From NCBI GenBank assembly GCA_022825745.1, contig JAJDWF010000114.1, positions 4,515 through 68,514 on the forward strand: a stretch of DNA of 64,000 bases, given 5' to 3'. Shown here in pieces: positions 1 to 64,000 of the stretch. The first letter of the stretch is position 1, and each line of letters starts with the position of its first letter. The DNA is from Dehalococcoidia bacterium (GTDB taxonomy: Bacteria > Chloroflexota > Dehalococcoidia > Lucifugimonadales > UBA3495). Under the pieces are notes generated by a model, which was not told the origin of the DNA, did not search any database, and saw only the letters and a program-made list of their open reading frames with translations. The position numbers were made by a program, and so were the translations under genes.

Positions 1-248
1 AGTACCGCGCGGTCGGCGCCCAGCGCGTAGCATTGGGTCAGTCCCTCGGCGGCGTTGGGCGGCCCCATGGACAGGGCGAGCACGCTGTCGGCGTCGCCGT
101 CCTTGAGGTCAACGGCCATGTTGATGCCCAGCAGGTCGAAGGGGTTGATCTCCGACGGGACGCCCTCGCGCTGGATGACCTTGTTCTCGTAGTCGAACTG
201 AATGCGGGAAACGACGGGGACGTATTTCACGCAGACTGCTATTTTCAT
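1..248 (-). CDS. etfB: Electron transfer flavoprotein beta subunit (EtfB/FixA family), N-terminal part; gene runs off the left edge
   Basis: Not in the ORF track because there is no stop in the window. The reverse complement from ATG (248-246) reads MKIAVCVKYVPVVSRIQFDYENKVIQREGVPSEINPFDLLGINMAVDLKDG..LSMGPPNAAEGLTQCYALGADRAV, a typical EtfB N-terminus. AAGGAG lies 9 nt upstream. Confidence 0.75.
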   Translation of the reverse strand, partial: MKIAVCVKYVPVVSRIQFDYENKVIQREGVPSEINPFDLLGINMAVDLKDGDADSVLALSMGPPNAAEGLTQCYALGADRAV

Positions 249-252
249 TGAT

Positions 253-1647
253 TCAGGCTCCTTGGGACCGACCGGCGGATAGGTCGCCGCGAATTTGCGT
301 TTCCAGCCGTTGGACGCCGGCGCTCACGGATACGGGATAGCGGGCCGGCGCTCTGAGTTTGCGGTATTGGTCGGGCAGCTTCGCCAGACCGTCGGCGACG
401 CGCTGGCGGGCGGCGTCGATGGGGCTGGGCGGCAGGATGCGCCGGCCGTCGGACATTGCGAGGGCGAGCAGCGGCTCAGCCGACTCATGGCGCTCGTCCT
501 CCAGGGCGATTACGTCGCCGGCCATCCGGCCGTGGGCGTCGTACTGGCGGAATACCTGCTTGCCGCCGGGGAGGGAGGATTTGCCGGCGCTGAGTTTCAT
601 CACGGGCCGGCCGTCGTAGCACACCATCTTGTACACCATATCGCAGTACGGCGCGTCGGCGGAAACGCCCACGCGGGTGCCCACGCCGAACATGTCGATA
701 GGTGCGCCGCCCTGGACCAGCCGGTCCAGTTCGTACTCATCGAGGCCGCCGCTGGCGACGATGCGCACGTAGTCCAGGCCGGCGTCGTCCAGGATGCGGC
801 GCACCTGCCGGCTCAGGTCGTCGAAGTCGCCGGAGTCGAGGCGCACGCCGGTCAGACGATGGCCGTTGGCCTCCATATCCTTGGCCACGTCCACGGCGAT
901 GCGGGCGGCGTCGATGGTGTCGTAGGTGTCCAGCAGCAGGATGCTGCGGTCGGGGAAACGGCGGGCGTAGGCGCGAAACGCCTCGGCTTCGTCGTCGAAG
1001 CTGGTGATGTAGGAGTGGGCCATGGTGCCGGTGGGCGGGATGCCGTAGCGCCGCGCCGCCAGCACGTTGCTGGTCGCGCCGAAGCCGGCGATGTACGACG
1101 CGCGGGCCATGCGCAGCGACGCCTCCGAGCCGTGGGTGCGGCGAGCGGCGAAGTCGGCCAGGGGCCGGCCCTCCGCCGCCATTACGCAGCGGGCCGACTT
1201 GGTGGCCAGCAGGGACTGGTACTGCACCTGGTTGATGACGATGGTTTCGGCAAGCTGGGCCGCGATGACGGGCGCGGTCACTTCCAATATGGGTTCGTCG
1301 GTGAAGAAGAGGCTGCCCTCGGGCATGGCGCGCACGCTGCCGGTGAACCGGAAGCCGCGCAGGTATTCCAGGAACTCTTCCGTGAATACGCCGGTGTCAC
1401 GGAGATAGTCCACGCTGGCGTCGTTGAAGGACAAGGCTGTGAGGCAGTCGAGCGCATCGTCCACGCCGGCGGCGACCAGGTATCCGCGCTCGGGCGGGTA
1501 TTCACGCACGTAGAGGCTGAAGGTGGCCTCGCCGTCCATCCCCTCGGCGAAGTAGGATTGGGCCATGGTCAGCTCGTAGAAATCGGTGAGCAGGCCGATG
1601 TCGCCGGCCGGCAAGGGAAGGTGGGGTTGTTCGCTCTGGCTGGCCAT
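253..1647 (-). CDS. pncB: Nicotinate phosphoribosyltransferase
   Basis: ORF 253..1737 contains [21 protein letters not shown] and the LDSGD region typical of NAPRTase. Start moved to the internal MASQSEQ (ATG at 1647) because the upstream 30 codons are Arg-rich and non-conserved-looking. Confidence 0.85.
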
Positions 1648-1781
1648 GGCAGTCCGTTGCCGCCGGCGATGGCAATGCTTGGAGGAGTCGCCGGGTGGGA
1701 GTGTCCGCATTATCGGGCGGCCCTGCGGCGGTGTCAAACGTCGGTTACACTGTCTGCATCACTGCTGAGGACGCTGCCAAC

Positions 1782-2510
1782 ATGAGCAATCCCATCATCC
1801 GCCACGACGGGCGCGCGCCCGACCAACTGCGCCCGGTGCGCATCACGGCCGGCTGTCAACCTTTCGCCGAAGGCTCCGCCATGATCGAGATGGGCGACAC
1901 GGCGGTGCTGTGCGCCGCGTCGGTGGAGGAAGAGGTGCCCCGCTGGATGCGCGAGCGCGGCAGCGGATGGGTCACCGCCGAGTACGACATGCTGCCCCGG
2001 GCCACGTCCTCGCGTCGCCGGCGGGACCGCGATTCCGGACGCACCGCCAGCCGGTCACAGGAAATCCAGCGGCTCATCGGACGCTCCCTGCGGGCCGCGG
2101 CTGACCTGCCTGCGTTGGGCGAGCGGGCTATCTACCTGGACTGCGACGTGCTGCAGGCGGACGGCGGGACGCGCACCGCCGCCATCACCGGGGCATACGT
2201 GGCGTTGCACCTGGCGATGCAGGGGTTGGTGGATGACGGCAAGCTGGAGCGTGTCCCTTTGCGGTGCGCCGTGGCGGCCGTCAGCGTGGGGCTGAAAGAC
2301 GGGGAACTGCTGCTGGACCTGGATTACGCTGAGGACTCCACCGCCGACGCCGATTTCAACATCGTGATGACCGACGCCGGCGACCTGGTGGAAATCCAGG
2401 CGACCGCCGAGGGCGAGCCGTTTCCACGCCAGCTGGTCGGGGATGCGTTGGCGCTGTCGGCGCGGGGGATGGAGACGCTATTCGGGGCGCAGCGGGGGGC
2501 TTTGGGGTGA
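1782..2510 (+). CDS. rph: Ribonuclease PH
   Basis: [76 protein letters not shown] is a classic RNase PH. ATG at 1782 lies inside track ORF 1695..2510. Confidence 0.9.
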
Positions 2511-2540
2511 CGGCGACACGGTCTCAGGACAAAGTCCATT

Positions 2541-5207
2541 TTATCTCACCTCCGCGCCCTCAGTGTCCAGTACGGTTAGGGCGTGGCCCAGTTCGCGCAG
2601 GGGTTCCTCTACCTGGTCGCGGTCGCCTACTACCAGGATGGTTAGGCGGTTGGGGGCCAGGTAGTCGGCGCCGACGCGGTGGGTGTCGGAGAGGGTGACG
2701 GCGGACAGGCGTTCCTCGAAGGTGCGGAAGTAGTCGTCGGGCAGGTTGAACTGGGCCAGCGTTACCAGTTGGCCGAGCAGTTGCGCCGGGCGCTCGAATC
2801 CGGCGGGATAGCCCAGGCGCAGCCCGTTCTGCGCGTTGTTCAGCTCGTCGTCGGTGAGGGGCCGCTCGCCGCTGATGTGAGCGAATTCTCTCAGGGTCTC
2901 GATAACCGCCTCTCGGGTGACGGCGGTTTGCACGCTGCCGCCGGCCGATAGCAGCGACGGCGCGTTGTACCAGGATATGCCCGAGTTGTAGCCGTAGGAA
3001 TATCCCTTGTCCTGCCGGAGGTTCTGGTTGAGGCGGGCGGAGAACTGCCCGCCGAAGGCGTAGTTGAGCACCGACAGCGCCATGTGGTCGGCGTGGCTGC
3101 GCTCCACCAGGGGCATGCCGGCGCGTATCACCGACTGCGCTGCGCCGGGCTTGTCGATCAGGTAGATGCGAGGGCCGTCGCCATTGCCAGACACGTCGCC
3201 GGCGTCGATATTGGCTGCCGGCTCCGAGGGCGCGGCCCAGTCCCCGAAATGTTCCTCGGCGGCGGCCAGGGCATCGTGCAGGGAAACGTCGCCGGCCACC
3301 AGCAGGCAGAGCCGGTCGGGTCGCAGCGACTCGCCGTGTCTCGCCACCAACTCGGCGCGCGGCACGGCGGACACCGTCGCCTCGTTGCCCAAGTTGGAGT
3401 GAGCGTAGGGAGATTTGGAACCGAATACGAGCGCGCCGAAGTTGGAATCGGCGAGGAATCCCGCATCGTCCTTAGCGCGGCGCAAGTCGGTGAGGCGTTC
3501 GCGGCGCACCCGCTCCAACTCATGCTCGGGGAAGTTGGCGTTGCGGGCGACGTCGGCGGCCAGGCCCAGGGCGTGTTGCCAGTGCCGGCCCAGGGTCTCG
3601 GCGGTCAACAACGTGAGTTCCTTGCGGGCCTCCGAGCCCAGCCGCGAGCCGATGTGCTCGAAGGCGGCGGAGATTTCTTGGCTGTTGCGGTTGGTCGTGC
3701 CCTCGTCCATCATAGCCGCCGTGAAGGACGATAGGCCAAGCTGGCCGGCGGGGTCTCCGGTGGCGCCGGCCCGGGCCAGAAGCGCGAAGGACACCAGCGG
3801 CCCGCCCACGGCGGACTTGTTGGCAACGATGACCTCCATGCCGTTGTCGAGGCGTCCGCGCTGCGGCGTGGGCGGGACGAACGCCGGCGTGGGGCCGCCG
3901 GCCGGCTGCACGGTGCGATCGACGGCCATAGATACGGTGGATAGCGGCCGTTCGGGATAGACCCGCATCCGCACCCGGCCGCCGCTCAATATCTGTTGGT
4001 GGACCCGCAGCACGTCCTCGCGCGTTACCTTGCGGTAGTCGTCCATCACCGTGTTGAGGCGGTCGGGGTCGCCGGTGAAGGTGTTGAAGTAGTTGAGGGC
4101 GTCGGCGCGGCCGCCGAATCCGCCGACGCGGGACAGGGTGCGGTAGTGCTGCATCTCGATGCGGTTGATGGCCCGCTCGAACTCCTCGTCGGTAGGCGGT
4201 TCCGTGGCGATGCTCTGCAGCACCTCCTCGGCGGCCTCCTCCACCTCCTCCAGGGTGTGGCCTTCGGCGGGCGTCAGCTCCATGCGGAACTGACCGGCGA
4301 TCTCGGCGGCGTAGTAGCTCACGGAGGCCGACTGAGCAATCTGCTTTTCGTACACCAGCGAGCGGTACATGCGGCTGCTGTGGCCGTCGGACAGGATGGC
4401 CCGGAGGATGTCGCCGGCGTCGTCGTTGCCCGACAGGTTGGCGGGAGCGAGCCACACGGAATACTGGCGCGGCAGCGTCACCCGGTCGGTCATCTCCAGG
4501 TCAACCCGGCCGGCCAGCGGCGAATCGGCCCGCCCGATGCGTCGCACTGCGGGGCCGGGGTCCAGGTCGGCGAAATAACGCTGCGCCAGGTCCAGCGCCT
4601 GGGCGGTGTCGATGTCGCCGGCGATGGCGAGGCTGGCGTTGGATGGCGAATAGTAACGGCGGAAAAAGTCCTTCACGTCGTCCAGGCTGGCCGCGTCCAG
4701 GTCCTCCTGTGAGCCGATGGTCATCCAGTGGTAGGGATGGGGCAGGGGGAACAGGGACTGCTGGATGTGCCACTGGGCCATGCCGTAGGGCCGGTTTTCG
4801 TAGCTCTGCCGACGTTCGTTTTTGACCACGTCGCGCTCGGTGTCAAACCCTTCCTGGTCCAGGGCGTCCAGCAGGAAACCCATGCGGTCGGCCTCCAGCC
4901 ACAGGGCCAACTCCAGGTAGTTGGACGGCACGTCCTCCCAGTAGTTGGTGCGGTCGCCGGTGGTGGAACCGTTGAGGGTCGCGCCGATCTTTTGCAGCGG
5001 CTCGAAGTGGCTGGCCTTGTGATGCCGGGTGCCGCGGAACATGATGTGCTCGAAGAGGTGGGCGAAACCGGTGCGCCCGATCTCCTCGTCCTTGGAACCG
5101 ACGTGGTACCAGACGTTGACCGCGGCCACGGGAATGGAGCGGTCCTGGTGCAGGATTACATCGAGACCGTTGGGCAGGGTGTGTTTCTCAAAAGCGATGC
5201 CAGCCAT
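2541..5207 (-). CDS. M16 (pitrilysin/insulinase) family zinc peptidase, fused two-half 888-aa form
   Basis: HxxEH zinc motif (FAHLFEHIMFRGT) near the N-terminus and NGSTTGDRTNYW. A second M16-like half follows (RNSQEISAAFEHIGSRLGSE). Confidence 0.85.
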   Translation of the reverse strand: MAGIAFEKHTLPNGLDVILHQDRSIPVAAVNVWYHVGSKDEEIGRTGFAHLFEHIMFRGTRHHKASHFEPLQKIGATLNGSTTGDRTNYWEDVPSNYLELALWLEADRMGFLLDALDQEGFDTERDVVKNERRQSYENRPYGMAQWHIQQSLFPLPHPYHWMTIGSQEDLDAASLDDVKDFFRRYYSPSNASLAIAGDIDTAQALDLAQRYFADLDPGPAVRRIGRADSPLAGRVDLEMTDRVTLPRQYSVWLAPANLSGNDDAGDILRAILSDGHSSRMYRSLVYEKQIAQSASVSYYAAEIAGQFRMELTPAEGHTLEEVEEAAEEVLQSIATEPPTDEEFERAINRIEMQHYRTLSRVGGFGGRADALNYFNTFTGDPDRLNTVMDDYRKVTREDVLRVHQQILSGGRVRMRVYPERPLSTVSMAVDRTVQPAGGPTPAFVPPTPQRGRLDNGMEVIVANKSAVGGPLVSFALLARAGATGDPAGQLGLSSFTAAMMDEGTTNRNSQEISAAFEHIGSRLGSEARKELTLLTAETLGRHWQHALGLAADVARNANFPEHELERVRRERLTDLRRAKDDAGFLADSNFGALVFGSKSPYAHSNLGNEATVSAVPRAELVARHGESLRPDRLCLLVAGDVSLHDALAAAEEHFGDWAAPSEPAANIDAGDVSGNGDGPRIYLIDKPGAAQSVIRAGMPLVERSHADHMALSVLNYAFGGQFSARLNQNLRQDKGYSYGYNSGISWYNAPSLLSAGGSVQTAVTREAVIETLREFAHISGERPLTDDELNNAQNGLRLGYPAGFERPAQLLGQLVTLAQFNLPDDYFRTFEERLSAVTLSDTHRVGADYLAPNRLTILVVGDRDQVEEPLRELGHALTVLDTEGAEVR

Positions 5208-5310
5208 AAATCAGCGTTCCTTCGTGCAATGATGCGGCCATTGTAGCACCGGGCGGCTGACGTGAACGGCGCCCGGGCGCAGCGCGGCGTTGTGCTATAT
5301 TCCAAGCTCA

Positions 5311-5342
5311 CCAGCCGAGTTCTGATCCCGCCAGCCGAGTTC
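5311..5342 (+). promoter_or_regulatory. Two perfect 12-bp direct repeats (ccagccgagttc) spaced 20 bp start-to-start, upstream of ORF 5399
   Basis: Seen directly at 5311-5322 and 5331-5342, just downstream of a tatatt -10-like hexamer (about 5296-5301). Confidence 0.3.
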
Positions 5343-5398
5343 CGAGGTCACTACCATTGCTTTACGAAGTTGAAGTTGTCGCCGACGGCAACAGCCCC

Positions 5399-5740
5399 AT
5401 GGATCTCAACCGGGTGTTCGACCTGCTCACGGACCCGCAACCCGTGTTGCGCATCGTCGCGCCGGATCCGATGGGCAACGACGTGTGGTGCGACGTCACC
5501 GGATGGGAGAACGGCGCGCCCTGCCCGGCCATGGCCGCGCTGTCCGAGGATTCCGGCGAGGGGGTCATCATGCTGATCTACGGCGGCGAGGACGGCATCC
5601 GGCTCAAGCCGGCGGAGGACTCTACAGCCTGGGACGCCGATGCCATCGACCAGTGGGGCGAAGCCTGCCTCATGCTGGGCAGCGACGTTGAAGTCGAGTA
5701 CGCGCCGGCGGGCTGGGATTTCTCGCAACACCCGCACTGA
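5399..5740 (+). CDS. Hypothetical small acidic protein
   Basis: Track ORF 5357..5740 starts at TTG; the internal ATG at 5399 is preferred. Strong GC3 codon bias supports coding. No family recognised. Confidence 0.5.
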   Translation: MDLNRVFDLLTDPQPVLRIVAPDPMGNDVWCDVTGWENGAPCPAMAALSEDSGEGVIMLIYGGEDGIRLKPAEDSTAWDADAIDQWGEACLMLGSDVEVEYAPAGWDFSQHPH

Positions 5741-5751
5741 AGGCCGTAACT

Positions 5752-7041
5752 TCAGCCCGTCGCCTCGGGCGCATTTTCCAGGGGCGCGTCCGGCCACGGT
5801 TCCCGCTCGACTTTCACGTCGGCGGTCAGCGTCTCCAATACCCCGGGGACATCCCGACGGTAGCCGCCCTTGCCGTCCTTGCGCGGGCGCAGCCGGGCCG
5901 CCGGACCGCCGTGCAGCCGCTGGAATGCTTCGTCGTCAGCGGCCGGTGGATTGTCCAGGCAGTCGTCCAGCTCGACGGCCGCCACGTACACCCGCCGGGC
6001 CGAGGAATCGACCTGACGCTGCATGATCTCGCGGTACAGTCGCCAGCACGCGGAACTCTCCAGGGCGTCGCTTGAGCACAGCAGGGCCACGCGGTCGTAA
6101 TCGCGGAACCGGCTCATGGGCGGGATGACCTGCGAGTTGTAGATGGTTTCCTCGTCGTCGGCCAGCAGGCTCCAGCATTGCAGGCCTCTCTGGCGCAATT
6201 CTCCTTCCAGCCAGGCTACGATGGTGGCGTCCACCACCGACGCGATGAGCAGGACCCGGCGGTGCGGAGTTTCCTGGCGGAGCAGCAGGGCGTGGCCGTT
6301 GATGAAATCGGGGGGCACACCGGCGGAGCGCAGGAAAATCTCCGGCAGCCCGGCGCCGGACCGGGCCAGCGTATCCGCTCCGACCATGCTGGGGCCTTCG
6401 TGACGCAGGGTGTCCAGCCCCAGGGCCGCGCTCAAATCGCAGTCGGCGAACAGCGTCATGTCCACCACGCCGTCTTCCAGAAGGGTGCGGTCCAGGCGGG
6501 TGCGCACCAGGGACGTGCGGCGCAGGTCGCAGCGGGTCAGGTTGGCGACGTCGAGGCAGGCGGCGTTGAGGCGCGCGCCGCTCAGGTTGGCGTCGGTAAG
6601 GTCCGACATGGTCAGGTCGGCCTCAGAGAGGTCGGCGCCGGCGAGATTGGCCCCGACCAGCGTGGAGAACGCGATGTCGCAGTTGGTCAGGTTCGCGCCC
6701 CGCAGGTCGGCGTTGTTGAGGTTGCTGCCGCGCAGGTCGGACCGGGTGAAAACGGCGCCCGAGGCGTGGGAATCCTCAAAGTTCGCCCGGTTCAGGTTGC
6801 ACCGGGTCAGGTGGGCCTCGCGCATCCTGGCGCCGTTGAAGTTGCCGTGGCGCAGGTCTGCGGAGGTGAGGTCGATTTCGGTCAGGTCGTCGAAAGCGAG
6901 ATCGACTCCCGGCATTCGGACTCCGCTGAAATAACCGCCCGAAAGGTCCAGGTGCGGCCGGCGCTGGAAGGATCGGGCACGCCAGCGGGCTATGGCGAAG
7001 CTGCGCCCCTTGGCAATGGCAATATGCTCGGGGTTGGCCAA
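5752..7041 (-). CDS. Pentapeptide-repeat protein with C-terminal TIR-like domain
   Basis: Residues about 30-215 are tandem A(D/N)LxX pentapeptides (ADLRHGNFNGARMREAHLTRCNLNRANFEDS..ADLRGANLTNCDIAFSTLVGANLAGADLSEADLT). The C-terminal part (RRVLLIASVVDATIVAWLEGELRQRGLQCWSLLADDEE..YDRVALLCSSDALESSACWRLYREI) follows the bacterial TIR strand/helix pattern. Confidence 0.6.
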   Translation of the reverse strand: MANPEHIAIAKGRSFAIARWRARSFQRRPHLDLSGGYFSGVRMPGVDLAFDDLTEIDLTSADLRHGNFNGARMREAHLTRCNLNRANFEDSHASGAVFTRSDLRGSNLNNADLRGANLTNCDIAFSTLVGANLAGADLSEADLTMSDLTDANLSGARLNAACLDVANLTRCDLRRTSLVRTRLDRTLLEDGVVDMTLFADCDLSAALGLDTLRHEGPSMVGADTLARSGAGLPEIFLRSAGVPPDFINGHALLLRQETPHRRVLLIASVVDATIVAWLEGELRQRGLQCWSLLADDEETIYNSQVIPPMSRFRDYDRVALLCSSDALESSACWRLYREIMQRQVDSSARRVYVAAVELDDCLDNPPAADDEAFQRLHGGPAARLRPRKDGKGGYRRDVPGVLETLTADVKVEREPWPDAPLENAPEATG

Positions 7042-7073
7042 CCCACTACTCCGCTCCAGGATGTGCGGCCGGA

Positions 7074-8243
7074 CTAATCATCGCCGGCTGCCAACGCCGC
7101 TTCCCTGCCGGCGAACGCTGGCATCACCTCCGACGAGAAGATGGACAACTGCTCCTTGAACTCGTTCCAGGGCATACCCTCGGGCCACTGCAGCACGATG
7201 TCTTCCAGACCGGGGTACTTTGCCTCGATGTCGCGCAGGAAGTCGATGAAGTCGCCGGGGTTGCCGCAGAACCAGGCCTTCTGGTCAACGCCGTCCTCGA
7301 TGCGCGGAACCCGCGTGGGCGCGCCCGGGGTGCCCCAGGGCCGGCCCTGTTCGTCGGTATAGCGCACGAACCCAAAGGGGGCGAACCACTTGTAGCGCTC
7401 GTCGTGGAAGGGGCGTACTTTCTCGATGGCCTCCTCGCGGCTGCCGGCGATATAGAAGCCGAACCCCAGGGCCATGTCGCCGCCCAGGGGGATGTCCCGG
7501 CCGGCGCCCACGGCGGCGGAGTGGTACTGGGTAATCATCTGCTCGGCGTAAAGCTCGCCGGTGAGGGCGACCATGGCCTTGATGCCGCGCTCGGCGATGT
7601 AGTTCAGCGTGCGGCCGCTGGCGATGGGCTGCCAGATTTCCACCGGCTGGCTGACCGGTCGCGGCACCATCGTAATTTCTTTGAGGTCATAGCCGCGATA
7701 GGGCACGGTCGGGGGGATGGTGTAGTACTTGCCCTGGTGGCTCCAGGACTCCTCGTTGAACGCCTTGAGGATGACTTCCATCTGCTCCAGGAACAGTTCA
7801 CGGTTGGCGTCGTTGTCGATGACGGGGGAGCCGAAGGTCTCCACCTCGCGGGAGTGGTAGCCCCGGCCCACGCCGAAGATCATGCGGCCGCCGGTGAGGA
7901 TGTCCGCCATGGCGAAGTCCTCAGCGATGCGCAGGGGGTGCCACATGGGGATGATGTTGAAAGCCTGGCCGAATTTGAGGTTTTTGGTCTGGCCGGCCAG
8001 GTGGACGCCCATGAGGATTAGGTTGGGGATGCACTCGTAGCCTTCGTGCTGGAAGTGGTGTTCGGCCATCCACATGCAGTAGAAACCGCGCTCGTCCATG
8101 TGCTGGGCCAGCGCCTGGGCGTGGTCGTAGGCCTGCGCCAACTGCTCGTTGGTGTAGCGACGCTGGTCGGGGGGAGTGCCGTCCGCGCCCACGTTGTCCA
8201 GGTCGATCTGCCCGACGTACAAAACCGAAAACCGCTTAATCAT
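7074..8243 (-). CDS. LLM-class (luciferase-like) flavin/F420-dependent oxidoreductase
   Basis: MWMAEHHFQHEGYECIPN, LRIAEDFAMADILTGGRMIFGVGRGY. Start set at MIKRF (8243) for better SD spacing than 8252. Confidence 0.8.
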   Translation of the reverse strand: MIKRFSVLYVGQIDLDNVGADGTPPDQRRYTNEQLAQAYDHAQALAQHMDERGFYCMWMAEHHFQHEGYECIPNLILMGVHLAGQTKNLKFGQAFNIIPMWHPLRIAEDFAMADILTGGRMIFGVGRGYHSREVETFGSPVIDNDANRELFLEQMEVILKAFNEESWSHQGKYYTIPPTVPYRGYDLKEITMVPRPVSQPVEIWQPIASGRTLNYIAERGIKAMVALTGELYAEQMITQYHSAAVGAGRDIPLGGDMALGFGFYIAGSREEAIEKVRPFHDERYKWFAPFGFVRYTDEQGRPWGTPGAPTRVPRIEDGVDQKAWFCGNPGDFIDFLRDIEAKYPGLEDIVLQWPEGMPWNEFKEQLSIFSSEVMPAFAGREAALAAGDD

Positions 8244-8458
8244 CCAGCCCATGCTCCGCTGTAATAAGATTCGGCGGCGATTATAGCACGGGGCCGGCTA
8301 GGGGCGGAGCCGGCGACCGTCAGGTGGACGAAGCCTGCGTGCCTATATGCTTGCCGTCGCACCTTGCCGGGCGGGGCGCTTTGGTATGAGTTGCTGTAAT
8401 GCGCAATGCTCGTTACGAAAAACGCTGCAATGGGGAGCATATTCTACGAAACGTCAAA

Positions 8459-8488
8459 TTGACAGCCAAATCGGGGTAAATATACAAT
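8459..8488 (+). promoter_or_regulatory. Sigma70-like promoter candidate for the ABC substrate-binding gene
   Basis: TTGACA (8459-8464), 18-nt spacer, TACAAT (8483-8488). GGAGGG SD before ATG 8526. Confidence 0.3.
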
Positions 8489-8525
8489 CCGCGCCAGCCT
8501 TAAATTTGTTGGAGGGTCGGATAAG

Positions 8526-10379
8526 ATGCCCAGTCTTCGTAAGTTTGGCAGAGCCATTGCACTCCCCGCCTTGACGCTGATTTTGCTGCTGGCGTTCGCC
8601 TGCGGCACCCCGGCGGAACCCATTCCGGTTCCCGCCGAACCCACCGCCGCGCCGGAACCCACCGCCATGCCGTCGGCTACCGAAGCTATGGCGGCCGCCG
8701 CGCCGGCAGCCATGGCCACCGTGGCCGAAGCGGAAGTGGCGCCGCCCATGTCGGAATACTGGAACCCGCCGACCGACTACTACGGCGACCCGGTGTACGG
8801 CGGCACGCTGCGCATCAACTACGAGGACCCGCTGGAGCACGCCAACGCCTGGGGCGCTTTCTCCGGCGTGACGGTGCGCTACCGGACCCCCACGCACAAC
8901 AACCTGGTGGAGACCGACCCCTACGACGACGGGAAAATCATCCCCGACCTGGCCGCCGGCTGGACCAACCACGATGACGGCCAGGGGCTCACGCTGTATT
9001 TCCACGACGGCATCACTTGGCACAACGGGGACGCCTTCACCTGCGAGGACGCCCGTTTCACCCTGGAGACCATGGTGACGGGCAACGGGATTACCGCCAG
9101 CGAGATGCGCGGCAAGCTGGGCTTCCTGGATATAGGCAATTCCAAGTGCGTGGACGACTTGACGCTGGAGTTGCGCTTTGTGGAGCCGAGCGCCACCGCG
9201 CTGCTGGCCTTCACCGACCGGGCCGGTCTGATGTTCAACAAGGCCTGGTTTGAAGCCGGCGGCGAAGAGGCCATGTTCCAGGACGTATCCGTCGGCACCG
9301 GGCCTTTCCGCTGGGAAGAGGGGCAGAGCGTCGGAGTTGACGAGCAGAACTTCGTCAAGAACGACGACTACTTCAAGGACGGCCTGCCCTACGTTGACCG
9401 GGTGGTGGTATTCGGCATCCTGGACGAGTCCATCCAGCAGTCGGTGATGCTGGCCCACCAGACCGACTGGCACTGGGTGCGCAACTTCGGGCAGTACGAC
9501 GCCTACGTGGAGCACCCGCAAATCAGCACGGTGATCCGGGCGACGCGCGGGCATCATTCCCTGTGGCTCAACGCGCGTAACGCGCCCTTTGACAACGTGC
9601 GCGTACGCCAGGCCATCATGATGGGTATCGACCGGGACACCGGCATCAGCATCCTGCAGGCCGGACACGGTTCCGCCGGGTTCCTGATGGCGCCGGGCAG
9701 CCCCTGGAGCTTGGACGAGTCGCAGGGCTGCGCGGTGCCGGGCTGGTGCGCTCCCGCCGACGGCGACTGGGACTCCCGCCGCGCCGAGGCCAAGGCCATG
9801 CTGGAAGCGGAAGGCTTTGACTTCGACAAGACCTACAAGTTCACGGTGGAGGCCGACGCCCAGGTGCAGGCCCGCGCCACGTTCTTCCAAGAACAGTTGC
9901 GCCTGCTGGGGGTACAGACCGACTTCGACCTGGTGGAGACGGTAGCCTACCGCAAGCAGACCTCCGAGGGTTCCTGGGGCGACATCCTGCCGCGCAACGA
10001 CACGATGCCAAGCGACGACCCGGCGCTGGGCATGGGGCACTACTTCCGCTGCGCGTCGCCGAACAACCACTGGACGCCGGGCCTGGACTGCGACGAGAGG
10101 GCGGAAGCGCTGCTGGACCAGGCTTCCACCACCGTTGACCAGGCGCAGCGCAAGGCCATCTCCGACGAGCTGCAGCTCTACGCCATGGAACAGTACTGGA
10201 AGTTCCCGCTGTACTGGGAGCAGGAGGCGGTGGCCTTCTGGCCCGAGGTGCGCGGCTACTTCCACCACCCGCAGCCGTCCAGCTCGTTCCTCCGCTGGGA
10301 ACACCTGTGGATTGACCCGGCCCACGCCGACGATTCGGACAAGGCCGGCCAGACCTCCGGGGTTCCGGGCGGCATCTAG
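8526..10379 (+). CDS. ABC transporter substrate-binding lipoprotein, family 5 (peptide/nickel/opine type)
   Basis: Signal peptide with lipobox LLLAFACG, a Pro/Ala/Thr/Glu-rich (PEPTA-like) linker, then an SBP_bac_5-like body (GGTLRINYEDP..DPY..PDLAAGW). Confidence 0.85.
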   Translation: MPSLRKFGRAIALPALTLILLLAFACGTPAEPIPVPAEPTAAPEPTAMPSATEAMAAAAPAAMATVAEAEVAPPMSEYWNPPTDYYGDPVYGGTLRINYEDPLEHANAWGAFSGVTVRYRTPTHNNLVETDPYDDGKIIPDLAAGWTNHDDGQGLTLYFHDGITWHNGDAFTCEDARFTLETMVTGNGITASEMRGKLGFLDIGNSKCVDDLTLELRFVEPSATALLAFTDRAGLMFNKAWFEAGGEEAMFQDVSVGTGPFRWEEGQSVGVDEQNFVKNDDYFKDGLPYVDRVVVFGILDESIQQSVMLAHQTDWHWVRNFGQYDAYVEHPQISTVIRATRGHHSLWLNARNAPFDNVRVRQAIMMGIDRDTGISILQAGHGSAGFLMAPGSPWSLDESQGCAVPGWCAPADGDWDSRRAEAKAMLEAEGFDFDKTYKFTVEADAQVQARATFFQEQLRLLGVQTDFDLVETVAYRKQTSEGSWGDILPRNDTMPSDDPALGMGHYFRCASPNNHWTPGLDCDERAEALLDQASTTVDQAQRKAISDELQLYAMEQYWKFPLYWEQEAVAFWPEVRGYFHHPQPSSSFLRWEHLWIDPAHADDSDKAGQTSGVPGGI

Positions 10380-10458
10380 CCCGTCCGGGCCGCAACCGCC
10401 TTACCCGTCGGGGTGAACCATCGTTCACCCCGACGCCATTCAAAGGCTGAACCAAGCC

Positions 10459-11421
10459 ATGCGCACTTACCTCCTCCGCCGTCTGGCCCTGTTCGTCCCC
10501 ACCGCCTTCGGGGTGTCAGTCTTCATCTTTCTGATGCTCCACGTGATTCCCGGGGACTACGCCACCACGCTGCTGCTGGGAGGACGGGACCAGGCGCTGG
10601 TGGCCACGGAGGAAGACTTCGCCCGGGTCCGCAACCAGTTGGGGCTGGACAGGCCGTTGCACATCCAGTACGCAACGTGGGCGGCCAAATTAGCGCGCGG
10701 GGACTTGGGAATCTCGTGGATCAACCGCCAGCCGGTGCTGGAGCGGATGCTGCCGCGCATCGCGGTCAGCGCGCAACTGGGCGTAATGGCGGTGCTGATC
10801 GCTTCCATAATCGCCATACCGGGGGGCGTCATCGCGGCGGTGCGGCAGGACACTGTCATCGACTACGTGCTGCGGTTCGTCAGCATGATTTTCGAGTCGA
10901 TGCCCAACTTCTGGATTGGCCTGCTGCTGATAGTGGGCCTGCTGACGATTTTCGACTGGATACCGCCCATTTCATACGCCAACTTGTGGGAAGACCCGTG
11001 GGACAACCTGATGATACTGATCTTCCCAGCAATGGTGGTGGGCGCGCGTAGCTCGGCGGGCATGCTGCGGATGACCCGTTCGTCCGTCCTGGAGGCGCTG
11101 CGGGAGGACTACGTGCGGACTGCCGAGGCCAAGGGCCTGTACCGCAGCCGCATCCTGTTCATTCATGTGTTGCGCAACGCACTGCTGCCGGTGGTTACGC
11201 TGGCCGGCTTTGAAGTCGTGTTCCTGATGGGCGGCCAGGTGGTGGTTGAGCAGGTGTTCAACATTCCCGGCCTGGGCAACCTTTTCATCCAGGCGGTGGG
11301 AGCCCGAGATTTCCCGGTGATACAGGCGATAGTAATGTTCATTGCCGGCGTGGTGCTGGTGGCGAACCTGGTGGTGGACTTGATGTACGCCTGGCTCGAC
11401 CCGCGAATACGGTACACGTAG
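10459..11421 (+). CDS. ABC transporter permease (DppB/OppB-like)
   Basis: MRTYLLRRLALFVPTAFGVSVFIFLMLHVIPGD..; EAA-like loop EDYVRTAEAKGL. Confidence 0.85.
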   Translation: MRTYLLRRLALFVPTAFGVSVFIFLMLHVIPGDYATTLLLGGRDQALVATEEDFARVRNQLGLDRPLHIQYATWAAKLARGDLGISWINRQPVLERMLPRIAVSAQLGVMAVLIASIIAIPGGVIAAVRQDTVIDYVLRFVSMIFESMPNFWIGLLLIVGLLTIFDWIPPISYANLWEDPWDNLMILIFPAMVVGARSSAGMLRMTRSSVLEALREDYVRTAEAKGLYRSRILFIHVLRNALLPVVTLAGFEVVFLMGGQVVVEQVFNIPGLGNLFIQAVGARDFPVIQAIVMFIAGVVLVANLVVDLMYAWLDPRIRYT

Positions 11422-11430
11422 GGGCATGAC

Positions 11431-12342
11431 ATGACGCTGCCCAACATAGCAAGCCAACGGGGCGAATCTGACGGCCAGGCGCTGACCCGGCGCCGGCTGT
11501 CCTTCACCCGTCTCACCCTGCTCTACCTGCGTTCCAAGCCCCTGGGGACGGCCGGCCTGCTGATGGTGCTGGTCGTGGCCGTGGTGGCTATTTTCGCGGC
11601 GGTGATCGCGCCCTTTGACTACCAGGCGCAGAACTACGAAGCGGTGCGCACCTCGCCCAACACGACCTTCCTGTTCGGCACGGACCAGTTCGGACGCGAC
11701 GTATTCTCACGGGTGGTGTACGGGGCGCGCATTTCCCTGATTGTCGGGTTGTTTTCGGTGCTGGCCGGCACGGGAGTGGGCGCGGTGATCGGGCTGTTTT
11801 CGGGCTACTTCATGGGCAAGACGGACGCGGTGATCCAGCGGCTGGTTGACATGTGGATGTCGCTGCCCGACCTGATCTTGGCGCTGGTTTTCGTGGCGGC
11901 GCTGGGCAACTCAATACCCAACATCATCCTGGCCATTGGGGCTACGATTCTGCCCCGGGGCGTGCGGGTCATCCGCTCCTCGACTATCTCGCTGCGGGAA
12001 ACCGACTACGTGATGGCAGCGCGGGCCATCGGGTCTTCGGACCTGCGCATCATCCTGCGGCACATCGCGCCCAACACCATGGCGCCGTTCCTGATCATCA
12101 TGTCCTCGATGTTCGGCACCGCCATTCTGACCGAGGCCGGGCTGAGCTTCCTGGGGCTGGGCATCGCTGAGCCGACGCCGTCGTGGGGCCGGATGCTCAC
12201 GGGCCAGGCGGCGCAGTACCTTTCAACGGCGCCGTGGATCCTGATCTTCCCCGGGCTGGCCATCAGCGTGACCGTGCTGGGGTTCGCCTTCGCCGGCGAC
12301 GCCCTGCGGGACATACTTGACCCCAGGCAGCGCGGACGCTAA
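11431..12342 (+). CDS. ABC transporter permease (DppC/OppC-like)
   Basis: GTDQFGRDVFSRVVYGARISL, DYVMAARAIGSS. Confidence 0.85.
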   Translation: MTLPNIASQRGESDGQALTRRRLSFTRLTLLYLRSKPLGTAGLLMVLVVAVVAIFAAVIAPFDYQAQNYEAVRTSPNTTFLFGTDQFGRDVFSRVVYGARISLIVGLFSVLAGTGVGAVIGLFSGYFMGKTDAVIQRLVDMWMSLPDLILALVFVAALGNSIPNIILAIGATILPRGVRVIRSSTISLRETDYVMAARAIGSSDLRIILRHIAPNTMAPFLIIMSSMFGTAILTEAGLSFLGLGIAEPTPSWGRMLTGQAAQYLSTAPWILIFPGLAISVTVLGFAFAGDALRDILDPRQRGR

Positions 12343-12410
12343 TCTCACCGCCCCAAATCCTGAACACGACCGGGGTTCCGGGATGTCCCGGAATACCGCT
12401 GGAGGGAATC

Positions 12411-13367
12411 GTGCGCAGTATCGACATCCATGCCCACCTGACGCCGCAGTGCTTTTTGCAAGCCATGGCCGCCGGACAGTCCTGGCACGGCGTAAATCCC
12501 GGCGACATGTTCGTCGCGCCCCGCAACGTCTGGACGCCGCAGCAGCGCATCGACGACATGAACTCGCTGGGGGTTGACGTGCAGGTGGTTTCCACGGGCG
12601 CGGCCTTCTACTTCTACGACCGGGACCCGCAGGTCATTTCGGAGATGCACCGGGAGTGCAACGAGGAAGTCCACCAGATGACCATGGACTACCCCGAGCG
12701 GTTCAAGGGTTTCGCTCAAATCCCGATGCAGGACGTGAACACGGCCATCGCCGAGCTGGAGTACGCAGTAACGCAACTGGGCCTGGTGGGGGCGATGATT
12801 AACGACACCGCCAACGGGCTGCCCTACGACGACCCGTCGCTGCTCCCGCTGTGGCGGGCCGCCGAGCAGATGGGCGCGATACTGTTCATCCACCAGCAGG
12901 GCGGCGACACGCTGGTTACGCCGCGCTCCAACCGCTACCACCTGCCCAACACCATCGGCAACCTGGTTGACCGGGCCGTTACCTTCGCGTCGTTCGTGTT
13001 CGGCGGCGTGATGGACAAGTGCCCCGACCTGAAAATCTGCCTGGCCCACGCCGGCGGGTACACTTGCTTCGGCGTCGGGCGCATGGACCGGGGCTGGCAG
13101 GTGCGCTCCGAGGCGCGGGTGAACATCCAGCAGCCGCCCAGCACCTACCTGAACCGCTTTTACTACGACTGCCTGACCCACAGCGAGGCGGCGCTGCGCA
13201 TGGTGATTGACACCGTGGGCATCGACCGGGTGGTATTCGGCACCGACTGGCCGGCGGACATGGCCATCGACCAGCCGGTTTCCTGGGTGCTGGGTTTGGA
13301 AAGCCTGACCCAGGACGAGAAGGATGCCATCCTGTGGAAGAACCTCGAGAAGCTGCTGAACATCTAA
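12411..13367 (+). CDS. Amidohydrolase-2 family protein (ACMSD-like metal-dependent decarboxylase/hydrolase), copy 1
   Basis: MRSIDIHAHLTPQ.., FGTDWPAD; GTG start after GGAGGG. Confidence 0.8.
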   Translation: MRSIDIHAHLTPQCFLQAMAAGQSWHGVNPGDMFVAPRNVWTPQQRIDDMNSLGVDVQVVSTGAAFYFYDRDPQVISEMHRECNEEVHQMTMDYPERFKGFAQIPMQDVNTAIAELEYAVTQLGLVGAMINDTANGLPYDDPSLLPLWRAAEQMGAILFIHQQGGDTLVTPRSNRYHLPNTIGNLVDRAVTFASFVFGGVMDKCPDLKICLAHAGGYTCFGVGRMDRGWQVRSEARVNIQQPPSTYLNRFYYDCLTHSEAALRMVIDTVGIDRVVFGTDWPADMAIDQPVSWVLGLESLTQDEKDAILWKNLEKLLNI

Positions 13368-13375
13368 CGGCCTCC

Positions 13376-13402
13376 GGATTCCCGCTTTCGCGGGAATGAC
13401 GG
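13376..13402. repeat. REP-like hairpin element ggattcccgctttcgcgggaatgacgg (family 2)
   Basis: 8-bp stem attcccgc/gcgggaat with tttc loop (13378-13397). A second copy lies at 37580-37606. Confidence 0.55.
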
Positions 13403-13442
13403 TGCAAATCGGATACAGCCTAATCACGGAGAGGCGCACAAT

Positions 13443-14399
13443 ATGCGAGCCATTGACATTCACGCCCATTCCACGCCCCAGTGCTTCCAGCGCGAGGTAC
13501 TGCAGGGCCGCTCCTGGCACGGCATGACCGCCGCCGAGGGCGAGTTGTTCAACCCGCGCAACGCCTGGACTCCCGAGCAACGCATCGCCGACATGGACTC
13601 CATCGGCGTGGACGTGCAGGTGGTGTCCACCAACGTGGCCTTCTACAAGTACGACCAGGACGTGGACACCACCGTCGCCATCGCCACCGACTGCAACGAT
13701 GAAGTGCACCAGATGACGCTGGACTACCCGGAGCGGCTGGCCGGCCTGGCCACGCTGCCGATGCAGGACGTGAGGGCGGCCATCGCGGAACTGGAGCGCG
13801 CCGTTACTACCCTGGGATTCAAGGGCGCGATGATCAACGACCACGTGAATGGCCGCACCTATGATGACCCGGCGTTTCTGCCCTTCTGGCGGGCGGCGGA
13901 GCAGATGGGCGCCGTGCTGCTGATCCACCAGGCCAATCCGACCATGGTGGCGCCGCGCATCGACCGCTACCACCTGCCCAACACCATCGGCAACCTGGCG
14001 GAGCGCGCCGTCACTTTCGCCTCTTTCGTGTTCGGCGGCGTCATGGACCAGTGTCCCGACCTGAAAGTATGCCTGGCCCACGGCGGCGGCTACACCTGCT
14101 TCGGAGCGGGCCGCATGGACCGGGGCTGGCTGGTGCGCCGGGAGGCGAGGGTCAACATCACGCAGCCGCCCAGCGAGTACCTGGACCGCTTCTACTACGA
14201 CTGCCTGACCCACAGCGAGCCGGCGCTGCGGATGCTGATTGACACGGTGGGCATCGACCGGGTGGTGCTGGGCACGGACTGGCCGGCGGACATGATGATC
14301 GACTGGCCGGTGGGGTGGGTGATGGGCCTGCCGTCGCTGACGCAGGATGAGAAAGAAGCGATCCTGTGGAAGAACCTGGAGAAGCTGTTGGGGCTTTAG
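13443..14399 (+). CDS. Amidohydrolase-2 family protein (ACMSD-like), copy 2 (tandem paralog)
   Basis: Collinear with copy 1 over all 318 aa (roughly two thirds identical by eye): MRAIDIHAHSTPQ.., LGTDWPAD. Confidence 0.8.
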   Translation: MRAIDIHAHSTPQCFQREVLQGRSWHGMTAAEGELFNPRNAWTPEQRIADMDSIGVDVQVVSTNVAFYKYDQDVDTTVAIATDCNDEVHQMTLDYPERLAGLATLPMQDVRAAIAELERAVTTLGFKGAMINDHVNGRTYDDPAFLPFWRAAEQMGAVLLIHQANPTMVAPRIDRYHLPNTIGNLAERAVTFASFVFGGVMDQCPDLKVCLAHGGGYTCFGAGRMDRGWLVRREARVNITQPPSEYLDRFYYDCLTHSEPALRMLIDTVGIDRVVLGTDWPADMMIDWPVGWVMGLPSLTQDEKEAILWKNLEKLLGL

Positions 14400-14547
14400 G
14401 CTGGTGGCGTTTCCTTCCGGCAATACGCCATACCTCGCATCATGAGGTCGCCTGTGACAGAGTCAAAGCTGAAGTTGATGGAATCCCGATGCCGGACAAC
14501 AAAAGGATTTTGCTCTAGCTGGATGTCTTGGATGGTCCGGTAGCGGT

Positions 14548-14790
14548 CTAGTGACTGCCATCCGTTTGGGTCCGCTCTTTGAGGGATTCCAAGGCGCGAT
14601 AGGCGAAACACCATTTGAGTACCTCGGCAGTTTCCGGTATTTCGCCCCATTCGATGAGCGCGGCCATTCGCTCGCTGGGCATTTCGTAGCGCTGTTCGTA
14701 GTCGGCGATTTCGGCTTGCAACTCCGCCATCATTTCAGCGCGGGAAACTCTGCGTACGGGAATGCCAGTGGTAGTTTCGGTGGTGGTCAT
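14548..14790 (-). CDS. Small hypothetical protein, antitoxin-like (80 aa)
   Basis: ATG at 14790 is preceded by GGAGGT. The helical acidic sequence EMMAELQAEIADYEQRYEMPSERMAALIEWGEIPETAEVLKW resembles small TA antitoxin-type proteins. No family firmly recognised. Confidence 0.4.
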   Translation of the reverse strand: MTTTETTTGIPVRRVSRAEMMAELQAEIADYEQRYEMPSERMAALIEWGEIPETAEVLKWCFAYRALESLKERTQTDGSH

Positions 14791-14904
14791 TGGGACCTCC
14801 ATTGAAAGAAGAGGAACTATCTGGGTAACGTGCTCGATTGTAGCAGACATCGTCCCTGTTCAGATGACCAGGCTCGCACTGCCGGCGGCGGAGTTGGGAA
14901 AGGG

Positions 14905-15290
14905 TCATGGGATTGCATCTGGGTTGATTGTCTAAATCGGGATTTACGGGATTTCAGGATTGGCAGGATTGGGTAGTGTGGTGGCGATTTTTGGAAATCC
15001 CGCTCATTTCCGCTCACTTCCGTTTATTTGAGTAGGGCGCTGGTGCGGGATGTGAGGGTAAATGGGGGCGGATTGGGCCGGTTTTGGAGGTGATGAAGGT
15101 GGTTTTGGCGGGCCGGTGAGAGGATTTGGGGGAGCGGCGTTTGGTGTTGGGCATTGGACGGCTCTGGGGTTGAGCGCTGGGTTGGATGTAAGTGGTTGGG
15201 TAGTTAAATGGTACGGATGGGTTGCGGGTTAAGGCAAGGGGGAAGTGTCACTGGGCAGCGTTCCCTAAAGGATGGTGATTATGGTGTGTG
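14905..15290. repeat. Non-coding, strongly G/T-rich (C-poor) tract with same-orientation GGATT(T/G)G repeats, including four tandem 9-mers
   Basis: Four tandem 9-mers: 14938-14973 cgggattta/cgggatttc/aggattggc/aggattggg. Further GGATT copies at about 14909, 15070 and 15121. A 10-bp tandem (c)cgctcattt/ccgctcactt lies at 15000-15020. Stops in all frames beyond 15017. Confidence 0.6.
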
Positions 15291-15304
15291 CCCGCCACAC
15301 GCGA

Positions 15305-15313
15305 TGGTATAAT
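15305..15313 (+). promoter_or_regulatory. Extended -10 promoter element (TGgTATAAT) for the TIR-like gene
   Basis: tggtataat at 15305-15313, 55 nt upstream of ATG 15369. The inverted repeat gtgtg-cccgc-cacac (15286-15300) sits where a -35 would be. Confidence 0.4.
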
Positions 15314-15368
15314 CAGAACGGGCTTGCGGGTTGCCGCAGGGTACGAATTAGCCACCGAGGTTTGCACG

Positions 15369-16199
15369 ATGATGAAGCCGACTAAAGCGCAAGCGAAAGA
15401 CCGTATTCAGCGGACATTGGATACGATACCAGCATTGATGTCAATGTCCTATTCTTCCCAAGAATTCACAAAATGGCACCGAACCGCGGAAATAGCCATA
15501 CAGAATACTTTCGGAGAAAACTCACAACATATCGAAACATTCAAAGAAATCCGATACACCCCAAGGTCGTTCATTATTGGAGCACCCGATCACCAAGTCC
15601 AAGCAGCATATAGACAATCCTATGTGTCTGGCCTAAAACGTGTCGAGGCCATCCTAGAATCGATGATTGAAGAAATTGAGGAGTATTGGCAGGACGACGT
15701 TCAACCGCAAACTACGAACGGGCAAGCGAGCGTGGACGAACCGATTGCCGCAAACCGAGTGTTCGTCGTTCACGGGCGGGATGAAGCAGCTACTCAAACG
15801 ATGGCGAGGTACATTGAAGGTCTGGGGCTGGAGCACGTCATATTACGAGAACAGCCCAGCGAAGGCCGCACGGTAATCGAGAAGTTTGAGGAATATGCTC
15901 AAGTGGGGTTCGCAGTTGTGCTGTGTACACCGGACGACGTGGGCGCACTTGAGAATGAACAAGACAACCTGAAACCGCGTCCGCGCCAGAACGTGGTTTT
16001 CGAGTGGGGATTCTTTCTGGGGAAGATCGGTCGCAACCGAGTGTGCGCTCTGTTCAAGGAAGGTGTCGAAATACCGTCGGACTACGCCGGCGTTATCTAC
16101 ATACAGATGGACGATTTCGGCGGCTGGCGGATGGAGTTGGCCAAAGAGTTGAAAGCGGCAGGGATGCAGGTTGACATGGACCGCCTTTTATCAACCTAA
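15369..16199 (+). CDS. TIR-like domain protein of the CAP12/PycTIR (COG4271, predicted nucleotide-binding TIR-like) family with an unassigned helical N-terminal domain
   Basis: The C-terminal half RVFVVHGRDEAATQTMARYIEGLGLEHVILREQPSEGRTVIEKFEEYAQVGFAVVLCTPDDVG..RPRQNVVFEWGFFLGKIGRNRVCALFKEGVEIPSDYAGVIYI matches my recollection of the family signature (vFivHG..LheqpnqGrTiiEK..FAvvLlTPDD..RaRQNVifElGyf.GkLGr.rV..l...v.iPSD..Gv.Y). ATG at 15369 follows a GAGG SD. The gene is visibly AT-richer than its flanks. Confidence 0.75.
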   Translation: MMKPTKAQAKDRIQRTLDTIPALMSMSYSSQEFTKWHRTAEIAIQNTFGENSQHIETFKEIRYTPRSFIIGAPDHQVQAAYRQSYVSGLKRVEAILESMIEEIEEYWQDDVQPQTTNGQASVDEPIAANRVFVVHGRDEAATQTMARYIEGLGLEHVILREQPSEGRTVIEKFEEYAQVGFAVVLCTPDDVGALENEQDNLKPRPRQNVVFEWGFFLGKIGRNRVCALFKEGVEIPSDYAGVIYIQMDDFGGWRMELAKELKAAGMQVDMDRLLST

Positions 16200-16217
16200 C
16201 CCCTACTAACCCACCCC

Positions 16218-19100
16218 CTACAACCGGCGGTTGGTTATTACCGGCTCGGAGGCGAGGAGGCGGCGCAGGCCGTCGAGGTTGGGCAGGTGCAGGATTTCGG
16301 AGAGGCCGTTGTCGAGGCGGCGGCGGGTGGGGCAGTCGGTCATGGCGGGCAGGCGCTGGAATTCGTCATCGGCTATGTGGTCGAAGAGCTGGGACAGGGC
16401 TTGCAGTTGTTCGAGGGTGATGGCGCGCACGTCCAGCGTGGGCAGCTGTTCCAGGTCGGCTTTTTTCATGCCTACCCAACTGCCTTCCGTGCTGGTGCGC
16501 TGCGCCACGATGGTCAGCAGGCCCAAACTGGAATTTAGCCATACGGCCAACGCTTTCTCGTGGGAAATCTCGTCAATCTTGATGGGCCACCACACGTTGG
16601 ACAGCACCCTGGTGTCGGTTCGCATCGCGATTACTCTGGTGGTATTCAGCCGCAATCGTTCGGCGACAAGCAGCCGGCCGGCTTGACGCCATAAGTGTTC
16701 GCCATAGCCCGGACGCTGTCCGCCTTTGGGAGTGACCAACGGAGATAGATAGGCATCCGGAGCGCAAACTAAAGACTTATGCTGTTCGGTATCGTGTCCT
16801 TCCACCATTGGATAGGCGGTCTGAACGGTAGTCCGCTCGAACCCATCGACTAACCGCCTCCGATCAGGGCCGATTTCGCCGAGTTCGGTTAATGGGCAGA
16901 GGGGGATTTGGCCGACGGTTGACTCGCCGGGAACCCACACCTCGCCGTCGTCGAGCAGGCGCAATGCGGCGCGAGTCAAGTCGGCGCGGGCGAACTGCAC
17001 GCCGGCCCATTTCTTGCCAACGAGCCTGGATTCGGGGATGGATACCAGTTCGCCGACGTGCCGGCCGTCCACTTCCACCAGGGCGGCGCCGGTGTTTTCA
17101 ATGTTGGCCGGCGTGGTGTCGGCGATGGCTTGAGCGGCGCGGTGGGCGTCCAGCACGCCGGCGGGGTTTTGCCACAGGCTGACGAAAGTGGTGCGATGTT
17201 CCTCACCGTCGTCGTTGCCGTTGGCGGGACGGCGGCGGGTGGCAATCAGCAGGGCTTCGGACAAGTCGGTGCTGTCGGAAAAGTTCCAGCGCGTCGGGTC
17301 GTGGGAGACGATGACTATGTCCAGGGTAAAGTCGCGTTCGATGAGGGAACGGGTCTGCTGCCAGGAGGGGCCGGTGCAGACGGTGGCCGGCAGAACCAGG
17401 GCCAGGCGTCCCTCGCCGGGGCGCAGCTTGGGAGACGCAGCGGCCACGAAAGCAGCGCCGAGGCCGGCGGTTGCCGTCGCCTGCCGCGACCTGAGGCGTC
17501 GGGAAAGTTCGTCTTGCAGCCGGCGGCGGTCGGCGGCGGGCAGGCTGCCGAACAGCAGGTTGCCGCCCACGGAGCGGGTGAAGGGCGGATTCATAATCGC
17601 CAGGTCCAGGTCGGGCAGCGTGGCGAGTTCTTGCTGTTCCGCGCCCTTGGAGCCGCCGCCATAGACCCGGCCGGCATCGCGAATCGTGCGGCCGCTGACG
17701 CCCATGCCGGCCGGGGACAGCGCGAACTGGACCGCCGCCTGCGATTCCCCCAGGAAGTCCAGTGAGCCCAGGGATACGTCGTCGCCGTCGGCCCCCAGGG
17801 GCATCACGTAGAGGTTGATGCGGTCAAACTGGATCTCGGGGTTCAGCATCGCCAGACTGGTGGCGGCGAAATGCACGGCGGAGAGTTGAACGTCGTAACC
17901 GTGCAGGGCTTGTTCCACCATCGCTTTGTGCAGGGCCGGAGCGTTCTGACCGCCGGCCTCGGTGTGGCGGCGTTCCGCTTCGGCGGCCACGGCCATCAGC
18001 AGGGTACCGGTGCCGCAGGCAATGTCGGCGACGTTGAGAGACGCGGGAAACTCGTGGTGGCTCCAGTCAACTCCCTGCGGCCAGTCGTGGAACACCAGCC
18101 GCGTGAGCAGCGTCGCCGCCGGGACGGAGGTGTAATAGGCGCCAGTGAATTTGGCGTCGGTGAGCAGCGTGTGGAAGAGCCGGCCCGACAGGTCGTGTCC
18201 CGCCAGGTGGCTGGTGTCTTCCACCGCCTTGAGGATTGGCTCCATCACCGGGCCGTGCCAGAGGTGTGGCAGGTCGGCATAGTCCAGGATGGTCAGCATT
18301 CTTTTGGCAAGGTCGAACACCGGCACGTAGTCGATGGTTTCGCAGATGTGATCCCAAACCTTCAGCAGCCCGGGCACACCGCCATCCCGCCAGGTTTCGG
18401 CAACGGTGGGTACAGCGTCATTGGTGGACGCGAGGCGCAAATGGAAGGCCAGGGCGTTGAATATGACCAGGCAGCCGATGCGCAGGGCCTTGGCGCGGTC
18501 AGTTTCCCGGTCGGTCTGGGCGATGGCCTCCCTGACCAGGCGGGCCAGCCGGGCATAGGTGGCGAGTTTGGCCGCCGATTGCTCGACGGCGTGCTCGATG
18601 ACGGCGGCGGCGGCGACCACGCGGTCGGTGCCCTCCAGTTCCAGCGGCAACACGCGCAAGTGGTCGGCGATCTCGGCGGGAGAGCCGAACCGGGAGCGTA
18701 ATTCGTCAACCGGTTCGCCCCGGGAACCGTGCAGCCACCATTCAAGGTCGCCGGCGTGTTCAAGCCCCTCGCGGGTATCCTCCAGGTATTTCAACCCCTC
18801 CGGGTAAAGGACGCCGATAACGCCCAGCGCGTCAGGGAACTGCTGCAATCGAGTGTCCAGCTGGCTTTCCAACTGGCCGACGGAATCCTCCCACTTGCAT
18901 TCCAGCAGCACGGTGTCCCCGGTCTTCAGCGTGATGCGAACGTCGGGAGTCGTGTTGCGGTTGCGCCGTTCGGCGCGGGCGGGTATGCCCTGGTCCCGGA
19001 GCAGTTGGGCGAGGAACGTGTTGACCGCTTCCTCGCGGATGACTTCCCGGCCTCCGTTGCCGGGTAGAGTGGCGTTGCGGTTTCGTCGTGGTCGAGGCAT
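16218..19100 (-). CDS. Single-chain type IIG-like restriction-modification enzyme: N-terminal PD-(D/E)xK nuclease-like domain + gamma-class N6-adenine DNA methyltransferase + C-terminal TRD-like region
   Basis: TPDVRITLKTGDTVLLECKWE (PD-x13-ExK); YYTSVP (motif X-like); VADIACGTGTLLMA (motif I); LAIMNPPFTRS (motif IV, NPPF). The C-terminal 300 aa end in a TRD-like LNSSLGLL..LEQLPTLD pattern. Confidence 0.7.
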   Translation of the reverse strand: MPRPRRNRNATLPGNGGREVIREEAVNTFLAQLLRDQGIPARAERRNRNTTPDVRITLKTGDTVLLECKWEDSVGQLESQLDTRLQQFPDALGVIGVLYPEGLKYLEDTREGLEHAGDLEWWLHGSRGEPVDELRSRFGSPAEIADHLRVLPLELEGTDRVVAAAAVIEHAVEQSAAKLATYARLARLVREAIAQTDRETDRAKALRIGCLVIFNALAFHLRLASTNDAVPTVAETWRDGGVPGLLKVWDHICETIDYVPVFDLAKRMLTILDYADLPHLWHGPVMEPILKAVEDTSHLAGHDLSGRLFHTLLTDAKFTGAYYTSVPAATLLTRLVFHDWPQGVDWSHHEFPASLNVADIACGTGTLLMAVAAEAERRHTEAGGQNAPALHKAMVEQALHGYDVQLSAVHFAATSLAMLNPEIQFDRINLYVMPLGADGDDVSLGSLDFLGESQAAVQFALSPAGMGVSGRTIRDAGRVYGGGSKGAEQQELATLPDLDLAIMNPPFTRSVGGNLLFGSLPAADRRRLQDELSRRLRSRQATATAGLGAAFVAAASPKLRPGEGRLALVLPATVCTGPSWQQTRSLIERDFTLDIVIVSHDPTRWNFSDSTDLSEALLIATRRRPANGNDDGEEHRTTFVSLWQNPAGVLDAHRAAQAIADTTPANIENTGAALVEVDGRHVGELVSIPESRLVGKKWAGVQFARADLTRAALRLLDDGEVWVPGESTVGQIPLCPLTELGEIGPDRRRLVDGFERTTVQTAYPMVEGHDTEQHKSLVCAPDAYLSPLVTPKGGQRPGYGEHLWRQAGRLLVAERLRLNTTRVIAMRTDTRVLSNVWWPIKIDEISHEKALAVWLNSSLGLLTIVAQRTSTEGSWVGMKKADLEQLPTLDVRAITLEQLQALSQLFDHIADDEFQRLPAMTDCPTRRRLDNGLSEILHLPNLDGLRRLLASEPVITNRRL

Positions 19101-19188
19101 GGCTGCGGTTCCTCTTGATTCGGCGCATCATAGCAAAATTACCCGCTATAATCGCTGCATCCGAAAATGTAGCGAGGGAGGCAATCCC

Positions 19189-19965
19189 ATGGATTTGACC
19201 CTGAACGGGAAGGTAGCAATTATCACCGGCGGCAGCCGCGGTTTGGGTCGCCAGTGCGCGTTGGCGCTGGGGCAGGAAGGCTGCGCCGTGGGCATCTGCG
19301 GACGCGACAGCGACCAGGTGGGCAGGACGGTGGCGGAACTCCAGGGCCTGGGCATCAAGGCCAGCGGCAGCCAAGCCGACGTCACCAACCAGGACGACGC
19401 GGCCCGCTTTTTGCAGGAAACGACCGACGCGCTGGGCGCGCCGGACATCCTGGTGAACAACGTGGGCGGCCGGCGCGGTTCCGTGCTTTTCGACGAGACC
19501 TCCATGGAGCAGTTTCTGGAGGGGCTGGAGGTCAACCTGATCTCCGCGGTGCGGATGACCAAGCTGGCCTTGCCGCACATGCAGGCCCAGGGCTGGGGCC
19601 GCGTCATCAACATCGCGTCGATCTACGGCCGCGAGCACGGCGGGTCGGTGGACTACATGACGGGCAAGGCGGGGATGATCGCGTTTTCCAAGCACCTGGC
19701 GCTGCAACTGGCGCAGACCGGCGTGCTGGTCAACTGCGTCGCGCCCGGCAGCATCGACTTTCCCGGCAGCAGTTGGGACCGCTTCCAGCAGAACAACACC
19801 CCCGAGGTGGTGGCCGAGTTCATCGACCGCAACCTGCCCATGGGCAAGTTCGGCTGGCCGGAACCCATCGGCGAGACGGTGGCGTTCCTGGCCTCGGACC
19901 GGGCCGGGCTGATCACCGGCGCGTGCATCAACGTGGACGGCGGGCAGTCGAAATCGCTGTTCTAG
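19189..19965 (+). CDS. SDR family oxidoreductase (FabG-like)
   Basis: MDLTLNGKVAIITGGSRGLGR (TGxxxGxG), NNVG, and a YxxxK region (YMTGKAG). GAGGGAGG SD; TATAAT at 19146-19151. Confidence 0.85.
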   Translation: MDLTLNGKVAIITGGSRGLGRQCALALGQEGCAVGICGRDSDQVGRTVAELQGLGIKASGSQADVTNQDDAARFLQETTDALGAPDILVNNVGGRRGSVLFDETSMEQFLEGLEVNLISAVRMTKLALPHMQAQGWGRVINIASIYGREHGGSVDYMTGKAGMIAFSKHLALQLAQTGVLVNCVAPGSIDFPGSSWDRFQQNNTPEVVAEFIDRNLPMGKFGWPEPIGETVAFLASDRAGLITGACINVDGGQSKSLF

Positions 19966-20783
19966 CCGGGTTGGTGCACCGTCCCCACGAATTCCTGCCA
20001 GGCCAGCACGCACTGCGCCGGCGCTGAGTGCTGGACGTAGCCGCCGGCGCCGGGGATGCGGGCCAGCGTGCAGTTGGGCATGAGGTCGGCCTGACCCTGG
20101 GCGCGGTCGGGGATGTCGCCCTCGCTTAGTTCGCCGACCATCGCCAGGGCCGGCGTTTGGATGGACGGCAGCCGGTCGGTGAGGTTCTGTGTGCCCAGGT
20201 AGGCGAGGGTCTCCAGCACCACGTGGCGGGCGGTCTGGCCCATCTGCTGGATGTACCACTCGTGATGCTCGGGAGCGGCGTCGGCGCTGACCCGCCGGCC
20301 GCCGGTGGCGCGGGCCCAGCCCTCAGTGCCTTCCTCCTGCACCAGCCGGTAGTAGTTCTGGTAGGTGTCCACGCCGGTGAAGTTGTAGGGCGAGGTGCAA
20401 GTGGTTACGGTGTGCAGGCGCTCGGGGTACTGGTAGGCGAACTGCAACGCGATAGTGCCGCCGATGGTCTCGCCTATGAGGTGCGCCCGGTCCACCTCCA
20501 GGTAATCGAGCAGGTTTCGCAGGTCGCCGGCGAAGCCTTCCAGCGACCAGTCGTAACTGTCCGGCGCCGGCACCGTGGAGCGTCCGAACCCGCGCGCATC
20601 GACGCGGATTACGCGGTATTGGCGGGCCAGCAGGGGCGGCCAGGCGTACCAGAGGCGGCCGTTCTTGGCGTTGCCGTGGTGGAGCACGATGGTCTCCACC
20701 GTCGCCGGGTCGCGCCACGGGTCGGTGAAGTTATCGTCGTCGTAGTACATCTCAAGGTTGTCAGCAAGGGGCGCGATGGGCAT
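19962..20783 (-). CDS. Alpha/beta hydrolase fold protein
   Basis: IVLHHGNAKNGRLWY..RVDARGFGRS..HLIGETIGG (nucleophile elbow-like GxxxG). ATG 20783 after AGGAGG. Confidence 0.8.
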   Translation of the reverse strand: MPIAPLADNLEMYYDDDNFTDPWRDPATVETIVLHHGNAKNGRLWYAWPPLLARQYRVIRVDARGFGRSTVPAPDSYDWSLEGFAGDLRNLLDYLEVDRAHLIGETIGGTIALQFAYQYPERLHTVTTCTSPYNFTGVDTYQNYYRLVQEEGTEGWARATGGRRVSADAAPEHHEWYIQQMGQTARHVVLETLAYLGTQNLTDRLPSIQTPALAMVGELSEGDIPDRAQGQADLMPNCTLARIPGAGGYVQHSAPAQCVLAWQEFVGTVHQPG

Positions 20784-20796
20784 GGTTACCTCCTTA

Positions 20797-21174
20797 TTAC
20801 ACGCCAAGCCCGCCGCCCGGCGTCTGGTCGGCCAGCGGGATTTGCACGCTGACGCGGTCAACGTCGCCGACGCTGCGGGTGGTATGGCCGCGACCGGTCA
20901 GGTCTTCGCACAGCTCGATGTCGCCCACGTTGAAGATGCGCTTCGTGCCGTCGCCCAGGCCGATTTCCACCTGGCCCTGCAGGGTGATGACGTACTGGCG
21001 GCGCGGCGCGGTGTGGAAGTCCACGAGTTGGGTGGGCTTGAGGCGGCTGAACTGAACGCCGGTGGCGGCCTCCGTCGCCGTGCGCATGGCGTGGCCCACC
21101 TGCTCGAAGGGAAGGTCAAGGTCCTCGATGTGCGACTCGCCGTCCTCGCCCGTGTAAATCCTGACTACCTGCAT
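20797..21174 (-). CDS. Cupin-domain small protein
   Basis: MQVVRIYTGEDGESHIEDL..DFHTAPRRQYVITLQGQVEIGLGDG is a cupin-like beta pattern. SD GGAGG before ATG 21174. Confidence 0.6.
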   Translation of the reverse strand: MQVVRIYTGEDGESHIEDLDLPFEQVGHAMRTATEAATGVQFSRLKPTQLVDFHTAPRRQYVITLQGQVEIGLGDGTKRIFNVGDIELCEDLTGRGHTTRSVGDVDRVSVQIPLADQTPGGGLGV

Positions 21175-21327
21175 CTGCTTAAACCTCCGGTTCCCGTTTC
21201 GGATGCGGCCATCATAGCACCTGATATACCGACGCGGGGAATCGCATTTGCCTGCCTTGTCGTTAGCAAATACAATGGAGCGTAGTGCGGATAATTGATC
21301 ACCGGCGCGCCTCGCAATGGACAGGCT

Positions 21328-21621
21328 GTGCATATCATAGCGAAAAGGACACTCAGGGAATTTTGGGAGACACATCCTGATGCTGAAACTGCGCTCCGGG
21401 ATTGGCACTCGGAAGTCGAACGAGAGGATTGGGCAACGCCGGCTCACCTACGCCAGCGTTATCCCAACGCCAGTATTATCGGCAGAGATCGCGCGGTTTT
21501 CAGGATCAGAGGCAACAATTATCGGCTGGTCGTGAGGATTTTCTATCCGGCCCGTACAGTGTATATCCGGTTCGTGGGAACCCACGCAGAATACAACCGC
21601 ATCAACGTCGCGGAGGTCTAA
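21328..21621 (+). CDS. higB: Type II toxin HigB (HigB/RelE-fold mRNA interferase)
   Basis: VHIIAKRTLREFWETHPDAETALRDWHSEVEREDWATPAHLRQRYPNASIIGRDRAVFRIRGNNYRLVVRIFYPARTVYIRFVGTHAEYNRI matches the HigB-toxin family pattern. GTG start at 21328. Confidence 0.75.
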   Translation: MHIIAKRTLREFWETHPDAETALRDWHSEVEREDWATPAHLRQRYPNASIIGRDRAVFRIRGNNYRLVVRIFYPARTVYIRFVGTHAEYNRINVAEV

Positions 21622-21623
21622 CA

Positions 21624-21839
21624 ATGGCAAGCCTAAACCCCATTTGTACAGAAGCCGACTATGACTCCGCGTTGGCGCGGGTCACTGTGCTCATGGACGC
21701 CCTTACTACCCCGGACGGCCAGATTGACGACGTAGATCATCCCAGCCGGGTTGAGTTGGATGAGCTCGTAGCCCTAATTGAGGCGTATGAGGACGAACAC
21801 CATCCTATCGGAACTCCCAACCCGGCTGCTGCCATCTAG
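21624..21839 (+). CDS. higA: HigA-family antitoxin, N-terminal fragment only (71 aa, no HTH domain)
   Basis: MASLNPICTEADYDSALARVTVLMDALTTPDG..ELDELVALIEAYEDEHHPIGTPNPAAAI* matches the N-terminal part of COG5499-type HigA. The ORF stops where the Xre-type HTH normally begins, and overlaps the 3' end of narK. Confidence 0.55.
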   Translation: MASLNPICTEADYDSALARVTVLMDALTTPDGQIDDVDHPSRVELDELVALIEAYEDEHHPIGTPNPAAAI

Positions 21840-23218
21840 TCGGCTGCCGCCGGCATGGCTGCGCTGCGGGCGGCCAGGGCGTTGTTGAGCGCGGTGCGTT
21901 CGGCCCGCTCGGTTTCCGGCGAGAAGCGCACCACGAATACCAGCGCCGACGCTATCAGCACCACTACGCCGACGATCATCAGCGCGTCCGTGTAGGTCAG
22001 GCCCTCCGCGCGGAACAGGAACCCGAAGGCCACCGCGCCGGCGTTGCCGCCCGCGCCCACGATGCCGGCCACCGAACCCAGCGCCTTGCGGTTGATGAAC
22101 GGAACCACCGAGAAGGTCGCGCCTTCGGACATCTGCACGAACAGGCTGAATATGATCATCGCGCCCACTGCCAGGAACAGCGTCGCCATCTGCGAGAACA
22201 GCAGGAGCGCGATTCCTTCCAACAGCAGCACGCCGCCCAGGAACATCACGCGGCCCTTCAGCCCGAACTTGATGCCCATCTTGTCGCCGAACATGCCGCC
22301 CAGCGTGCGGGCGAAGATGTTCATCAGACCGAACGTGCCGGCGATGATGCCGGCGGTGGCCAGGTTCAACTCAAAGCGGTCGTAGTAGTACAGCGCGGCG
22401 ATGTTGTTGATGGTCAGCTCGACGCCGAAGCATGCGCCGTAGATGACGAACAGCGCCCACACGCGGTAGTCCCGGGCCGCTTCCCAGAAGGAGCCTTTGA
22501 CCTGGGACGCCGACGGCATCAGGCCCCGCGCCCGCAGGTCCTTGTAATTTCCGGCCGGGCTGTCCTGGGTGAGGAAGAAGTACGCGACGCCCATGAGCAG
22601 CAGGGCGGCGCCCGGTATTACCATGGCGACGCGCCAGCCCCAGACCTCGCCGACGCCGAACATGAGCACCAGGGTAAGCACGAATGGCATCACTGCCTGG
22701 GTCACGCCGCCGCCCATATTGCCCCAGCCGGCGGTGGTGGCGTTGGCGGTTCCGACCACGTTGGGGGCGAACATCACCGACGTGTGGTACTGGGTGATGA
22801 CGAAAGAGGCGCCGATTACGCCGATGGCGAGGCGGAACAGCAGGAAGGTCTCGTAGTTCTGCGCCAGCCCGATGCACATTACCGGAATGGAACCCAGCAC
22901 CAGCAAGCCGCTGTAGGCCAAGCGCGGGCCGACGCGGTCGCACAGCCAGCCGATGACCAGGCGCGCCACGATGGTGATCGCCACCGACGCGATGATGGTG
23001 TTGCCAATCTGCGCCTTGGTGAGCAGCAGGTCTTCGCGCACCACCGCCATCAGCGGGGCGATGCCGAACCAGCCGAAGAAGCACAGGAAGAACGCGAACC
23101 AGGTCAGGTGGAACGTCCGCATCTGCGGCGTCGCCAGGCTGAACAGTTTGATGCCGGTGGCTTTGCCGCTTTCCAAAGCGGAAAGCGCGCCATGGCGTGC
23201 GGAACCCGATACGCTCAT
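21836..23218 (-). CDS. narK: MFS nitrate/nitrite transporter (NarK/NasA-type)
   Basis: TFHLTWFAFFLCFFGWFGIAPLM, GTANATTAGWGNMGGG (NNP signature-like). ATG 23218 overlaps the upstream stop (ATGA). Confidence 0.85.
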   Translation of the reverse strand: MSVSGSARHGALSALESGKATGIKLFSLATPQMRTFHLTWFAFFLCFFGWFGIAPLMAVVREDLLLTKAQIGNTIIASVAITIVARLVIGWLCDRVGPRLAYSGLLVLGSIPVMCIGLAQNYETFLLFRLAIGVIGASFVITQYHTSVMFAPNVVGTANATTAGWGNMGGGVTQAVMPFVLTLVLMFGVGEVWGWRVAMVIPGAALLLMGVAYFFLTQDSPAGNYKDLRARGLMPSASQVKGSFWEAARDYRVWALFVIYGACFGVELTINNIAALYYYDRFELNLATAGIIAGTFGLMNIFARTLGGMFGDKMGIKFGLKGRVMFLGGVLLLEGIALLLFSQMATLFLAVGAMIIFSLFVQMSEGATFSVVPFINRKALGSVAGIVGAGGNAGAVAFGFLFRAEGLTYTDALMIVGVVVLIASALVFVVRFSPETERAERTALNNALAARSAAMPAAAD

Positions 23219-24678
23219 TTTGCCATCTCCAGTTTGTTTCTGCCCAAGTCCAACACTGCCTGCACCTGGGGCTTGCAGGAACCGCAGCCGGAGCCGGCTC
23301 GGGTCGCGTCGCAGACCGCCTTGAGGCTGCCGCAACCTTCCTCCGTCGCTGCGGCCATGATGCGGCCCTTGGTTACGCCGTTGCAGTCGCAGATGCGGGC
23401 GGCGTCCGGCAGGTCTTCAACTTTCATGGGCAGCCCGGCGTCGCCGGCCATGGGGAACAGCAACTCCGAGCGGTTTTCCGGCAGCGCTTCCTGCCGGTCA
23501 AAGGCTTGCAAAATCCGCGGCGCGGCGGATCCGTCGCCCAACAGGATGGCGCCCGTTACCTTGCCGTCGCGCACGATGACCTTCTTGTACACGTGGCGGT
23601 TGGGTTCCACGTAGGTGACCACCTCGTCGTCCTCGGTGAGCGCGTCCTTGTCGCCGGCCACGGCGAGTTCCACGTCCATCACCTTGAGCTTGGTGGCGAT
23701 CCGCGAGCCGGTGTAGGAAGCTTCGGCGTTGCGTCCGGCCAGGCGCTCCGCCAGCACTCGCGCCTGGTCCCACAGCGGGGCCACCAGTCCGTAGGTCTGG
23801 CTGCGATGCTCGGCACACTCGCCGATGGCGTAGATGTTCTGGTCGTTGCGGCAGGCGAGGCTGTCGTTCACCAGGATGCCCCGGCGCACGTGGAGGCCGG
23901 CCATCCGCGCCAGGTCAACGTTGGGCCGGATGCCGGCGGAAATCACCACCATGTCGCAGTCCAGCGTCGAGCCGTCCTTGAACTCCAGGCCGGCGACGCG
24001 GTCGTCGCCCAAGATGGCCGTGGTCAGCTTTTCCAGGTAGAACTGCACGCCCGGCCCTTCCAGGCTGCGCATCAGCAACTCGCCGGACTTCGGGTCAAGC
24101 TGCTGGTCCATCAGCCAGGCCATGAGGTGGACGACGTGCACTTCCATGCCCCGGTTCAGCAGGCCCCGGGCTGCTTCCAGTCCCAGCAGCCCGCCGCCGA
24201 TGACGGCGACCGACTGCGCGCCCGAGGCCGCGTAGTCGATAATCTCTTTGCAGTCTTCCAGGGTGCGGAACACGAACGCGCCCTTCTTGTACGCGCCCTC
24301 ATCGGTGATCAGCCCGTCCATGGGGGGCACGAAGGGGCTGCTGCCGGTGGCGATGACCAGCTTGTCGTAGGGCATCAAGACCCCGCCGGCTCCGTAGGCC
24401 ATCTTGCCCTTGCGGTCGATGCCGATGACGCGGACGCCGGTGTGCAATTCCACGCCGTTAGCGGCGTACCAGTCCACCGGGTTGATGAATATGTCGTCGG
24501 GGTTGTGGGAACCGGACAGCACGCCGGACAGCAGGATGCGGTTGTAGTTGCCGCACTCCTCCTCGCCGATGACGGTGATGTCGTACTGCTCCTGGCCGCC
24601 CAACGCGACCATTTCCTCGACGAAACGGGCGCCGGCCATGCCGTTGCCAATGACTACCAGTTTCTGCTTGTCGGTCAT
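23215..24678 (-). CDS. FAD/NAD(P)H-dependent electron-transfer subunit of assimilatory nitrate reductase (NirB N-terminal-like + BFD-type [2Fe-2S]); no sirohaem domain
   Basis: KLVVIGNGMAGARF (GxGxxG), a second dinucleotide fold VAVIGGGLLGLEAA, and the C-terminal CDCNGVTKG..GSGCGSC BFD-like motif. 487 aa only. Confidence 0.8.
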   Translation of the reverse strand: MTDKQKLVVIGNGMAGARFVEEMVALGGQEQYDITVIGEEECGNYNRILLSGVLSGSHNPDDIFINPVDWYAANGVELHTGVRVIGIDRKGKMAYGAGGVLMPYDKLVIATGSSPFVPPMDGLITDEGAYKKGAFVFRTLEDCKEIIDYAASGAQSVAVIGGGLLGLEAARGLLNRGMEVHVVHLMAWLMDQQLDPKSGELLMRSLEGPGVQFYLEKLTTAILGDDRVAGLEFKDGSTLDCDMVVISAGIRPNVDLARMAGLHVRRGILVNDSLACRNDQNIYAIGECAEHRSQTYGLVAPLWDQARVLAERLAGRNAEASYTGSRIATKLKVMDVELAVAGDKDALTEDDEVVTYVEPNRHVYKKVIVRDGKVTGAILLGDGSAAPRILQAFDRQEALPENRSELLFPMAGDAGLPMKVEDLPDAARICDCNGVTKGRIMAAATEEGCGSLKAVCDATRAGSGCGSCKPQVQAVLDLGRNKLEMAK

Positions 24679-26804
24679 TTCGCGCCCTCCGTGCTTTCAA
24701 TCCGCGCCGCGCAAATCTTGAACTCCGGCATACGGCTGGTGGGGTCCAGCGCCGGATTGGTGAGCCGGTTCACCGCCTGCATCCCGCCCCAGTGGAAGGG
24801 CGCGAAGATGGTGTCCTCGCGGATGTTGCGCGTGATCTTCACCGTGAAATCCGCTGCGCCGCGCCGGGTGCTAACCCGCACCGAACTCCCGTCGCCGATG
24901 CCATAACGCCGTGCGGTGAGCGGGTGCATTTCGGCCAGGGGCGACGGCGTCATGTCGCTCAGTTCCGGGATCCGCCGCGTCTGCGTGCCCGACTGGTACT
25001 GCGCCAGGTTGCGGCCGGTGGTCAGATAGAGCGGGTATTCGGCGTCGGGTTCCTCGGCCGGCGATGCGTGGCGTACTGCGTGGAACCGCGCCTTGCCGCT
25101 GGCCGTGGGGAACCCGTCCGTGAACATCCGCGGCGTGCCGGGGTGATCGGGGCCGGGGCATGGCCAAAAGACTCCGTCGTTGGCTTCGACTTTTTCGTAG
25201 GTAATGCCGGAATAGTCCGCCGGTCCGCCGGCAGAGGCGCGGCCCAACTCGGCGAAGATCTCGGCGGTGTCGGCGTAGTCGAAGTGGTTGCCCTTGCCCA
25301 GCAGCCAGGCCAGATTGCAGATGGTGGTTACGTCGTCCTGCACTCCGGCCGGCGGCGCGAACGCCCGACGCCGACGAATCACGCGGCCTTCCAGGTTGGT
25401 CATCGTCCCCTCTTCCTCCGCCCACTGCGCCGACGGCAGCACGACGTCGGCCAGCGCCGCCGTTTCTGACAGGAAAAAGTCGGACACCACCAGGAAGTCC
25501 AGTGACTTTAGCCGCTCTTCCACGTTGATGACGTTGGGCGCGGACACCACCACGTTGGAACCCATCACCAGCAATGCCCGCACACCGCTTGATCCGTCGG
25601 AGTCCGGGTGACCCAGGCTGTCCAGCAGTTCGAAGGCCGACTTGCCCGGCCCAGGCAGAGATTCCTCGGCTACTCCCCAAACTCCGGCCACGTGGCGGCG
25701 AGCCGCCGGGTCGGTAATCAGGCGATAGCCGGGCAGTTGGTCGGCTTTCTGGCCGTGTTCGCGTCCGCCCTGGCCGTTGCCCTGCCCGGTGAGGCAGCCG
25801 TACCCGCTCTTGGGCCGGCCGACCAGTCCCAAGGCCAGCGCGACGTTGATGAACGACAGGACGTTGTTGACGCCCTGCGACTGCTGCTCGGTACCGCGCC
25901 CCGTGAGAATCATGGCCGATGCCGCCGACCCGAGCATCCGGGCGGCCCGCAGCAGTTGCGCCTCCGGCACGCCGGTGATGCGCTCCACCCGCTCCGGCCA
26001 GTAGGTAGCGACCAGGTTGCGCACCTGCTCGAACCCCTCGGTGCGCTCGGCGATGTAGCCAGTGTCGATCAGGCCGTCGCGCACCAGGATGTGCAGCAGG
26101 CCGTTGGCGAGGGCGGCGTCCGTTCCGGGAATCAGGCGCAGGTGCAGGTCGGCCCGCTGCGCCGTGGGAGTCAGGCGCGGGTCGGCGACGATGAGCTTGC
26201 CGCCGTTTTCGCGCTGCGCCTCGAAATACTGCATGATGGGCGGCATGGTCTCGGCGGAGTTGCTGCCGAGCATCAGGACCACTTCCGCGCCGGCGATGTC
26301 CTCCAGCGGGAAGGGCAGCCCGCGGTCGATACCCAGCGCGCGGATGCTGGCCGCCGCCGCCGAGGACATGCAGAACCGTCCGTTGTAGTCAATGTTGGGC
26401 GTCTGCAAGGCGACCCGGGCGAACTTGCCCAGCAGGTAGCTCTTCTCGTTGGTCAGCGACCCGCCGCCGAAGATGCCGACCGCTTGCGGGCCGTAGCGCG
26501 CCCGCGTGTCACGGAAGGCTTGGGCGGTACGTTCCAGGGCCGTTTCCCAGCTGGTCGGATGAAGTTCGCCGTCGGAGCCGCGCATCAGGGGCGTCCGCAG
26601 CCGTTCGGGGTGCGCCAGCGCCGCGCCGGCGGTCCAGCCCTTGATGCAGAGCGCGCCCTTGTTCACCGGGAAGGAGGCGGAGCCGGTGATGAGCAGGTCG
26701 TCCGGCGTACCGGCCAAGTCCATGCCGCATTGGAAGGCGCAATAGGGGCAATGGGTGGCGGTGGTTGGCTGTAATTCCGTTTCCGACGGCTGCTCTGAAA
26801 TCAT
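24675..26804 (-). CDS. nasA: Assimilatory nitrate reductase catalytic subunit (molybdopterin oxidoreductase)
   Basis: N-terminal CPYCAFQCG..C Fe-S motif. MGD-oxidoreductase body with C-terminal FHWGG..NRLT. 4-nt overlap with the downstream gene. Confidence 0.85.
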   Translation of the reverse strand: MISEQPSETELQPTTATHCPYCAFQCGMDLAGTPDDLLITGSASFPVNKGALCIKGWTAGAALAHPERLRTPLMRGSDGELHPTSWETALERTAQAFRDTRARYGPQAVGIFGGGSLTNEKSYLLGKFARVALQTPNIDYNGRFCMSSAAAASIRALGIDRGLPFPLEDIAGAEVVLMLGSNSAETMPPIMQYFEAQRENGGKLIVADPRLTPTAQRADLHLRLIPGTDAALANGLLHILVRDGLIDTGYIAERTEGFEQVRNLVATYWPERVERITGVPEAQLLRAARMLGSAASAMILTGRGTEQQSQGVNNVLSFINVALALGLVGRPKSGYGCLTGQGNGQGGREHGQKADQLPGYRLITDPAARRHVAGVWGVAEESLPGPGKSAFELLDSLGHPDSDGSSGVRALLVMGSNVVVSAPNVINVEERLKSLDFLVVSDFFLSETAALADVVLPSAQWAEEEGTMTNLEGRVIRRRRAFAPPAGVQDDVTTICNLAWLLGKGNHFDYADTAEIFAELGRASAGGPADYSGITYEKVEANDGVFWPCPGPDHPGTPRMFTDGFPTASGKARFHAVRHASPAEEPDAEYPLYLTTGRNLAQYQSGTQTRRIPELSDMTPSPLAEMHPLTARRYGIGDGSSVRVSTRRGAADFTVKITRNIREDTIFAPFHWGGMQAVNRLTNPALDPTSRMPEFKICAARIESTEGAK

Positions 26805-26805
26805 G

Positions 26806-26839
26806 ATGGCCCTGCTCCCGTGTTGGTGAGCAAGGCCAT
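26806..26839 (-). promoter_or_regulatory. 12-bp-stem hairpin abutting the nasA start codon, sequestering the putative SD
   Basis: atggccctgctc (26806-26817) pairs with gagcaaggccat (26828-26839) with one mismatch and a 10-nt loop. On the mRNA strand the 3' arm contains GGGAG just before the ATG. Confidence 0.35.
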
Positions 26840-26954
26840 GGTAGGCGGAAAGTTTTACGGCCCGGTTGCCGTTCAGTTACGTACCGGTTGCGCTTCCGTT
26901 ACCTTTTCATAAACCCAGCGTGAATAGCCTGTTAAGGCCCCGGCCCCGGTGTAA

Positions 26955-27203
26955 TCAATCGGTGTAGAAATGCGCTCTGAGGTCTCGTTCCGGAACGAAC
27001 CGCGTAGCCTGCTTAAAGATTGAATGCAAAGTTCCTCGGGCAATTTCGCGATGGTGTGGAACTGTCAAGTTCTGTCTTTGCCCGGATTCGAGAATCCGCC
27101 TCAACTTCATGTGGCTACCCTTCTGTGAATAGACGTAAAAACCAAACTGCGCCATGATGGCAACTACATCGTCCCCGGACAGACGCCTAAGCCGCGGCAT
27201 CAC
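26955..27203 (-). CDS. hicA: Type II toxin HicA
   Basis: MPRLRRLSGDDVVAIMAQFGFYVYSQKGSHMKLRR..VPHHREIARGTLHSIFKQA is the HicA/YcfA pattern. Confidence 0.8.
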   Translation of the reverse strand: MMPRLRRLSGDDVVAIMAQFGFYVYSQKGSHMKLRRILESGQRQNLTVPHHREIARGTLHSIFKQATRFVPERDLRAHFYTD

Positions 27204-27423
27204 GCAACTCCATTTCCATAATTATGGAAAGCACGGGGTCGCTGGCCAAACCTAGTTCGGCGAGGTCTTCATCCTCCAGGTGCAGACTGACCGCTTCACG
27301 CAAGTTGGCGAGCGTCTCGTCCAGAGTGACACCTTGGGTCACTACGGCAACTTCGAGGCAGTTGGCTACGTAGTATCCGTCGCTGGGAAAAACGACGGCA
27401 TGGATGTTACGTGACAGGTTCAT
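27187..27423 (-). CDS. hicB: Type II antitoxin HicB (UPF0150-type)
   Basis: HAVVFPSDGYYVANCLEVAVVTQGVTLDETLANLREAVSLHLED is the HicB N-domain pattern. Overlaps hicA by 17 nt. Confidence 0.75.
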   Translation of the reverse strand: MNLSRNIHAVVFPSDGYYVANCLEVAVVTQGVTLDETLANLREAVSLHLEDEDLAELGLASDPVLSIIMEMELRDAAA

Positions 27424-27475
27424 GGTTTTATCCTCGTCATTGTCGTTTCTATTTTCTCACCGACTGACTGGTTGC

Positions 27476-28135
27476 TCAACTACGCTTCCCAGTGGCGCAC
27501 ACATCCTGTAGGCAACACTCGCTGCAGCGCGGATTGTTTTTTGCGCACGATTCCTTGTGGTGGCGGTCCAGCAGCGCGTGGAACTCATTGTACACCGGCA
27601 CGTCCTCGGGCACGCCGGCGTGGAACATGGCCTGCCAGCCGGCGTAGTCATCCTTGCCTTCCGGCGTTAATCCCACGCGCCGCATGATCCTGATGGTGTA
27701 GGCGTCGATGACGAACGACGGTTTTCCCGCCGCGTACACCAGGATGTCGTCCGCCGTTTCCGGCCCGATGCCGTGGATGCCCAGCAACTCGCGGCGCAGC
27801 GTCGCAGTGTCCGCCGCTAACATTGCGTCCAGGTTGCCGTCGTAGTCCTCGCACACGTGGGCGGCAAACGCCTTGAGCTTGCGGGCTTTGGCGTTGTAAT
27901 ACCCCGACGGACGCACCAACTCTGCCAGCGCGTCGATTGCCATCTCATGCACCGCCGGCCAGTCGGTGATGCCGGCCGCCCGCAGGTTCGCCAGCGCGAG
28001 TTCCACGTTGCGCCAGGCCGCCGCCTGCGTCAGGATGGCGCCGGCGATCATCTCGAAACGGCTCTCGCTTGGCCACCAGCCCTGCGGCCCGTAGGCGTTC
28101 AGCAGGCGGTGATAGATGTCCATCAACGGCGTCAT
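27476..28135 (-). CDS. Endonuclease III-related HhH-GPD domain protein with [4Fe-4S] loop
   Basis: LLGIHGIGPETADDILVYA (HhH-GPD) and C-x6-C-x2-C-x5-C (CAKNNPRCSECCLQDVC). Confidence 0.75.
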   Translation of the reverse strand: MTPLMDIYHRLLNAYGPQGWWPSESRFEMIAGAILTQAAAWRNVELALANLRAAGITDWPAVHEMAIDALAELVRPSGYYNAKARKLKAFAAHVCEDYDGNLDAMLAADTATLRRELLGIHGIGPETADDILVYAAGKPSFVIDAYTIRIMRRVGLTPEGKDDYAGWQAMFHAGVPEDVPVYNEFHALLDRHHKESCAKNNPRCSECCLQDVCATGKRS

Positions 28136-28821
28136 AGCAGCGCCGGAATTTCTTCGGCCAGGGTGATGCTTTGCTCATCGACGTGGCAGCGGTACGCCCA
28201 GACCTCGACACCCCTGGCCGCCGCCGTTCTCAACGTCTCGCCCAGCAGCGGGTCGGCTTGGTCATGGGGCGCGAACGCTTCGGCGTCGAGCCGCTGTATC
28301 ACGAAAATCACGCCAGCCCGGTGTCCCTCGTCCATCGCCGCCATCAGGCTGTGCAGGTGTTTCACGCCCCGGAGCGTGGGGGCGTCCGGGAATAGACCAA
28401 CTCCGTCCTCCACCAGCGTCACCGACTTGGTTTCCACGTAACACGAACCCTGCGAGCCTTCCAGCAGGAAGTCCAGCCGGCTCTCGCCGAAGGTGCTCTC
28501 CGGGCGTACGTGGGAGTATCCGGCGAACTGCGGGAGCCGGCCCTCGGCGATGGCCTCGGCTACGAGCTTGTTGGGCAGGCGGGCGTCGGCGGACGATATG
28601 GCGTCCCCGGTGTCCACCAGGGCCAGATCGAACGCGGTCTTGCGGGCGGTGCCGGCCGGCGCCGGATTCAAGAGCACCCGGTAGCCCGGCACAAGTAACT
28701 CGCCCATGCGCCCCGAGTTGGCCACGTGAACCAGGTACTCCCGCTTCTCAACGTCCACCAGCGCGGCGAAACGGTTGAGCCGCTTGATGAACCTGCCTTC
28801 AACTAATGGGGGAAACCGCAA
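28132..28821 (-). CDS. sfsA: SfsA family DNA/RNA nuclease (sugar fermentation stimulation protein A)
   Basis: GRFIKRLNRFAALVDVEKREYLVHVANSGRMGELL..SRLDFLL..YVETKSVTL. Confidence 0.85.
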   Translation of the reverse strand: MRFPPLVEGRFIKRLNRFAALVDVEKREYLVHVANSGRMGELLVPGYRVLLNPAPAGTARKTAFDLALVDTGDAISSADARLPNKLVAEAIAEGRLPQFAGYSHVRPESTFGESRLDFLLEGSQGSCYVETKSVTLVEDGVGLFPDAPTLRGVKHLHSLMAAMDEGHRAGVIFVIQRLDAEAFAPHDQADPLLGETLRTAAARGVEVWAYRCHVDEQSITLAEEIPALL

Positions 28822-29005
28822 AAGGGGACTCCAAGCGCCGGCGGGATGCGGTCATAGTAGCAACGGCCCGAACGCCCTTGCAACGGTAGGCGGGCCGTCG
28901 GCAGTATTGCGCCGCGTTTTCCGAAATAAGTTTGCAACACGGATAAAAGGCCGGGTGGAGTATAATATCCGGCGATGTTGTCCGGGATTGCCTTGCAACA
29001 TCCCG

Positions 29006-30412
29006 ATGCCGGCGGTTTCCGGCGGGAGTCCCCTGTTGTTGCGAGCGAATGAAATAGCCCATCCGGTGCGCCTGGCGCGGGGCCTGTTTTACGGGTGGTG
29101 GCTGGCGGTCATCGGCGCCGTGATCATGGTCATCGGGACGGTGCCGCTGTTCCAGGCGCTCTCCCTGTGGATGCCGGTGCTGCAAGGGCATTTCGGCTGG
29201 ACCACCACTCAACTTTCGTGGGCGTTCACGCTGACCCGCGTCGAAGGCACGGTAATGGGGCCGATTGCCGGCTGGGGCGTGGACAAGTTCGGCCCGCGCA
29301 AGATGGTTGCCATCGGCCTGCTGGTGTTCGCCGCCGGATTCATCCTGTTCAGCAGGACGTCCAACCTGTGGATGTTCTACCTTTCGTTCGTCGTCATCAG
29401 CCTGGGCGCGGGCTTGGGCTCCTGGCTGCCGGCCAACACCGCGTTGAACAACTGGTTCCGCGTCCGGCGCTCCACGGCCATGTCGATACCCATGCTGGGC
29501 TTCGGCCTGGGCGGCGTGGTGATCGTCCCGTTGATGGCCTGGATGATGGGCTGGGACGCCCAGGCGGCGGCGGCGATACCCGGCCGGCTGGGCTGGCAGA
29601 ACACCGCGCTGGTGGTGGGCGCGGTCGGGCTGGTGGCGTCGTTCCCGCTGGCGTGGCTGGTGCGGAACCGCCCCGAAGACTACGGACAGCACCCGGACGG
29701 GATCGACCCGGCCACGGCGAGCGACGCCGGGCCCCGCCAGTCGGCCAACGGCGGAGCGGTGGCGCCGGACTACACCTGGCAGGAATCGGTACGGACGCGG
29801 GCGTTCTGGCTGATCACCATGGGCCACGCCAGTTCGTCAATCATCATCATCAGCGTGATGACCTACCTGGGCCTGGTGATGGTCGAGCGCGGGTTCAACC
29901 TGGTGCAGGTGGGCCTGGTGATTTCCGTGCAGACGGCGGTATCCACGGCGTTCATGGTGATCGGGGGCATGGTCGGCGACCGGATTCCCATACGGATTGC
30001 GATATGGGGATTTTCGTTCCTGCAATCCATCGCCATCACGGTGCTGCTGTTTGCCGAAACGCTGCCGCTGTTCTTCCTGTTTGGCATCCTGATGGGGATC
30101 GGGTTCGGCGGACGCACGCCGCTGACAACGTCGATACGGGGTGTGTACTTCGGGCGGAGCAGCTTCGCCCGGATCACGGGCATCTCGATGATCCCGATGA
30201 ACATAATGTTTATAGTGGTGGTGCCGTATATCGCGTGGATGAAGGACAGCATCACGGGCACGTACACTCTGCCGTTCGCCACCATAGCCATCGTCAGCGC
30301 CATAGGCTCGTTCATGTTTCTGGTGCTGGGGAATCCGCAGCTATCGCCGTCGCAGCGCCGGCAGGCCGACGTGCGCCGGCTGGTGACGCGGGGAGCGGGA
30401 GCCTCGGATTGA
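29006..30412 (+). CDS. MFS transporter (OFA/oxalate-formate antiporter-like)
   Basis: 12-TM-like hydrophobic pattern; GWGVDKFGPRKM loop motif. Start at ATG 29006 inside track ORF 28775; the start is uncertain. Confidence 0.75.
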   Translation: MPAVSGGSPLLLRANEIAHPVRLARGLFYGWWLAVIGAVIMVIGTVPLFQALSLWMPVLQGHFGWTTTQLSWAFTLTRVEGTVMGPIAGWGVDKFGPRKMVAIGLLVFAAGFILFSRTSNLWMFYLSFVVISLGAGLGSWLPANTALNNWFRVRRSTAMSIPMLGFGLGGVVIVPLMAWMMGWDAQAAAAIPGRLGWQNTALVVGAVGLVASFPLAWLVRNRPEDYGQHPDGIDPATASDAGPRQSANGGAVAPDYTWQESVRTRAFWLITMGHASSSIIIISVMTYLGLVMVERGFNLVQVGLVISVQTAVSTAFMVIGGMVGDRIPIRIAIWGFSFLQSIAITVLLFAETLPLFFLFGILMGIGFGGRTPLTTSIRGVYFGRSSFARITGISMIPMNIMFIVVVPYIAWMKDSITGTYTLPFATIAIVSAIGSFMFLVLGNPQLSPSQRRQADVRRLVTRGAGASD

Positions 30413-30428
30413 ACGGGGGCTACCGGTG

Positions 30429-31730
30429 ATGGATCCGGGCAGGCCTGACGCCCGGCGAGGGATGATAGGGTGGTTGGCGGAATTCGTCCGCAGCCAAAAC
30501 ACCGATGGGGTGTTCTACGGGTGGCGGCTGGTCCTCATCGGTATTTTAGTTGTCGTCGCAGGTCGGGAAATCGGCGATGGATTGATCGAGACGGCGTGGG
30601 GCAGCAGGGCTTTCGAAGGCGATGGGATCGGGCCGCCCTGGAATGCGGTAGCCATAGTGGGCGGCGTCATCGGCTGGTTGTTGTCCCTGTGGATTGCCGG
30701 CAAAGGAGTTGACCGGCTGGGGCCGAGGAGGATGGCTCTGATCGGTTTGCCGTTGGTGGGCCTGGTCGCCTTGTTGGCGGCCCTGCCAGGGTCCGGGGTT
30801 CTCTATGCGGCAGTGGCCGGCATAACCGGTTTGGGGGTTATCGCCGCTCACATTCCGGCGATAACGACGCTGAACAACTGGTTTCGTGAGCGGCTGGCCC
30901 TGGCGTTGGGTCTGATGCTCTGCGGAGTGGCAATCGGCGGGATAGCGATTAAGTTTCTGCTGTCTGCGCTGTTACTGGCAATGGACTGGCGATTGCTTAC
31001 GGTAGTGTCCGGCGCGGCGGTCATGGTGGTGGCGTTGCCGTTAGCGCGCTCAATACGCAATCGCCCTGAGGATTGGGGAGAACACCCTGATGGGTTGACT
31101 CCGGCGGCGAGCATCCCGAATTACTTCTGGCGGGAAGCCATGCGGTCGAGTCGGTTCTGGACGCTGATGGCCGCCGGTTGCTGCGTAGCCGTCGCAGAGA
31201 CGATAGCCGGCGTTTACGACGGGCCGATCATCGCACAGAGCGCGAGCAGTTCCACGATTGATGCCATTGACAAGGTTGGACTGTTTCGAGAGTACGCATC
31301 GGTAGCAGGGATCCTGGCCGGCGGGTTGGCGAGCTACCGGTTCTCCGTCAGGCGGGTGTTGGCTGCAGCAGCCGTTGTGCAGGCGGTTGGAATAGTGCTG
31401 TTGCTGACTGGATTCGGGACGGTTTTCCTGGAAGCGGCCGTTTTGCTGGGCATAGCATCGGGGATGGCCACGGCTCCGGGGATCGCAGCGGTTGGCGTCT
31501 ATTTTGGCCGGCGCAGTTTTGGGACGATCATCGTAACAATGTTCCTGATCAATCAGATCGTGCCGTCCGCTGTGCTGGCAGGCGCCGGCTATACGTCTGC
31601 GGCGGCCGGGTACGTGGCGGTTTTCGTGGCGACTGCCATCATCAGCTTGATAGGAGCGGGCTTGTACCTGGCGCTGGGGCAGCCCAGGTTGTCGCCATCT
31701 CAACAGCTCGAAAATCCGGCGATCAATTGA
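30429..31730 (+). CDS. MFS transporter, divergent tandem paralog of the preceding gene
   Basis: VFYGWRLVLIG.., GKGVDRLGPRRM, RNRPEDWGEHPDG (compare RNRPEDYGQHPDG in the neighbour). Confidence 0.7.
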   Translation: MDPGRPDARRGMIGWLAEFVRSQNTDGVFYGWRLVLIGILVVVAGREIGDGLIETAWGSRAFEGDGIGPPWNAVAIVGGVIGWLLSLWIAGKGVDRLGPRRMALIGLPLVGLVALLAALPGSGVLYAAVAGITGLGVIAAHIPAITTLNNWFRERLALALGLMLCGVAIGGIAIKFLLSALLLAMDWRLLTVVSGAAVMVVALPLARSIRNRPEDWGEHPDGLTPAASIPNYFWREAMRSSRFWTLMAAGCCVAVAETIAGVYDGPIIAQSASSSTIDAIDKVGLFREYASVAGILAGGLASYRFSVRRVLAAAAVVQAVGIVLLLTGFGTVFLEAAVLLGIASGMATAPGIAAVGVYFGRRSFGTIIVTMFLINQIVPSAVLAGAGYTSAAAGYVAVFVATAIISLIGAGLYLALGQPRLSPSQQLENPAIN

Positions 31731-32664
31731 ACTTCGCCATGACTTCCTCGGCGAACAGGGCCGGCGTTTCGGACGGCGCGGGGTCGGGGAAAACGACGAA
31801 GTAATAGCGGATGCCGGATTCGACGTACTCGTTGATGCGGTCGGCCACCTGCTCCGGCGTTCCGGAGAGGGTGTTTGGCAACCGTTGGGACCGGTACTCG
31901 GCGGCGGTCATGCCGGCCCGCCCTGCCAGTTGCGCCACCAATGCGTCGTACTCGCGCGGTGTGGGCGCGATGACGCAGTCGGCGTTGTGGGTCCACTGGA
32001 TAGCAGACGGGTCGCGGCCGGCGGCTTCCGCCGCTTGGCGCACGATGCTCTGGTACCGGCGGTGGTCGTCCACAGTGTCGTTGTTGCCGACGTTGGCGAT
32101 GTCGGCGATGCGCCCGATGGTGGGCAGCACGTAGCGCGGGCCGTGGCCGCCGACGAGAACGGGTGGCATTGGCTGTTGGACCGGTTTGGGTTGCACGGAC
32201 GCGCCGTCAACGCCGTAATACCGGCCGTTGTGGGTTACCGATGGCTCAGTCCACAGCCGGCGGATGAGGCTCACCGACTCCTCCAGCATCGCGCAACGCT
32301 CACGGGTGGTGGGGAACGGCAGGCCGCTGGCCCGCGTGTCGCTCCCGCTGCCGCCGGCGCCGATGCCCAGGGTGATCCTGCCGCCACTGATTACGTCCAG
32401 GGTTGCGGCCATCTTGGCGAGGAGCGCCGGATGGCGGTAGGGGTTGGCCAGCACCATGGGCACGGCGCGGATGCGCCGGGTCTGGGCGAGCAGCGCGGTC
32501 AGCGTCGTCCAGCATTCCAGGGCGTCGGTGTTGAGCAGGTCGAACAGGCTGGCCGAGTAGTAGCCGAGGCGGTCGGCCTCCAGCCAGACGCGCCGGAGGT
32601 CGTCGTATGAGTAGCGGTACTGGTTGATGCGGACGTTGAATTTGACGGGTGATTGGGATGACAT
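31723..32664 (-). CDS. LLM-class F420-dependent oxidoreductase
   Basis: LDVISGGRITLGIGAGG.., PKPVQQPMPPVLVGGHGPR. Confidence 0.8.
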   Translation of the reverse strand: MSSQSPVKFNVRINQYRYSYDDLRRVWLEADRLGYYSASLFDLLNTDALECWTTLTALLAQTRRIRAVPMVLANPYRHPALLAKMAATLDVISGGRITLGIGAGGSGSDTRASGLPFPTTRERCAMLEESVSLIRRLWTEPSVTHNGRYYGVDGASVQPKPVQQPMPPVLVGGHGPRYVLPTIGRIADIANVGNNDTVDDHRRYQSIVRQAAEAAGRDPSAIQWTHNADCVIAPTPREYDALVAQLAGRAGMTAAEYRSQRLPNTLSGTPEQVADRINEYVESGIRYYFVVFPDPAPSETPALFAEEVMAKFN

Positions 32665-32680
32665 GGTTGTTTAACCCAAA

Positions 32681-32708
32681 GTAGGGGCGAATTACCATTC
32701 GCCCCTAC
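32681..32708. terminator. REP-like palindrome family 1 (AGGGGCGAAT-N4-ATTCGCCCCT), probable terminator after the LLM gene
   Basis: gtaggggcgaattaccattcgcccctac forms a perfect 12-bp stem, 25 nt past the stop at 32733 on the minus strand. Confidence 0.5.
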
Positions 32709-32732
32709 GGAGTTCGAGCGTTGTCGCGGCGG

Positions 32733-33917
32733 TTACTTGGATCCGTTGCCGTTGCGGAACGCCGGGATGACTTCCTTGCCGAACTTTTCGATGGAGGCCA
32801 TGACCTTTTCGTGGGGGATGGTCTCGGTCTGCATGATGAGCATGACCTGGTCCACGCCGATGTCCTCGTACATCTGGCAGGTCTTGATGCAGGACTCGGG
32901 ATTGCCGGCGATGATGACGCCGCGGTCGGACAGGGTCTTGCCGTCCAGTTGGGCGATGGCGGCGCGGGCGGCGCCGGGGCCGGCGTCCAGCGAGAGGCCG
33001 ACGTCCTGGGCGAGTTGCTGGTGCTCCTCGTCGGACTGGCGGAGCCAGCGGCTGAAGTCGGCGGACAGGTGCTCGGGAACACCGCCCCAGGCTTCCAGCA
33101 ATTCTTCGTAGGCGCCGATGCGGCCGGCGATGTAGGGCTTGTCGGGGCCGAAGAAGGTCTTCATGGACTCGGCGGCCAGTTCCTTGGCGTAGTCGTCATC
33201 GTCGTCGCAGAAGCCGTGGACGTTGTTACCCCAGAACTCGGTGACAAATTCGCCGACGGGCTCGCAGTCCTTGAGGGCGTCGCGGTAAATCTGCACCTTT
33301 TCCTTGAGTACTTCCACGGCGTAGGAGGCCGAGGACAACACGCCGATGCCCTTCTGGGCGGCCAGGCGGAAGCTGTCTTCGGAGGTGCAGGCCAGGTAAA
33401 GGCGCGGGTGGGGCTGCTGGTAGGGCTTGGGGAGCACGCGGCGCTTGGGGACGCTCCAGTTCTCGCCCTCGTACTCGTACTCGTCGGAGGTCCAGATCTT
33501 GGGCAGCATACTGATGGACTCGTTCCACAAGTTGCGGGTCTCCCGCGGGTCGATGCCCAGGCCGGTCTGCTCGTAGGCGTTGGAGCGGCCGGTGCCGACC
33601 TCGATGCGGCCATCGGTGAGCTGGTCCAGCAGGGCGACGCGCTCGGCGACGCGGACGGGATGGTGGTAGGGCAGAATGCAGACGCCGTAGCCAATGCGGA
33701 TGTTCTTGGTGATGCGGCTCAACGCGCCGAACATGGCGTCCTGGGAGGGCGAGCCGGAGAAGCCGGTGAGGAAATGGTGTTCCACGAACCAGAGGTTGTC
33801 GAACCCCACCTGGTCGGCCAGTTCGCACTGTTCCAGTGTTTCCTTGTAAAGGGCGTTCCAATCGATCTCAGTGCCCTGGAAGGGGCGCTGGCATTCGTAA
33901 AGCAGGCCGAACTGCAT
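32733..33917 (-). CDS. LLM-class flavin-dependent oxidoreductase
   Basis: MQFGLLYECQRPF..FDNLWFVEHHFLTGFSGSPS..GRIEVGTGRS. ATG 33917 after GAGAGGAG. The upstream 100 codons of the track ORF were rejected. Confidence 0.8.
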   Translation of the reverse strand: MQFGLLYECQRPFQGTEIDWNALYKETLEQCELADQVGFDNLWFVEHHFLTGFSGSPSQDAMFGALSRITKNIRIGYGVCILPYHHPVRVAERVALLDQLTDGRIEVGTGRSNAYEQTGLGIDPRETRNLWNESISMLPKIWTSDEYEYEGENWSVPKRRVLPKPYQQPHPRLYLACTSEDSFRLAAQKGIGVLSSASYAVEVLKEKVQIYRDALKDCEPVGEFVTEFWGNNVHGFCDDDDDYAKELAAESMKTFFGPDKPYIAGRIGAYEELLEAWGGVPEHLSADFSRWLRQSDEEHQQLAQDVGLSLDAGPGAARAAIAQLDGKTLSDRGVIIAGNPESCIKTCQMYEDIGVDQVMLIMQTETIPHEKVMASIEKFGKEVIPAFRNGNGSK

Positions 33918-34170
33918 GGCTAATCTCCTCTCGTAGTGACGGATTGCATCAGGCGCGCCCGACGCAGCGGCGGTTTCCCGAAGCAAAATGGGACTCTGCC
34001 GGCCCGGGGCGCGAATTGGCGGCAGTATAGCGCAAAACGGTTTGGATTGGGAAATCCATAGCCGTATGATACAGTGGCGCAGCAACTGCCCCGCTTGCCG
34101 GCGATGGCGTAAGCGGCGATAATCCGCTGCAAGGCAAAACACGTAGGCGTCCACCAGGAGGCGTAGCGTA

Positions 34171-35709
34171 ATGAAGTATGACGTAATTATCATTGGCGCC
34201 GGGTCGGCCGGCTGCACGATGGCGGCCCGCCTGACCGAAGACCCGGACCGTTCGGTGCTGGTGCTGGAGGCCGGGCCAGACTACCCCGACTTTGAGCTGT
34301 ACCCCGACGACCTGAAGTACGGCTACGACCAGACGGCCTCGGCGGTCAACGCGCCGCACAACTGGACCTTCTGGGCGAACAACCCCGGGCAGGCCAACCC
34401 CATGCCCGTGCCTCGCGGCCGGGTCGTGGGTGGCTCGTCGGCCATCAACGGACAGGTGCTGCTGCGGGGCGTGCCCGAGGACTACGACGCCTGGGCGGCC
34501 CTGGGCAACGACGAGTGGGGCTTCACCGAGTGCCTGCCCTACTTCCGCAAGCTGGAAACCGACACCGACATCACGGATGACTTTCACGGCAACACCGGCC
34601 CGATTCCGGTGCGCCGCCACCGCCGGGAGGACTGGCTGCCGGCCCAAGTAGCGTTCTGGAACGCCTGCCGCTCCGCCGGATATCCCGACGACCCGGACAT
34701 GAACCACCCGGATTCGGGCGGCGTGGGGCCCATTCCCATGAACAACCCCAACGGCGTCCGCATGAGCACGTCGATTACCTACCTGCGGGAGGCGCGGCAT
34801 CGGCTGAACCTGACCATCCGCGCCAACGTCACTTGCCGGCGCATCGTTTTCGAGGGCAAGAAGGCCGTGGGCGTCGAGGTGGAAAGCGGCGGCGAAGTGT
34901 TCACCGTGGAGGGCGAGGACATCATCCTCAGCTCGGGGGCGATAGGATCGCCGCAACTGCTGTTGCTGTCCGGCGTTGGCCCGGCCGACCACCTGCGGGA
35001 GATGGGGATACCGGTGGTTCACGAACTGCCGGGCGTGGGCCAAAACCTACGCGACCATCCCAACATCCGCGTGCCGGTGAAGGTCAAGGACGACTTCCCG
35101 CTGGACCCGTCGGCGCCGCGTACCCAGGTTTGCCTGCGCTACACCGCGACGGACAGCCACCTGCGCAACGACATCCAGATCATGCAGTCGTCGTTCTCGT
35201 CGCCAATCGCCGGCGACCCGCTGGAAGCCGAGGGCATCCGGTTCACCTGCATCCTGGAGCTGGCGGTGGGTTCGGGCCACCTGCAACTGGCCAGCACCGA
35301 CCCGCACGAGCAGGTAAACCTGAACTACAACTACTTCCAGGAGGAGTTCGACCTGTCGCGGATGCGCGAGGCCGTCCGGCTGTGCGTGAACCTGCTGGAC
35401 AGCGAGCATTACCGCGACGTGGCCGATGAGTTGCTGGACCCGCTGCCGGCGGACCTGGAAAGCGACGAGGCGCTGAACGACTGGCTCAAGCGCACCGTGA
35501 GCACGTCGCAGCACATCTCGGGCACCTGCAAGATTGGCACGTCCGACGACCCGATGGCCGTGGTTGACCAGCACTGCCGGGTGTATGGGCTGGAGAACCT
35601 GCACGTGGCCGACGCGTCGGTGATGCCCGACTGCATACGGGCCAACACCAACTGCACGACGATCATGATCGCCGAGCGCAAATCGGACTGGTTCCGCGCC
35701 GGCGAATAG
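34171..35709 (+). CDS. GMC family oxidoreductase (choline dehydrogenase-like)
   Basis: MKYDVIIIGAGSAGCTMAARLTED, GGSSAINGQV, and a C-terminal HISGTCKIG..VVD..RVYGLENLHVADASVMP signature. Confidence 0.9.
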   Translation: MKYDVIIIGAGSAGCTMAARLTEDPDRSVLVLEAGPDYPDFELYPDDLKYGYDQTASAVNAPHNWTFWANNPGQANPMPVPRGRVVGGSSAINGQVLLRGVPEDYDAWAALGNDEWGFTECLPYFRKLETDTDITDDFHGNTGPIPVRRHRREDWLPAQVAFWNACRSAGYPDDPDMNHPDSGGVGPIPMNNPNGVRMSTSITYLREARHRLNLTIRANVTCRRIVFEGKKAVGVEVESGGEVFTVEGEDIILSSGAIGSPQLLLLSGVGPADHLREMGIPVVHELPGVGQNLRDHPNIRVPVKVKDDFPLDPSAPRTQVCLRYTATDSHLRNDIQIMQSSFSSPIAGDPLEAEGIRFTCILELAVGSGHLQLASTDPHEQVNLNYNYFQEEFDLSRMREAVRLCVNLLDSEHYRDVADELLDPLPADLESDEALNDWLKRTVSTSQHISGTCKIGTSDDPMAVVDQHCRVYGLENLHVADASVMPDCIRANTNCTTIMIAERKSDWFRAGE

Positions 35710-35737
35710 AGCAACAAACCAAATAAGGGGCGAAAAA

Positions 35738-36517
35738 ATGACCACCGCAGTACGAGAAGTCCACGTTTACACCAACCCTGGTTGATTCAGCTGCCGGACG
35801 CTGGAGGAATTCCTGGCGTCCAACGGTGTTCAGTATGAACACCACGATCTGCTGACCGACGACGCGGCCCGCGAGGACCTGAAGTCCCGGGGCGTGCTGT
35901 CCGCGCCCGTCACCATCATCGACGGCACCGAGGTCATCATCGGGTACTACCCGAAGAAGCTGATCCCGGCGCTGGGCCTGGAGGACGCGCCCATCGACCT
36001 GTCGGGCAAGACGGCCTGGCTGGGCGACAAGTACCGCCTGATCCTGGACGCCGCCGTTCGCGCGACGCTGGAATTGTCGGAAGAGCAACTGGCCCAGCCG
36101 GTGCAGTGGCGTCCCGAGATGCTGCGGGACACGCTGGTGCACATCGTGTCGTTCCCGGAACTGGCTTATACCAGCCGCACACGGGGCTCCATGAGCTCCG
36201 ACGACATGCGGGCGTGCCGCGAGAGCCTGGCGCACCTGGTGAAGCCGCAGGACATCGCCGACTACGCCAACGGCGTCGCCGACGGAATCGTCGCATTCCT
36301 GAACAGCGGCGACACCGAGGGATTCGACCGGGTGGTGCCGGCGCACTACGGCGGCGAGGTGACGGTGCTGGAACTGCTCAACATCATCCTGAGCCACAGC
36401 ACGCACCACCTGAAGCAGGTCTATTGGTTCATGGACACCAACCTGAACCAGCCGGCGCAGACTCCCGCTACTGAGGAAGACATGGAGGGCATCTTCACGC
36501 CGGCCCAGCTGATATAG
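35738..36517 (+). CDS. Candidate selenoprotein: glutaredoxin/NrdH-fold domain with U-x-x-C (TGA at 35783-35785) fused to a DinB-like domain
   Basis: ATG 35738 is in the same frame as track ORF 35894..36517, and the only stop between them is TGA 35783. The read-through gives MTTAVREVHVYTNPG[U]FSCRTLEEFLASNGVQYEHHDLLTDDAAREDLKSRGVLSAPVTIIDGTEVIIGYYPKKL. The C-terminal part contains His residues in a DinB-like arrangement (LVHIV, ILSHSTHHLKQ). Confidence 0.6.
35796..35821 (+). promoter_or_regulatory. Candidate bacterial SECIS hairpin
   Basis: ggacgc (35796-35801) pairs with gcgtcc (35816-35821). An inner agg/cct stem carries an aatt loop, with the apical loop about 23 nt after the UGA. Confidence 0.4.
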
Positions 36518-36546
36518 GTTGGGCCAGGCGGGAGGGTTGAAGGACT

Positions 36547-37518
36547 ATGGCCGAACCACTGATTGCGTTGGACGAGGTACCCGAGACCCGGGTAATCATA
36601 GCCGGCTGGCGTCGTCAGTGGTCGGACGGCGGCAACATATCCAGCGGGATGCCGCGCTGGCTGATCGACAAGCTGTCGGCGCGCCGCATCGGACGCATGA
36701 CGGGCGAAATTTCACGGATGTGTTTTCCGTTCCAGGTGGCGGGCACCCACGACCTGTACCGGCCCCGGGCCGCGTTCAACGACGGGTTGCCGAGTAGCCC
36801 GATGCAATGGGATAACGGATTCTGGGACGCCGGCAACGGGCTGGTGATATTCCTGGGCATCGAGCCGTGGTATCGCATCGACCTGTACGGCCAGGCGTTC
36901 TTTGAAGCGGTGGCCGCCCTGGGCAATCCCAAGATCGCAGCGGTGGAAGGCTACAACGGGCCGGCCCCGCCGGAGCAGGAACGGCGGATTTCGTGCGTGT
37001 ACAGCAAGGCGTCAATGGCCGATGAGCTGCGACAGCACGGGATGCTGTTTTCCAGCTACGGGTCCCAGCAGCGGCAAGGGCCGACGGTGGGGATGGCCAT
37101 GGTGAGCCTGGCCCACTACCAGCATCCCGACGTGGAAATGGTGCGGGTGGGCGCGATGGCCCCGATGTTCCCGTTCAGCGGCGGCAGCGGCGGCCAACTG
37201 GGCATCACCACCGACCACCGTGCGTTTTACGACATCATGCGACGGTTGCGCGCGTTGTACTCGCTGGACATCGACCTTTCGGACCTGCGGCCCCGGTACG
37301 AGGAGGAAGCGCAACGGCTCCAGGAATCGCTGGACCGGGTGGCGCAAAGGAACGACGAAGCCCGGCGTTACATCGACCGGGTGCGGAGCGAGCACAATTT
37401 CCAGCCCTTTGAGGAACCCATCGAGTTGCCCCCGAGCATTGAGGGCACGCTGGCCGACATCCTGGGGCAGTTCGACCTGCCGGGCGATGACGACGACGGC
37501 CTGGCCGGGGCGCGTTGA
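36547..37518 (+). CDS. PAC2-family (proteasome assembly chaperone-like) protein, tentative
   Basis: The N-terminus TRVIIAGWRRQWSDGGNISSGMPRWLIDKL resembles the PAC2 'vigfpG.gdaG.va' start. The rest is not firmly recognised. Confidence 0.4.
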   Translation: MAEPLIALDEVPETRVIIAGWRRQWSDGGNISSGMPRWLIDKLSARRIGRMTGEISRMCFPFQVAGTHDLYRPRAAFNDGLPSSPMQWDNGFWDAGNGLVIFLGIEPWYRIDLYGQAFFEAVAALGNPKIAAVEGYNGPAPPEQERRISCVYSKASMADELRQHGMLFSSYGSQQRQGPTVGMAMVSLAHYQHPDVEMVRVGAMAPMFPFSGGSGGQLGITTDHRAFYDIMRRLRALYSLDIDLSDLRPRYEEEAQRLQESLDRVAQRNDEARRYIDRVRSEHNFQPFEEPIELPPSIEGTLADILGQFDLPGDDDDGLAGAR

Positions 37519-37547
37519 CGGCGTCGGGTTCGGGTTGCTAGAAACTC

Positions 37548-37577
37548 AATAGGGGCGAATGATTATTCGCCCCTATT
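37548..37577. terminator. REP-like palindrome family 1 copy (bidirectional terminator position)
   Basis: aataggggcgaatgattattcgcccctatt lies between convergent genes ending at 37518 (+) and 37618 (-). Confidence 0.5.
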
Positions 37578-37579
37578 CT

Positions 37580-37606
37580 GGATTCCGGCTTTCGCCGGAA
37601 TGACGG
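37580..37606. repeat. REP-like hairpin family 2 copy ggattccggctttcgccggaatgacgg
   Basis: Stem attccggc/gccggaat (37582-37601). Differs from the 13376 copy by a compensatory C:G to G:C swap. Confidence 0.55.
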
Positions 37607-37617
37607 GTGTGGTTGAG

Positions 37618-38067
37618 CTAGTCGATGACCAGCACGGTGTTCTCCCGGCCCTCGCGGCGCATTTCGGCGAGGCCCTCTTCGGGGGTATCGAACTTGTCGT
37701 AGTAGAACTCGATGCCGTTGCCGTCGGGGTCCTCGAAATAGACGCTGCCGGTCATGCCGTGGTCGGTGGTGCGGTCAACCTTGATGTCGTTTTCGATCAG
37801 GCTGTGGTAGAGGTCGCGCAGGGAGTCGAAGTCCTCGACCTGGACGGCGAAGTGGTTCAGGCCGATGTTGCCCTTGCGCGTGGCCGGCGAGTCGTCGGAC
37901 GCCTGGAACAGGGCCAGGTCGTGGTGAATCTCGCCGCAGGTCAGGAAGGTGGCGGTGGTGCGAGATACCGCGATCTGGAAGCCGAGAATTTCGGTGTAGA
38001 ACTTGGTCGATGCCTCCACGTCGGAGACGTTGATCACCAGATGGCCGACTTGCTTGGGTTTAACCAT
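37618..38067 (-). CDS. VOC (glyoxalase/bleomycin resistance/extradiol dioxygenase) family protein
   Basis: VGHLVINVSDVEASTKFYTEILGF..LNHFAVQV..SVYFEDPDGNGIEF. Confidence 0.8.
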   Translation of the reverse strand: MVKPKQVGHLVINVSDVEASTKFYTEILGFQIAVSRTTATFLTCGEIHHDLALFQASDDSPATRKGNIGLNHFAVQVEDFDSLRDLYHSLIENDIKVDRTTDHGMTGSVYFEDPDGNGIEFYYDKFDTPEEGLAEMRREGRENTVLVID

Positions 38068-38162
38068 ATTGCTGCTCCTTTCGTGAATAAGATGGGCGCC
38101 TGTTGAAAGTTAATATACGACAGTTGCCGCCAAGGGGCAAGAATCCGGCGGCAGGTGCGGCG

Positions 38163-39398
38163 TCAGATTTCGTCCATCCGGCGCACCATGGGGCGGTACA
38201 TCCAGCCGGCGACCGAGATGACCAGCAGCACCGCCGCGCCGCTGCTGATGGCGATGGACCAGCCGTAGAGTTGCGCCAGCCACGTGAGCGGCCACGCGCC
38301 CAGGAAGTGGAACACCGGGGCGAGCTGCATCATGGCCATCATGCGCCCGCGCATCTCCGGCGCGGTAGTGAGTTGCATCAGGGAGCTGGATACCGGCCAG
38401 AAACCGCCGATGCTGGTGGAACCGACCATGGCCACGAGAACGCAGCCGGCCCAGAACCAGGGGGTCCAGGCCATCACGATCAGGCCGACGCAGCACAGGG
38501 TTACCTCCAGGTACATCAAAAGCCCCTTGCGCTTGCGGTCGCCCCAACTGGCAACGACCATCGACCCGAGAAACGCGCCGCCGCCGCGCGCCATCATGAA
38601 GATCCCGGTCTGCGTGCCGTTCAGCTTGAGGAATTCCTGGGTGAAACCAACGACCACCTGCATGTAGGCCATGCCGAAGAACCCAAAGGACGCGGACATG
38701 AGGATCAGGACGGCGGCCATGGGTGTGCGAATGGCGTGGGCGAACCCTCCAATCAAATCGCTGATGGGCGACGAGTTACGCCTGGTCGTGGTGGGCGGCT
38801 TGGCCATCATCAGCAGGAACACGATGCCCAGCAGGTAGCTGGCGCCGTTGATCATGATGGCGGCCCAGGTATCGATATTGTCGATGGCCCAGCCGCCGAC
38901 CAGCGGGCCAATCATGTTGCCAATCTGGCCGATGGAGGTGTGCAGTGCGACGGCGTTCATCATGTCCTCGCGAGGCACCAGGTCGGCGGCGAGGGCGAAA
39001 CGCGCCGGCATCTGCACCGCCATCAACCCGCCCAGGATGAAAACGACGACGTACACGTGCCAGACCTGCGCCAGGCCGGTCAGAGCTAGGAAGGCCAGGG
39101 AGAGGGTGACCGCGGCGTTGCCCAGAACGCAGAAAATCAGGAACAGCTTGCGGTCCACTCGGTCGGCCAGCACCCCGCCGACAAAGGTAAAGAACAGATT
39201 GGACACGCCGAAAATGCTGACCGCCAGGCCCAGCGACGTTTTATCGCCCGTCAGGTCATAGATGAGCCAGCCGATGCCCAGGAACTGGATGCCCTGGCCG
39301 AAGGACTGAACGCCGATATTCAAAAAGAACCACCGGAAATCCCGGTGGCGCAGCGCGGAGAATGTACTGAGCCGGCTGGTAACGGCAGCGGCGGCCAT
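38163..39398 (-). CDS. MFS transporter
   Basis: FRWFFLNIGVQSFGQGIQ.., GGVLADRVDRK; 12-TM-like profile. Confidence 0.8.
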   Translation of the reverse strand: MAAAAVTSRLSTFSALRHRDFRWFFLNIGVQSFGQGIQFLGIGWLIYDLTGDKTSLGLAVSIFGVSNLFFTFVGGVLADRVDRKLFLIFCVLGNAAVTLSLAFLALTGLAQVWHVYVVVFILGGLMAVQMPARFALAADLVPREDMMNAVALHTSIGQIGNMIGPLVGGWAIDNIDTWAAIMINGASYLLGIVFLLMMAKPPTTTRRNSSPISDLIGGFAHAIRTPMAAVLILMSASFGFFGMAYMQVVVGFTQEFLKLNGTQTGIFMMARGGGAFLGSMVVASWGDRKRKGLLMYLEVTLCCVGLIVMAWTPWFWAGCVLVAMVGSTSIGGFWPVSSSLMQLTTAPEMRGRMMAMMQLAPVFHFLGAWPLTWLAQLYGWSIAISSGAAVLLVISVAGWMYRPMVRRMDEI

Positions 39399-39403
39399 GA
39401 CGA

Positions 39404-40129
39404 TCAGGCGGCCTCCGAAGCTGAGAGCAGGCGGTCGGCCAGTTGGTTGAAGTCCGCAACCTCGAAATCGGGCAGGTACGGCGACTCCTCGTTGGGCAGG
39501 TCGTAGCGGTTGACGTAAGCGGCGCGATAGCCGCAGGCCCGGGCGCCGGTGATGTCGAAGGAGTGGGCAGCGACCATCATAATCTCGCCGGGCGATTTGC
39601 CCAGGATGCGGGCGGCGGTGCGGTACACGGCCGGATGCGGCTTGAAAGAGCCGGCCTTTTCCACGGAGATGATGTCGTCAAACGGCACGCCGATGTTGTC
39701 GCGCACCAGTTTCTCCAGGTAGCCCTGCTCGCCGTTGGAAAGGGCCACCATGCGGAAGCGGCCACTGTCGGCCAGCCGCCGCAGGCCGGCCACCGCGTCG
39801 TCGTAGGGACGCAGGCCGTCGTACGCGGCCATGAATTGCGCCACGGCATCGTAGGTGAAGTCCACCTTGTGCAGCCGCAGGCAGTAGATGAAGGAACGGC
39901 GGCAGGTTTCTAGGTAGCCGCTGTGTCCCAGCATGAACAGGTTGTCCTGGTACTGCTCAATGCGCTGCCGCCCGCGCCAGTCGGCCCAGAGTTGCTCGCC
40001 GGTCACCGATGAACCGCAGGCTTTGAGGAACGCATCGGTGGGGCCGATCAGGCTGCCGCCCAAGTCCAGCACCGTGCCGAACATGTCGAAAGCAAGGGTG
40101 TTGGCCTGGGCGATGGAATTGCTTGGCAT
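39404..40129 (-). CDS. HAD superfamily hydrolase, haloacid dehalogenase type II-like
   Basis: AFDMFGTVLD (DxxGT motif I), ALSNG (motif II), FKPHPAVY and MVAAHSFD motifs. Confidence 0.8.
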   Translation of the reverse strand: MPSNSIAQANTLAFDMFGTVLDLGGSLIGPTDAFLKACGSSVTGEQLWADWRGRQRIEQYQDNLFMLGHSGYLETCRRSFIYCLRLHKVDFTYDAVAQFMAAYDGLRPYDDAVAGLRRLADSGRFRMVALSNGEQGYLEKLVRDNIGVPFDDIISVEKAGSFKPHPAVYRTAARILGKSPGEIMMVAAHSFDITGARACGYRAAYVNRYDLPNEESPYLPDFEVADFNQLADRLLSASEAA

Positions 40130-40152
40130 GGGCGAGGTCTCCGGCTCAGACG

Positions 40153-40395
40153 CTATTCGGCGGGCTTGATGTTTTCGATATTGGTCTCGTCAACGTTGAT
40201 CTGGCGCTTGACGCTGTCGAAATAGACGATGAGCCAGGTGGCGGGGCCGATGGTGCGCTTTTCGCGTACCTCGCCAACGTCGCCGGTGGTGATGCTGCGC
40301 ACGGACGAGCCGACCGGGGAGGCCATGACTTCGCGGACCTCGAAGTCGGCGACGGCTTCGACTTTCATTCCCTTTTCATACAGGTCAAAACTCAT
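40153..40395 (-). CDS. Hypothetical small protein (80 aa)
   Basis: ATG 40395 after AGGAGG; good GC3 bias. Only the C-terminal 80 codons of track ORF 40153..40956 look real. Confidence 0.5.
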   Translation of the reverse strand: MSFDLYEKGMKVEAVADFEVREVMASPVGSSVRSITTGDVGEVREKRTIGPATWLIVYFDSVKRQINVDETNIENIKPAE

Positions 40396-40633
40396 CGGGA
40401 TACCTCCTGGGGGAAAGCGGCGCAAATGGGCTGGAGAATACTGCCGTTGCAGTGTACGAGCCGACGGTAACAGTGTCAACGAACGCAACCCTCGCCCGTG
40501 CGCCGGTGGTTCGACAGGCTTGCCATGCGCGGGCGGCACGGGAGTTCTCGTTACTGGACGGAGTAGTTGGGGGCGGGTATGATTGATTCGGCAATTGACC
40601 CATCGCAAAACTATCCGGAGGTACACTGCTGCA

Positions 40634-40993
40634 ATGAAAATCGTAAAGATGTCGGATGTGGAACGGACTGAAGGCACCGCGCCCTTGTTCACCGGGCCGG
40701 TGGGCCGGCAGGCGATCCTCGACCCCGACGACAGCAACAACTTCAACTTCGGCATCGTCCACTTCGGCGCCGGCGTGCGCAACAAGTTCCACACCCACAG
40801 CGGCGACCAGATCCTGATCGTCACCGAGGGCACCGGCATCGTCGCCACCCGCGACGAGGAAGTGACCGTGACCGAGGGCGACGTCGCCATTATCCCGGCC
40901 GGCGAAGACCACTGGCACGGCTCCCGGGAAACGGCCATGTCCCACATCACCATCACGGTGAAGGGCAGCCAGACCCAGCAGAACGAAGACTAA
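40634..40993 (+). CDS. Cupin domain protein
   Basis: GIVHFGAGVRNKFHTHSGDQILIVTEGTGIV..GDVAIIPAGEDHWHG (cupin motifs 1 and 2). Confidence 0.75.
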   Translation: MKIVKMSDVERTEGTAPLFTGPVGRQAILDPDDSNNFNFGIVHFGAGVRNKFHTHSGDQILIVTEGTGIVATRDEEVTVTEGDVAIIPAGEDHWHGSRETAMSHITITVKGSQTQQNED

Positions 40994-41015
40994 TCCGGTT
41001 TCATAACCGGAACGG

Positions 41016-41051
41016 CGCAGGGGCGAATAATCATTCGCCCCTGCGTTTTTG
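41016..41051 (+). terminator. Rho-independent terminator built on a family 1 palindrome
   Basis: cgcaggggcgaataatcattcgcccctgcg followed by tttttgtt, 23 nt after the cupin stop. Confidence 0.65.
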
Positions 41052-41070
41052 TTATCGTGCCGGCCGGGGC

Positions 41071-42570
41071 CTAGTGGCGATGGCCGTGTCCTTCGTGCCC
41101 GGATTCACCGTGGTGGTCGTGGCCGTGTCCCTGGCCATGGTCGCCGTGGTGGTCATGGGCATCGGACCCATGGGGCGCGTGTCCGTGGTCGTCGTGGTGC
41201 TGATGATCGTGGTGGTCGTCAACCGGGGCCGCTTGCGGCAGCCGGATGATGCCCAGCAGCAGCGCCGCAACCAGATAGAGCGCGCCGGTGTAGTAGAAGA
41301 GGTAGTCGTAGTTGATGCCGTAGAGCCACCCCGCGATGATCGGGGACGCGGCGCTGAGGATGAACCGGGAAGTTGAAAGCAGGCCCAGGGTGGTCGCTGC
41401 CGTCCCTTCGCGTACGATGTCCATCGCGGCCGCCGTCAATATGGGCTGGTCGCTGTACAGGAACAGCCCGAGCAGGGCTAGCAGGATCGTCATCATCCCG
41501 AGGTTGGACCCCAATGGCGCCATGAGCAGCGTCACCACGGCCAGGAACAGCATTCCGGGAATCAGCACGATTTTGCGGTTCAGCCGGTCGGATAGATAAC
41601 CCATCACCGGGCTGGCGAAGATGCCCACCAGCACCAGCAGGCCCACCAGCGACCCGCGTATGAACAGGTTCTCAAAGCTGCGGTGCTCGGTGAGCGTGCT
41701 GCCCAGGCCCAATTCGTCCACCAGGTAAAGGGGCAGGACGGTGATGAACCCAATGTAGGCCATGCCGCGGAGGCCGGCCACTACGGTGATGCCCCAGACG
41801 CGGGGATTGCGTACCAGCAGCTTGGTCTCGGCGATCTGCGTCTGCATGGTGCTGACGGCCCGCTCTTCCACCGCGGCCTGGGCACGCTGCCCGATGTCGC
41901 GGAAGGCCCAGAAAACCAGGAAGGCCAGGAAAATAGGCACGGCGGCGTAGATGGTGATGATGGCCTGCCACGCCAGCACGGCCAGCAAGGCTCCGGTCAG
42001 GACCGGGCCGATCACGTCGCCGATGTTGCCGCCCACGCCGTGCAGCGACAGCACGGAGCCGCGCCGGTGGGTGAAGTGGGACGACAACGCGGCCATGGCC
42101 GGCAGGTGCCAGACCGACGCGGCGATTGCCACCACCGCCATGCCGATGACCAGCAGGGCGTAACCGACCGGGTTGAGCGTCGTGGCGGAAGGCGATGATA
42201 CCCAGGTGGCGCCAGGAACCTGCCAGCCGGCCGAGGCCATCAGCAGCCAGCCGACGCCGAACATGGCCATGCACACGGCCATGACCCAGCCCCAGTAGCG
42301 GCGCAGGGCGTCGGTCAAAACGCCGCCGGGCAGCGCGACCACGCCGGAGGCAATCTCGCGGGTGGTCTGGAGGCTGGTGGCGGCGATGACGCTGCCGCCC
42401 AGCAGCAGGTCGCGCACCTCCGGCAGAACGACGATGAAGCTCTGGGCGATGGAGTGAAACACGCCATGCCCGCTGGACAGGCCGCCGATGACAAATGCCG
42501 CGCCTCTTCGGAACCCGGTGCGGCCCTCCGTTACCGAGGGAGCGGCGTGATGGTGATGAGCGTGCGCCAT
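41071..42570 (-). CDS. MFS transporter with His-rich N-terminus and a long His/Asp/Gly-rich C-terminal tail
   Basis: N-terminus MAHAHHHHAAP. C-terminus PVDDHHDHQHHDDHGHAPHGSDAHDHHGDHGQGHGHDHHGESGHEGHGHRH. A 12-TM-like core lies between. Confidence 0.75.
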   Translation of the reverse strand: MAHAHHHHAAPSVTEGRTGFRRGAAFVIGGLSSGHGVFHSIAQSFIVVLPEVRDLLLGGSVIAATSLQTTREIASGVVALPGGVLTDALRRYWGWVMAVCMAMFGVGWLLMASAGWQVPGATWVSSPSATTLNPVGYALLVIGMAVVAIAASVWHLPAMAALSSHFTHRRGSVLSLHGVGGNIGDVIGPVLTGALLAVLAWQAIITIYAAVPIFLAFLVFWAFRDIGQRAQAAVEERAVSTMQTQIAETKLLVRNPRVWGITVVAGLRGMAYIGFITVLPLYLVDELGLGSTLTEHRSFENLFIRGSLVGLLVLVGIFASPVMGYLSDRLNRKIVLIPGMLFLAVVTLLMAPLGSNLGMMTILLALLGLFLYSDQPILTAAAMDIVREGTAATTLGLLSTSRFILSAASPIIAGWLYGINYDYLFYYTGALYLVAALLLGIIRLPQAAPVDDHHDHQHHDDHGHAPHGSDAHDHHGDHGQGHGHDHHGESGHEGHGHRH

Positions 42571-42617
42571 AGCGACCTCCTGTGGCCGTGGGTGCCGGTT
42601 GCGCGATTACGGGATGA

Positions 42618-43496
42618 TTACTCGAACGTGCCGGCGGATTCCCGGGGCAGCCGCGAAAGGCTGTCTTGAGAGCCCGGGAACCAGTTGCTGCGGATTTTGG
42701 ACCAGGACAATACTGCCACGAATAGAGCTGCCGAAAGCAGGACTACACTGGCTCCCGATGATACATCAACGAAGTAGCTGATGTAGATACCCAGCACGGA
42801 ACAGATTACGCCGATTCCCGTGGACAGAAGGACCATGATTCGGAAACTGTTGGTGAGCAGGCGGGCAACGATGGGAGGGATCACCACGGCGGCGGCGATC
42901 ATGGTCACGCCGAGCACCTGCATGGAAACCACCACGGTCCCGGCCAGCATCAGGGAAAACAGAGTGTCAACCCATCCGGTGGGAACACCGTAGAACTGTG
43001 CGACATCGGGGTCGAAGGTGGCAAAGAGGAACAGCTTGTAGGCAACGAAGAAAATCGCGGCGATCACCAGGGCGGCGACGGCAATGGCGATCAGGTCATC
43101 CCGGTCAACGGCCAGCACGCTTCCCCACAACGCAGCTTCGAAGTTGTGGGTGGCGGTGTGGCTGCGGCTGACAATGGCAATGCCCAGGGCGAAGCTGGCG
43201 GTGGTGATGATCCCGATGGCGGCGTCGGAGCCGATTGGGTTCTTGCGAGTGGTCCACGCGATGAGCATGGCCGACAGGAATCCCCAAACCGTTGCCCCAA
43301 TGAAGAAGTTGATCGACATGATGGCGCTCACGACGGCGCCCCCGAAAACGGCGTGGGAAAGCCCGTGCCCGATGTAAGACATGCCGCGCAGGACGATGTA
43401 CACGCCCATGAGGGCGCACAGCCCGCCGACCAGGCTGGCCGCGATGATGGCCCGCACGAAGAATCCGAATTCGAAGGGTTCCAGTAGCATGGGCAT
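42618..43496 (-). CDS. Metal (Zn/Mn) ABC transporter permease, ZnuB/TroCD-type
   Basis: MPMLLEPFEFGFFVRAIIAASLVGGLCALMGVYIVLRGMSYIGHGLSHAVFGG. The upstream 70 codons of the track ORF were rejected. Confidence 0.8.
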   Translation of the reverse strand: MPMLLEPFEFGFFVRAIIAASLVGGLCALMGVYIVLRGMSYIGHGLSHAVFGGAVVSAIMSINFFIGATVWGFLSAMLIAWTTRKNPIGSDAAIGIITTASFALGIAIVSRSHTATHNFEAALWGSVLAVDRDDLIAIAVAALVIAAIFFVAYKLFLFATFDPDVAQFYGVPTGWVDTLFSLMLAGTVVVSMQVLGVTMIAAAVVIPPIVARLLTNSFRIMVLLSTGIGVICSVLGIYISYFVDVSSGASVVLLSAALFVAVLSWSKIRSNWFPGSQDSLSRLPRESAGTFE

Positions 43497-43504
43497 TGCA
43501 GAGC

Positions 43505-44449
43505 CTAATCGCTGCTGGCGTCGTGGTGGTGGTGAGCGGGCACGTTGTCGCCCGTGGGGTGTGTATGGGGCAGGACGGGTTCCCGGTGGCTGTCGTCGGG
43601 CACGGTGGCCAGAGGTTCGCCGCCGTTGCGGTCGATCCAGAAGTGCGCGCTCTCCGCGACCATGGGCATGCCGTGGTACTGGATGACGGGCATCTCGGCG
43701 CCGTACACCTCCCACAGGATGTGCGGGGATATAACGCGGTTGGGCGGGCCGTCGGCGACGATGGTGCCGTTGATGCAGACGATCCGAGGTAGATGCACCG
43801 CCACCGTGTTGATTTCGTGGGTGGACTCGATGATGGTGACGCCGGCGTGGTTGAGGTCGTGCAGCAGATGCATCACGTCGTCGCGGGTTTTCACGTCCAC
43901 GCCGGCGGTGGGCTCGTCCAGCAGCAAAAGCTCGGGGCTGCTCACCAGGGCGCGCGCCAAGAAGACCCGCTGCTGCTGTCCGCCGGACAGTTGCCGGATA
44001 TGCCGTTTGCCCAGGTGGCCGATGCCCAACCGCTCCATCATGTCATAAGCCAGTTCCCGTTCCTGTTTCCGGAACCAGGGGAACCAGGCATTGGACATGG
44101 TGCGCCCCATCATCACCACTTCCTCCACCGTCACCGGAAAGTTCCAGTCGATGGTTTCCAGTTGCGGGACGTAGCCGGCGGGCTTGCTCCTGGCGCGCAC
44201 GGGGGTGTCATGCACCCTCAGTTCCCCGCTCTGCACCGGCACCGCGCCCAGGATTGTGCGTAGCAGCGTGGTCTTGCCGGAGCCGCTGGGTCCCAGCAGG
44301 CCGACGAAATCGCCGGGCATTATCTTGAGGTCCACGTCGCTGAGAACCGGGACGCCGTTGTAACCGGCCGAAACGTTTTTCAGTTCGACGATGGGCCGGG
44401 CGTTGGGGTCGGGCCTGTGGAGGTGTTCCAGCTCGGGGGGGTGCAGCAT
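43505..44449 (-). CDS. Metal ABC transporter ATP-binding protein (ZnuC-type) with C-terminal His-containing extension
   Basis: Walker A GPSGSGKTT, signature LSGGQQQR, Walker B LLLLDEP. The tail ends HTHPTGDNVPAHHHHDASSD. Confidence 0.85.
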   Translation of the reverse strand: MLHPPELEHLHRPDPNARPIVELKNVSAGYNGVPVLSDVDLKIMPGDFVGLLGPSGSGKTTLLRTILGAVPVQSGELRVHDTPVRARSKPAGYVPQLETIDWNFPVTVEEVVMMGRTMSNAWFPWFRKQERELAYDMMERLGIGHLGKRHIRQLSGGQQQRVFLARALVSSPELLLLDEPTAGVDVKTRDDVMHLLHDLNHAGVTIIESTHEINTVAVHLPRIVCINGTIVADGPPNRVISPHILWEVYGAEMPVIQYHGMPMVAESAHFWIDRNGGEPLATVPDDSHREPVLPHTHPTGDNVPAHHHHDASSD

Positions 44450-44505
44450 GGCGTATCCGTGTTGGTTGGCATAACCGTATTGATTGGTGAATGGGCTTGA
44501 TGGCG

Positions 44506-45537
44506 TTACTGAGGATAGACCGCGTTGGAAGCGCCTTCAAAGACAGGCGAGATGTCAACTGCGTCCAAAGCGGAGGCATCGCCGCCCAAAGCGGGAATGA
44601 TTATCCGCAAGTTCGCAACCTCAAGCCCCAGGTAGCTGTGGTCCGGGTCCCCCGGGCCGCCGGGCAGGTCATCGTCGCTCAGTTCGTCGATATAGGTGGC
44701 TCCCGACTCCGCGGCGATGGTCTCCATAATGTCGTTGGGAAATACCTCCGAGCCGAACACCGCCGGGATGCCCTCGGTCTTAATCTGGGTGATCAGGTCC
44801 GCTACCTCCTTGGCCGAGGGCTCCGAGAAGTCCTCCGGCTGGGCCGCGCCCACGACGGTTATACCATACCGGTCGGCGAAATAGGCCCAGGAGTCGTGGT
44901 AGGTGAGGAGTTTGCGATTTTCCGGCGGAATGGTGGGTATCGCCTCTTTGATGGCGGCGTCCAGGGACGCTATGCGCGCCGCAAACGCATCATAGTTGGT
45001 CGAGTAGTAATCGGCGTTAGCCGGGTCCCGGGCGGACAGGTTGTCCCGGACGATCTCGGCGTAGCGCAGCGTCAGGATGGGGTCGGGCCAGAGGTGCGGG
45101 TTAGGATGTCCCAGCTCTTCCGGGAAAGAGAAATCGAACTGCCATTGGTCGCGGCTGATGGTCTGTTCCCCCAAACTCACGATGGACGCCCCGGGCTTGA
45201 GGTTCGCCTTGGCCATCTCCAGGGTCGGTTCCTCCAGGAACAGGCCGTTAAGGAAGATCAGGTCCGCGCCGGACAGTGTGGCGGCGACGGATGGGGCGGG
45301 TTCGAAAGTGTGCGAGTTGACGCCTTCGGGCACCACGCCGGCCAGGTTGATGCGGGTTCCGCCGATGTTTTCCACCACGCTGGTGATGGGAGAAACCGTA
45401 CTGACAACATTCAGCGCGGAGGTCGCGGTCGAAGGTGATGATTCTGCCGGTTCGGTTGCGGCCGGCGCCGGGGCCGCCGCCGGCGAGCAGGCAACCATCA
45501 CTGCGGCGAAGACCAGCAGCAGGACGCCCGGCAGCAT
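44506..45537 (-). CDS. Metal ABC transporter substrate-binding lipoprotein (ZnuA/TroA family)
   Basis: MLPGVLLLVFAAVMVACS lipobox; SHTFEP, LFLEEP and HDSWAYFADRYG motifs. Confidence 0.8.
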   Translation of the reverse strand: MLPGVLLLVFAAVMVACSPAAAPAPAATEPAESSPSTATSALNVVSTVSPITSVVENIGGTRINLAGVVPEGVNSHTFEPAPSVAATLSGADLIFLNGLFLEEPTLEMAKANLKPGASIVSLGEQTISRDQWQFDFSFPEELGHPNPHLWPDPILTLRYAEIVRDNLSARDPANADYYSTNYDAFAARIASLDAAIKEAIPTIPPENRKLLTYHDSWAYFADRYGITVVGAAQPEDFSEPSAKEVADLITQIKTEGIPAVFGSEVFPNDIMETIAAESGATYIDELSDDDLPGGPGDPDHSYLGLEVANLRIIIPALGGDASALDAVDISPVFEGASNAVYPQ

Positions 45538-45587
45538 TGAAAACCTGGAGATTGACCTCCGGTGAAGTGGAGCTGGGTGGATGCGAT

Positions 45588-46016
45588 TTACGTTACGGCC
45601 CGGCATTGGTTGCACATGCCTCCTATGGTGATGTTGTCCAGGTTGGGAGAGAAGCCGAACTCTTGCTCCAGACGCTGGCTGAATTCAGCCAGGTAGTCGG
45701 GGGTGAGGGTCTGGACGCCGTCGCACACGGAGCAGACCATGTGGTTGTGGGGGTTGTGGTGGTCGGCCATTTCGAAGTGCAGCTTGTTGCCGATGATGAC
45801 CTCGGTCACCACGCCCAACCCCTTGAGCCATTGCAGCGTGCGATAAATCGTCGCCAGGTCAACGTAAGGGTGTTCCTCGCGGGCCAGGTTCCAGACTTCA
45901 TCCGCCCCGACGTGGCCGGTGCGACGGGCCACGATGTCCAGGACGGAAAGCCGCTGTGGGGTCATTCGGTAGCCCTGAGCGCGAAGCCGCGAAACCGCTG
46001 ATTCGTGTCCGGACAT
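45588..46016 (-). CDS. Fur family transcriptional regulator (Zur-like by context)
   Basis: YRMTPQRLSVLDIV.., HNHMVCSVCDGV.., GMCNQC (two CxxC pairs). Confidence 0.75.
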   Translation of the reverse strand: MSGHESAVSRLRAQGYRMTPQRLSVLDIVARRTGHVGADEVWNLAREEHPYVDLATIYRTLQWLKGLGVVTEVIIGNKLHFEMADHHNPHNHMVCSVCDGVQTLTPDYLAEFSQRLEQEFGFSPNLDNITIGGMCNQCRAVT

Positions 46017-46034
46017 GTGCGAACCTCCGTTAAT

Positions 46035-46046
46035 GCAAAAATTTGC
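46035..46046. promoter_or_regulatory. AT-rich imperfect palindrome gcaaaaatttgc upstream of the Fur-family gene (candidate Fur/Zur box)
   Basis: Seen 19 nt upstream of the start codon. Only a 5/6 half-site match; no consensus comparison was possible. Confidence 0.25.
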
Positions 46047-46198
46047 GCCAGCAAATAATAGCACAACACGCGCGGGTGTCAATAGCGGCGAGTGGCCGAA
46101 TGACGCAAAAAAGGGGCGGGTGATAAACCCGCCCCCGGGACTACTTTACAAACTTGATGGTTATTTATCAACTATCACGATATATACACATCATCTTA

Positions 46199-46227
46199 TT
46201 GACTAAATGGCCATTGCCATGTATGAT
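46199..46227 (+). promoter_or_regulatory. Near-consensus sigma70-type promoter of the J-protein/hspR/clpB operon
   Basis: TTGACT (46199-46204), 17-nt spacer, TATGAT (46222-46227), in an AT-rich tract. The inverted repeat ttgat-N8-atcaa lies at 46154-46171, just upstream. Confidence 0.4.
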
Positions 46228-46263
46228 GGTATCAGCACCATTTTATCAGGATCATTGACCGAA

Positions 46264-47172
46264 ATGGCCGATTACTATGACATACTGGGCGTGTCGCGCG
46301 GCGCCGACGAGAAGGAAATCCGTCAGGCATACCGCCGGCTGGCGCGCCAGCACCATCCCGACGTGAACCCGGGGGATGATGACGCCGCCGAGCGGTTCAA
46401 GTCCATCAACGCCGCCTACGAGGTGCTGTCCGACGCCGACAAGCGGGCGAAGTACGACCGCTACGGCGACCAATGGCAGCACGCCGAGCACTTTGAGCAG
46501 CAGGGCGGCCCGGACTTTTCGCAGTTCTTCCGGGGCGGGAATGCCGGCCATGGATCGGGCGGCTTCTCATTCAACATCGGCGGCGCATCGCTTTCCGATA
46601 TACTCGGCGGCCTGGGAGGGCTCGGGGACTTGGGCGGTATCGGCGAACGCATGCGGCCGCGTCCGGCGGAGATTCCAGTGGACATTTCGCTGGAGGAAGC
46701 CGACGCCGGCGCCACGCGCCGGGTCAACCTGCCCGGCGGCCGGCGGCTGGAAGTAAAAATCCCGCCAGGCATCGCCGACGGCGGCCGGGTGCACATCGCC
46801 GCGGGCAATGAGTCCGGCGGCGAGTTCAACCTGGTGGTATCGGTGCTGCCGCACCAGCGGTTCGAGCGGGACGGGGCCGACCTGCACACGTCGGTGGACG
46901 TGCCCCTGCTGGACGCGGTGCTGGGCGGCACGGCGCAGGTGAAAACGCTGCGCGGCCAGATCGAGTTGACGCTGCCGCCCGAAACGCAGAACGGCCGGCG
47001 GTTCCGGATGGTCGGCCAGGGCATGGCCCGGCTGAACGACCCCGAGCGCCGGGGCAACCTGTACGCCACGGTCAACGTGATACTGCCGTCCAACCTTACC
47101 GACCAACAGCGCGCCCTTTTTGAGCAGATGCGCGAGTGTGCCGCTGGAAATGAAGCATCGAAAAAGGAGTAA
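46264..47172 (+). CDS. J-domain co-chaperone, type II (CbpA-like; no zinc-finger domain)
   Basis: DYYDILGVSRGADEKEIRQAYRRLARQHHPDVN (HPD motif), a G-rich linker and a C-terminal substrate-binding domain. No CxxCxGxG repeats. Confidence 0.8.
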   Translation: MADYYDILGVSRGADEKEIRQAYRRLARQHHPDVNPGDDDAAERFKSINAAYEVLSDADKRAKYDRYGDQWQHAEHFEQQGGPDFSQFFRGGNAGHGSGGFSFNIGGASLSDILGGLGGLGDLGGIGERMRPRPAEIPVDISLEEADAGATRRVNLPGGRRLEVKIPPGIADGGRVHIAAGNESGGEFNLVVSVLPHQRFERDGADLHTSVDVPLLDAVLGGTAQVKTLRGQIELTLPPETQNGRRFRMVGQGMARLNDPERRGNLYATVNVILPSNLTDQQRALFEQMRECAAGNEASKKE

Positions 47173-47177
47173 ATGCC

Positions 47178-47531
47178 ATGACGACGAATGACGATTTCAC
47201 CACCGAACCTTGTTTCGTCATCAGCGTCGCGGCCCGCATGGTGGGATTGCACGCCCAGACGCTGCGTTATTACGAACGCGTGGGCCTGGTGATGCCGTCC
47301 CGTTCGGGAGGCCGCCAGCGGCTCTACTCCATGGCCGACGTGGAGCGGCTGCGGCGCATCAAGACTTTTACGGACGAATTGGGCGTGAACCTGGCCGGGG
47401 CTGAAGTAGCCCTGAAACTGGTTGACCGCATCCGGGAACTGGAAGCCCAGGTGGAAGCTTTGACCAACGAAGTGGCGCGGTTGAGAGCCCCCGGACGTAA
47501 CCGGGCCGTCAGCCCGTCCCGCAATAATTAG
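47178..47531 (+). CDS. hspR: MerR-family heat-shock repressor HspR
   Basis: FVISVAARMVGLHAQTLRYYERVGLVMPSRSGGRQRLYSMADVERLRRI; sits downstream of a J-protein gene as in actinobacterial dnaK operons. Confidence 0.75.
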   Translation: MTTNDDFTTEPCFVISVAARMVGLHAQTLRYYERVGLVMPSRSGGRQRLYSMADVERLRRIKTFTDELGVNLAGAEVALKLVDRIRELEAQVEALTNEVARLRAPGRNRAVSPSRNN

Positions 47532-47547
47532 AGCGGAGGTGACCGAT

Positions 47548-50025
47548 ATGGTACTGAGCGCAGAGAAATTCACCCGCCAGGCGCAGGAAGCCCTGCAACG
47601 TTCCCAGGAACTGCTGAGGAACTACCAGCACACCCAATGGGACGTGGAGCACGTGCTGCTGGCCCTGGTCGCATTGGAAGACGGGCTGCCCGAGCGCATC
47701 CTGCGCGAGTTGGGCGTGGACCCGGAACAGGTCAAGAGCCGGCTGCACCAGTCGCTGGAAGGCTTGCCGAAAATGGTCGCCGGCTCCCAGCAGATTTTCA
47801 TCACGCCCCGGCTGCAGCGCATGCTCCAGGTGTCGGATGAGGAAGCCCAACGGCTGCGCGACCAGTTCATCAGCGTGGAACACCTGCTGGTGGCCGCCGC
47901 CCGGGAAAACTCCGGCGATTCCGCCCGGCTGTTCCAGGACCTGGGCATCAACCAGGAGATGGTCTATCAGGCGATGCAGAAGCTGCGGGGGGCCCACCGG
48001 GTCGATGACCCCGACGCCGAGCAACGCTACCGCTCTCTGGAGAAGTATAGCGTTGACCTGACCGAACTGGCCCGCGTCGGCAAGCTGGACCCGGTGGTGG
48101 GACGCGAGCAGGAAATTCGCCAGGTGATGCAGACGCTGACCCGGCGCACCAAGAACAACCCGGTGCTGATCGGCGAGGCCGGCGTGGGCAAGACGGCCAT
48201 CGCCGAGGGTCTGGCCAGCAAGATCATCTGCGACGACGTGCCCGATTCCCTGCACAACAAGCGGGTGATGGCACTGGACATGGGCCGGCTGGTGGCCGGC
48301 GCCAAGTTCCGCGGCGAGTTCGAGGAACGCCTCAAGTCGGTGATCGACGAGGTGACGTCGTCCAACGGCGAGGTCATCGTGTTCCTGGACGAGATGCACA
48401 CGCTGGTGGGCGCCGGCGCCGGCGAGGGCGGGCTGGACGCCAGCAACATGCTGAAACCCGCCCTGGCCCGGGGCGAACTGCAAGCCATCGGCTCCACCAC
48501 GCTGGACGAATACCGCAAGCACATCGAGAAGGACCCGGCGCTGGCCCGGCGGTTCCAGCCGGTGTACGTGGAAGAACCCGACCAGGAGCAGGCCCTTGCC
48601 ATCCTGCGGGCGCTGAAACCGCGTTACGAAGCTCACCACAAGGTGACCATGACCGACAATGCGCTGGAAGCGGCGGTGCGCCTGAGCGACCGCTACATCA
48701 CCGACCGCAAGCTGCCGGACAAGGCCATCGACTTCATCGACGAGGCGGCCAGCAAGGTGCGCATCGACGCCGGCTCGCTGCCGCCCCAGGTGCAGGAGAT
48801 GGAGAACCGCCGCCGGGAACTGCTAGACCTTGAAGAGCGGGCCAACCAGATGTCCGACTACGAGCGGTCGGCGCAGCACCGCACCGAGCGGATGCGCCTG
48901 GAAGAGGAGTTGAACGCCGAGCACCGGCGGATCGAACACGACTCCGGCCCCGACCTGGTGGTGAACGAAAAGGACATCGCCGAGCTGGTGTCCAACTGGA
49001 CCGGCATCCCCGTGGGTCAGTTGATGGAGGGCGAAGCCGAGCGTCTGCTGCACATGGAAGACCATCTGCACAAGCGCGTCATCGGGCAGGACGAGGCCAT
49101 CAGCGCCGTGTCCGACACCATACGCCGCGCCCGCTCCGGCCTTAACGACCCCAAACGGCCCTACGGCAGTTTCATTTTCCTGGGCCCCACCGGCGTGGGC
49201 AAGACCGAGTTGAGCCGGGCGCTGGCCGAGTTCCTGTTCGCCGACGAGGACAACATGGTGCGCCTGGACATGTCGGAGTACGGCGAGCGGCATACGGTGT
49301 CGCGGCTGATTGGCGCGCCTCCCGGCTACGTCGGGTACGACGACGCGGGGCAGCTGACCGAGGCAGTACGACGCCGGCCGCACCAGGTCATCCTGTTCGA
49401 CGAGATCGAAAAGGCCCACCCGGACGTGTTCAACCTGCTGCTCCAGATCCTGGAGGACGGCCGGCTAACCGATGGCCAGGGCCGGACGGTGGATTTCCGC
49501 AACACGGTGGTCATCATGACCAGCAACCTGGGCACCGGTGACCTGTCCCGGCAACCCTTTGGCCTCGGCCCCGGCGCTGACCGGGAACAGGAGGCCGGCA
49601 AGGTTACGCCGGAACAGTCCCGCACCGTGCATGAGGCGTTGCGCCGGGCTTTCCGCCCCGAGTTGCTGAACCGCATCGACGAGACCATCGTGTTCCACCC
49701 GCTGAGCCGGGCCCAGATCGGCCAGATCGTCGGCCTGCTGGTGGCCCAGGTGCAGGAACGGCTGGCCGAGCGCAACATCACCTGCGAGCTGACCGAGGCC
49801 GGCTGCGACTGGCTGGTGAAGGAAGGGTTCGACGTGAGCTACGGCGCACGCCCGCTGCGCCGCGCCATCCAGCGCCACCTGGAAAATCAGCTGTCCCGGG
49901 GCGTGCTCTCCGGCGAGTTCACCGAAGGCGACCACGTAGTCGCCGACGTGAACGAAGCCGGCGACGGACTGAGGCTATCGGTCAGCGTCCCCGCCGACGA
50001 TAAGGAGTTGGTGGGGGTGGCCTGA
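47548..50025 (+). CDS. clpB: ATP-dependent chaperone ClpB (class I AAA+ disaggregase)
   Basis: Clp N-domain; two Walker A sites ([18 protein letters not shown]); a coiled-coil middle region. ATG 47548 sits 8 nt after GGAGG. Confidence 0.9.
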
Positions 50026-50029
50026 CCGT

Positions 50030-50938
50030 TCAGTTCAGCACCAGCACCGCGCCGGCGACGATCACCCACGCTGCTATCGACAGCAGCAGCGGCGCGTCGC
50101 GCAGCATCAAGATTTCGGGTGATTCGGCGTCCCGGCTGTTGTTGAGCAGGTAGAGGTAGCGGAACAGGCCGAAAATCACCAGCGGCACGGTGAGCAGCAT
50201 GGTGTTGTTGTCCGGCAGGTTGTCGGCCTCCACGGCGTACAGCGTGTAGCTGACCAGCGCAGCCGTTGCCGAGAGCACCAGCAGTTGTCCACCCACCGGC
50301 GGCCCGTAGTGTTGCAGCGTGGGCCGCTGGGCGTCCGGGTCGGGGCCGGCCAGCCGCGCCTCGGCGTAGCGCCGGCCAATCACGATGAACAGCGCGCCGG
50401 CCGCCGTCACCGCATAGAGCCAGGGGGACGGTGTGGCGCCGACGGCCACCGCCCCAGCGACGGCGCGCATCACGTAGCCGGCGGCCACCAGCATCACGTC
50501 CACCAGCGCCACCTGCTTGAGGCGCAGCGAGTAGCCCACGTTGACCAGCAGATAGACGGCGCCAATCACCGCCAAAGGCACCAGCGGCGGTTCGGAGATG
50601 GCGTAAAGGCCGAACATCCCCCCGACAATCAGGACGAACTGGGCGGCGGCAGCCAACGGTACGGGGAGCCGTCCCGACGCGATGGGACGGGTTCGCTTGG
50701 TCGGGTGCTGGCGGTCAGCCTCGCGGTCGGCCAGGTCGTTGATGATGTACACCGCCGAGGACAGCGCGCAGAATGCGGCGAACAGTATCGCCAGCCGGGG
50801 AGCGTAGGGCAGCAGGGTGGTCAGATCATTAGCGGACCAGACCAGGTCCACCGCAAACAGCAGGGGCAGGAACACCAGAAGGTTTTTCACCCATTGGCGC
50901 GGCCGGGCGGTTTTGACGAGTCCGGCGACGGCGTTCAT
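50030..50938 (-). CDS. UbiA-family decaprenyl-phosphate phosphoribosyltransferase-like enzyme
   Basis: ARPRQWVKNLLVFLPLLFA.., YIINDLADREADRQHPTKRTRPIASG. The ATG shares one base with the upstream stop (TGATG). Confidence 0.75.
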   Translation of the reverse strand: MNAVAGLVKTARPRQWVKNLLVFLPLLFAVDLVWSANDLTTLLPYAPRLAILFAAFCALSSAVYIINDLADREADRQHPTKRTRPIASGRLPVPLAAAAQFVLIVGGMFGLYAISEPPLVPLAVIGAVYLLVNVGYSLRLKQVALVDVMLVAAGYVMRAVAGAVAVGATPSPWLYAVTAAGALFIVIGRRYAEARLAGPDPDAQRPTLQHYGPPVGGQLLVLSATAALVSYTLYAVEADNLPDNNTMLLTVPLVIFGLFRYLYLLNNSRDAESPEILMLRDAPLLLSIAAWVIVAGAVLVLN

Positions 50939-51888
50939 CAGTCGCTCGTGGTTATTTCCGGATGCGGCGCGGCGGCTCCGGCCCGGCTGATCCACAGCCA
51001 CGCCAGCAGACCGATCAGCACCGCGAACCACAGGGTAGCCAGCCGGGTGAGCAGCGTAGCCAGCGCCGCTTCGGGCGCGCCCAGGCCGGCCTTACGCAGC
51101 AGGGCCACCATGCTGCCCTCAAAGCCCACCAAGCCGCCGGGCAGCGCAGTTACCGCGCCCACCAGCGCCGCCGCCGCCGAAATCGGTATCGCGACCAGCG
51201 GCGACACCCACTCGCCGATGCCGACGATGACGATCCACAGCGCCAATCCCTCGGCGGCCCAGGCCAACGCGCCCAGGAACACCGCGACCGTGAGCATGGC
51301 CGGCGACATCAGGCGTCGGAAGCCGTCCAGCGACTGCGCCAATGGTTCCTGCCACCGCCGCAACACCGGCAACCGCAGTGCAACCGTGCCGAACCGGGAC
51401 GCCGCCAGGATCCCGGCAATGACTGCGACCACCAGGATGCCGCCAACGATCAGGGCCACGGCAGTGGGCAGCAACACGATGCCGGTGAGACCCAGCAATC
51501 CAACCGATAAAACGTCCGTCAGGCGTTCCATGACCACGGCGGGCGCGGATGCCGAAACCGGGACGCCGGCCCAGCGGTTCAGCCAGACGCTCTTCAGCAG
51601 TTCGCCCGCTTTCCCCGGCGTGATGGACAGGGCGAGTCCGGCGACGAACACCGACGCGCTTACCGAGTGGGACACGCGGATGTCCAGCGCACGCAAGTAT
51701 ATCGCCCACCGCAGATAACGCAGGACATAGTTGACCACGGCCAGGCCCAGGGCGGCTGCCAACCCCGCGTAGGGCGACGGCGCGTTCGCCAGCAGGCTGC
51801 TCACCTCGCGCAGGTCGCCGTAGGCCAGCAGGCCGGCGAACGCCGCCACGGTCAGCAGGATCAGCAGCAGCCAGTTGCGCCGTTTCAA
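50938..51888 (-). CDS. UPF0104/flippase-like (lysylphosphatidylglycerol synthase TM-region family) membrane protein
   Basis: YVLRYLRWAIYLRALDIRVS..LSITPGKAGELLK; multi-TM. Confidence 0.7.
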   Translation of the reverse strand: MKRRNWLLLILLTVAAFAGLLAYGDLREVSSLLANAPSPYAGLAAALGLAVVNYVLRYLRWAIYLRALDIRVSHSVSASVFVAGLALSITPGKAGELLKSVWLNRWAGVPVSASAPAVVMERLTDVLSVGLLGLTGIVLLPTAVALIVGGILVVAVIAGILAASRFGTVALRLPVLRRWQEPLAQSLDGFRRLMSPAMLTVAVFLGALAWAAEGLALWIVIVGIGEWVSPLVAIPISAAAALVGAVTALPGGLVGFEGSMVALLRKAGLGAPEAALATLLTRLATLWFAVLIGLLAWLWISRAGAAAPHPEITTSD

Positions 51889-52652
51889 TCCGCCCCCGCA
51901 TTAGGCATCAGGCAGATCTGCGCCGCCAGGTAGCCGGCGCCGAAGCCGTTGTCGATATTCACCACGCCGACGCCGGGCGCGCAGGAATTGACCATGCCCA
52001 GCAGCGCGGCCAGGCCCTCGAAACTCGCCCCGTAGCCCACGCTGGTGGGTACGGCGATGACCGGTGCGGACACCAGGCCGGACACCACGCTGGCCAGCGC
52101 CGCCTCCATGCCGGCGACCACCACGATTACCCGGGCCTGCTGCAATCGTTCCAGTTGGTCCAGCAGGCGGTGCAGCCCGGCGACGCCCACGTCGTTCAGC
52201 CGGCCGGCGCAGCAGCCCATCAGCTCGGCGGTTATTGTTGCCTCCTCCGCAACCGGCAAGTCGGCAGTGCCGGCGGTGACGATGAGCAGCCCGGCGTCCC
52301 GTGGAGCGGCCGGCGGATCGGCGGGAACCACGATGCAGCGGGCCAACTGCCGGTACTCCGCCGACGGAACCGCAGCCGACACTGCCCGAAAAGCGTCCGG
52401 TGAGGCGCGGGTGACCAGGACGGGGTGCCCCCGGCCCGCCATCGCCGGCACGATTCCGGCGATTTGTTCCGGGGTCTTTCCTTGCCCCAGCACTACTTCG
52501 GGCCAGCCTGTGCGCAGCGGCCGGTGATGGTCCAGGCGGGCGTAGTCCAGGTCCTGGTACGGCAAGCCGCGCAGGGCAACTACCGCGTCGGACATGGGAA
52601 CGCTGCCGTCGCGTACCCCTTCCAGCAGAGCGAAGAGCGACGCCGAATCCAT
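51885..52652 (-). CDS. larB: LarB-type (PurE-like) nickel-pincer cofactor biosynthesis carboxylase/hydrolase
   Basis: LDHHRPLRTGWPEVVLGQGKTPEQI.., VTAGTADLPVAEEA.., VVVAGMEAALASVVSGLV..VIAVPTSVGYGASFEGLAALLGMVNSC. Confidence 0.8.
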   Translation of the reverse strand: MDSASLFALLEGVRDGSVPMSDAVVALRGLPYQDLDYARLDHHRPLRTGWPEVVLGQGKTPEQIAGIVPAMAGRGHPVLVTRASPDAFRAVSAAVPSAEYRQLARCIVVPADPPAAPRDAGLLIVTAGTADLPVAEEATITAELMGCCAGRLNDVGVAGLHRLLDQLERLQQARVIVVVAGMEAALASVVSGLVSAPVIAVPTSVGYGASFEGLAALLGMVNSCAPGVGVVNIDNGFGAGYLAAQICLMPNAGAD

Positions 52653-52655
52653 GCT

Positions 52656-53036
52656 TCAACCCGTTTCGGACGCCGGAGCGGTTGCGGCGGTCTGCGTTTT
52701 GATCAGGCGGTAGAGGCCGCCCAACGTGCTCATGCCGGCCACGTATGCCGAAAACACCGCCACCGCGATCCAGGTGAGGGCCACGAACCGGCCGGGTATG
52801 GGCAGCGCCAGGGTCACAACGAGCGCGATTGCCGCCAGGATCAGCGCCGACGCGATGCCGACGGCACACCCGAAATAAGTCGCAGCGACCAGCGGCGCGC
52901 GGTCGCCTACGTCAACGGACCGGATGCCGAAGTACGCGCCCAGGAACGGGCCGAAAGGCGCCAGCAGCACCTGGGCGATGGGTATCACCGTGCAGATCAG
53001 CATCACGGCCAGCGCGGTGAGGACGCCTTTAGCCAT
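52656..53036 (-). CDS. Small integral membrane protein (4 TM-like), hypothetical
   Basis: MAKGVLTALAVMLICTVIPIAQVLLAPFGPFLGAYFG... The stop lies 4 nt from the larB start. Confidence 0.45.
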   Translation of the reverse strand: MAKGVLTALAVMLICTVIPIAQVLLAPFGPFLGAYFGIRSVDVGDRAPLVAATYFGCAVGIASALILAAIALVVTLALPIPGRFVALTWIAVAVFSAYVAGMSTLGGLYRLIKTQTAATAPASETG

Positions 53037-53196
53037 GGCGGGGCAGCCGGTCGGGGATTGGGGATGACAAGGTTGGCATGGGAGCAATCAGTATAGCCGG
53101 CCGGGGGCGGCGGCGCATCGGCGTTTCGGATTATAATCCCCACATAGGGGCGGGTCTTGTGCCCGCCCTGGTACAGCCGGGGAGCAGGAGGAAACA

Positions 53197-53625
53197 ATGA
53201 CGCAGCAGGAAGCATCGTCGCCGGCCGAGCAGGATGGGCCGTTCGCCGAGTTGCTGGACATACGGCCGGGCGAATCCGCCGACGGCGTGGGCACGGCGTT
53301 CATGACGGTGGCGGACAAGCATCGCCAACGCGCCGGCGCGGTGCAGGGCGGCATCCTGGTGGCCCTGGCGGACTACGCATTTTTCCGCGCCTGCCGGTCG
53401 GTCCTGAAAGAGGGCGAACACGCCGTCACCATCGAGCTGAAGCTGAACTTCATCGCCCCGGCCAGGGAAGGCGACCTCACGGCCCGCAGCGTCATCAAGA
53501 GCCGGGGCGGTCGCATCATAGTTGCGGATATGGAGATCATGGGACCGGACGGCAATCTCATCGCCACGGGCCTCGGAACCTACATGACGGTGTACGACCG
53601 GCGGGTGAACCCCAGGACGGATTGA
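53197..53625 (+). CDS. PaaI-family hotdog-fold thioesterase
   Basis: GAVQGGILVALADYAF.., TIELKLNFIAPAREGDLTARSVIKSRGGRIIVADMEI. Confidence 0.8.
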   Translation: MTQQEASSPAEQDGPFAELLDIRPGESADGVGTAFMTVADKHRQRAGAVQGGILVALADYAFFRACRSVLKEGEHAVTIELKLNFIAPAREGDLTARSVIKSRGGRIIVADMEIMGPDGNLIATGLGTYMTVYDRRVNPRTD

Positions 53626-53633
53626 GTGCGAAT

Positions 53634-53649
53634 CGTCGAATGTTCGACG
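53634..53649. promoter_or_regulatory. Inverted repeat cgtcgaa-tg-ttcgacg just upstream of the Rrf2 promoter (candidate operator)
   Basis: 7+2+7 inverted repeat. TTGGCA (53651-56), 18-nt spacer, TATAAT (53675-80) follow. Confidence 0.3.
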
Positions 53650-53715
53650 GTTGGCATTCCCGTCGTAGATTCGTTATAATCTGTAAGCGACGGAGGTGTC
53701 GGTTTGCGCATCCCG

Positions 53716-54183
53716 ATGAGAGTCGATTACGGGGTTCGGGCGTTGGTCGAGTTGGCCATGCGCTACGGCGACGGCCCGGTGCAGACCTCGGCCATCGCTT
53801 ACCGGCAGGGCATTCCCGAGTCCTACCTGGAACGGCTGATGTCCGCGCTGAACAAGAGCGGCTTCGTCCACAGCCGGCGCGGCCCCCAGGGCGGCCACCT
53901 GCTGGCCCGCCCCCCGCAGCAAGTGAACCTGTATGAAATCATGCAGGAACTGGACGGCAATTCGTCGCCCCTTGACTGTCTGACCCTCCCGACGGACTGC
54001 ATGTTTGCGGACTGCTGCGCGCAGAAGGAAATCTGGCGGACGGTGGAGGACTCCATTCAGAAGGTTCTGGAATCCACCACGCTGGCGCACCTGGCCGAGC
54101 GGCAGTGTGCGTTGATCGAGGAGTCCGACCTGCGCGCCGACCGATGGGAACCCGTTGCCGGCCCGATTCCGGCGTCGGTTTGA
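53716..54183 (+). CDS. Rrf2 family transcriptional regulator
   Basis: MRVDYGVRALVELAMRYGDGPVQTSAIAYRQGIPESYLERLMSALNKSGFVHSRRGPQGG. Confidence 0.8.
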   Translation: MRVDYGVRALVELAMRYGDGPVQTSAIAYRQGIPESYLERLMSALNKSGFVHSRRGPQGGHLLARPPQQVNLYEIMQELDGNSSPLDCLTLPTDCMFADCCAQKEIWRTVEDSIQKVLESTTLAHLAERQCALIEESDLRADRWEPVAGPIPASV

Positions 54184-54409
54184 TCCCATGCGCGCCTTTA
54201 AGACGCGCTGTTGCTTGACAAAAAATCCGGCCCGGCGATAAACTCGCTGGAAATGCTGCAAACGCGACCCTCTACCTTTACCTGCGCCTGTCCCGACACA
54301 TAGGGACGGGCCAATTGCAACTGCAAAGCGCCTGTGCCCACAAGAACCGTGCCACGGATTGGGGTGCGGGTTTTCTTATGCGATGGCGCCCGACACGGAG
54401 GAACCCCAA

Positions 54410-55261
54410 ATGGTGCAACCCCTTCGGTTGACCCCGGACCAGGTCAAACGCTACAGCCGCCACATCATCATGCAGGATGTGGGCAGCGCCGGCCAGCGCA
54501 AGATGATGGAGTCCAGCGCGCTGATTATCGGGGCCGGCGGCCTGGGTTCTCCCTCGGCGGTGTACCTGGCCCTGGCCGGCGTCGGCAAGCTGGGCATCGT
54601 TGACTTCGACGTGGTCGAACTGTCCAACCTACAACGGCAGATTTTGCACCACACGCCCGACGTGGGCCGTCCCAAAGTCCAGTCGGCCCTGGACAACATC
54701 AAGTCCTACAACCCGGAAGTTGAGGTGGTGCTGCACGAAGCGTGGCTCACCTCCGAGAACGCCTTTGACATCATCGGCCAGTACGACATCGTGATCAACG
54801 GCGCCGACAATTTCGCCACCCGGTACCTGGTCAACGACGCCTGCTACCTGCTCAACAAGCCGCTCATCGACGGCAGCATCCTGATTTTCGACGGCCAGGC
54901 CACCGTGTTCCTGCCGGGCCAGGGCTGCTACCGTTGCCTGTTCCCGGCGCCGCCGCCTCCCGGCATGGTGCCCAACTGTGCTGAGGCCGGAGTGCTGGGC
55001 GCGCTGACGGGCCTGGTGGGTTCCATCCAGGCCACCGAGGCGCTGAAGCACATCCTGGGCATCGGGGAGAGCCTGTCCTCACGCCTGCTGGTCATCGACG
55101 CGCTGAGCATGCAGTTCCGGGAAGTCCGTTTGCGGCGCAATCCCGACTGCCCGCTGTGCGGCGACAACCCGACGGTGAAGGAACTCATCGACTACGAAGT
55201 GTTCTGCGGAGTGGCCGAGGAAGCGCCCGAGCCGCTGGCCGTCGCGGCCGGAGCCGTGTAG
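54410..55261 (+). CDS. moeB: ThiF/MoeB-family sulfur-carrier adenylyltransferase (no rhodanese domain)
   Basis: RYSRHIIMQDVGSAGQRKM..ALIIGAGGLGSP..VDFDVVELSNLQRQ; Zn motifs CYRC and CPLCG. Confidence 0.8.
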   Translation: MVQPLRLTPDQVKRYSRHIIMQDVGSAGQRKMMESSALIIGAGGLGSPSAVYLALAGVGKLGIVDFDVVELSNLQRQILHHTPDVGRPKVQSALDNIKSYNPEVEVVLHEAWLTSENAFDIIGQYDIVINGADNFATRYLVNDACYLLNKPLIDGSILIFDGQATVFLPGQGCYRCLFPAPPPPGMVPNCAEAGVLGALTGLVGSIQATEALKHILGIGESLSSRLLVIDALSMQFREVRLRRNPDCPLCGDNPTVKELIDYEVFCGVAEEAPEPLAVAAGAV

Positions 55262-55285
55262 AGTCAAATTGTTGAGACGCCGCTA

Positions 55286-56236
55286 ATGCTCACCAAGGGC
55301 ACCTACAAGGGTCTGATTTCCACCATCGGCAACACGCCGCTGGTGGAACTGGAAAACCTGAGCCCCAACCCCAACGTCCGCCTGTACGCCAAGCTGGAGG
55401 GGCAGAACCCCACCGGCAGCGTCAAGGACCGCATCGCCCTCAAGATGATCGAACGGGCGGAAGCGGACGGCGAAATTTCGCCCAACCGCACCATCCTGGA
55501 ACCCACGTCGGGCAACACCGGCATCTCCCTGGCCATGATCGGCCGGCTGAAGGGTTACAAGGTGTCCGTGGTGATGCCCGAAAACGTCTCCGTGGAGCGT
55601 ACGCAGCTGCTGGAAGCCTACGGCGCGGAGATCATCTACTCCGACGGCACGCTGGGCACCAACGGCAGCGTGGTAGTCGCCCAGGAAATCGTCGAGAAGA
55701 ACCCCCACGACTACCTGATGCTGTACCAGTACGGCAACGAGGGCAACCCGGAAGCCCACTACGAGGGGACGGGCCAGGAAATCGTGGAAGCCCTGCCCGA
55801 CGTGGACGTGTTCGTGGCCGGCCTAGGCACCGGCGGCACCCTGATGGGCAACGCCCGCCGCCTCAAGGAGCACCGCAGCGACATCAAGATCATCGCGGTC
55901 GCGCCGGAACCGGACGACTTCATATCCGGCCTGCGCCGCCTTGAGGACGGATTCATACCGCCCATCCTGGACATCAACCTGCTGGACAACCGCCTGCTGG
56001 TGAACAGCTTCGATTCCTTCTACATGACGAAAGACCTGATGGACAAGGAAGGTATCTTTGCCGGCATCTCCTCCGGTTCGGTCATCGCCGGCGCGTTGAA
56101 GCACGCCGAGCGAATGGAGAGCGGCAACGTGGTCTGCCTGCTGGCGGACGGCGGCTGGAAGTACCTGAGCAGCCAGTTGTGGACCCGGGACTACGAAACC
56201 CTGGCCCAGGAGGCGCAGGGCAAAATCTGGTGGTAG
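55286..56236 (+). CDS. cysM: PLP-dependent cysteine synthase (CysM/CysK family)
   Basis: IGNTPLVEL..KLEGQNPTGSVKDRIAL..EPTSGNTGISLA. Confidence 0.85.
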   Translation: MLTKGTYKGLISTIGNTPLVELENLSPNPNVRLYAKLEGQNPTGSVKDRIALKMIERAEADGEISPNRTILEPTSGNTGISLAMIGRLKGYKVSVVMPENVSVERTQLLEAYGAEIIYSDGTLGTNGSVVVAQEIVEKNPHDYLMLYQYGNEGNPEAHYEGTGQEIVEALPDVDVFVAGLGTGGTLMGNARRLKEHRSDIKIIAVAPEPDDFISGLRRLEDGFIPPILDINLLDNRLLVNSFDSFYMTKDLMDKEGIFAGISSGSVIAGALKHAERMESGNVVCLLADGGWKYLSSQLWTRDYETLAQEAQGKIWW

Positions 56237-56255
56237 CGCGGCGGATTGCCTCGCC

Positions 56256-56284
56256 TTGCCCACTGGTGATAGCGGTGGTATAAT
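56256..56284 (+). promoter_or_regulatory. Promoter candidate with extended -10 (TTGCCC-17-TATAAT, TGg upstream) ahead of nusA
   Basis: ttgccc at 56256-61; tggtataat at 56276-84. Confidence 0.35.
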
Positions 56285-56366
56285 CCCGACATACAAACGC
56301 CCTGTTGCGGGATAGGAAGGTTGCATGACCTCCGAGCCGGCAACGAGAGGTTCAAGGTATTGATTA

Positions 56367-56400
56367 GGCGGGGCGTACACCCGCCTTATTTCTATCTATT
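56367..56400 (+). terminator. Terminator-like hairpin inside the nusA leader
   Basis: aggcggg (56367-73) pairs with cccgcct (56381-87) across a 7-nt loop, followed by the T-rich tatttctatctatt. Confidence 0.35.
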
Positions 56401-56452
56401 GGACCGGGGTACCAGATAAAAATTCGGAGCGTTCGGCCAGCGGAGGACAAGC

Positions 56453-58240
56453 ATGAAAAGCGATTTCATGATGGCGTTAAATCAGTTATCTGCCGAACGC
56501 GGGCTACGCAAGGAACTGGTCCTGAACAAGGTGGAGGTGGCGCTGGCCACCGCGTTCCGCCGCGATAGCGTTGCCGGGGCCAAGAACCTGTCGGTGAAAC
56601 TCAACCCGAACACGGGCGACATCAGCATTTTCCCCCTGCGGACGGTGGTGGACGAAGTGGACGACCCCGAGACGCAGATCCTGCTGTCCGAGGCTTTGAG
56701 ACTCGTTCCCGACGCCCAGGTGGACACCGAGATTCCCGAGTCCGAGGAAGTGTCCTACGACACCAGCCGCATCTCAGCTCAAACGGCGCGCCAGGTGCTG
56801 ATGCAGGGGTTGCGTGAGGCGGAAAGGGAAAAGACCTTTGAGGAATACTCCGGATACCAGGGCGAGATAATCAGCGGCAGCGTCGAGAGCATTGAAAAAG
56901 GGCCGACGGTGTTCATCAACCTGAACCCCCACCAGGCCCAGAACCAGAATCGGGCGCGGGGCATCATGCGTCCCGACAACCAGGTCGGCAACGAACGGTA
57001 CCGCAAGGGCCAGAACCTCAAGGTGCTGCTGGTGGAAGTCCAGCAGACCACGCGGGGGCCCGAGGTTGTGGTCAGCCGTTCGCACCGCGACCTTTTGCGT
57101 CGCCTGATGGAGGCGGAAGTACCGGAGATCAGCAACGGCACGGTGGAAATTCGCGCCATTGCCCGGGATCCCGGGATCCGCAGCAAGGTGGCGGTGGCAT
57201 CCCACCAGGACGGCGTTGACCCGGTGGGCTCCTGCATCGGGCTGCGGGGCAACCGTATCCAGAGCATCGTCAACGAGTTGCAGGGCGAAAAGATCGACGT
57301 CATAGAGTGGGACTCGAACCCGCAGGTTATGATCTCGCGCGCCCTCAGCCCGGCGGACGTGGGCGCGGTGGAGCTGGACGCCGATGAACGCACCGCGTAC
57401 GTGGTGGTTCCCGAAACCCAGATGTCGCTGGCTATCGGCCGGGACGGGCAGAACGCCAAGCTGGCGGCTCGCCTCACCGGGTGGCGGCTGGACATCAAGA
57501 ATGTTGAGCAGTGGGAGGCCCTGCGGGCGGCCCGCGCCGCCGAAGCCGCACGCATAGCAGCCGAACAGGCTGCCGCGTTGGCCGAAGCCGAGGCGCAAGC
57601 TGAGGCCGAAGCCCTGGCTGCCGCAGCGGTTGCGGAAGAGGCCGAGGTGGAAACCCTCAGCGTCGCCGAAGCCGCCGAGGCTGCGATTGCGGAAACCGGC
57701 CTGTCCGTGGAAACGCCCGAAGCCGTCGAACTCCACGAGGAGGTGCCGGAGGTCGAGGCCACGGCTGCCCTGGAAGAAGCTCCGGCGGTGATCGAAGAAA
57801 GCGTGCCCGAAGTGGCTGAGCCGGTTGCGGAAGAAGCTGAGGCCGCCCCGGATTACGATGAGGAAGCCCTCTTCGCCGCGCTGCTGGCGGAGGAAGCGGC
57901 GGCCGCCGCTCCGGTGGAAACGCCGAGCCAGGAGGAGCCGGAGGCAGAACCGGAACCCGTCGGCCTGGGCGTTGAAGCTCTTGAAAACCTCACCCTGGAC
58001 GACGTAGTTGAAGACTATGACGAAGAAGAAGATGAACTTGAAGACGAAGAGCTTGACGAGGAAATGAGCGAACTGCTCGCGGGCCTGCCTAACCTTGCTC
58101 CCGACGCCGGGAAGATCCGGTTCGCGGAAGACATCGTCGGCGACTTCAGGGGCGGTTCCGGACGACGGCGCCGCGGCGGCGGCAACCGGCGCGGCGGCAA
58201 CGTGCCGGGCGCGCGCGGCCCGGGCCCCCGCCGACGCTAA
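56453..58240 (+). CDS. nusA: Transcription termination/antitermination factor NusA with long Ala/Glu-rich and Arg/Gly-rich C-terminal extension
   Basis: N-terminal and S1/KH core ([14 protein letters not shown].., [53 protein letters not shown]). About 245 aa of low complexity follow, ending [17 protein letters not shown]. Confidence 0.9.
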
Positions 58241-58267
58241 AGCCAGCGCGCATCCGCATCACGACTC

Positions 58268-58609
58268 TTGACTATCGCGATTCTCGACAGACGAAAGGTA
58301 ATAGCGATTCCCAAAAAGCGACACATACCCGAACGCAGTTGCATCGCCTGTGGCCGGAAAGGGCCGAAAGGCCAGTTGGTGCGGGTCGTCCGCACGCCGG
58401 ACGGCCCTGTGCTGCCCGACCCAACCGGGCGAGCCAACGGGCGCGGAGCATATTTGTGCAACCGCGTGGGGTGTTGGGAACGCGGGTTGGCGAAACGCGC
58501 CTTGGAGCGCAGCCTTCGCGCCAGAGTGACGGATTCAGACATCGAAACGCTACAGAATTACTACATTGAGACCATCGCGTCCGGCGGCGCCAGGAGGTGT
58601 TATCCATGA
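58268..58609 (+). CDS. ylxR: YlxR/DUF448 family RNA-binding protein
   Basis: ERSCIACGRKGPKGQLVRVV..GRGAYLC. TTG start is uncertain. The stop overlaps the infB ATG (ATGA). Confidence 0.7.
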   Translation: MTIAILDRRKVIAIPKKRHIPERSCIACGRKGPKGQLVRVVRTPDGPVLPDPTGRANGRGAYLCNRVGCWERGLAKRALERSLRARVTDSDIETLQNYYIETIASGGARRCYP

Positions 58610-60417
58610 CGACAACCCAGCAACGCACCGCAGGCGCCAGGCGGCCCAGGCGCGGCGAACCCCGCCGCAATACCCCTCGTGTGCTGGTGCTGCCCGAGAC
58701 CATGACCGTGAAAGAGCTGGCGGAATTGCTGGACCAATCGCCGGTGGACGTGATCAAGCAACTGATGCGACACGGCATCATGGTATCGGTGAACCAGGTA
58801 ATCGACCACCAGGTCGCCACCGTCGCCGCCGCCGCATACAGCGTCAGGACCCGCCTGGCCGAAGTTGCCGAGGACACCTCGGCAATCAACGCCGGCGCTG
58901 CGGAAGACAACGAAGACCTGCTGGAATCACGCCCCCCGGTGATCACCATACTCGGGCACGTTGACCACGGGAAGACCAGCCTGCTGGACTACATCCGGTC
59001 AACGGCGGTGGTGGAAAAAGAAGCCGGCGGGATCACTCAACACATCGGCGCCTACCAGGTCTCACAGGACGGACAGCCGATTACTTTCCTGGATACCCCC
59101 GGGCACGCCGCCTTCACGGCGATCCGGTCCCGCGGCGCGCGAGTAACCGACATTGCCGTGCTGGTCGTCGCCGCCGACGATGGAATCATGCCCCAGACGG
59201 ACGAGGCCATCGACCACGCCCGGGCGGCTGAGGTACCCATCGTCGTCGCAATCAACAAGATGGACTTGCCCTCCGCCCAGCCGGACGTCGTCAAGCGGCA
59301 GCTCAGCGAGCGCAACCTGCTGGTGGAAGAATGGGGTGGCGACATCATCGCCGTTCCAGTATCGGCCCAAACCGGCGACGGCGTTGACGATTTGATCGAG
59401 AACCTGCTGGTGCTCTCCGAAATCCTGGAACTGAGGGCGAACCCCGAGCGGGACGCTGCCGGCGTGATTATCGAAGCCACCCTTGACCGCCGCCGGGGGC
59501 CGTCCGCAACCGTGCTGGTCCAGACCGGAACCCTGCGGGTGGGCGACCACATCGTGGCCGGCGGCGCGTGGGGAAGAGTGCGGGCCATTGCCAACGAACG
59601 CGGTGAAACCATGGACGCGATCACTCCCGGTTCGCCGGGCGTGGTCACGGGCCTCAACGCAACGCCGGAAGCCGGCGATATTTTGAGGGTGGTATCCAAC
59701 GAGCGCACCGCCCGCCAGACCGCGACGCGGCACGGCCAGCGCGGCAGCACGGGCAATCTGGACACCGTCCTTACCCTCGACAACATCGTGAAGCAGATCG
59801 ACGCCGGCGATGTCAAGGAACTGGTGCTGGTCCTCAAAGCCGATGTCCAGGGCAGCGTTGAAGCGGCGGTGAATTCCATTGAGAAACTGTCCGACGGAGA
59901 CGTGAAAGCCCGCGTCATCCACGCCGGCTCCGGCCTGGTCAGCGACTCCGACGTGCAGTTAGCCTCAGCGTCGGGCGGCATCATCCTGGCGTTCAACGTG
60001 GGGTTTGAAATCGGAGCGGAGCGCACCGCTGAACGCTTGGGCGTTGAAGTGAGGAACTACCAGATCATCTACCGCCTGCTGGAAGACGTGGAACAGGCCC
60101 TCCACGGCATGCTGGAACCGGAATACGAGGAAGTGGTCGTCGGACGGGCCGAAGTGCGCGAAATCTTCGCGGGGCGTCGCGGCGTCCAGATCGCGGGTTG
60201 CCGCGTGCTGGATGGCCGGATCACCCGCCAGGGCTCGGTCAGGGTGATGCGGGAAGACGATGTCGTGTACGAAACCGAGATGTCGAGCCTGCGGCACTTC
60301 CGGGACGAAGTCAACCAGGCGACGGCCGGCACCGACTGCGGTATCGTGCTCGAATCCTTCAACGAATATGAGGAAGGCGACGTAATCCTCGCCTACCGCA
60401 TGGAGCGGGTCAACTGA
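58606..60417 (+). CDS. infB: Translation initiation factor IF-2
   Basis: RPPVITILGHVDHGKTSLLD, DTPGH, NKMD. ATG 58606 sits 8 nt after GGAGG. Confidence 0.9.
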   Translation: MTTTQQRTAGARRPRRGEPRRNTPRVLVLPETMTVKELAELLDQSPVDVIKQLMRHGIMVSVNQVIDHQVATVAAAAYSVRTRLAEVAEDTSAINAGAAEDNEDLLESRPPVITILGHVDHGKTSLLDYIRSTAVVEKEAGGITQHIGAYQVSQDGQPITFLDTPGHAAFTAIRSRGARVTDIAVLVVAADDGIMPQTDEAIDHARAAEVPIVVAINKMDLPSAQPDVVKRQLSERNLLVEEWGGDIIAVPVSAQTGDGVDDLIENLLVLSEILELRANPERDAAGVIIEATLDRRRGPSATVLVQTGTLRVGDHIVAGGAWGRVRAIANERGETMDAITPGSPGVVTGLNATPEAGDILRVVSNERTARQTATRHGQRGSTGNLDTVLTLDNIVKQIDAGDVKELVLVLKADVQGSVEAAVNSIEKLSDGDVKARVIHAGSGLVSDSDVQLASASGGIILAFNVGFEIGAERTAERLGVEVRNYQIIYRLLEDVEQALHGMLEPEYEEVVVGRAEVREIFAGRRGVQIAGCRVLDGRITRQGSVRVMREDDVVYETEMSSLRHFRDEVNQATAGTDCGIVLESFNEYEEGDVILAYRMERVN

Positions 60418-60433
60418 ACCGTTCGAGGTGAAC

Positions 60434-60829
60434 ATGGCCGACCGCCGCCGCGTTGAACGGGTGAACGGGCTGCTGCGCCAGGAAATTTCCAACCTGGTCG
60501 CCTCGCAGGTCAACGACCCGCGTCTCAACGGGATCATCACGATTACCCAGGTCAGGACCGCGCCGGACCTGCGCAATGCGCGGGTGTACATCAGCGTCAT
60601 GGGGCGCGAGTCGGTCCGCCAGGAAGCGTTGGCCGGAATCCAGTCCTCAGCCTCCTACTTGCGGCGCGAACTGCGCAACCGGGTATCGCTCCGCTACATA
60701 CCCTTCCTGCGTTTCGTGCTGGACGACGCGATGATCGAGGCTGACCGCCTGATGCGGATTATCGACGACCTGCCCGCATCGGATGCGGCCGGCGACGGTG
60801 GCAATGCTCCTTCGTCCGGTCGGGGTTGA
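60434..60829 (+). CDS. rbfA: Ribosome-binding factor A
   Basis: RRRVERVNGLLRQEISNLV..DPRL..ITITQVRTAPDLRNARVYISV. Confidence 0.85.
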   Translation: MADRRRVERVNGLLRQEISNLVASQVNDPRLNGIITITQVRTAPDLRNARVYISVMGRESVRQEALAGIQSSASYLRRELRNRVSLRYIPFLRFVLDDAMIEADRLMRIIDDLPASDAAGDGGNAPSSGRG

Positions 60830-60832
60830 GCC

Positions 60833-61822
60833 GTGGCATCCGAGCGACAGGTTGAGCCACCGGCCCACGGGTTCTTGAACCTGTACAAGCCGGCGGGAAT
60901 CACTTCCATGGCGGCCCTGCGCCGGGTGAAGCGCGCCACGGGGCAACGCAAGAAGGTAGGACACGCCGGAACCATTGACCCGCTGGCCGAAGGCGTGCTG
61001 CCGATCTGCTTCGGCCAGGCCACACGCCTGATGGAGGATGTGGTATCCGGCCGCAAGCGATACCGCATGACCATGCGCCTGGGCGCCACCAGCACGACCT
61101 ACGACGCCGAGGGCGACATTACGGAAAGCGCGCACCCCCTGGAATTGACGCGCCGCGAAATCGAGGCCGCGTTGGTCAACTTCGTGGGACGCATCGAGCA
61201 GGTGCCGCCCATGTACAGCGCGATCAAAGTGGATGGCCGCCGCCTGTACGAACTGGCGCGGGCGGGAAAAGAAGTGGCGCGGGCGCCGCGTCCGGTTCAG
61301 GTGTACGAGATCCACATTGACGAAATCAGCCTGCCTTACTTGCGCCTGACCGTTGACTGCGGCAAGGGCACCTATCTGCGCTCCATCGCCCATGACCTGG
61401 GCCAGGCCCTGGGCTGTGGAGGGTATGTCATCGAGCTTTGCCGATTGAGTTGCGGTCGGTTCAAAGCCGAACACGGGATTACGCTGGAAGGGCTGGAGGA
61501 TGCTGCCGAGGGAGGAGACTGGCGCGTTCACCTTCAGCCGGTGGACTGGGCGCTGCGAGATTATCCCGCGTTGCGAGTGACCAGCGATCAGGCGACGGCC
61601 ATCAAGCACGGGCAAGCCATCCAGCCCGGAGGCGACGCAGCGGCAGGCCCCGAAACGCCGGGGATGTGGCGCGCTTACGATCCCGACGGCGTTTTCCTGG
61701 CGCTGTTGCAATTCCAGGGTGAGACTGGCTGCTGGCAACCCCGGAGAGTGTTTCAGAGTTCCGACGTGTCTCCCTACGCTCCACCGCCGTCGAACGCGCC
61801 GCCCCGGGCAGCAGGGGCCTGA
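60833..61822 (+). CDS. truB: tRNA pseudouridine(55) synthase TruB
   Basis: GFLNLYKPAGITSMAALRRVKR..KVGHAGTIDPLAEGVLPICFG..PPMYSAIKVDGRRLYELAR. Confidence 0.9.
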   Translation: MASERQVEPPAHGFLNLYKPAGITSMAALRRVKRATGQRKKVGHAGTIDPLAEGVLPICFGQATRLMEDVVSGRKRYRMTMRLGATSTTYDAEGDITESAHPLELTRREIEAALVNFVGRIEQVPPMYSAIKVDGRRLYELARAGKEVARAPRPVQVYEIHIDEISLPYLRLTVDCGKGTYLRSIAHDLGQALGCGGYVIELCRLSCGRFKAEHGITLEGLEDAAEGGDWRVHLQPVDWALRDYPALRVTSDQATAIKHGQAIQPGGDAAAGPETPGMWRAYDPDGVFLALLQFQGETGCWQPRRVFQSSDVSPYAPPPSNAPPRAAGA

Positions 61823-62133
61823 TGATGACCGCCGCCGACGCAACCTGCCGCGGATGCGCACGGTCCCTTGACGGTTCGAGTTACACGTTCCGTCCGGCCA
61901 GGGGTTCCGACGTAATCACCAAGTGCCTGAGGTGCGCGCTGCGCCACTGGCCCATGCTGCGGCGGTCCCTCGTGGCGAGCGTAGTCGTGGGAACCGCGCT
62001 GACCGCGTTGAACCAAGGCGACGCCATCCTGTCCGGCCAACTGGTGGGCGCGCTGGCGTGGAAAATCCCGTTGACCTACTGCGTGCCCTTCGTGGTGGCG
62101 ACTTACGGCGCGCTATCCAACAGCCGCAACTAG
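61822..62133 (+). CDS. NrtS-like (putative nitrate/nitrite transporter NrtS family) small membrane protein with N-terminal Cys-pair segment
   Basis: The C-terminal 65 aa RRSLVASVVVGTALTALNQGDAIL..WKIPLTYCVPFVVATYGAL fit the NrtS pattern as I recall it. The N-terminus carries CRGC..CLRC. The ATG overlaps the truB stop (TGATG). Confidence 0.5.
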   Translation: MMTAADATCRGCARSLDGSSYTFRPARGSDVITKCLRCALRHWPMLRRSLVASVVVGTALTALNQGDAILSGQLVGALAWKIPLTYCVPFVVATYGALSNSRN

Positions 62134-62152
62134 GCGCCTAGGCCCAACGTAA

Positions 62153-62181
62153 AGGGCGCACCGTTACCTACGATGCGCCCT
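62153..62181. terminator. Hairpin between convergent nrtS-like and lexA genes
   Basis: agggcgca (62153-60) pairs with tgcgccct (62174-81) across a 13-nt loop. Confidence 0.45.
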
Positions 62182-62204
62182 GTTGACTCCAGGAGCGGGG
62201 TTGC

Positions 62205-62858
62205 TTAGAACTGGCGCAGCACTTCCACGACGCGCCCTCGCACTTCCACGTTGGCGGCGTCGGCGTATATGGGCTCCATGGTGCTGTTGGCCGGTTGCAG
62301 ACGGACGCGGCTGCCCTCGCGGTAGAACTTCTTGAGCGTGGCTTCCTCTTCCTCTTTGAGCCAGGCCACGACCATCTCGCCGTTCTGGGCCGTGTTGGTC
62401 GGCGTGATCACCACCACGTCGCCGTCGTCAATGAGGGCGTCGATCATCGACGTTCCCTTGACGGACAGGGCGAACAGGGTGCCGTGCTTCTTCTTGAGCT
62501 CCGGCCGCACCTCGACGATGTCGAATTCGGCAGCGGCGGCGGCGCCTTCGGTCGAGAAAGCGGGTATCGGCTCGCCGGCCGCGATGCTGCCCACGATCTG
62601 GACGCGGGTGGAACCGGTGTTGACCGGCAGACCGGTCTCGTCAAGAAGCTCGATGCCGCGGGCGATCTCCGAGCGGCGCTTGAGATAGCCGTAGCGTTCC
62701 AGCAGCCGGAGGTTGTAGTCCACCACGGAGGTGCTGCTGATTTCGCAGCCGCGCTGGATGTCGCGCACGGTGGGCGGCATGCCGTTTTCTTCCAGGAACT
62801 GTTCGATGTATTCGAGAATACGTTGCTGCCGCGGCCGCAGTTCGCGTTTCGTCGTCAT
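62205..62858 (-). CDS. lexA: LexA repressor
   Basis: LRPRQQRILEYIEQFLEENGMPPTVRDIQ.., an AG cleavage-site region, GTSMIDALIDDGDVVV.. and ATLKKF (Ser/Lys dyad context). Confidence 0.9.
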   Translation of the reverse strand: MTTKRELRPRQQRILEYIEQFLEENGMPPTVRDIQRGCEISSTSVVDYNLRLLERYGYLKRRSEIARGIELLDETGLPVNTGSTRVQIVGSIAAGEPIPAFSTEGAAAAAEFDIVEVRPELKKKHGTLFALSVKGTSMIDALIDDGDVVVITPTNTAQNGEMVVAWLKEEEEATLKKFYREGSRVRLQPANSTMEPIYADAANVEVRGRVVEVLRQF

Positions 62859-62907
62859 AAGTGGCTACCTCCGGGTTTGTTCAGGCGTTCCATTGTGCGG
62901 AAACTTT

Positions 62908-62920
62908 GTTCGTTGCGAAC
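62908..62920. promoter_or_regulatory. Palindrome GTTCG-ttg-CGAAC 50 nt upstream of lexA (candidate SOS box)
   Basis: Perfect 5+3+5 inverted repeat containing GTTC/GAAC half-sites. The arrangement differs from the classic GAAC-N4-GTTC. Confidence 0.35.
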
Positions 62921-63021
62921 ATAATACCCGACTTGGACCAGGGTGTCAACGAAAAACCGGCGTGTGCCAAACGCCGGTCGGTACGGGTATCGGGTGTGGC
63001 TACCCGATTTGCGCGATGCCG

Positions 63022-63276
63022 CTACTCCGTTTGTGTGCGATTGAGAGCGGCGGCCAAGCGCGCTTTGCGGCGCGAGGCGTTGTTCTTGTGCAGCACGCCT
63101 TTGCGGGCGGCAATGTCCAACTGGCGCATCGCCTTGTGCACTTCTTCCGCAGACTCGGGCGCTCCGGTGGCGATGGCGCGGCGGGCGCGGCCGATGGCGG
63201 TGCGGGTGGCGCGGCGCACGCTCAGGTTGCGCGCGTAGCGCTTTATGGATTGACGGTGGGCCTTCTGTGCGGGCAA
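63022..63276 (-). CDS. rpsT: 30S ribosomal protein S20
   Basis: AQKAHRQSIKRYARNLSVRRATRTAI..LDIAARKGVLHKNNASRRKARL. TTG start 63276 sits 8 nt after AGGAG. Confidence 0.8.
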   Translation of the reverse strand: MPAQKAHRQSIKRYARNLSVRRATRTAIGRARRAIATGAPESAEEVHKAMRQLDIAARKGVLHKNNASRRKARLAAALNRTQTE

Positions 63277-63480
63277 GGGAACGGCTCCTGCGATCTGATT
63301 TGTGGGGTAGCATGGTACCAAATGACGAACGAAATGTCATCCTTTGGTTGACAATAGCCGCCCTGTTGCGGACAATTGTAACGCCAAGCCCTGCGCGATC
63401 CGATTGCGTTCAATCGGGACATATCGTCACGTATCACCGAATCGCGCGCATCAATTTGCCGAGTCCGGAGGATTCCCGCA

Positions 63481-64000
63481 ATGCCTGAAAAGCAACTTAT
63501 TTTTGACGAAGACGCCCGACAGAGCCTGATGAGCGGCGTTGACCAACTGGGTCGCGTGGTCGCTCTTACGCTGGGCCCCAGCGGGCGAAACGTGATTCTG
63601 GGCCGCGTGTGGACCCTGCCCGTGGTTTGCAGCGACGGCGTCACCATCGCCAAAGAGGTAGAATTGCCAGACCCTTACGAAAACATGGGCGCGCAGGTTG
63701 TCAAAGAGGCCGCCGCCAAGACCAACGACGTAGTGGGCGACGGAACGACCACGTCCGTGGTGCTGGCGCGCTCCATCATCCAGGGCGGCTTCATGAACGT
63801 GGCGGCCGGCGCCAATCCCCTGGCGCTGAAATCCGGCATCGACCAGGCCGTCGGCGAGGTCAGCGCCCAGATCAGCGCCCAGGCCGTGGCCGTTGAAAGC
63901 CGCGAGCAGGTGGCCCGCGTGGCCGCGCTCTCCGCCCACGAAGAGGCCATCGCCGAACTGATCGCCGACGCGATGGATAAAGTAGGCCGGGAGGGGATCA
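63481..64000 (+). CDS. groEL: Chaperonin GroEL (Cpn60), N-terminal 173 codons; runs off the right edge; no groES upstream
   Basis: Not in the track (no stop). MPEKQLIFDEDARQSLMSGVDQLGRVVALTLGPSGRNVIL..DGVTIAKEVELPDPYENMGAQVVKEAAAKTNDVVGDGTTTSVVLA. Confidence 0.9.
   Translation, partial: MPEKQLIFDEDARQSLMSGVDQLGRVVALTLGPSGRNVILGRVWTLPVVCSDGVTIAKEVELPDPYENMGAQVVKEAAAKTNDVVGDGTTTSVVLARSIIQGGFMNVAAGANPLALKSGIDQAVGEVSAQISAQAVAVESREQVARVAALSAHEEAIAELIADAMDKVGREGI

Follow-up and report, generated by a model that had tools for sequence, protein, structure and literature searches.

A type IIG-like enzyme gene and a convergent PDC-S35 TIR gene in a Dehalococcoidia genome: probably neighbours rather than partners

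Do a TIR-domain gene and a restriction-type gene that face each other in a Dehalococcoidia genome form one defence module, or do they only share a site? The window, i.e., the whole stretch of DNA analysed, is 64,000 nucleotides long, and the region considered here lies between an amidohydrolase pair ending at 14399 and an SDR gene starting at 19189, both boundaries agreeing with the preliminary description. The latter took all that lies in between for an islet unrelated to its flanks and suggested a sensor-effector module co-localised with restriction-modification (RM). On balance it is probable that the locus holds two autonomous defence-type genes, which are neighbours and not partners: a type IIG-like enzyme and a PDC-S35 gene filling a cargo slot. 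The islet as first drawn is too large: the foreign cargo is the TIR gene, whereas the RM-like gene belongs to the resident backbone.

The RM-like gene (16218-19100, minus strand), recognised by its ORF, motifs and Foldseek matches, encodes a 960-aa single-chain fusion with, in this order, a PD-(D/E)xK nuclease, a helical linker, a gamma-class N6-adenine methyltransferase and a C-terminal region of ~320 aa, a putative target-recognition domain. The PD...ExK nuclease motif (P52 D53 ... E67 C68 K69 in the numbering of the 960-aa ORF; 18894-18947, minus strand) is invariant in 32 homologs, the alignment of which is numbered one residue lower than the ORF. The SAM-binding motif I (NVADIACGTGT, residues 356-366; 18003-18035, minus strand) and the catalytic motif IV of the N6-adenine methyltransferase (NPPF, residues 504-507; 17580-17591, minus strand), both located by alignment and translation, are invariant as well, and motif I precedes motif IV, i.e., the gamma-class order. 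The nuclease D and ExK, motif I and NPPF are all retained in full-length homologs of 34-36% identity carried by proteobacterial plasmids.

Pfam, PADLOC and NCBIfam return weak methyltransferase matches only, and the protein falls far below the threshold of every curated type IIG, MmeI and PglX model (best PADLOC type IIG match: E 3e-4). A PDB sequence search with the protein gave no match, and no Pfam domain was found among its more than 1000 homologs. The best Foldseek matches are BpuSI (3s1s), DrdV (7lvv) and BsaXI, with TM-scores of only ~0.13 owing to the low quality of the AlphaFold2 model (pLDDT 56 on average and below 50 in the methyltransferase and C-terminal parts). An identity of 26% with residues 22-641 is seen in halovirus proteins that bear a type IIG annotation. 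The single-chain type IIG-like layout proposed at first sight is thus supported by the motifs, by Foldseek and by the halovirus relatives.

The claim that this gene is unrelated to its flanks does not hold: it has the composition of the host (GC 0.65, GC3 0.80) and its SDR neighbour is kept in relatives, i.e., it is a resident backbone gene. Homologs are widespread in Dehalococcoidia/SAR202-type Chloroflexota, with identities of 63-98% among the homologs and loci listed and of ~70-75% in the C-terminal region. It must be noted that such conservation is unusually high for a restriction enzyme.

It is unlikely, though it deserves consideration, that the enzyme does not restrict at all, being a methyltransferase of DNA (or of another substrate) that is conserved in the lineage and the nuclease-fold domain of which does not restrict (e.g., a modification factor of epigenetic, repair or BREX-like type), in which case there would be no RM locus here. 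The high conservation across many Dehalococcoidia genomes, C-terminal region included, would fit, as would the native composition, the presence of two copies in some genomes and the lack of any PDB sequence match or above-threshold match to curated type IIG families. Several properties argue otherwise: (i) the PD..ExK residues are invariant, even in the plasmid homologs; (ii) the genomic contexts are patchy and varied, with homologs on mobilizable plasmids and in haloviruses, as for a mobile RM gene; (iii) between divergent paralogs most of the difference lies in the C-terminal region (26% identical there for L005 1-942) and a second copy stands in tandem in L058; (iv) defence candidates are clustered at the 3' end of the gene. 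If the type IIG-like reading is retained, the methyltransferase and the C-terminal target-recognition region would label host DNA as self, and incoming unmodified DNA would be cut by the N-terminal PD-ExK nuclease. We infer a restriction activity, and the specificity that goes with it.

The TIR-like protein has 276 aa and is encoded at 15369-16199 (plus strand). Its gene is AT-richer, as had been claimed (GC 0.51 vs. 0.644 for the window; GC3 0.56). The extended -10 promoter attributed to it is found at 15305-15313 (plus strand, TGGTATAAT); three matches to the pattern occur in the 64-kb window vs. 0.16 expected, and the element is invariant across five relatives. The sequence ATGGTATAATC is invariant in L001, L005, L006 and L013, the DNA upstream of the motif being unrelated. 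The blastn homology to relatives begins at 15301, and TGGTATAAT marks the 5' edge of the conserved TIR module.

The N-terminal domain (aa 1-114; 15369-15710, plus strand) consists of five helices according to AlphaFold2 (pLDDT mostly 84-97) and matches no Pfam family, in agreement with the unassigned helical domain first described. Residues W36, R38 and F48 are invariant, and 572 representatives of this domain were collected at E<=1e-3. In 40 longer matches it is fused to a PF10137 TIR domain (22), TIR_2 (3) or a DpnII-MboI REase (2), and once each to a kinase, DUF4062, Hypoth_Ymh, AbiJ_NTD4 and PNP_UDP_1; phrog_29450 matches aa 2-125 of the TIR protein. The N-domain is modular, i.e., a shuffled unit and a putative sensor, regulatory or oligomerisation domain.

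The CAP12/Pycsar-type TIR domain proposed initially is well recognised (aa 129-276 plus stop codon; 15753-16199, plus strand; PF10137, E 1.2e-37). The best PDB sequence matches are Cap12/TIR-STING (9lmq, 7un8), NVVFEWG being aligned with NVVFEFG, and the best Foldseek matches are also TIR-STING (probability 1.0). The catalytic-type Glu is E212 (codon 16002-16004), and an alignment of 46 homologs shows no variation at R204, R206, Q207, N208, V209, E212 and G214.

This gene is already catalogued. The gene combination had not been recognised as a named system, yet the TIR protein is, by profile comparison, a member of the PADLOC single-gene candidate PDC-S35, the HMM of which (PDLC05005) matches it over its full length (E 6.7e-85; positions 6-262 of the 264 in the profile, aligned with residues 39-300 of a 303-aa ORF). 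Four sister PDC-S35 HMMs match too, and among the matches listed its identity to any other protein is at most 77%. PDC candidates were defined from genes that lie inside RM, BREX and DISARM loci, and PADLOC describes its 145 candidates of this kind as untested (Payne et al. 2024, preprint, 10.1101/2024.01.29.577857). A text search of the literature for "PDC-S35" gave no paper, and the literature searched contains no tested function for the family.

The two genes are convergent, as stated in the preliminary description, with stops at 16199 and 16218. The 18-nt spacer (16200-16217) lies within a short tandem repeat (16192-16225), and no intrinsic terminator is predicted in it. In relatives the spacer is 3-33 nt long, and the window has a 24-nt insertion relative to them.

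Is this adjacency conserved? A PF10137 TIR gene is present at five of the 80 genome loci of the enzyme and absent from the other 75; conversely, none of 80 metagenomic TIR loci contains a homolog of the enzyme. The commonest neighbour family at these TIR loci accounts for at most 3 of 150 neighbours, and neither a recurrent partner nor a cyclase was found among them. The pairing is facultative and does not represent a conserved two-gene system, contrary to the module suggested earlier. Neighbourhood conservation gives an answer in two parts: TIR homologs generally have no conserved partner, but within the enzyme family PF10137 genes recur at the 3' end of the enzyme gene. All five are the first gene there, out of ~12 flanking gene positions per locus, in three independent contexts and with three different N-terminal architectures.

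Within one and the same synteny (SDR / enzyme / slot / luciferase) the slot content varies: TIR gene plus Uma2, truncated TIR gene, 225-aa unrelated protein, PaREP1, or small ORFs. The variable pieces among relatives are this slot and an ABC-transporter/amidohydrolase block. In the closest relatives (L169 and L170, enzyme 98% identical) all that is left of the TIR gene is a 3' stump of 115 nt, which comes from a different allele and is joined to the amidohydrolase end; in L008, likewise, it is deleted or truncated beside an intact enzyme gene. Identity is 65-71% between the TIR proteins and 84-89% between the enzymes linked to them, and GC3 is 0.48-0.60 for TIR vs. 0.71-0.82 for the adjacent enzyme gene in the seven pairs examined, without exception. 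The TIR gene, with its foreign composition and its presence/absence polymorphism, is horizontally acquired cargo in a variable slot. The ORFs downstream of homologs of the enzyme include matches to PDC-S35 (4), PDC-S15 (3), PDC-S03 (3), HEC-01A, AbiLi, PDC-M41A, a mad3-like ATPase, PDC-S37/Hhe, PDC-M11A and Uma2/FRG/NYN domains. Since defence candidates other than TIR occur in the slot and all five TIR genes are at the 3' end of the enzyme gene, the site is either a cargo hotspot, which is favoured, or the sign of a loose functional link. Loose clustering in a defence island would be less specific in position, so that such a link keeps some probability.

The form this link could take is a TIR protein acting as a back-up suicide effector coupled to the type IIG-like enzyme, which would keep it latent or be monitored by it, the effector firing once the enzyme has been put out of action by an anti-restriction factor of a phage. 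A precedent for such coupling is EcoprrI, a type Ic enzyme to which the anticodon nuclease PrrC is tied; PrrC, an abortive-infection effector, is embedded in this RM enzyme and guarded by it, and it is found almost exclusively inside type I RM. Moreover, the module 15301-19112 is kept as a convergent unit in at least three flank arrangements (window, L001/L007, L005/L006) with a gap of 3-33 nt; two additional pairings, independent of these, bring in divergent PF10137 proteins (L051 and L081), which the sister loci L079 and L050 lack; the 5/5 position and the definition of PDC candidates from genes embedded in RM, BREX and DISARM loci point the same way. Functional coupling is nevertheless quite unlikely: the occurrence of either gene without the other (75/80 and 80/80 loci) and the enzyme left intact in L008, L169 and L170 speak against it, and the N-domains of the three types of adjacent TIR proteins differ, which leaves the TIR domain as the only surface they could share for an interaction. 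The genes are also convergent and not co-transcribed, their compositional histories differ and many unrelated defence candidates occupy the same slot.

Under the preferred reading of two autonomous genes, the 3' flank of the enzyme gene would be a variable cargo slot, filled here by an independently transcribed PDC-S35 gene, the product of which is a candidate for abortive infection by a single protein. The helical N-domain would hold the CAP12-type TIR domain inactive pending an infection cue; oligomerisation of the TIR domains, of the kind seen in TIR-STING, would follow, and their hydrolysis of NAD+ would stop the infected cell. No cyclic-nucleotide signal would take part in the activation. 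The NADase activity and its trigger are inferred from homology, and the defence phenotype is presumed.

There is little probability that the TIR gene is not anti-phage, i.e., that it is selfish, addiction-type or nucleotide-processing cargo of mobile elements such as a plasmid or island stabiliser. Small plasmids of Burkholderia and Pseudomonas do carry close homologs of the same architecture, with a tyrosine recombinase gene directly downstream that shares their last 4 nt; integrases belong to the small set of TIR neighbours that recur (3/150), and the fold neighbours include nucleoside 2-deoxyribosyltransferase (NDT) and DNPH1-type hydrolases. However, the likeness to defence TIR effectors far exceeds that to NDT or DNPH1, PDC-S35 was found by the embedding-in-defence-loci approach of PADLOC, and REase, HEPN-like and AbiJ-type proteins, which are typical of conflict systems, have this N-domain too.

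It is scarcely credible that the protein is an orphan effector answering a cyclic (oligo)nucleotide from a cyclase encoded elsewhere in the genome, even though its TIR family serves both CBASS (Cap12/TIR-STING) and Pycsar (PycTIR), given that its N-domain is a ~110-aa all-helical bundle without any Pfam match and therefore without a STING, SAVED, CARF or cNMP-binding match, that a cyclase is neither adjacent nor recurrent among the 150 neighbours, that the NCBIfam Cap12 models reach 37-44 bits vs. a cut-off of 450 and on the TIR core only, that non-TIR effectors are fused to the same N-domain and that PADLOC models PDC-S35 as a single gene. The preliminary description was correct on this point: domain searches revealed no cyclase or cyclic-nucleotide sensor domain adjacent to the TIR gene, and no signal-generating enzyme was found near it.

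The remainder of the region is of another kind. The 80-aa orphan gene is present (14548-14790, minus strand); its frame is open as far as 14850 and the likely start is the ATG at 14790, preceded by a GGAGG ribosome-binding site. The ORF and this site stand, but its antitoxin-like matches are weak (TumA, E 0.013; PADLOC PDC-M44A, E 1e-3). Homologs in L005 (1031-1309) and L004 (12297-12569) are each followed by a conserved partner gene of 113/121 aa, absent from the window, where the homology stops at 14484. The strand-skewed non-coding DNA next to it (14851-15300) is confirmed as G-rich and C-poor (G 182, C 70; GC skew up to 0.44); an Rfam search of it gave no match. The iterons reported there are rejected: the two arrays (2.0 and 2.3 copies of 9-10 nt, TRF scores 36-39) are short repeats at background level, the coding part of the 960-aa gene containing three of the same kind. 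Positions 14998-15260 have 72% nucleotide identity to L003 2019-2283, where a 181-aa ORF adjoining DDE transposases has its 5' part, and the window copy is frameshifted. The stretch is specific to the window, no relative with the TIR gene having it, and is most likely the decayed remnant of an inserted element. Both pieces would be debris of other cargo, i.e., the remainder of a two-gene module after partner loss and a frameshifted remnant.

The enzyme resembles the type IIG/IIL enzymes (BpuSI 3s1s, DrdV 7lvv, MmeI family) in the order of its parts, in its length (~950 aa) and in that its gene is solitary, unaccompanied by a separate methyltransferase or specificity gene. It differs from them by the lack of a significant curated-model match, of Pfam MmeI domains and of a recognisable target-recognition family in the C-terminal region, and by its unusually high conservation in Dehalococcoidia. 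PrrC-EcoprrI offers the same picture of a suicide-type effector gene directly adjoining an RM-type gene, with recurrent adjacency; but the effector is here a TIR protein and not an anticodon nuclease, and the genes are convergent and not operon-embedded, with a facultative association (5/80 loci). With Cap12/TIR-STING (7un8, 9lmq) and PycTIR (8jsj), which are its best PDB sequence and fold matches, the TIR domain shares PF10137 and the aligned NVVFE(F/W)G catalytic Glu and T(K/P)DD motifs. TIR-STING is known from the literature to hydrolyse NAD+ after oligomerisation, and by analogy the chemistry of the present TIR domain is likely the same. It differs from these effectors by its C-terminal place behind a ~110-aa all-helical domain, by the lack of a STING, SAVED or transmembrane partner domain and of a CD-NTase or pyrimidine cyclase, and by NCBIfam Cap12 scores of about one tenth of the cut-offs. 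With PDC-S35 the agreement is complete: a variable helical N-domain is followed by a PF10137 TIR domain, the gene likewise adjoins one of restriction-modification type, and there is no structural difference, the protein of the window being a Chloroflexota member of the family.

The ORF calls for the region agree with the map drawn in a preliminary description, which was made from the sequence alone. Two amidohydrolase paralogs (12411-13367 and 13443-14399, PF04909) are followed by a small antitoxin-like ORF of 80 aa on the (-) strand (open 14548-14850, likely ATG at 14790, preceded by GGAGG), ~450 nt of non-coding, G-rich and C-poor DNA (14851-15300, 182 G vs. 70 C), the TIR-like gene («TIR gene», (+) strand), the ORF of a putative 960-aa nuclease-methyltransferase («BIG», 16218-19100, (-) strand) and an SDR gene (from 19189, PF00106/PF13561). 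The TIR gene lies in an ORF of 303 aa (15288-16199); its probable ATG at 15369, with GAGG 8 nt upstream, gives a protein of 276 aa and agrees with the length and the N-termini of the homologs. The stop codons of the convergent TIR gene and BIG are separated by 18 nt. No terminator was predicted between them, thus their transcripts may overlap. It should be noted that the spacer (16192-16225) contains a 24-nt insertion with reference to relatives, giving 2.4 tandem copies of a 15-nt unit (CAACCCAACCCCTA).

The GC content falls from ~0.65 to 0.475-0.55 across 14400-16200. The partial AT-richness attributed to the region agrees with this; BIG is host-like (GC 0.65, GC3 0.80) and similar to the remainder of the window (0.644). 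The foreign composition of the TIR gene is found in all seven TIR-BIG pairs examined (GC 0.49-0.535 and GC3 0.48-0.60 vs. 0.62-0.67 and 0.71-0.82 for BIG). GC also dips to 0.54-0.56 at a HigB-type toxin gene (21295-21621, (+), PF09907, E 1.6e-29); the small ORF that follows and overlaps it (21618-21839, (+)) probably encodes a HigA-like antitoxin, with a weak match to the N-terminal part of PD-Lambda-2_B (E 1.7e-8).

PF10137 (CAP12/Pycsar TIR) is the sole Pfam domain of the 303-aa ORF (E 1.2e-37, residues 157-275, profile 1-118 of 119), with 128.9 bits vs. a gathering cut-off of 24.7. The only significant sequence relatives in PDB are TIR-STING/Cap12 (9lmq, 7un8) and PycTIR (8jsj). In the AlphaFold2 model (mean pLDDT 83, pTM 0.50), residues 1-106 form five helices and residues 112-125 a disordered linker, which leads into an alpha/beta domain. 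Foldseek against PDB places TIR-STING first (probability 1.0), followed by SARM1, the SPARTA TIR, DNPH1 and other TIR or flavodoxin-like folds, all of these matches covering the C-terminal domain only. The assignment to the CAP12/PycTIR family made in the preliminary description is thus supported by both sequence and fold. The putative catalytic residue is E212, since NVVFEWG aligns on NVVFEFG of 9lmq and 7un8. Among 46 homologs, E212 of this NVxFExG motif is invariant, as are T187, D189, D190, R204, R206, Q207, N208, V209 and G214 in the TIR domain and W36, R38 and F48 in the N-domain.

The PADLOC family PDC-S35 matches the TIR protein over its full length (PDLC05005: E 6.7e-85, profile 6-262 of 264), and four further PDC-S35 HMMs also match (E 2.5e-74 to 3.9e-42). 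The PADLOC CBASS «Effector» and PycTIR models match the TIR core only (PycTIR: E 3e-9, residues 194-275 of the 303-aa ORF), and the NCBIfam Cap12 equivalogs reach 37-44 bits vs. cut-offs of 450. A word-index search gave 5348 homologs at E<=1e-3, the best 120 being mostly of ~270 aa and covering nearly the whole query. By these profile matches, the TIR gene belongs to PDC-S35, i.e., a predicted single-gene defence candidate. PADLOC describes its 145 PDC candidates as untested, PDC-S35 is absent from the candidates tested in PMC12881386, and a literature search for «PDC-S35» returned no paper. In a recent survey of TIR systems in bacteria, «TIRs found in standalone proteins» were explicitly left aside, being regarded as likely NAD+-depleting effectors; the category is thus recognised but unstudied.

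An extended -10 element, TGGTATAAT, precedes the TIR gene (15305-15313, (+)). The corresponding pattern, TGNTATAAT, occurs three times in the window (0.16 expected), the other copies being located at 8280-8288 (-) and 56276-56284 (+). The former is ~28 nt upstream of a luciferase-like gene and thus looks like a native promoter type; such elements may be widespread among the promoters of this organism. In relatives, the conserved TIR module begins at the position corresponding to 15301, right before an invariant ATGGTATAATC, and the DNA further upstream is unrelated. The TIR gene thus carries its own promoter, as had been proposed.

The N-domain has no Pfam family, and searching a viral fold library with the TIR model added nothing on it; phrog_29450 matches this domain alone. 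The word-index search with the N-domain alone gave three matches and was replaced by an exhaustive phmmer search (residues 1-114), which retrieved 572 cluster representatives. In 40 of the longer ones, the N-domain is fused to PF10137 (22), TIR_2 (3), a DpnII/MboI-type restriction nuclease (2) and, in one case each, a protein kinase, DUF4062, Hypoth_Ymh, AbiJ_NTD4 and a PNP_UDP_1 phosphorylase. It is thus combined with different effector-type domains, a shuffling that we regard as typical of the single-chain sensor-effector proteins of conflict systems. With a lower probability, the N-domain could be a previously undescribed, widely shuffled phage-sensing module, which would act with no second messenger on effectors of the TIR, REase, HEPN-like, PNP and kinase types. 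As a mobile module common to several kinds of conflict effectors, it is a sensible starting point for identifying the cues to which stand-alone TIR proteins respond.

The layout of BIG and its motifs speak for a single-chain type IIG-like enzyme, in keeping with the first reading of the sequence, the evidence being at motif level. Three motifs are invariant in 32 homologs (numbering of the 960-aa ORF): (i) the PD-(D/E)xK nuclease motif (P52 D53 ... E67 C68 K69); (ii) the SAM-binding motif I (NVADIACGTGT, residues 356-366); (iii) motif IV of N6-adenine methyltransferases (NPPF, residues 504-507). Motif I precedes motif IV, i.e., the gamma-class order. At motif level, nuclease and methyltransferase are kept in one chain down to 34-36% identity; the full-length homologs at this distance are carried by mobilizable plasmids of Sulfuricystis and Aminobacter, one being annotated «N-6 DNA methylase». 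Haloarchaeal virus proteins annotated «type IIG restriction modification enzyme» share 26% identity with residues 22-641 of BIG (E 6e-25). Matches to curated libraries are weak (MTS E 7e-4; PADLOC MTase_II E 3e-7 and REase_MTase_IIG E 3e-4; PglX E 0.009-0.05; MAD2 23 bits vs. a cut-off of 720), and a PDB sequence search gave no match.

The AlphaFold2 model of BIG is poor (mean pLDDT 56) because the alignment is shallow (32 sequences, all >=68% identical). The best PDB folds are the type IIG/IIL/IIB enzymes BpuSI, DrdV and BsaXI (Foldseek probabilities 0.72-1.0, TM-score ~0.13 with this pLDDT-56 model), followed by methyltransferases, PglX and LlaBIII; since only residues 20-300 are confidently modelled, the fold search is only suggestive. 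The C-terminal ~320 aa, a putative target-recognition region, have no family match and a pLDDT <50, and they diverge in a paralog encoded by a contig-end ORF of a related locus (L005 1-942, (+), 26% identity to residues 670-929). Another relative has a second full-length member in tandem (L058 8999-12028, (+), E 4e-109). These paralogs may have other specificities. Within a single subclade, BIG has directly upstream a co-oriented gene for an XRE-type HTH protein of ~146 aa (L021, L036, L039, L060 and L068, ~5000-5980), preceded in L036, L060 and L068 by a gene for a nucleotidyltransferase-like protein of ~148 aa; from its sequence, this pair looks like a toxin-antitoxin module.

A genome scan found at least 218 relatives of BIG, of which the best 80 loci were analysed. 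Nearly all belong to Chloroflexota, Dehalococcoidia or SAR202 MAGs (one is labelled Bryobacterales); some of these MAGs carry Chloroflexi/Chloroflexota isolate labels, with the type of name used in sponge metagenome studies. Some genomes have two copies, and BIG is found in many different gene contexts. BIG thus represents an uncharacterised type IIG-like family, widespread in Dehalococcoidia/SAR202-type MAGs.

A TIR-family HMM matches in five of these 80 loci (L007, L008 with a truncated gene, L013, L051 and L081). All five matches occupy the first gene position past the 3' end of BIG, none being located elsewhere within ±6 kb. They correspond to three independent contexts, i.e., the clade of the window, L051 (sister L079 without it) and L081 (sister L050 without it), and to three N-terminal architectures: the PDC-S35 N-domain, an AAA_assoc_C-type region in L051 and a longer N-terminus in L081, where PF10137 occupies residues 167-298. 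With ~12 flanking positions per locus, three first-downstream events are unlikely by chance (~(1/12)^3, a rough estimate). The PDC families of PADLOC derive from genes located inside loci of RM type I, BREX and DISARM; PrrC, for its part, occurs almost solely within type I RM. Such facts, together with the recurrent position, argue for some link, which might be a PrrC-like guard in which the PF10137 protein would be a second, suicide layer reading the state of BIG, a TIR NADase replacing the anticodon nuclease. On the other side, the same flank is occupied by other defence candidates: PDC-S15 (3), PDC-S03 (3), HEC-01A, AbiLi, PDC-M41A (2), a mad3-like ATPase (L048), PDC-S37/Hhe (L086), PDC-M11A (L063) and Uma2, FRG and NYN domain proteins. 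We consider the guard improbable and read the 3' flank of BIG as a defence-cargo hotspot, PF10137 genes being one recurrent cargo; as such, it is a potential source of further candidates. The two ideas taken jointly, i.e., PF10137 effectors recruited to BIG as a guard layer and the N-domain acting as phage sensor, likewise appear improbable.

A conserved two-gene module of TIR gene and RM enzyme is not supported by the neighbourhood comparison. No BIG homolog was found near TIR homologs in 80 metagenomic loci (37-62% identity). Among 150 neighbours of these 80 TIR homologs, each PADLOC or Pfam family is represented at most three times and no cyclase is recurrent; methyltransferases, PD-T4-6 kinases, integrases and PLD or helicase genes are scattered among them. 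On small plasmids of Burkholderia and Pseudomonas, a tyrosine recombinase gene follows the TIR homolog with a 4-nt overlap, and this arrangement is conserved across both genera (L171, Burkholderia pseudomallei, 4857-6697; L172, Pseudomonas avellanae, 4845-6685; the PDC-S35-like product is annotated «nucleotide-binding protein»).

Close relatives give the same picture. On metagenome contigs, the pair is present in L001, L002, L005 and L006 and absent from L003 and L004; in paired loci, the TIR proteins are 65-71% identical to that of the window and the linked BIG proteins 84-89%. The synteny group of the window consists of SDR, BIG, a variable slot, the luciferase-like gene and a pentapeptide-TIR_2 protein. 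The slot contains the TIR gene plus Uma2 (L001, L007), the TIR gene (L013), a truncated TIR gene (L008), or PaREP1 or small ORFs (L010, L012, L014, L015). In L004, the convergent position is taken by an unrelated hydrophobic protein of 225 aa (10886-11563, (-)), with no PADLOC match and a sub-threshold DUF3426 (E 0.006); given its several hydrophobic segments, it may be an alternative membrane effector. The pentapeptide-TIR_2 gene (5752-7041, (-)), ~8 kb from the TIR gene, encodes a second TIR protein, with pentapeptide repeats followed by a weak, sub-cut-off TIR_2 match (E 3e-5); its presence beside the luciferase-like gene in ~11 related loci indicates a backbone gene, not cargo.

The two closest relatives (L169 and L170) correspond to a natural deletion. 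Their BIG is 98% identical at protein level and their flanks are 95-97% identical in nucleotides to the window; the order is SDR, BIG, a 3'-terminal TIR gene piece of 115 nt and the amidohydrolase stop region, thus the counterpart of ~14408-16085 is missing. The 115-nt stump is 90% identical to the allele of L005 and has no blastn match to that of the window. These loci indicate that the TIR gene is dispensable for BIG, that its alleles are exchanged and that the loss took place within probably one species. An obligate TIR-RM system is rejected on the frequency of TIR genes at BIG loci, the absence of BIG at TIR loci and this deletion. It is rather probable that the TIR gene and BIG are two autonomous genes.

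An island bounded by a tRNA gene or an integrase is likewise rejected: the window contains no tRNA gene and no integrase ORF was seen adjoining the islet. The «iterons» reported in 14851-15300 amount to two short arrays (9-nt unit, 2.0 copies; 10-nt unit, 2.3 copies), i.e., background level, the density being that of coding DNA; three repeat arrays of equal quality are found in the coding sequence of BIG. This G-rich stretch matches no Rfam family and is specific to the window among the relatives compared. Part of it is most likely an ORF remnant: 14998-15260 is 72% identical in nucleotides to the 5' region of an ORF of 181 aa, which is located beside transposases in L003 and frameshifted in the window. 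A replication-type element is rejected on these grounds.

Homologs of the 80-aa antitoxin-like gene encode 92 aa in L005 and 90 aa in L004. In both loci, a conserved gene of 113/121 aa follows (shared motif LLLKYHNLH...YxHRVYDP...YQFPTFPEVLDELE), the two genes together spanning L005 1031-1686 and L004 12297-12949. In the window, homology stops at 14484 and tblastn finds no match to this partner. The 80-aa gene is the orphan half of an uncharacterised two-gene module, which may be a toxin-antitoxin or defence pair; PADLOC gave no convincing family for either protein.

The metabolic flank described as a border is not fixed either. The ABC-transporter/amidohydrolase block (6 kb, 8413-14399) lies on the other side of BIG in L005, L006 and L009 and is missing from this place in L001, L004, L007 and others; it has been moved or lost through rearrangement around BIG. 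This flank is thus itself a rearranged piece, BIG and SDR forming the stable backbone. The tandem amidohydrolase paralogs are ~76-77% identical in nucleotides, and L005 has one complete copy only.

From these features, the following mechanism can be proposed. BIG would methylate host DNA at adenine by its gamma-class methyltransferase and C-terminal recognition region, and its PD-ExK domain would cut unmodified DNA. The PDC-S35 protein would mediate abortive infection on its own: its helical N-domain would hold it inactive and respond to an infection cue, upon which the CAP12-type TIR domains would assemble as in TIR-STING, which forms filaments according to the literature, and hydrolyse NAD+ via E212. 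The TIR gene is a clean natural example of the PDC-S35 candidate, with a defined promoter and a mutable catalytic E212, and L169 and L170 are natural isogenic-like comparators without it. What is modestly new is that the N-domain is shuffled and that PF10137 genes recur at a specific position beside the BIG family; known categories are extended and current ideas are not overturned.

The comparison with known systems leads to the following distinctions: (i) CBASS: the neighbours of the TIR gene are the antitoxin-like ORF, the amidohydrolases, BIG and SDR, with no CD-NTase among them, and the protein lacks STING and SAVED, its only other domain being the all-helical ~110-aa region; (ii) Pycsar: PycC is not adjacent and the protein has no cNMP-binding domain; (iii) Thoeris: the TIR domain is PF10137 and not the ThsB family, PADLOC gives no Thoeris match and no effector gene is adjacent; (iv) BREX, MADS and DISARM: no such genes flank BIG in the window and BIG is below thresholds. 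As already observed at first reading, no signal-generating enzyme is found, either among the neighbours of the TIR gene or recurrently near its homologs. Since neither the protein nor its neighbourhood shows the cyclase, sensor and ThsA features, the TIR gene falls outside CBASS, Pycsar and Thoeris. BIG resembles type IIG enzymes by predicted layout and motifs, while its curated-family matches are weak. The TIR gene is alike PDC-S35 in its HMM match, as a single gene with its own promoter and no obligatory partner; its protein is predicted to act, probably, like the NADase effectors of CBASS, Pycsar and Thoeris, with no second messenger involved.

Follow-up and report, generated by a model that had tools for sequence, protein, structure and literature searches.

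The gene at positions 15369 to 16199 of the window (the whole stretch of 64,000 nucleotides from a Dehalococcoidia bacterium that was analysed here) is a candidate for a self-contained abortive-infection system in a single polypeptide, in which a C-terminal TIR NADase activated by assembly would be kept under the control of an N-terminal helical domain (hereafter N-domain). We put the probability of this reading at roughly 55%. The gene is a real find with precedent, because the family of candidate anti-virus genes to which it belongs is large, mobile and often located inside restriction-enzyme operons.

The gene and its family

15369..16199, + strand: complete CDS of 276 aa plus stop, a PDC-S35-type stand-alone TIR-like protein, taken from the list of open reading frames
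15357..15360, + strand: GAGG, a probable ribosome-binding site 8 nt before the ATG, inferred from the sequence

The open reading frame named in the original prediction exists on the forward strand, and all of the peptide strings quoted for it are present in the translation. Its start codon is the ATG-ATG at 15369, and the homologs open with MMKPTK, which rules out the upstream GTG at 15288 as a start. The PADLOC model PDLC05005 (PDC-S35) matches amino acids 12-273 of the protein to profile positions 6-262 of 264 with E=5e-85, and four more PDC-S35 models match it with E values from 2.5e-74 to 3.1e-42. At the level of sequence, the combination of N-domain and TIR is an architecture already known as the PADLOC candidate PDC-S35. 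PDC systems are defence candidates proposed from guilt-by-embedding, and PDC-S35 was first defined from genes located inside BREX, DISARM or Type I restriction-modification (RM) systems (10.1101/2024.01.29.577857). A literature search found no paper that mentions PDC-S35 by name.

The protein has 5348 homologs, and 118 of the best 120 align with it over 97% or more of its length. Homologs of about 270 aa number in the thousands and are found in many phyla and also on plasmids, with a patchy spread over the phyla and a variable genomic position. The comparison of the gene with its relative at the locus L001 gives a dN/dS of 0.20, and purifying selection acts on what is a working gene. The proteins of these two loci are 66% identical, versus 89-93% for the products of the neighbouring genes, a faster divergence for this gene than for those around it.

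The TIR-like domain

15756..16196, + strand: CAP12/Pycsar-type TIR-like domain, aa 130-276, from the PF10137 match; predicted NAD+ glycohydrolase effector
16002..16004, + strand: codon of E212 in NVVFEWG, the predicted catalytic glutamate, from its invariance and its alignment to Cap12

A TIR-like domain of the CAP12/PycTIR family had been proposed for the C-terminal half of the protein, and the Pfam analysis bears this out, with a match to PF10137 (E=9.6e-38; 129.3 bits versus a cutoff of 24.7) that covers positions 1-118 of the 119 of the profile. The match, expected at about aa 150-270, spans aa 130-248; therefore the TIR-like domain begins at aa 130 and not at about 150. The acidic residue of NVVFEWG, the loss of which had been considered the mark of an inactive domain, is retained: E212 is invariant in the 52 homologs that were aligned, and its counterpart in the Cap12 chains 9lmq and 7un8 is the Glu of NVVFEFG. 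The motifs HGRD, TPDD, RxRQNV and PSD are also conserved in the homologs, and the TIR part has sequence matches both to the Cap12 TIR (9lmq, 7un8) and to PycTIR (8jsj).

In the AF2 model the pLDDT of this domain is mostly between 80 and 90. The ten best Foldseek matches are TIR-STING chains from filament structures (E=1.9e-6 to 2.8e-4), and the search also returns DNPH1/Rcl and deoxyribosyltransferase folds with E values of about 5e-3 to 7e-2. As modelled, the domain has a TIR (flavodoxin-like) fold that is nearest to that of TIR-STING. By analogy with its characterised relatives, the domain is a probable NAD+ glycohydrolase. In the PF10137 clade, the amoeba protein TirC is a filament-forming toxic NADase, and the mutation E162A of its predicted catalytic Glu abolishes both the NADase activity and the toxicity; TirB and TirD of the same clade are inactive, and the clade is not one of uniformly active NADases (10.64898/2026.04.30.722052). 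We infer that E162 of TirC is the equivalent of E212.

The additional Foldseek matches bear on a different reading of this domain, that of an enzymatically active TIR that does not deplete NAD+ and either makes a nucleotide-derived signal, like ThsB of Thoeris, or, like DNPH1/Rcl or nucleoside 2-deoxyribosyltransferase, cleaves another nucleotide at its N-glycosidic bond. The presence of NDT-like and PNP domains at the same position in sibling proteins, together with the ability of TIR domains to produce signals (10.64898/2025.12.03.692087), would agree with such an activity. However, in sequence as well as in structure the domain stands nearest to the effector TIRs that deplete NAD+ in CBASS and Pycsar, there is no conserved adjacent effector gene to read a signal, and a Thoeris survey placed the stand-alone TIRs with the effector-type and not with the signalling TIRs (10.64898/2025.12.03.692087), so that we consider this reading unlikely.

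The N-terminal domain

15369..15689, + strand: N-terminal helical domain, aa 1-107, from the AF2 model; a portable module, proposed as sensor, regulator or assembly domain
15549..15608, + strand: loop at aa 61-80 of the N-domain, hypervariable and rich in indels, from column entropy; candidate specificity determinant
15690..15755, + strand: linker, aa 108-129 (22 aa), disordered and variable, with pLDDT below 50 at aa 111-126 and high entropy

The region in front of the TIR had been described as a helical domain of about 150 aa matching nothing that could be named. It is helical and unmatched, but what was taken as one domain consists of 107 aa followed by the linker. Modelled alone with AF2, the N-domain is an all-helical bundle with a pLDDT of 93.4 and a pTM of 0.84, formed by helices at residues 6-23, 31-48, 53-59 and 74-106, and its invariant residues are K6, W36, R38, F48 and E102. 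When the whole protein was scanned against Pfam only PF10137 was found, with nothing in the N-domain, and a scan of 42 N-domains at E<=5 gave scattered single matches only, ARTD15_N being the most recurrent of these weak matches (three of the 42, with E>=0.15). Foldseek found no significant relative in the PDB, where the best match had E=0.22 and consisted of generic helical bundles, with Ocr at a TM of 0.23, nor among the viral folds of BFVD (best E=0.23). Searching the PDB sequences with a profile of the N-domain gave a single marginal match, the helical stalk of SiaD (7e6g), which was rejected as a relative, being a low-information helix similarity with E=0.0046 overall, a domain i-E of 0.04 and the invariant W36 left unmatched. 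As no relative of the N-domain could be recognised by fold, only the logic of the architecture argues for a sensor role.

A search with an N-domain profile yielded 1511 cluster representatives (at 50% identity), some of which carry other effector domains. Besides the CAP12-type TIR, the C-terminal partners are TIR_2, a DpnII/MboI-type REase, PNP, NDT-like and AbiJ_NTD4 domains, as well as HEPN-like or transmembrane C-termini read by eye, and at least seven different kinds of effector-type C-termini occur behind the N-domain. This portability is new here, and it gives indirect support to the role proposed in the original prediction, in which the N-terminal part would be sensing or regulatory. 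A few homologs have two tandem N-domains, which hints at self-association. The five siblings with a non-TIR C-terminus that were looked up are all stand-alone, without RM genes nearby and beside small TA modules; therefore the idea that the N-domain alone dictates RM embedding is unsupported. Tentatively, and with less confidence than in the reading given for the gene itself, we suggest that the N-domain (about 105 aa) may be a widespread module for infection sensing or assembly that has so far gone undescribed. It would define a superfamily of abortive-infection systems made of one protein each, with freely exchangeable effectors and with the loop of aa 61-80 as the recognition surface.

The column entropy of that loop (2.5-2.75 bits) is the highest of the protein, the linker excepted, and the alignment has 37% gaps at aa 71-80. 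The loop is just 30% identical to that of L001, versus 75-90% in the adjoining segments, and we infer from this variability a candidate specificity determinant. The model of the full-length protein has a pTM of only 0.50 (versus 0.84 for the N-domain alone), and therefore no confident packing between the domains is predicted; the linker is predicted to be a flexible tether between the N-domain and the TIR.

Promoter and base composition

15305..15313, + strand: extended -10 element TGgTATAAT (TGGTATAAT), from the sequence, a shuffle test and conservation in L001

In agreement with the original prediction, the gene has its own predicted promoter, of the extended -10 type. The pattern TGNTATAAT is found three times in the window versus 0.16 expected from shuffles, and all three matches lie upstream of a long open reading frame on the same strand. 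The synteny with L001 starts at 15301, and a 16-nt block, ATGGTATAATCAGAAC, is identical there while the DNA around the block has diverged. A sigma-70 scan found neither a -35 element nor a full -35/-10 pair. The gtgtg/cacac inverted repeat over the promoter, noted earlier and considered as an operator, was discarded: its arms measure 5 bp, it is at chance level, since 27.5% of 50-nt windows taken at random contain such a repeat, L001 lacks it, and a repeat finder at seed 6 did not report it.

The gene is AT-richer than its surroundings, as had been judged by eye, with a GC content of 0.509 versus 0.644 for the window (z=-4.25), and no 831-nt stretch of the window is lower. Its GC3 is 0.56 versus 0.80-0.91 in the neighbouring genes. 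This lowest GC in the window supports the reading of a horizontally acquired gene, with a composition that appears foreign to the host genome.

Genomic context in the window and its relatives

16218..19100, - strand: 960-aa methyltransferase-like gene, convergent, with weak matches to MTase_II, MAD2 and PglX; context only

The ten long open reading frames scanned between 8.5 and 24.7 kb of the window correspond to transport, amidohydrolase, SDR, hydrolase, MFS and oxidoreductase functions, one of them being without a match, and neither among these nor among the immediate neighbours is there a cyclase gene. The defence context in the window consists of the convergent, putative methyltransferase-like gene and a weak TumA-like open reading frame, and the gene lies outside any RM operon. 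Neither Rfam nor tRNA scans gave a match in the window.

The 960-aa gene adjoins PDC-S35 homologs at four loci, namely the window, L001, L021 and L022. The copy in L001 is 89% identical to that of the window; those in L021 and L022 are just 28-30% identical and differ in orientation, and the motifs DIACGTGTLL and NPPF are kept in the distant copies. The locus L081 has the same chromosomal site with the same SDR and hydrolase neighbours but without the 960-aa gene, which is separable from the PDC-S35 homolog.

Among the relatives, 16 of the 51 full-length loci (17 of 54 by tblastn) have the homolog between the Mod and Res genes of a Type III RM system. In these loci the start codon of the homolog overlaps the stop codon of Mod, which implies co-expression with Mod. 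Some loci also carry PD-T4-4/PDC-M47 cassettes or HEPN/MNT modules. Most of the loci with the homolog between Mod and Res belong to one clade, and the RM association thus represents fewer independent events than loci. About two thirds of the homologs have no RM neighbour and, RM genes apart, no neighbour family is common to more than 5 of the 51 loci; PDC-S35 is a single-gene system without an obligatory partner. The association with restriction-modification is the strongest contextual clue, and it was missed in the original prediction.

PrrC is an ABC-ATPase-like anticodon nuclease located in the EcoprrI Type Ic RM locus and physically linked to its RM partner. The PDC-S35 genes between Mod and Res resemble it as predicted effector genes of abortive infection embedded in an RM operon, and differ from it in that the effector is a TIR, the RM link is putative and most members have no RM neighbour. 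On the pattern of PrrC/EcoprrI the protein could be a guard of restriction, with the N-domain bound to a methyltransferase or restriction complex and the TIR silent until a phage anti-restriction factor disables or remodels the complex, leading to release, assembly and NAD+ depletion. The third of full-length homologs placed between Mod and Res would be explained in this way, as would the original definition of PDC-S35 by its BREX, DISARM or Type I RM embedding and the pairing with the 960-aa gene, kept in the window, L001, L021 and L022 despite an identity as low as 28-30% and varied orientation. The same loci also speak against it, since L081 retains the chromosomal site without the 960-aa gene, the window gene and the 960-aa gene are convergent and form no operon, and the gap between Mod and Res also takes the unrelated PD-T4-4/PDC-M47 cassettes, as would be expected of a general hotspot for insertion more than of a specific partnership. 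With about two thirds of the homologs lacking an RM neighbour, and all five of the siblings looked up with the same N-domain standing alone and away from RM genes, we give the guard only a small chance of being the correct explanation. In the lineage embedded in Type III RM systems, the N-domain of the single-polypeptide system that we favour might also sense which state the restriction complex is in.

Small plasmids carry members of the family, and on them the coding sequence overlaps the beginning of that of a tyrosine recombinase; TA modules are commonly found beside the homologs. These features, together with the composition foreign to the host genome, would fit an addiction or stabilisation module of mobile DNA, in which a latent TIR toxin is restrained in cis by the N-domain and the loss of the island or plasmid is penalised. 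Nevertheless, post-segregational killing needs a separately unstable antitoxin, which a single polypeptide does not provide, the embedding in RM operons and the accompanying PD-T4-4-type cassettes suit defence better, and many homologs are chromosomal, between housekeeping genes and with no mobility genes nearby; such a module is thus less likely still. A housekeeping 'nucleotide-binding protein' with no role in conflict, as the RefSeq/GenBank name would have it, is highly improbable, given that the name is an automatic label and that the patchy phyletic spread, foreign composition and variable position, the RM/defence loci and plasmids in which the gene is found, and its fast divergence (66% versus 89-93% identity to L001) all argue against it.

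Comparison with known systems

The window gene shares with PDC-S35 an end-to-end match that includes the N-domain, the single-gene organisation and the occurrence in restriction-type loci. The catalogue entry goes back to genes embedded in BREX, DISARM and Type I RM systems, whereas here the recurrent hosts are Type III RM operons and the 960-aa gene; moreover, the copy in the window is adjacent to the methyltransferase-like gene, whereas PDCs were derived from embedded genes.

The best structural match is Cap12/TIR-STING of CBASS (SfTIR-STING of Sphingobacterium faecium; 7un8, 9lmq), which has in common with the window protein PF10137 and the NVVFE(F/W)G motif, and with which it probably shares, by analogy, an assembly-activated NADase chemistry. 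Cap12 combines a STING or SAVED sensor with a CD-NTase gene, both of which are lacking in the window protein and locus, and the domain order is reversed, the TIR being C-terminal in the window protein. The scores with the NCBIfam Cap12 equivalogs are 43.8 and 36.9 bits versus a cutoff of 450. We discarded membership in CBASS, as neither Pfam nor the fold search finds a STING or SAVED domain and there is no CD-NTase among the flanking open reading frames. PycTIR of Pycsar (8jsj), which is NAD+-depleting, likewise ends in a PF10137 TIR that follows a regulatory region at the N-terminus, but this region is unrelated to the N-domain both by sequence and by fold search, and the matches to PycTIR are limited to the TIR part (aa 166-248 with the PADLOC model and aa 181-245 with 8jsj). 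Membership in Pycsar was rejected on the absence of a pyrimidine cyclase nearby and on this non-homologous N-terminal region, and that of ThsB in Thoeris on the lack of a conserved ThsA-type partner and the absence of ThsB models from the PADLOC matches of the protein.

A working model for the window protein is provided by other single-protein NADases with a TIR or TIR-like domain. SpbK of Bacillus subtilis, a single-gene TIR NADase characterised with the SPbeta protein YonE, is reported to act by abortive infection (PMC12847820), and Swarozyc (DUF4062), a TIR-like NADase, is reported to assemble with a phage component (10.64898/2026.05.01.722283). They belong to TIR subfamilies different from that of the window protein and have different non-catalytic regions.

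The effector-associated domains (EADs; Kaur et al. 2020) are, like the N-domain, small non-enzymatic helical domains in a terminal position before diverse effectors. What defines an EAD is that another copy of it is fused to a core component of the NTPase type, most often encoded by the adjacent gene (PMC7159879). Coupling of the EAD type was discarded, a six-frame hmmsearch with the N-domain profile having found a single copy in the 64-kb window and one gene with the domain at each of 60 loci, L043 being a frameshifted single gene.

Proposed mechanism

We propose that the gene, transcribed from its own extended -10 promoter, would encode a protein in which the C-terminal TIR is the effector and, by analogy with TIR-STING, PycTIR and amoeba TirC, an NAD+ glycohydrolase. 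The TIR would be inactive as a separate protomer and switched on by assembly into an oligomer or filament, with the N-domain keeping the protein off in uninfected cells. Upon a trigger the N-domain may nucleate or permit the assembly of the TIR. The likeliest trigger would be a phage-derived protein or a nucleic-acid cue, read in part via the loop of aa 61-80. Catalysis by E212 would then bring about the collapse of NAD+, and the infected cell would stop growing or die; protection against phage is predicted. The gene would move horizontally, often as cargo inside or beside RM loci.

Significance

Stand-alone TIRs are usually set aside in surveys, as no partner gene hints at how they are switched on. 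The PDC-S35 family is large, mobile and compact, with input and output held in 276 aa, and it may serve as a tractable model of how a predicted TIR NADase can be kept silent and then set off with no second-messenger pathway involved. Once the binding target of the N-domain is found, it would become clear how a whole range of candidate defence proteins is activated, and the repeated, translationally coupled insertion between Mod and Res of Type III systems offers a clean test of whether an embedded gene cooperates with the host restriction system or hitch-hikes on it. The homologs carry the automatic RefSeq/GenBank name 'nucleotide-binding protein', for which 'PDC-S35-type TIR-like defence candidate' would be a better label in the case of the window gene.

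Domain architecture and family

The translation of the ORF at 15369-16199 (+), which encodes 276 aa, contains all the peptides quoted in the original prediction, and the gene is real. It starts at an ATG-ATG at 15369, with GAGG 8 nt before it, and homologs open with MMKPTK.... The proposed TIR-like domain of the CAP12/PycTIR family was recovered by the suggested Pfam check, which places PF10137 (CAP12/Pycsar TIR domain) at aa 130-248 (E=9.6e-38; 129 bits, cutoff 24.7). Across 52 aligned homologs the acidic residue of the NVVFEWG segment is retained as an invariant Glu (E212), and G136, D189, D190, R204, R206, Q207, N208 and P236-D238 are likewise invariant. Neither outcome named in advance as refuting the original prediction thus occurred, and both its observation and its main interpretation are correct.

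In the AlphaFold2 model of the full protein, built on 52 homologs, the N-domain is helical and confident (helices 6-23, 31-48, 53-59 and 74-106), the linker is disordered (pLDDT <50 at aa 111-126) and a flavodoxin-like TIR fold begins at aa 130. Folded by itself, the N-domain reaches a pLDDT of 93.4 and a pTM of 0.84; the pTM of the full-length model is only 0.50 and thus no fixed packing of N-domain and TIR is predicted. Structurally, the full model comes closest to the TIR domains of TIR-STING filaments (9lmq, 7un8 and 9lmr, E=2e-6 to 3e-4), followed by SARM1, DNPH1/Rcl and the SPARTA TIR. A PDB search by sequence matches Cap12 and PycTIR, in both cases in the TIR part alone.

The PADLOC model PDLC05005, which describes the phage defence candidate system PDC-S35, matches aa 12-273 (E=5e-85), and four further PDC-S35 models match strongly. 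The architecture is already catalogued as PDC-S35, with thousands of members, and the novelty implied at first was overstated; of remaining interest are the N-domain, an unnamed module that effectors of many kinds share, and a large lineage that sits within Type III restriction operons and is probably translationally coupled there. No mention of PDC-S35 was found in the set of papers searched. The protein database holds 5348 homologs; 118 of the best 120 are 49-77% identical to the query over at least 97% of its length, nearly all of these 120 are 264-303 aa long, and one is labelled 'nucleotide-binding protein [Chloroflexota]'. Across a collection with one genome per species, full-length relatives were found in Dehalococcoidia, Caldilineaceae, Gamma- and Alphaproteobacteria, Acidobacteriota, Binatia, Nitrospirales, Planctomycetota, Bacillota and one Halobacteria MAG. 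Near-full-length copies lie on small plasmids of Burkholderia pseudomallei, Pseudomonas avellanae and Arthrobacter, and four phage records carry the TIR part only. Three homolog loci deserve a separate description:

L094 5857-7697 (NZ_CP073739.1) and L095 5845-7685 (NZ_CP026567.1): small Burkholderia and Pseudomonas plasmids; the gene for a ~295-aa PDC-S35-like 'nucleotide-binding protein' shares 4 nt with the start of a tyrosine recombinase/integrase gene, which suggests a co-transcribed pair
L043 9986-10782 (Dehalococcoidia MAG): PDC-S35 homolog split over two reading frames, through a frameshift in a pseudogene or an error in the assembly

The N-domain as a portable module

The N-terminal helical domain had been described as matching no named domain, and this stands, as no significant relative was found among PDB folds (best E=0.22), viral folds (best E=0.23) or Pfam families; its length is about 107 aa and not the ~150 aa proposed. 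A marginal profile match to the SiaD stalk (7e6g, domain i-E=0.04) leaves the invariant Trp unmatched and was rejected. The helices are conserved, with K6, W36, R38, F48 and E102 invariant; aa 61-80 form a hypervariable loop with many indels.

Searching 1.84 billion cluster representatives with a profile of only the N-domain retrieved 1511 proteins with E<=1e-3, of which 644 have E<=1e-10. The top scorer of this profile, P0121 (769 aa), is highly repetitive and has many unrelated Pfam matches (P53, for instance, in 13 stretches); it looks more like a concatenated database sequence, artefactual or synthetic, than a real relative. The C-termini of the best 150 matches were sorted by our own HMMs and then by Pfam and PADLOC. 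Many of these 150 carry the PF10137 TIR, and the remaining C-termini follow the same N-domain and a similar linker. Fusions of the N-domain include:

P0152, P0226, P0246, P0259, P0269: canonical TIR_2
P0217, P0219, P0249, P0257: DpnII/MboI-type restriction-endonuclease fold, also matching pAgo-associated 'Aga_Helical-REase' models
P0228: PNP_UDP_1, like the CBASS 'PN-superfamily' effector
P0221: nucleoside 2-deoxyribosyltransferase-like
P0190: AbiJ_NTD4, also matching PDC-S32

Some C-termini have no Pfam match; among them we see by eye a putative Rx4-6H HEPN-like motif in P0183 and P0268, and a putative transmembrane helix in P0187 and P0236. In four proteins (P0127, P0156, P0158 and P0180) a tandem pair of N-domains precedes the TIR, which hints that the N-domain normally pairs with itself or acts as a dimer. 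Many PF10137 proteins in the fetched loci are devoid of the N-domain and, since each half is also found without the other, the two are mix-and-match parts. Judged from its sequence relatives, the N-domain is a predicted input module ahead of interchangeable abortive-infection effectors, and the fusions bear the signature of such a module. The N-domain resembles the effector-associated domains (EADs) of Kaur et al. (PMC7159879); however, the second copy by which they are defined was found for the N-domain neither in the 64-kb window nor in any of 60 loci.

Association with Type III restriction operons

Clustering of the ORFs lying <=4 kb from the gene in 51 full-length loci revealed no universal partner gene. 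A Type III methyltransferase (Mod; called by PF01555 and PADLOC MTase_III, E=1e-145) is found directly upstream on the same strand in 16 of the 51 loci and a Type III restriction subunit (Res; called by PF04851) downstream in 13, the tblastn counts being 17/54 and 16/54, respectively. In this arrangement the homolog (X) is embedded as Mod-X-Res:

L009, L012-L016, L020, L025, L028-L030, L034 (several phyla): Mod-X-Res, gene around locus position 10001
L015 11118-13477; also L017, L018, L019, L027: PD-T4-4_A/PDC-M47-type AAA_15/21 ATPase and ~190-aa partner, beside the PDC-S35 gene

Where the Mod ORF was called (L009, L012, L014 and L015), its stop codon overlaps the first base(s) of the inserted gene's start codon, and the Mod 3' end is highly conserved right up to that gene, so that Mod and X are probably translationally coupled. 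Such coupling would fit a PrrC-like guard of the neighbouring restriction system; however, two thirds of the loci and all the siblings examined have no restriction-modification neighbour and the same slot also hosts unrelated cassettes, which makes a guard improbable. The PD-T4-4/PDC-M47-type ATPase pair is embedded in five of the Mod-X-Res cassettes and, as it shares the same operons with PDC-S35, the Mod-Res gap seems to be a hotspot for defence cargo. HEPN/MNT modules occur in three or four loci. Most embedded copies group in a single large clade of a neighbour-joining tree, L017, L034 and L070 being outliers, and the clade of the window copy (L001, L081, L082 and L002-L004) adjoins embedded members. 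The non-TIR siblings looked up all stand alone between housekeeping genes, usually beside HicAB, PemK or Uma2 modules.

Proposed mechanism

The best-supported account of the gene is a one-protein abortive-infection system, to which we assign a probability of about 0.55. We propose that the TIR would be a NAD+ glycohydrolase active only when assembled, and that the N-domain, on its flexible linker, would prevent or promote this assembly in response to infection, thus serving as a sensor and conferring phage protection. The assembly-dependent chemistry is proposed by analogy with published members of the same TIR clade, SfTIR-STING, which depletes NAD+ via its catalytic Glu, and amoeba TirC, a filament-forming toxic NADase whose activity is abolished by mutating the predicted catalytic Glu (10.64898/2026.04.30.722052). 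The closest working analogies are SpbK, a TIR NADase encoded by a single gene and studied along with a phage protein (PMC12847820), and Swarozyc, reported to assemble with a phage component (10.64898/2026.05.01.722283). What the analysis establishes by computation is the domain identity, catalytic motif, fold, selection, lack of a partner, modularity, context and promoter; the NADase chemistry, its dependence on assembly, the sensor role and the protection against phage are predictions. That the domain acts on a different nucleotide substrate or in signalling is about as improbable as the guard; an addiction module for mobile DNA is less likely still, and a housekeeping role is very unlikely.

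The gene in its window

The gene is the lowest-GC 831-nt stretch of the window (0.509 vs 0.644, z=-4.25), as its AT-richness by eye had indicated, and its GC3 is 0.56 vs 0.80-0.91 in neighbouring genes. A promoter of its own had also been proposed, and a perfect extended -10 is present:

15305-15313: TGGTATAAT, upstream of the gene
8280-8288 (-): other perfect TGNTATAAT, 28 nt before ORF 7074-8252 (-)
56276-56284 (+): other perfect TGNTATAAT, ~170 nt before ORF 56453-58240 (+)

The motif TGNTATAAT occurs three times in 64 kb against 0.16 expected, always upstream of a long same-strand ORF; since this holds for the other two perfect copies, the source organism appears to use extended -10 promoters. 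A 16-nt block, ATGGTATAATCAGAAC, is identical in L001, a related genome with shared synteny, amid diverged surrounding DNA, and a sigma-70 scan found no -35 for the promoter at 15305-15313. The gtgtg/cacac inverted repeat said to overlap it did not hold up: its arms are of 5 bp, it is unreported by the repeat finder and absent from L001, a repeat of this kind is present in 27.5% of random 50-nt windows, and we treat it as chance.

Compared with L001, the TIR-like protein is 66% identical and its neighbours 89% and 93%; dS is 1.16 for the gene, about twice the 0.58-0.62 of the neighbours, and dN is 3-5 times above theirs. The dN/dS remains low, at 0.20 for the whole gene, 0.28 for the N-domain and 0.13 for the TIR, rough estimates given that dS is near saturation and the codon usage of the gene differs. 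On these substitution patterns the gene is judged functional, and it either evolves faster than its surroundings or has been swapped for a more distant allele.

The window copy is not embedded in a restriction-modification operon. Its neighbour is:

16218-19100 (-): 960-aa gene, tail-to-tail with the studied gene, 18 nt apart

For the 960-aa protein, no Pfam family scores above threshold and a sequence search of the PDB gives no relative; it has >1000 'hypothetical' homologs. It is weakly similar to MTase_II, MAD2 and PglX, and its conserved motifs, (D/x)xACGTGTL (DIACGTGTLL in the window) and NPPF, are N6-adenine-methyltransferase-like; it looks like a fused restriction/modification-type enzyme. 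The L021 copy does not retain a candidate N-terminal PD-(D/E)xK-like motif (DV...LLECKWE) of the window protein. L001 has the same pairing (960-aa protein 89% identical; synteny 15301 to 21221), and L021 and L022 pair a PDC-S35 homolog with a copy only 28-30% identical and in a different orientation, so that the adjacency is not merely inherited. The pairing is not obligatory, since in L081 the TIR-like gene lies beside the same SDR and hydrolase genes but the 960-aa gene is absent. The island is flanked in the window by ABC-transporter, amidohydrolase, SDR, hydrolase, MFS and oxidoreductase genes, none of which encodes a cyclase.

Further features upstream of the gene are:

12411-13367 and 13443-14399 (+): adjacent paralogous Amidohydro_2 genes, 318 aa each, a tandem duplication
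12345-14423 (-): 692-aa antisense ORF spanning both, almost certainly a high-GC artefact
14396-14650 (-): 84-aa ORF overlapping that at 14548-14850, no matches
14548-14850 (-): 100-aa ORF as listed, more likely ~80 aa from an internal MTTTE... start after GGAGG
14851-15300: ~450-nt non-coding stretch with no convincing ORF, G-rich and C-poor on the + strand (GC skew up to +0.44)
14955: short tandem repeat CAGGATTGG x2, within this stretch
15000: short tandem repeat CCGCTCACTT x2.3, within this stretch

The ORF at 14548-14850, also of low GC (0.545), weakly matches the antitoxin TumA (NCBIfam E=0.013) and PADLOC PDC-M44A (E=0.0011), and it may be a degraded TA module. The non-coding stretch stops exactly at the onset of L001 synteny (15301) and may be the remnant of an insertion or rearrangement.

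Follow-up and report, generated by a model that had tools for sequence, protein, structure and literature searches.

Positions 35738–36517 of the window (the whole 64-kb stretch of DNA analysed; the gene, its features and the two flanking genes given below lie on its + strand) very probably hold one intact gene, running from ATG 35738 to TAG 36517, for a single 259-residue selenoprotein in which a glutaredoxin-like (Grx) domain is joined to a DinB/YfiT domain and an in-frame UGA is decoded. The comparative evidence shows a frame that would be translated from ATG 35738, past UGA 35783 with insertion of an amino acid, as far as TAG 36517. From established bacterial selenocysteine (Sec) biology, we infer that the inserted residue is Sec.

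The reading frame and its TGA codon

The frame from ATG 35738–35740 to TAG 36515–36517 is interrupted once on translation, by TGA 35783–35785, and a Shine–Dalgarno-like AAGGGG (35725–35730) can be read in the sequence 7 nt upstream of the start codon. The original prediction had described this arrangement of start codon, upstream AAGGGG and single TGA, and all of it is present. Read-through of the TGA gives MTTAVREVHVYTNPG-U-FSCRTLEEFL..., in which the codon would specify Sec16, the putative attacking residue of a U-F-S-C redox motif, and TGC 35792–35794 specifies Cys19, its putative resolving residue, which is invariant as an amino acid across all homologues. Translation, Pfam matches to both domains and homologues (60–95% identity), to which the frame and the TGA are both common, mark the coding sequence as complete.

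Public gene models of the family (ENA, NCBI and JGI callers) present a shortened "DinB family protein" of 207–237 aa that starts within the Grx fold, and a program-made list of open reading frames gives a GTG-initiated ORF at 35894–36517. Some pipelines have written the TGA codon as W (P0075, P0116 and P0138). The shortened annotation drops the predicted catalytic residue together with half of the redox domain, and recognition of the Sec codon would restore the real protein.

We retrieved 80 species-level genomes, comprising Dehalococcoidia/SAR202-type Chloroflexota and two Ca. Entotheonella. TGA occupies codon 16 in every one of these GTDB species genomes (80/80, 64–95% protein identity), in 87 of 88 homologous sequences and in all three of the more divergent subfamilies examined. 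The TGA, the frame on either side of it and the hairpin described below are all kept in 87 of the 88 sequences, which is more than would be expected by chance. The lone exception, L006, has CGA at codon 16; it is a 2x long-read contig in which several genes are visibly split. Independent assemblies of the same organism (L001–L004) have an identical TGA. In 16 distant full-length homologues, PG-C-SS-C aligns with PG-U-FS-C to form a Sec/Cys pair; the column contains TGA in the species genomes and Cys in the distant forms, and the TGA falls, as predicted, on the first redox Cys of a glutaredoxin-fold CxxC motif (U16-F-S-C19).

The codons upstream of the TGA also behave as coding sequence. Val(−8), Val(−6) and Tyr(−5) show synonymous variation with the amino acid fixed, and the 10–15 codons 5' of the TGA are conserved at the protein level with synonymous change; codons on both sides of the TGA are under amino-acid selection. 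The original prediction would have been undermined by homologues that begin at the equivalent of 35894, and none of them do.

Downstream hairpins and probable selenocysteine decoding

The 61–68 nt 3' of the UGA fold with −25 to −26 kcal/mol (z = −2.9 to −3.5 against dinucleotide shuffles). The minimum free energy (MFE) structure contains a SECIS-like hairpin at 35796–35821, in which a lower stem of seven pairs, one of them U-G (GGACGCU/GGCGUCC), is followed by a 1-nt bulge (U), an upper stem of three pairs (GGA/UCC) and the apical loop GGAAU (35806–35810). A hairpin had been predicted at exactly this place, with a 6-bp outer stem, an internal loop and an apical loop about 23 nt after the UGA. 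The hairpin itself and a loop distance that fits bacterial SECIS (bSECIS) spacing are both retained, but the stem is built as described here and the G-rich loop starts 20 nt past the UGA.

The published bSECIS model specifies a loop of 3–9 nt with a G in the first two loop positions, a spacing of 16–37 nt, an MFE of ≤ −7.5 kcal/mol and an upper stem of 4–16 bp (PMC13188914). For the window hairpin, the corresponding values are the loop GGAAU, a spacing of 20 nt, −15.4 kcal/mol and 10 pairs, only three of which lie above the 1-nt bulge. The agreement with the published constraints extends to the family: the MFE fold lies within all of these limits in 48 of 63 unique sequences, and in the 15 that fail under strict application the same hairpin forms in another register.

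Support for the hairpins was taken from explicit pair counts with controls and from per-sequence folds, in place of an RNAalifold consensus. The consensus obtained from a 77-sequence alignment was weak and different (−4.4 kcal/mol), bypassed the first hairpin and was set aside. In the hairpin at 35796–35821, 88% of cells are paired (66 distinct sequences), compared with less than 50% in slid controls. Its pair 19–34 alternates between C-G, U-A and G-U, and the divergent subfamilies carry equivalent hairpins with other stem sequences; coding constraint keeps most pairs invariant, so that covariation is modest. Normalised synonymous entropy is 0.45–0.48 near the UGA versus 0.66–0.77 elsewhere. 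A second conserved hairpin, GGUGUUCA-GUA-UGAACACC (35825–35843), has 97% of cells paired; at the corresponding codons, +13 to +17, synonymous sites are nearly frozen, and L091 shows a compensatory change from A-U to G-C. A search of Rfam, at gathering thresholds or E ≤ 10, returned no SECIS or other relevant family, a result that says little since bacterial SECIS elements are poorly modelled.

The hairpin at 35796–35821 would recruit SelB with Sec-tRNA(Sec), which would deliver Sec to UGA 35783. Indirect but strong evidence that the lineage decodes Sec comes from neighbouring genes: in the related genomes L025, L026, L030 and L062, GrdA (E 1.6e-56) and GrdB (E 3.3e-119), both of which have an in-frame TGA as their canonical Sec codon, are found 8–9 kb from the gene. 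No selA, selB, selD or tRNA-Sec was found within the 64-kb window or about 1.6 Mb of related flanks. ARAGORN found ordinary tRNAs only in the window and all 87 loci, and tblastn with approximate Escherichia coli probes for SelD, SelA and SelB gave one match, SelB-like, at 58939–59619 of the window; this is infB (IF2), situated between nusA and truB. A scan of the window for further selenoprotein genes with an in-frame TGA found none.

Sec insertion has to be weighed against three other readings of the codon. If UGA 35783 were a true stop, the gene would be split or decayed and a stand-alone DinB protein would be made from an internal start, as the shortened models of the ENA, NCBI and JGI callers and the GTG ORF would have it. 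However, the starts chosen by the callers differ between genomes, there is no conserved internal start codon, the best candidate being common to only 31 of 87 sequences; an in-frame ATG first appears 78–120 codons downstream or is missing altogether. The shortened models begin inside the Grx fold, the codons before the TGA are conserved as protein, and a decaying fragment would not preserve one exact TGA through 80 species. A true stop is, in our view, very improbable. Single-base errors can turn TGC or TGT into TGA, and the CGA of L006 might likewise be taken to favour an error of sequencing or assembly, or else a pseudogene created in this one organism by a recent nonsense mutation. Yet the same TGA recurs in L001–L004 and in 80 other species, whose sequences come from many projects and sequencing technologies, and L006 is a low-coverage contig with split genes. 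The conservation of the TGA across genomes excludes a sequencing error or frameshift at 35783, an outcome against which the original prediction had warned, and on this comparison the error or pseudogene reading, whose probability is negligible, is effectively refuted.

The UGA could also be recoded with a residue other than Sec, through near-cognate insertion of Trp, Cys or Arg or through a lineage-wide reassignment (codes 4 and 25). The W written by some pipelines would suit this reading, as would the fact that Sec machinery was not directly observed in the window and the ∼1.6 Mb of flanks. However, TGA is the normal terminator of many well-supported, high-GC3 genes in the same window (e.g., the PAC2-family gene and infB), and UGA is therefore not reassigned. 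Moreover, the codon sits at the position of the catalytic Cys in the Cys forms, where Trp or Arg would kill the redox site, and both the conserved bSECIS-type hairpin after the codon and GrdA/GrdB with canonical Sec-TGA in the same genomes speak against a different residue. We regard such recoding as improbable and retain Sec insertion in what follows.

The glutaredoxin-like and DinB/YfiT domains

Pfam, an AF2 model and Foldseek assign residues ∼8–78 (35759–35971) to a glutaredoxin-like (NrdH/YruB-type) domain with a thioredoxin fold. With Cys substituted for U, Pfam PF00462 (Glutaredoxin) matches residues 8–65 with an E-value of 1.4e-9 and 38.4 bits, compared with a cutoff of 22.9. The AF2 model of the protein has a pLDDT of 81.8 and a pTM of 0.76, and its Grx part is arranged as β1 (3–7), α1 (13–23), β2 (29–32), α2 (37–45), β3 (53–56), β4 (60–63) and α3 (67–73); the UxxC motif lies at the N-terminal end of helix α1. 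In Foldseek, the domain superimposes on cGrx1 (7c10) with an rmsd of 1.0 Å, a TM-score of 0.92 and 40% identity; it also superposes on 3zij and 1h75.

cGrx1 of Clostridium (Alkaliphilus) oremlandii (7c10/7c12) is a native selenoprotein that reduces MsrA (PMC7642778). Both proteins have a thioredoxin fold with Sec as the first residue of UxxC at the N-terminus of helix α1, but cGrx1 is a free protein of ∼84 residues with the motif U-P-x-C, whereas ours has U-F-S-C and is covalently joined to a DinB domain of 180 residues. The UXX-star and HUGP/GUXX-star families (NF041212, NF041211 and NF045501) likewise combine a Grx-like fold with Sec in the active site. Their translation ends two residues past Sec (U-x-x-stop), whereas here the UxxC motif is followed by ∼240 residues more, and scores of 33.2, 23.7 and 19.8 bits against cutoffs of 66, 100 and 325 led us to reject membership. 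The best NCBIfam matches are YruB (TIGR02196; 54.6 bits, cutoff 88.55–88.6) and NrdH (TIGR02194; 44.1 bits, cutoff 85.75–85.8); both fall under the curated cutoffs, and the protein is a relative of both families but a member of neither. An Spx/ArsC-like assignment was considered and rejected.

The layout of an N-terminal Trx/Grx-like thiol domain followed by an all-helical C-domain is also that of glutathione S-transferases (GSTs) and E. coli Grx2-type proteins. GST_N_3 gives a weak Pfam match (E 0.024) and GSTs appear low on the Foldseek list, but the C-domains are not homologous (rmsd 11–16 Å, TM-score ∼0.3) and GSTs have no metal triad; the resemblance is one of layout only.

Residues ∼91–234 (36008–36439) constitute a four-helix-bundle domain of the DinB/YfiT, S-transferase-like (STL) type, in agreement with the DinB-like C-terminal part that had been predicted; Pfam, the fold and a His triad all point to this assignment. 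PF12867 (DinB_2) matches residues 112–228 with an E-value of 1.7e-7 (32.2 versus 24.8 bits) and PF05163 (DinB) scores 24.6 against a cutoff of 23 bits. The helices span residues 86–105, 123–143, 164–182 and 204–228 in the model. Foldseek superimposes the domain on YfiT (1rxq), YjoA (3dka), 2p1a and DR0053 (6iz2) with TM-scores of 0.70–0.81; the sequence identity is only 12–17%. A single-sequence search of the PDB with the DinB domain gave no match, whereas a domain profile recovered 3dka, 3gor and 3di5 at E ∼1e-6.

Three invariant histidines are the putative metal ligands. His135 (36140–36142) aligns with the His of the DinB structures, and His220 and His224 (36395–36409) align with the HxxxH motif of 3dka, 3gor and 3di5. 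Across 18 diverse Sec and Cys forms (∼20% identity), these are the only invariant histidines, an indication that selection has conserved a metal site here. In BstA, the metal triad consists of H67, H160 and H164 (PMC5815605), and STL enzymes are metal dependent and use a thiol nucleophile (PMC5815605, PMC10950700). The bacillithiol transferases BstA (YfiT, 1rxq) and BstD (YjoA, 3dka), the mycothiol transferase MST and DR0053, all of the STL type, have the same four-helix bundle and H...HxxxH triad as the domain described here. Known STL members, unlike our fusion, are stand-alone proteins whose thiol is diffusible and of low molecular weight, and none of them has a link to Sec. Cys-form Grx–DinB fusions (e.g., P0175, P0191 and P0212; motif W-Q-P-G-C-S-S-C) have the same two-domain architecture and the same His triad, and their CxxC falls at the UxxC in the alignment; they differ in having Cys for Sec and a DinB domain of ∼20–25% identity.

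Proposed function, distribution and neighbouring genes

Given these domains, a selenium-dependent thiol transferase or reductase activity would be a reasonable assignment. We tentatively propose a mechanism in which a substrate bound at the DinB metal site would be attacked by the Sec16 selenolate in a redox or transfer reaction. The selenolate would act in cis where other DinB/STL transferases employ bacillithiol or mycothiol. Cys19 would resolve the Sec16 adduct to give a selenenylsulfide, which a thioredoxin-reductase-type system would re-reduce, as for NrdH/YruB-type redoxins. The scheme is possible, but we would not yet call it probable.

The selenoprotein might instead contain a non-catalytic DinB domain, used for docking or regulation, and act as a general disulfide reductase like NrdH or cGrx1. 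Its Grx domain does resemble stand-alone redoxins that reduce partner proteins (cGrx1/MsrA; PMC7642778), and most DinB proteins have no known substrate (PMC10950700). However, His135, His220 and His224 persist in Sec and Cys forms alike, and the fusion is stable over at least 434 representative clusters, and we consider a non-catalytic DinB domain unlikely. The widest reading of the catalytic scheme makes the protein the first DinB/YfiT (STL) selenoenzyme and a self-contained one: a tethered Sec, and not bacillithiol or mycothiol, would be the metal-activated nucleophile, recycled by Cys19 and thioredoxin reductase, with the PAC2-family protein as a partner, the second hairpin as part of an extended non-canonical SECIS and a wide distribution in SAR202-type Dehalococcoidia and sponge symbionts. 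Taken as a whole, this combination is speculative and rather doubtful.

The gene family is widespread: a scan matched at least 188 stretches from GTDB species genomes, together with about 980 clusters of proteins (90% identity). Neither NCBIfam release 20 nor a 2026 inventory that lists 119 families of prokaryotic selenoproteins includes the Grx(UxxC)–DinB family, and a literature search gave nothing relevant on a link between DinB and selenoproteins or on Grx–DinB fusions, Cys forms included. The selenoprotein catalogue would thus gain one family. By this reading, SAR202-type Dehalococcoidia, which abound in the deep ocean and in sponges, would rely on selenium. In addition, the poorly understood DinB/STL superfamily would be tied to a built-in redox partner, which may provide a handle on DinB-domain chemistry in cases where the low-molecular-weight thiol of the organism is unknown.

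Upstream of the selenoprotein gene, a GMC-family FAD oxidoreductase gene (34171–35709; Pfam) ends 28 nt before the start codon, and the two genes are probably co-transcribed. Of the 80 species loci, 42 have a GMC-family homologue within 4 kb. On the other side, a PAC2-family gene (36547–37518; Pfam PF09754) begins 29 nt past the stop codon, and its product is a candidate functional partner; in about 45 of the 80 species loci the immediate neighbour is a PAC2-family gene, and three different arrangements occur.

The Grx-DinB gene and its interrupting UGA

The Grx-DinB gene opens on the + strand with an ATG at 35738, preceded at a 7-nt spacer by the Shine-Dalgarno-like sequence AAGGGG (35725–30), and runs to a TAG at 36515–17 with the TGA at 35783–85 as its sole interruption, as originally predicted. 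Read-through gives a product of 259 residues, MTTAVREVHVYTNPG-U-FSCRTLEEFLASNGVQYEHH.... With Cys put in for the stop, the protein scores above the curated cutoffs of Pfam Glutaredoxin (residues 8–65, E 1.4e-9), DinB_2 (residues 112–228, E 1.7e-7) and DinB (E 2.7e-5). Matches to the NCBIfam models YruB, NrdH and UXX-star are all sub-threshold, and NCBIfam release 20 holds no dedicated model for the family.

Among 5.8 billion proteins searched, 983 relatives were recovered, nearly all of 202–237 residues and with differing starts just past the TGA position. Short relatives with scattered starts are the signature of gene callers restarting past a stop. The public models P0001–P0120 are systematically truncated in this way, with arbitrary near-cognate starts; P0076, for example, is the 237-aa NCBI ‘DinB family protein’, and for P0107 (‘hypothetical protein’, or ‘DinB-like domain-containing protein’ in UniRef) the source organism given is the sponge host, Geodia barretti, and not a bacterial symbiont.

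The original prediction named as one refuting case homologues that begin at the equivalent of 35894 without a glutaredoxin domain. The truncated models begin within the glutaredoxin fold, and no conserved internal start follows the TGA: the first in-frame ATG lies 78–120 codons downstream or is absent, and the most widely shared candidate start occurs in no more than 31 of 87 sequences. Ahead of the TGA, V-H-V-Y-T-N-P-G stays constant across changing codons, with all four Val codons in use at position −8, so the conservation sought there is present at the protein level. UGA is not reassigned: TGA is an ordinary terminator that ends many high-GC3 ORFs of this genome, including the next gene, for a PAC2-family protein (TGA at 37516–18), and infB.

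The rare full-length protein models carry Trp or Arg at the Sec position. Despite the Trp in the protein models, the DNA of the homologous loci L005 and L007 has TGA at this codon; for P0075 (L005), P0116 (L007) and P0138, which are ENA and Logan calls, code 4 or 25 was apparently applied, giving full-length but wrong proteins. The Arg corresponds to a CGA at 4089–4091 of contig L006, where the downstream hairpin is kept. Since L006 was assembled from long reads at 2x and apparent frameshifts split several of its genes, this CGA is either an error or of very recent origin. The short fragment P0174 has Ser at the Sec position together with an internal deletion.

A scan of GTDB, one genome per species, gave at least 188 matching stretches, and the 80 best loci, each from a different species, all have TGA as the Sec codon. 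The loci are nearly all from Dehalococcoidia/Chloroflexota, one of them named SAR202. Two come from Tectomicrobia, Ca. Entotheonella sp. DD2 (L043) and Ca. Entotheonella palauensis (L056), in which the gene retains TGA and hairpin; these are sponge symbionts, as are many of the Chloroflexota carriers, and horizontal transfer within the sponge microbiome may account for them. The closest relative of the window is a sponge-derived Chloroflexota MAG (IRC4_bin_11, L082), with 92.8% nucleotide identity across 7 kb.

When 1.84 billion cluster representatives were searched exhaustively with a profile, distant relatives were added. In sixteen full-length homologues (248–276 aa; DinB domains about 20–25% identical) the motif is CxxC, W-Q-P-G-C-S-S-C, and its first Cys aligns with the TGA. 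Protein models of the intermediate subfamilies again begin just past the motif, and in all three that were checked at the DNA level the motif contains TGA (RVG-U-FTC in L088, QPG-U-TAC in L089 and L090, RPG-U-FSC in L091). Because the Cys forms align to the TGA and the intermediate subfamilies checked carry it too, Grx-DinB is, judged by sequence, a family of the classical Sec/Cys pair type, with Sec used by several subfamilies. The column at 35783, for which the original prediction had posed the choice between Cys and TGA and had allowed for a misread TGC, TGT or frameshift, thus holds TGA in the species loci and Cys in the distant forms.

Hairpins downstream of the UGA and probable selenocysteine decoding

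The 61–68 nt past the UGA fold into two hairpins (−25 to −26 kcal/mol, z = −2.9 to −3.5). Hairpin 1 (35796–35821, +) lies where it was predicted, with a lower stem of 7 pairs and an upper stem of 3, separated by a bulged U and capped by a GGAAU loop, in place of the proposed 6-bp outer stem, internal loop and 3-bp inner stem; its loop begins 20 nt past the UGA and not at about 23 nt. Taken over 66 distinct sequences, the proportion of paired cells is 88%, compared with less than 50% when the partner is slid by 1–3 columns. Pair 19–34 alternates between C-G (19), U-A (19) and G-U (8), but covariation support is modest since most other pairs are invariant. The published bSECIS model calls for a loop of 3–9 nt, a G within the first two loop positions, a spacing of 16–37 nt and an MFE of at most −7.5 kcal/mol (PMC13188914). 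The MFE folds of 48 of 63 unique sequences agree with it throughout, and most of the other 15 form the same hairpin with the upper-stem register shifted. Divergent subfamilies have hairpins at equal distance from the UGA with different stem sequences, which lends independent support to hairpin 1.

Hairpin 2 (35825–43, +; GGUGUUCA-GUA-UGAACACC) follows directly. It is kept better than hairpin 1, with 97% of cells paired across homologues and synonymous sites nearly frozen (AAC GGT GTT CAG TAT), and shows a compensatory A-U to G-C change in the divergent subfamily L091. About 48 nt separate its loop from the UGA, more than the published bSECIS range allows. Normalised synonymous-codon entropy is 0.45–0.48 in codons −9 to +20 versus 0.66–0.77 in the remaining gene, indicating an RNA-level constraint that overlaps the coding sequence. 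The hairpin region matches no Rfam family.

GrdA and GrdB, selenoproteins of glycine/sarcosine/betaine reductase, are experimentally established selenoprotein families. A scan of the homologous loci for in-frame UxxC and CxxU motifs located grdA, for glycine reductase selenoprotein A, with TGA at the canonical C-F-V-U site (L025 18363, − strand; L026 18705; L030 16811; Pfam GRDA, E 1.6e-56), and grdB, for selenoprotein B, with TGA at its canonical site LVAT-U-GTC (L062 18541, +; GRDB, E 3.3e-119). All four loci are from marine or sponge Dehalococcoidia MAGs, and each grd gene lies 8–9 kb from the Grx-DinB gene. From these canonical Sec codons we infer a working Sec system in at least part of the lineage, the evidence for the window's own organism being indirect. 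The grd genes also suggest that SAR202-type bacteria reduce glycine or betaine in a selenium-dependent way. Neither the window nor about 1.6 Mb of related flanks yielded a tRNA-Sec, and tblastn of the window and related flanks with approximate E. coli SelD, SelA and SelB queries matched infB alone. This SelB-like match (58939–59619) is the IF2 GTPase domain; infB lies in a nusA–infB–truB cluster (56453–61822, +).

Fold, putative metal triad and a candidate mechanism

In the AlphaFold2 model of the full-length homologue P0075 (pLDDT 81.8, pTM 0.76), a canonical thioredoxin fold, whose helix 1 has the Sec position at its N-terminus, precedes a four-helix bundle. In Foldseek searches of the PDB, the N-domain superimposes on the dithiol glutaredoxin cGrx1 of C. 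oremlandii (7c10) with an rmsd of 1.0 Å (TM 0.92, 40% identity) and also matches BC3987 and NrdH, in keeping with the predicted glutaredoxin/NrdH-like layout. cGrx1 is a selenoprotein in its native form, and its site is U(C)PxC (PMC7642778). The C-domain, predicted to be DinB-like, matches YfiT/BstA (1rxq), YjoA/BstD (3dka), BCE_2162 and DR0053 (TM 0.70–0.81). GSTs align through the thioredoxin-fold domain alone, with an rmsd above 10 Å, and no solved structure in the PDB spans both halves.

In a DinB-domain alignment of 18 diverse Sec and Cys forms, only three His and a Gly, a Gln and a Pro are invariant. The His residues (H135, H220 and H224 in the window) line up with the metal-binding H...HxxxH of 3dka, 3gor and 3di5. 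Among the bacillithiol transferases of B. subtilis, full conservation is confined to the three corresponding His residues, and activity depends on metal (PMC5815605).

At the level of sequence and model, the analysis establishes one open reading frame whose redox position is a conserved UGA, a conserved hairpin downstream of it, a glutaredoxin fold and a DinB fold with a putative metal triad. By the established route of bacterial Sec insertion, SelB and Sec-tRNA(Sec) would bind the hairpin, and Sec would be inserted at UGA 35783. The Sec16 selenolate could then attack a substrate at the DinB metal site, standing in cis for the diffusible thiol of other S-transferase-like (STL) enzymes; Cys19 would resolve the adduct to a selenenylsulfide, which a thioredoxin-reductase-type system would recycle, since the glutaredoxin domain is of the NrdH/YruB type and not of the glutathione-binding type. 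Drawn by analogy, attack, resolution and recycling together make a tentative scheme that we hold to be possible rather than likely. More mildly, the DinB domain may be a docking module and nothing more, but the invariant His triad speaks against such a limited role.

The literature searched contained neither a link between DinB and selenocysteine nor a Grx-DinB fusion, and DinB is absent from a 2026 inventory that lists 119 families of prokaryotic selenoproteins. Domain-based surveys such as the GOS study may have counted Grx-DinB fragments under ‘Grx’ or ‘Grx-like UxxC’. Thioredoxin-fold UxxC selenoproteins read through a bSECIS are already known; the Grx-DinB architecture, its tie to the DinB/STL superfamily and the taxonomic setting are new.

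Neighbouring genes

A gene for a GMC-family FAD oxidoreductase ends 28 nt before the Grx-DinB gene on the same strand, and a PAC2-family gene (PF09754; 36547–37518, +) starts 29 nt past it. A PAC2 homologue directly adjoins the Grx-DinB gene, as in L005, L008, L009, L034, L054 and others; among the 80 species loci (the best 80 of at least 188) it does so in about 45, in 21 cases downstream on the same strand, in 19 upstream and divergent, and in 5 upstream on the same strand. PAC2 diverges at a rate similar to that of Grx-DinB (median identity about 61%). Since adjacency outlasts rearrangement, the PAC2 protein is probably a functional partner.

Elsewhere in the window (54359–56236, +), a MoeB/ThiF-like adenylyltransferase ORF (54359–55261) adjoins a CysK/CysM-like cysteine synthase ORF (55286–56236), both recognized by eye from translations; the putative pair resembles one from a cysteine or thiocarboxylate pathway of the sulfur-carrier type. 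Near Grx-DinB in the window (32733–33923, −) and in the related contigs L001 and L006 lie genes for luciferase-like flavin monooxygenases (PF00296). SAR202 typically shows an expansion of this family, which fits the taxonomic assignment.
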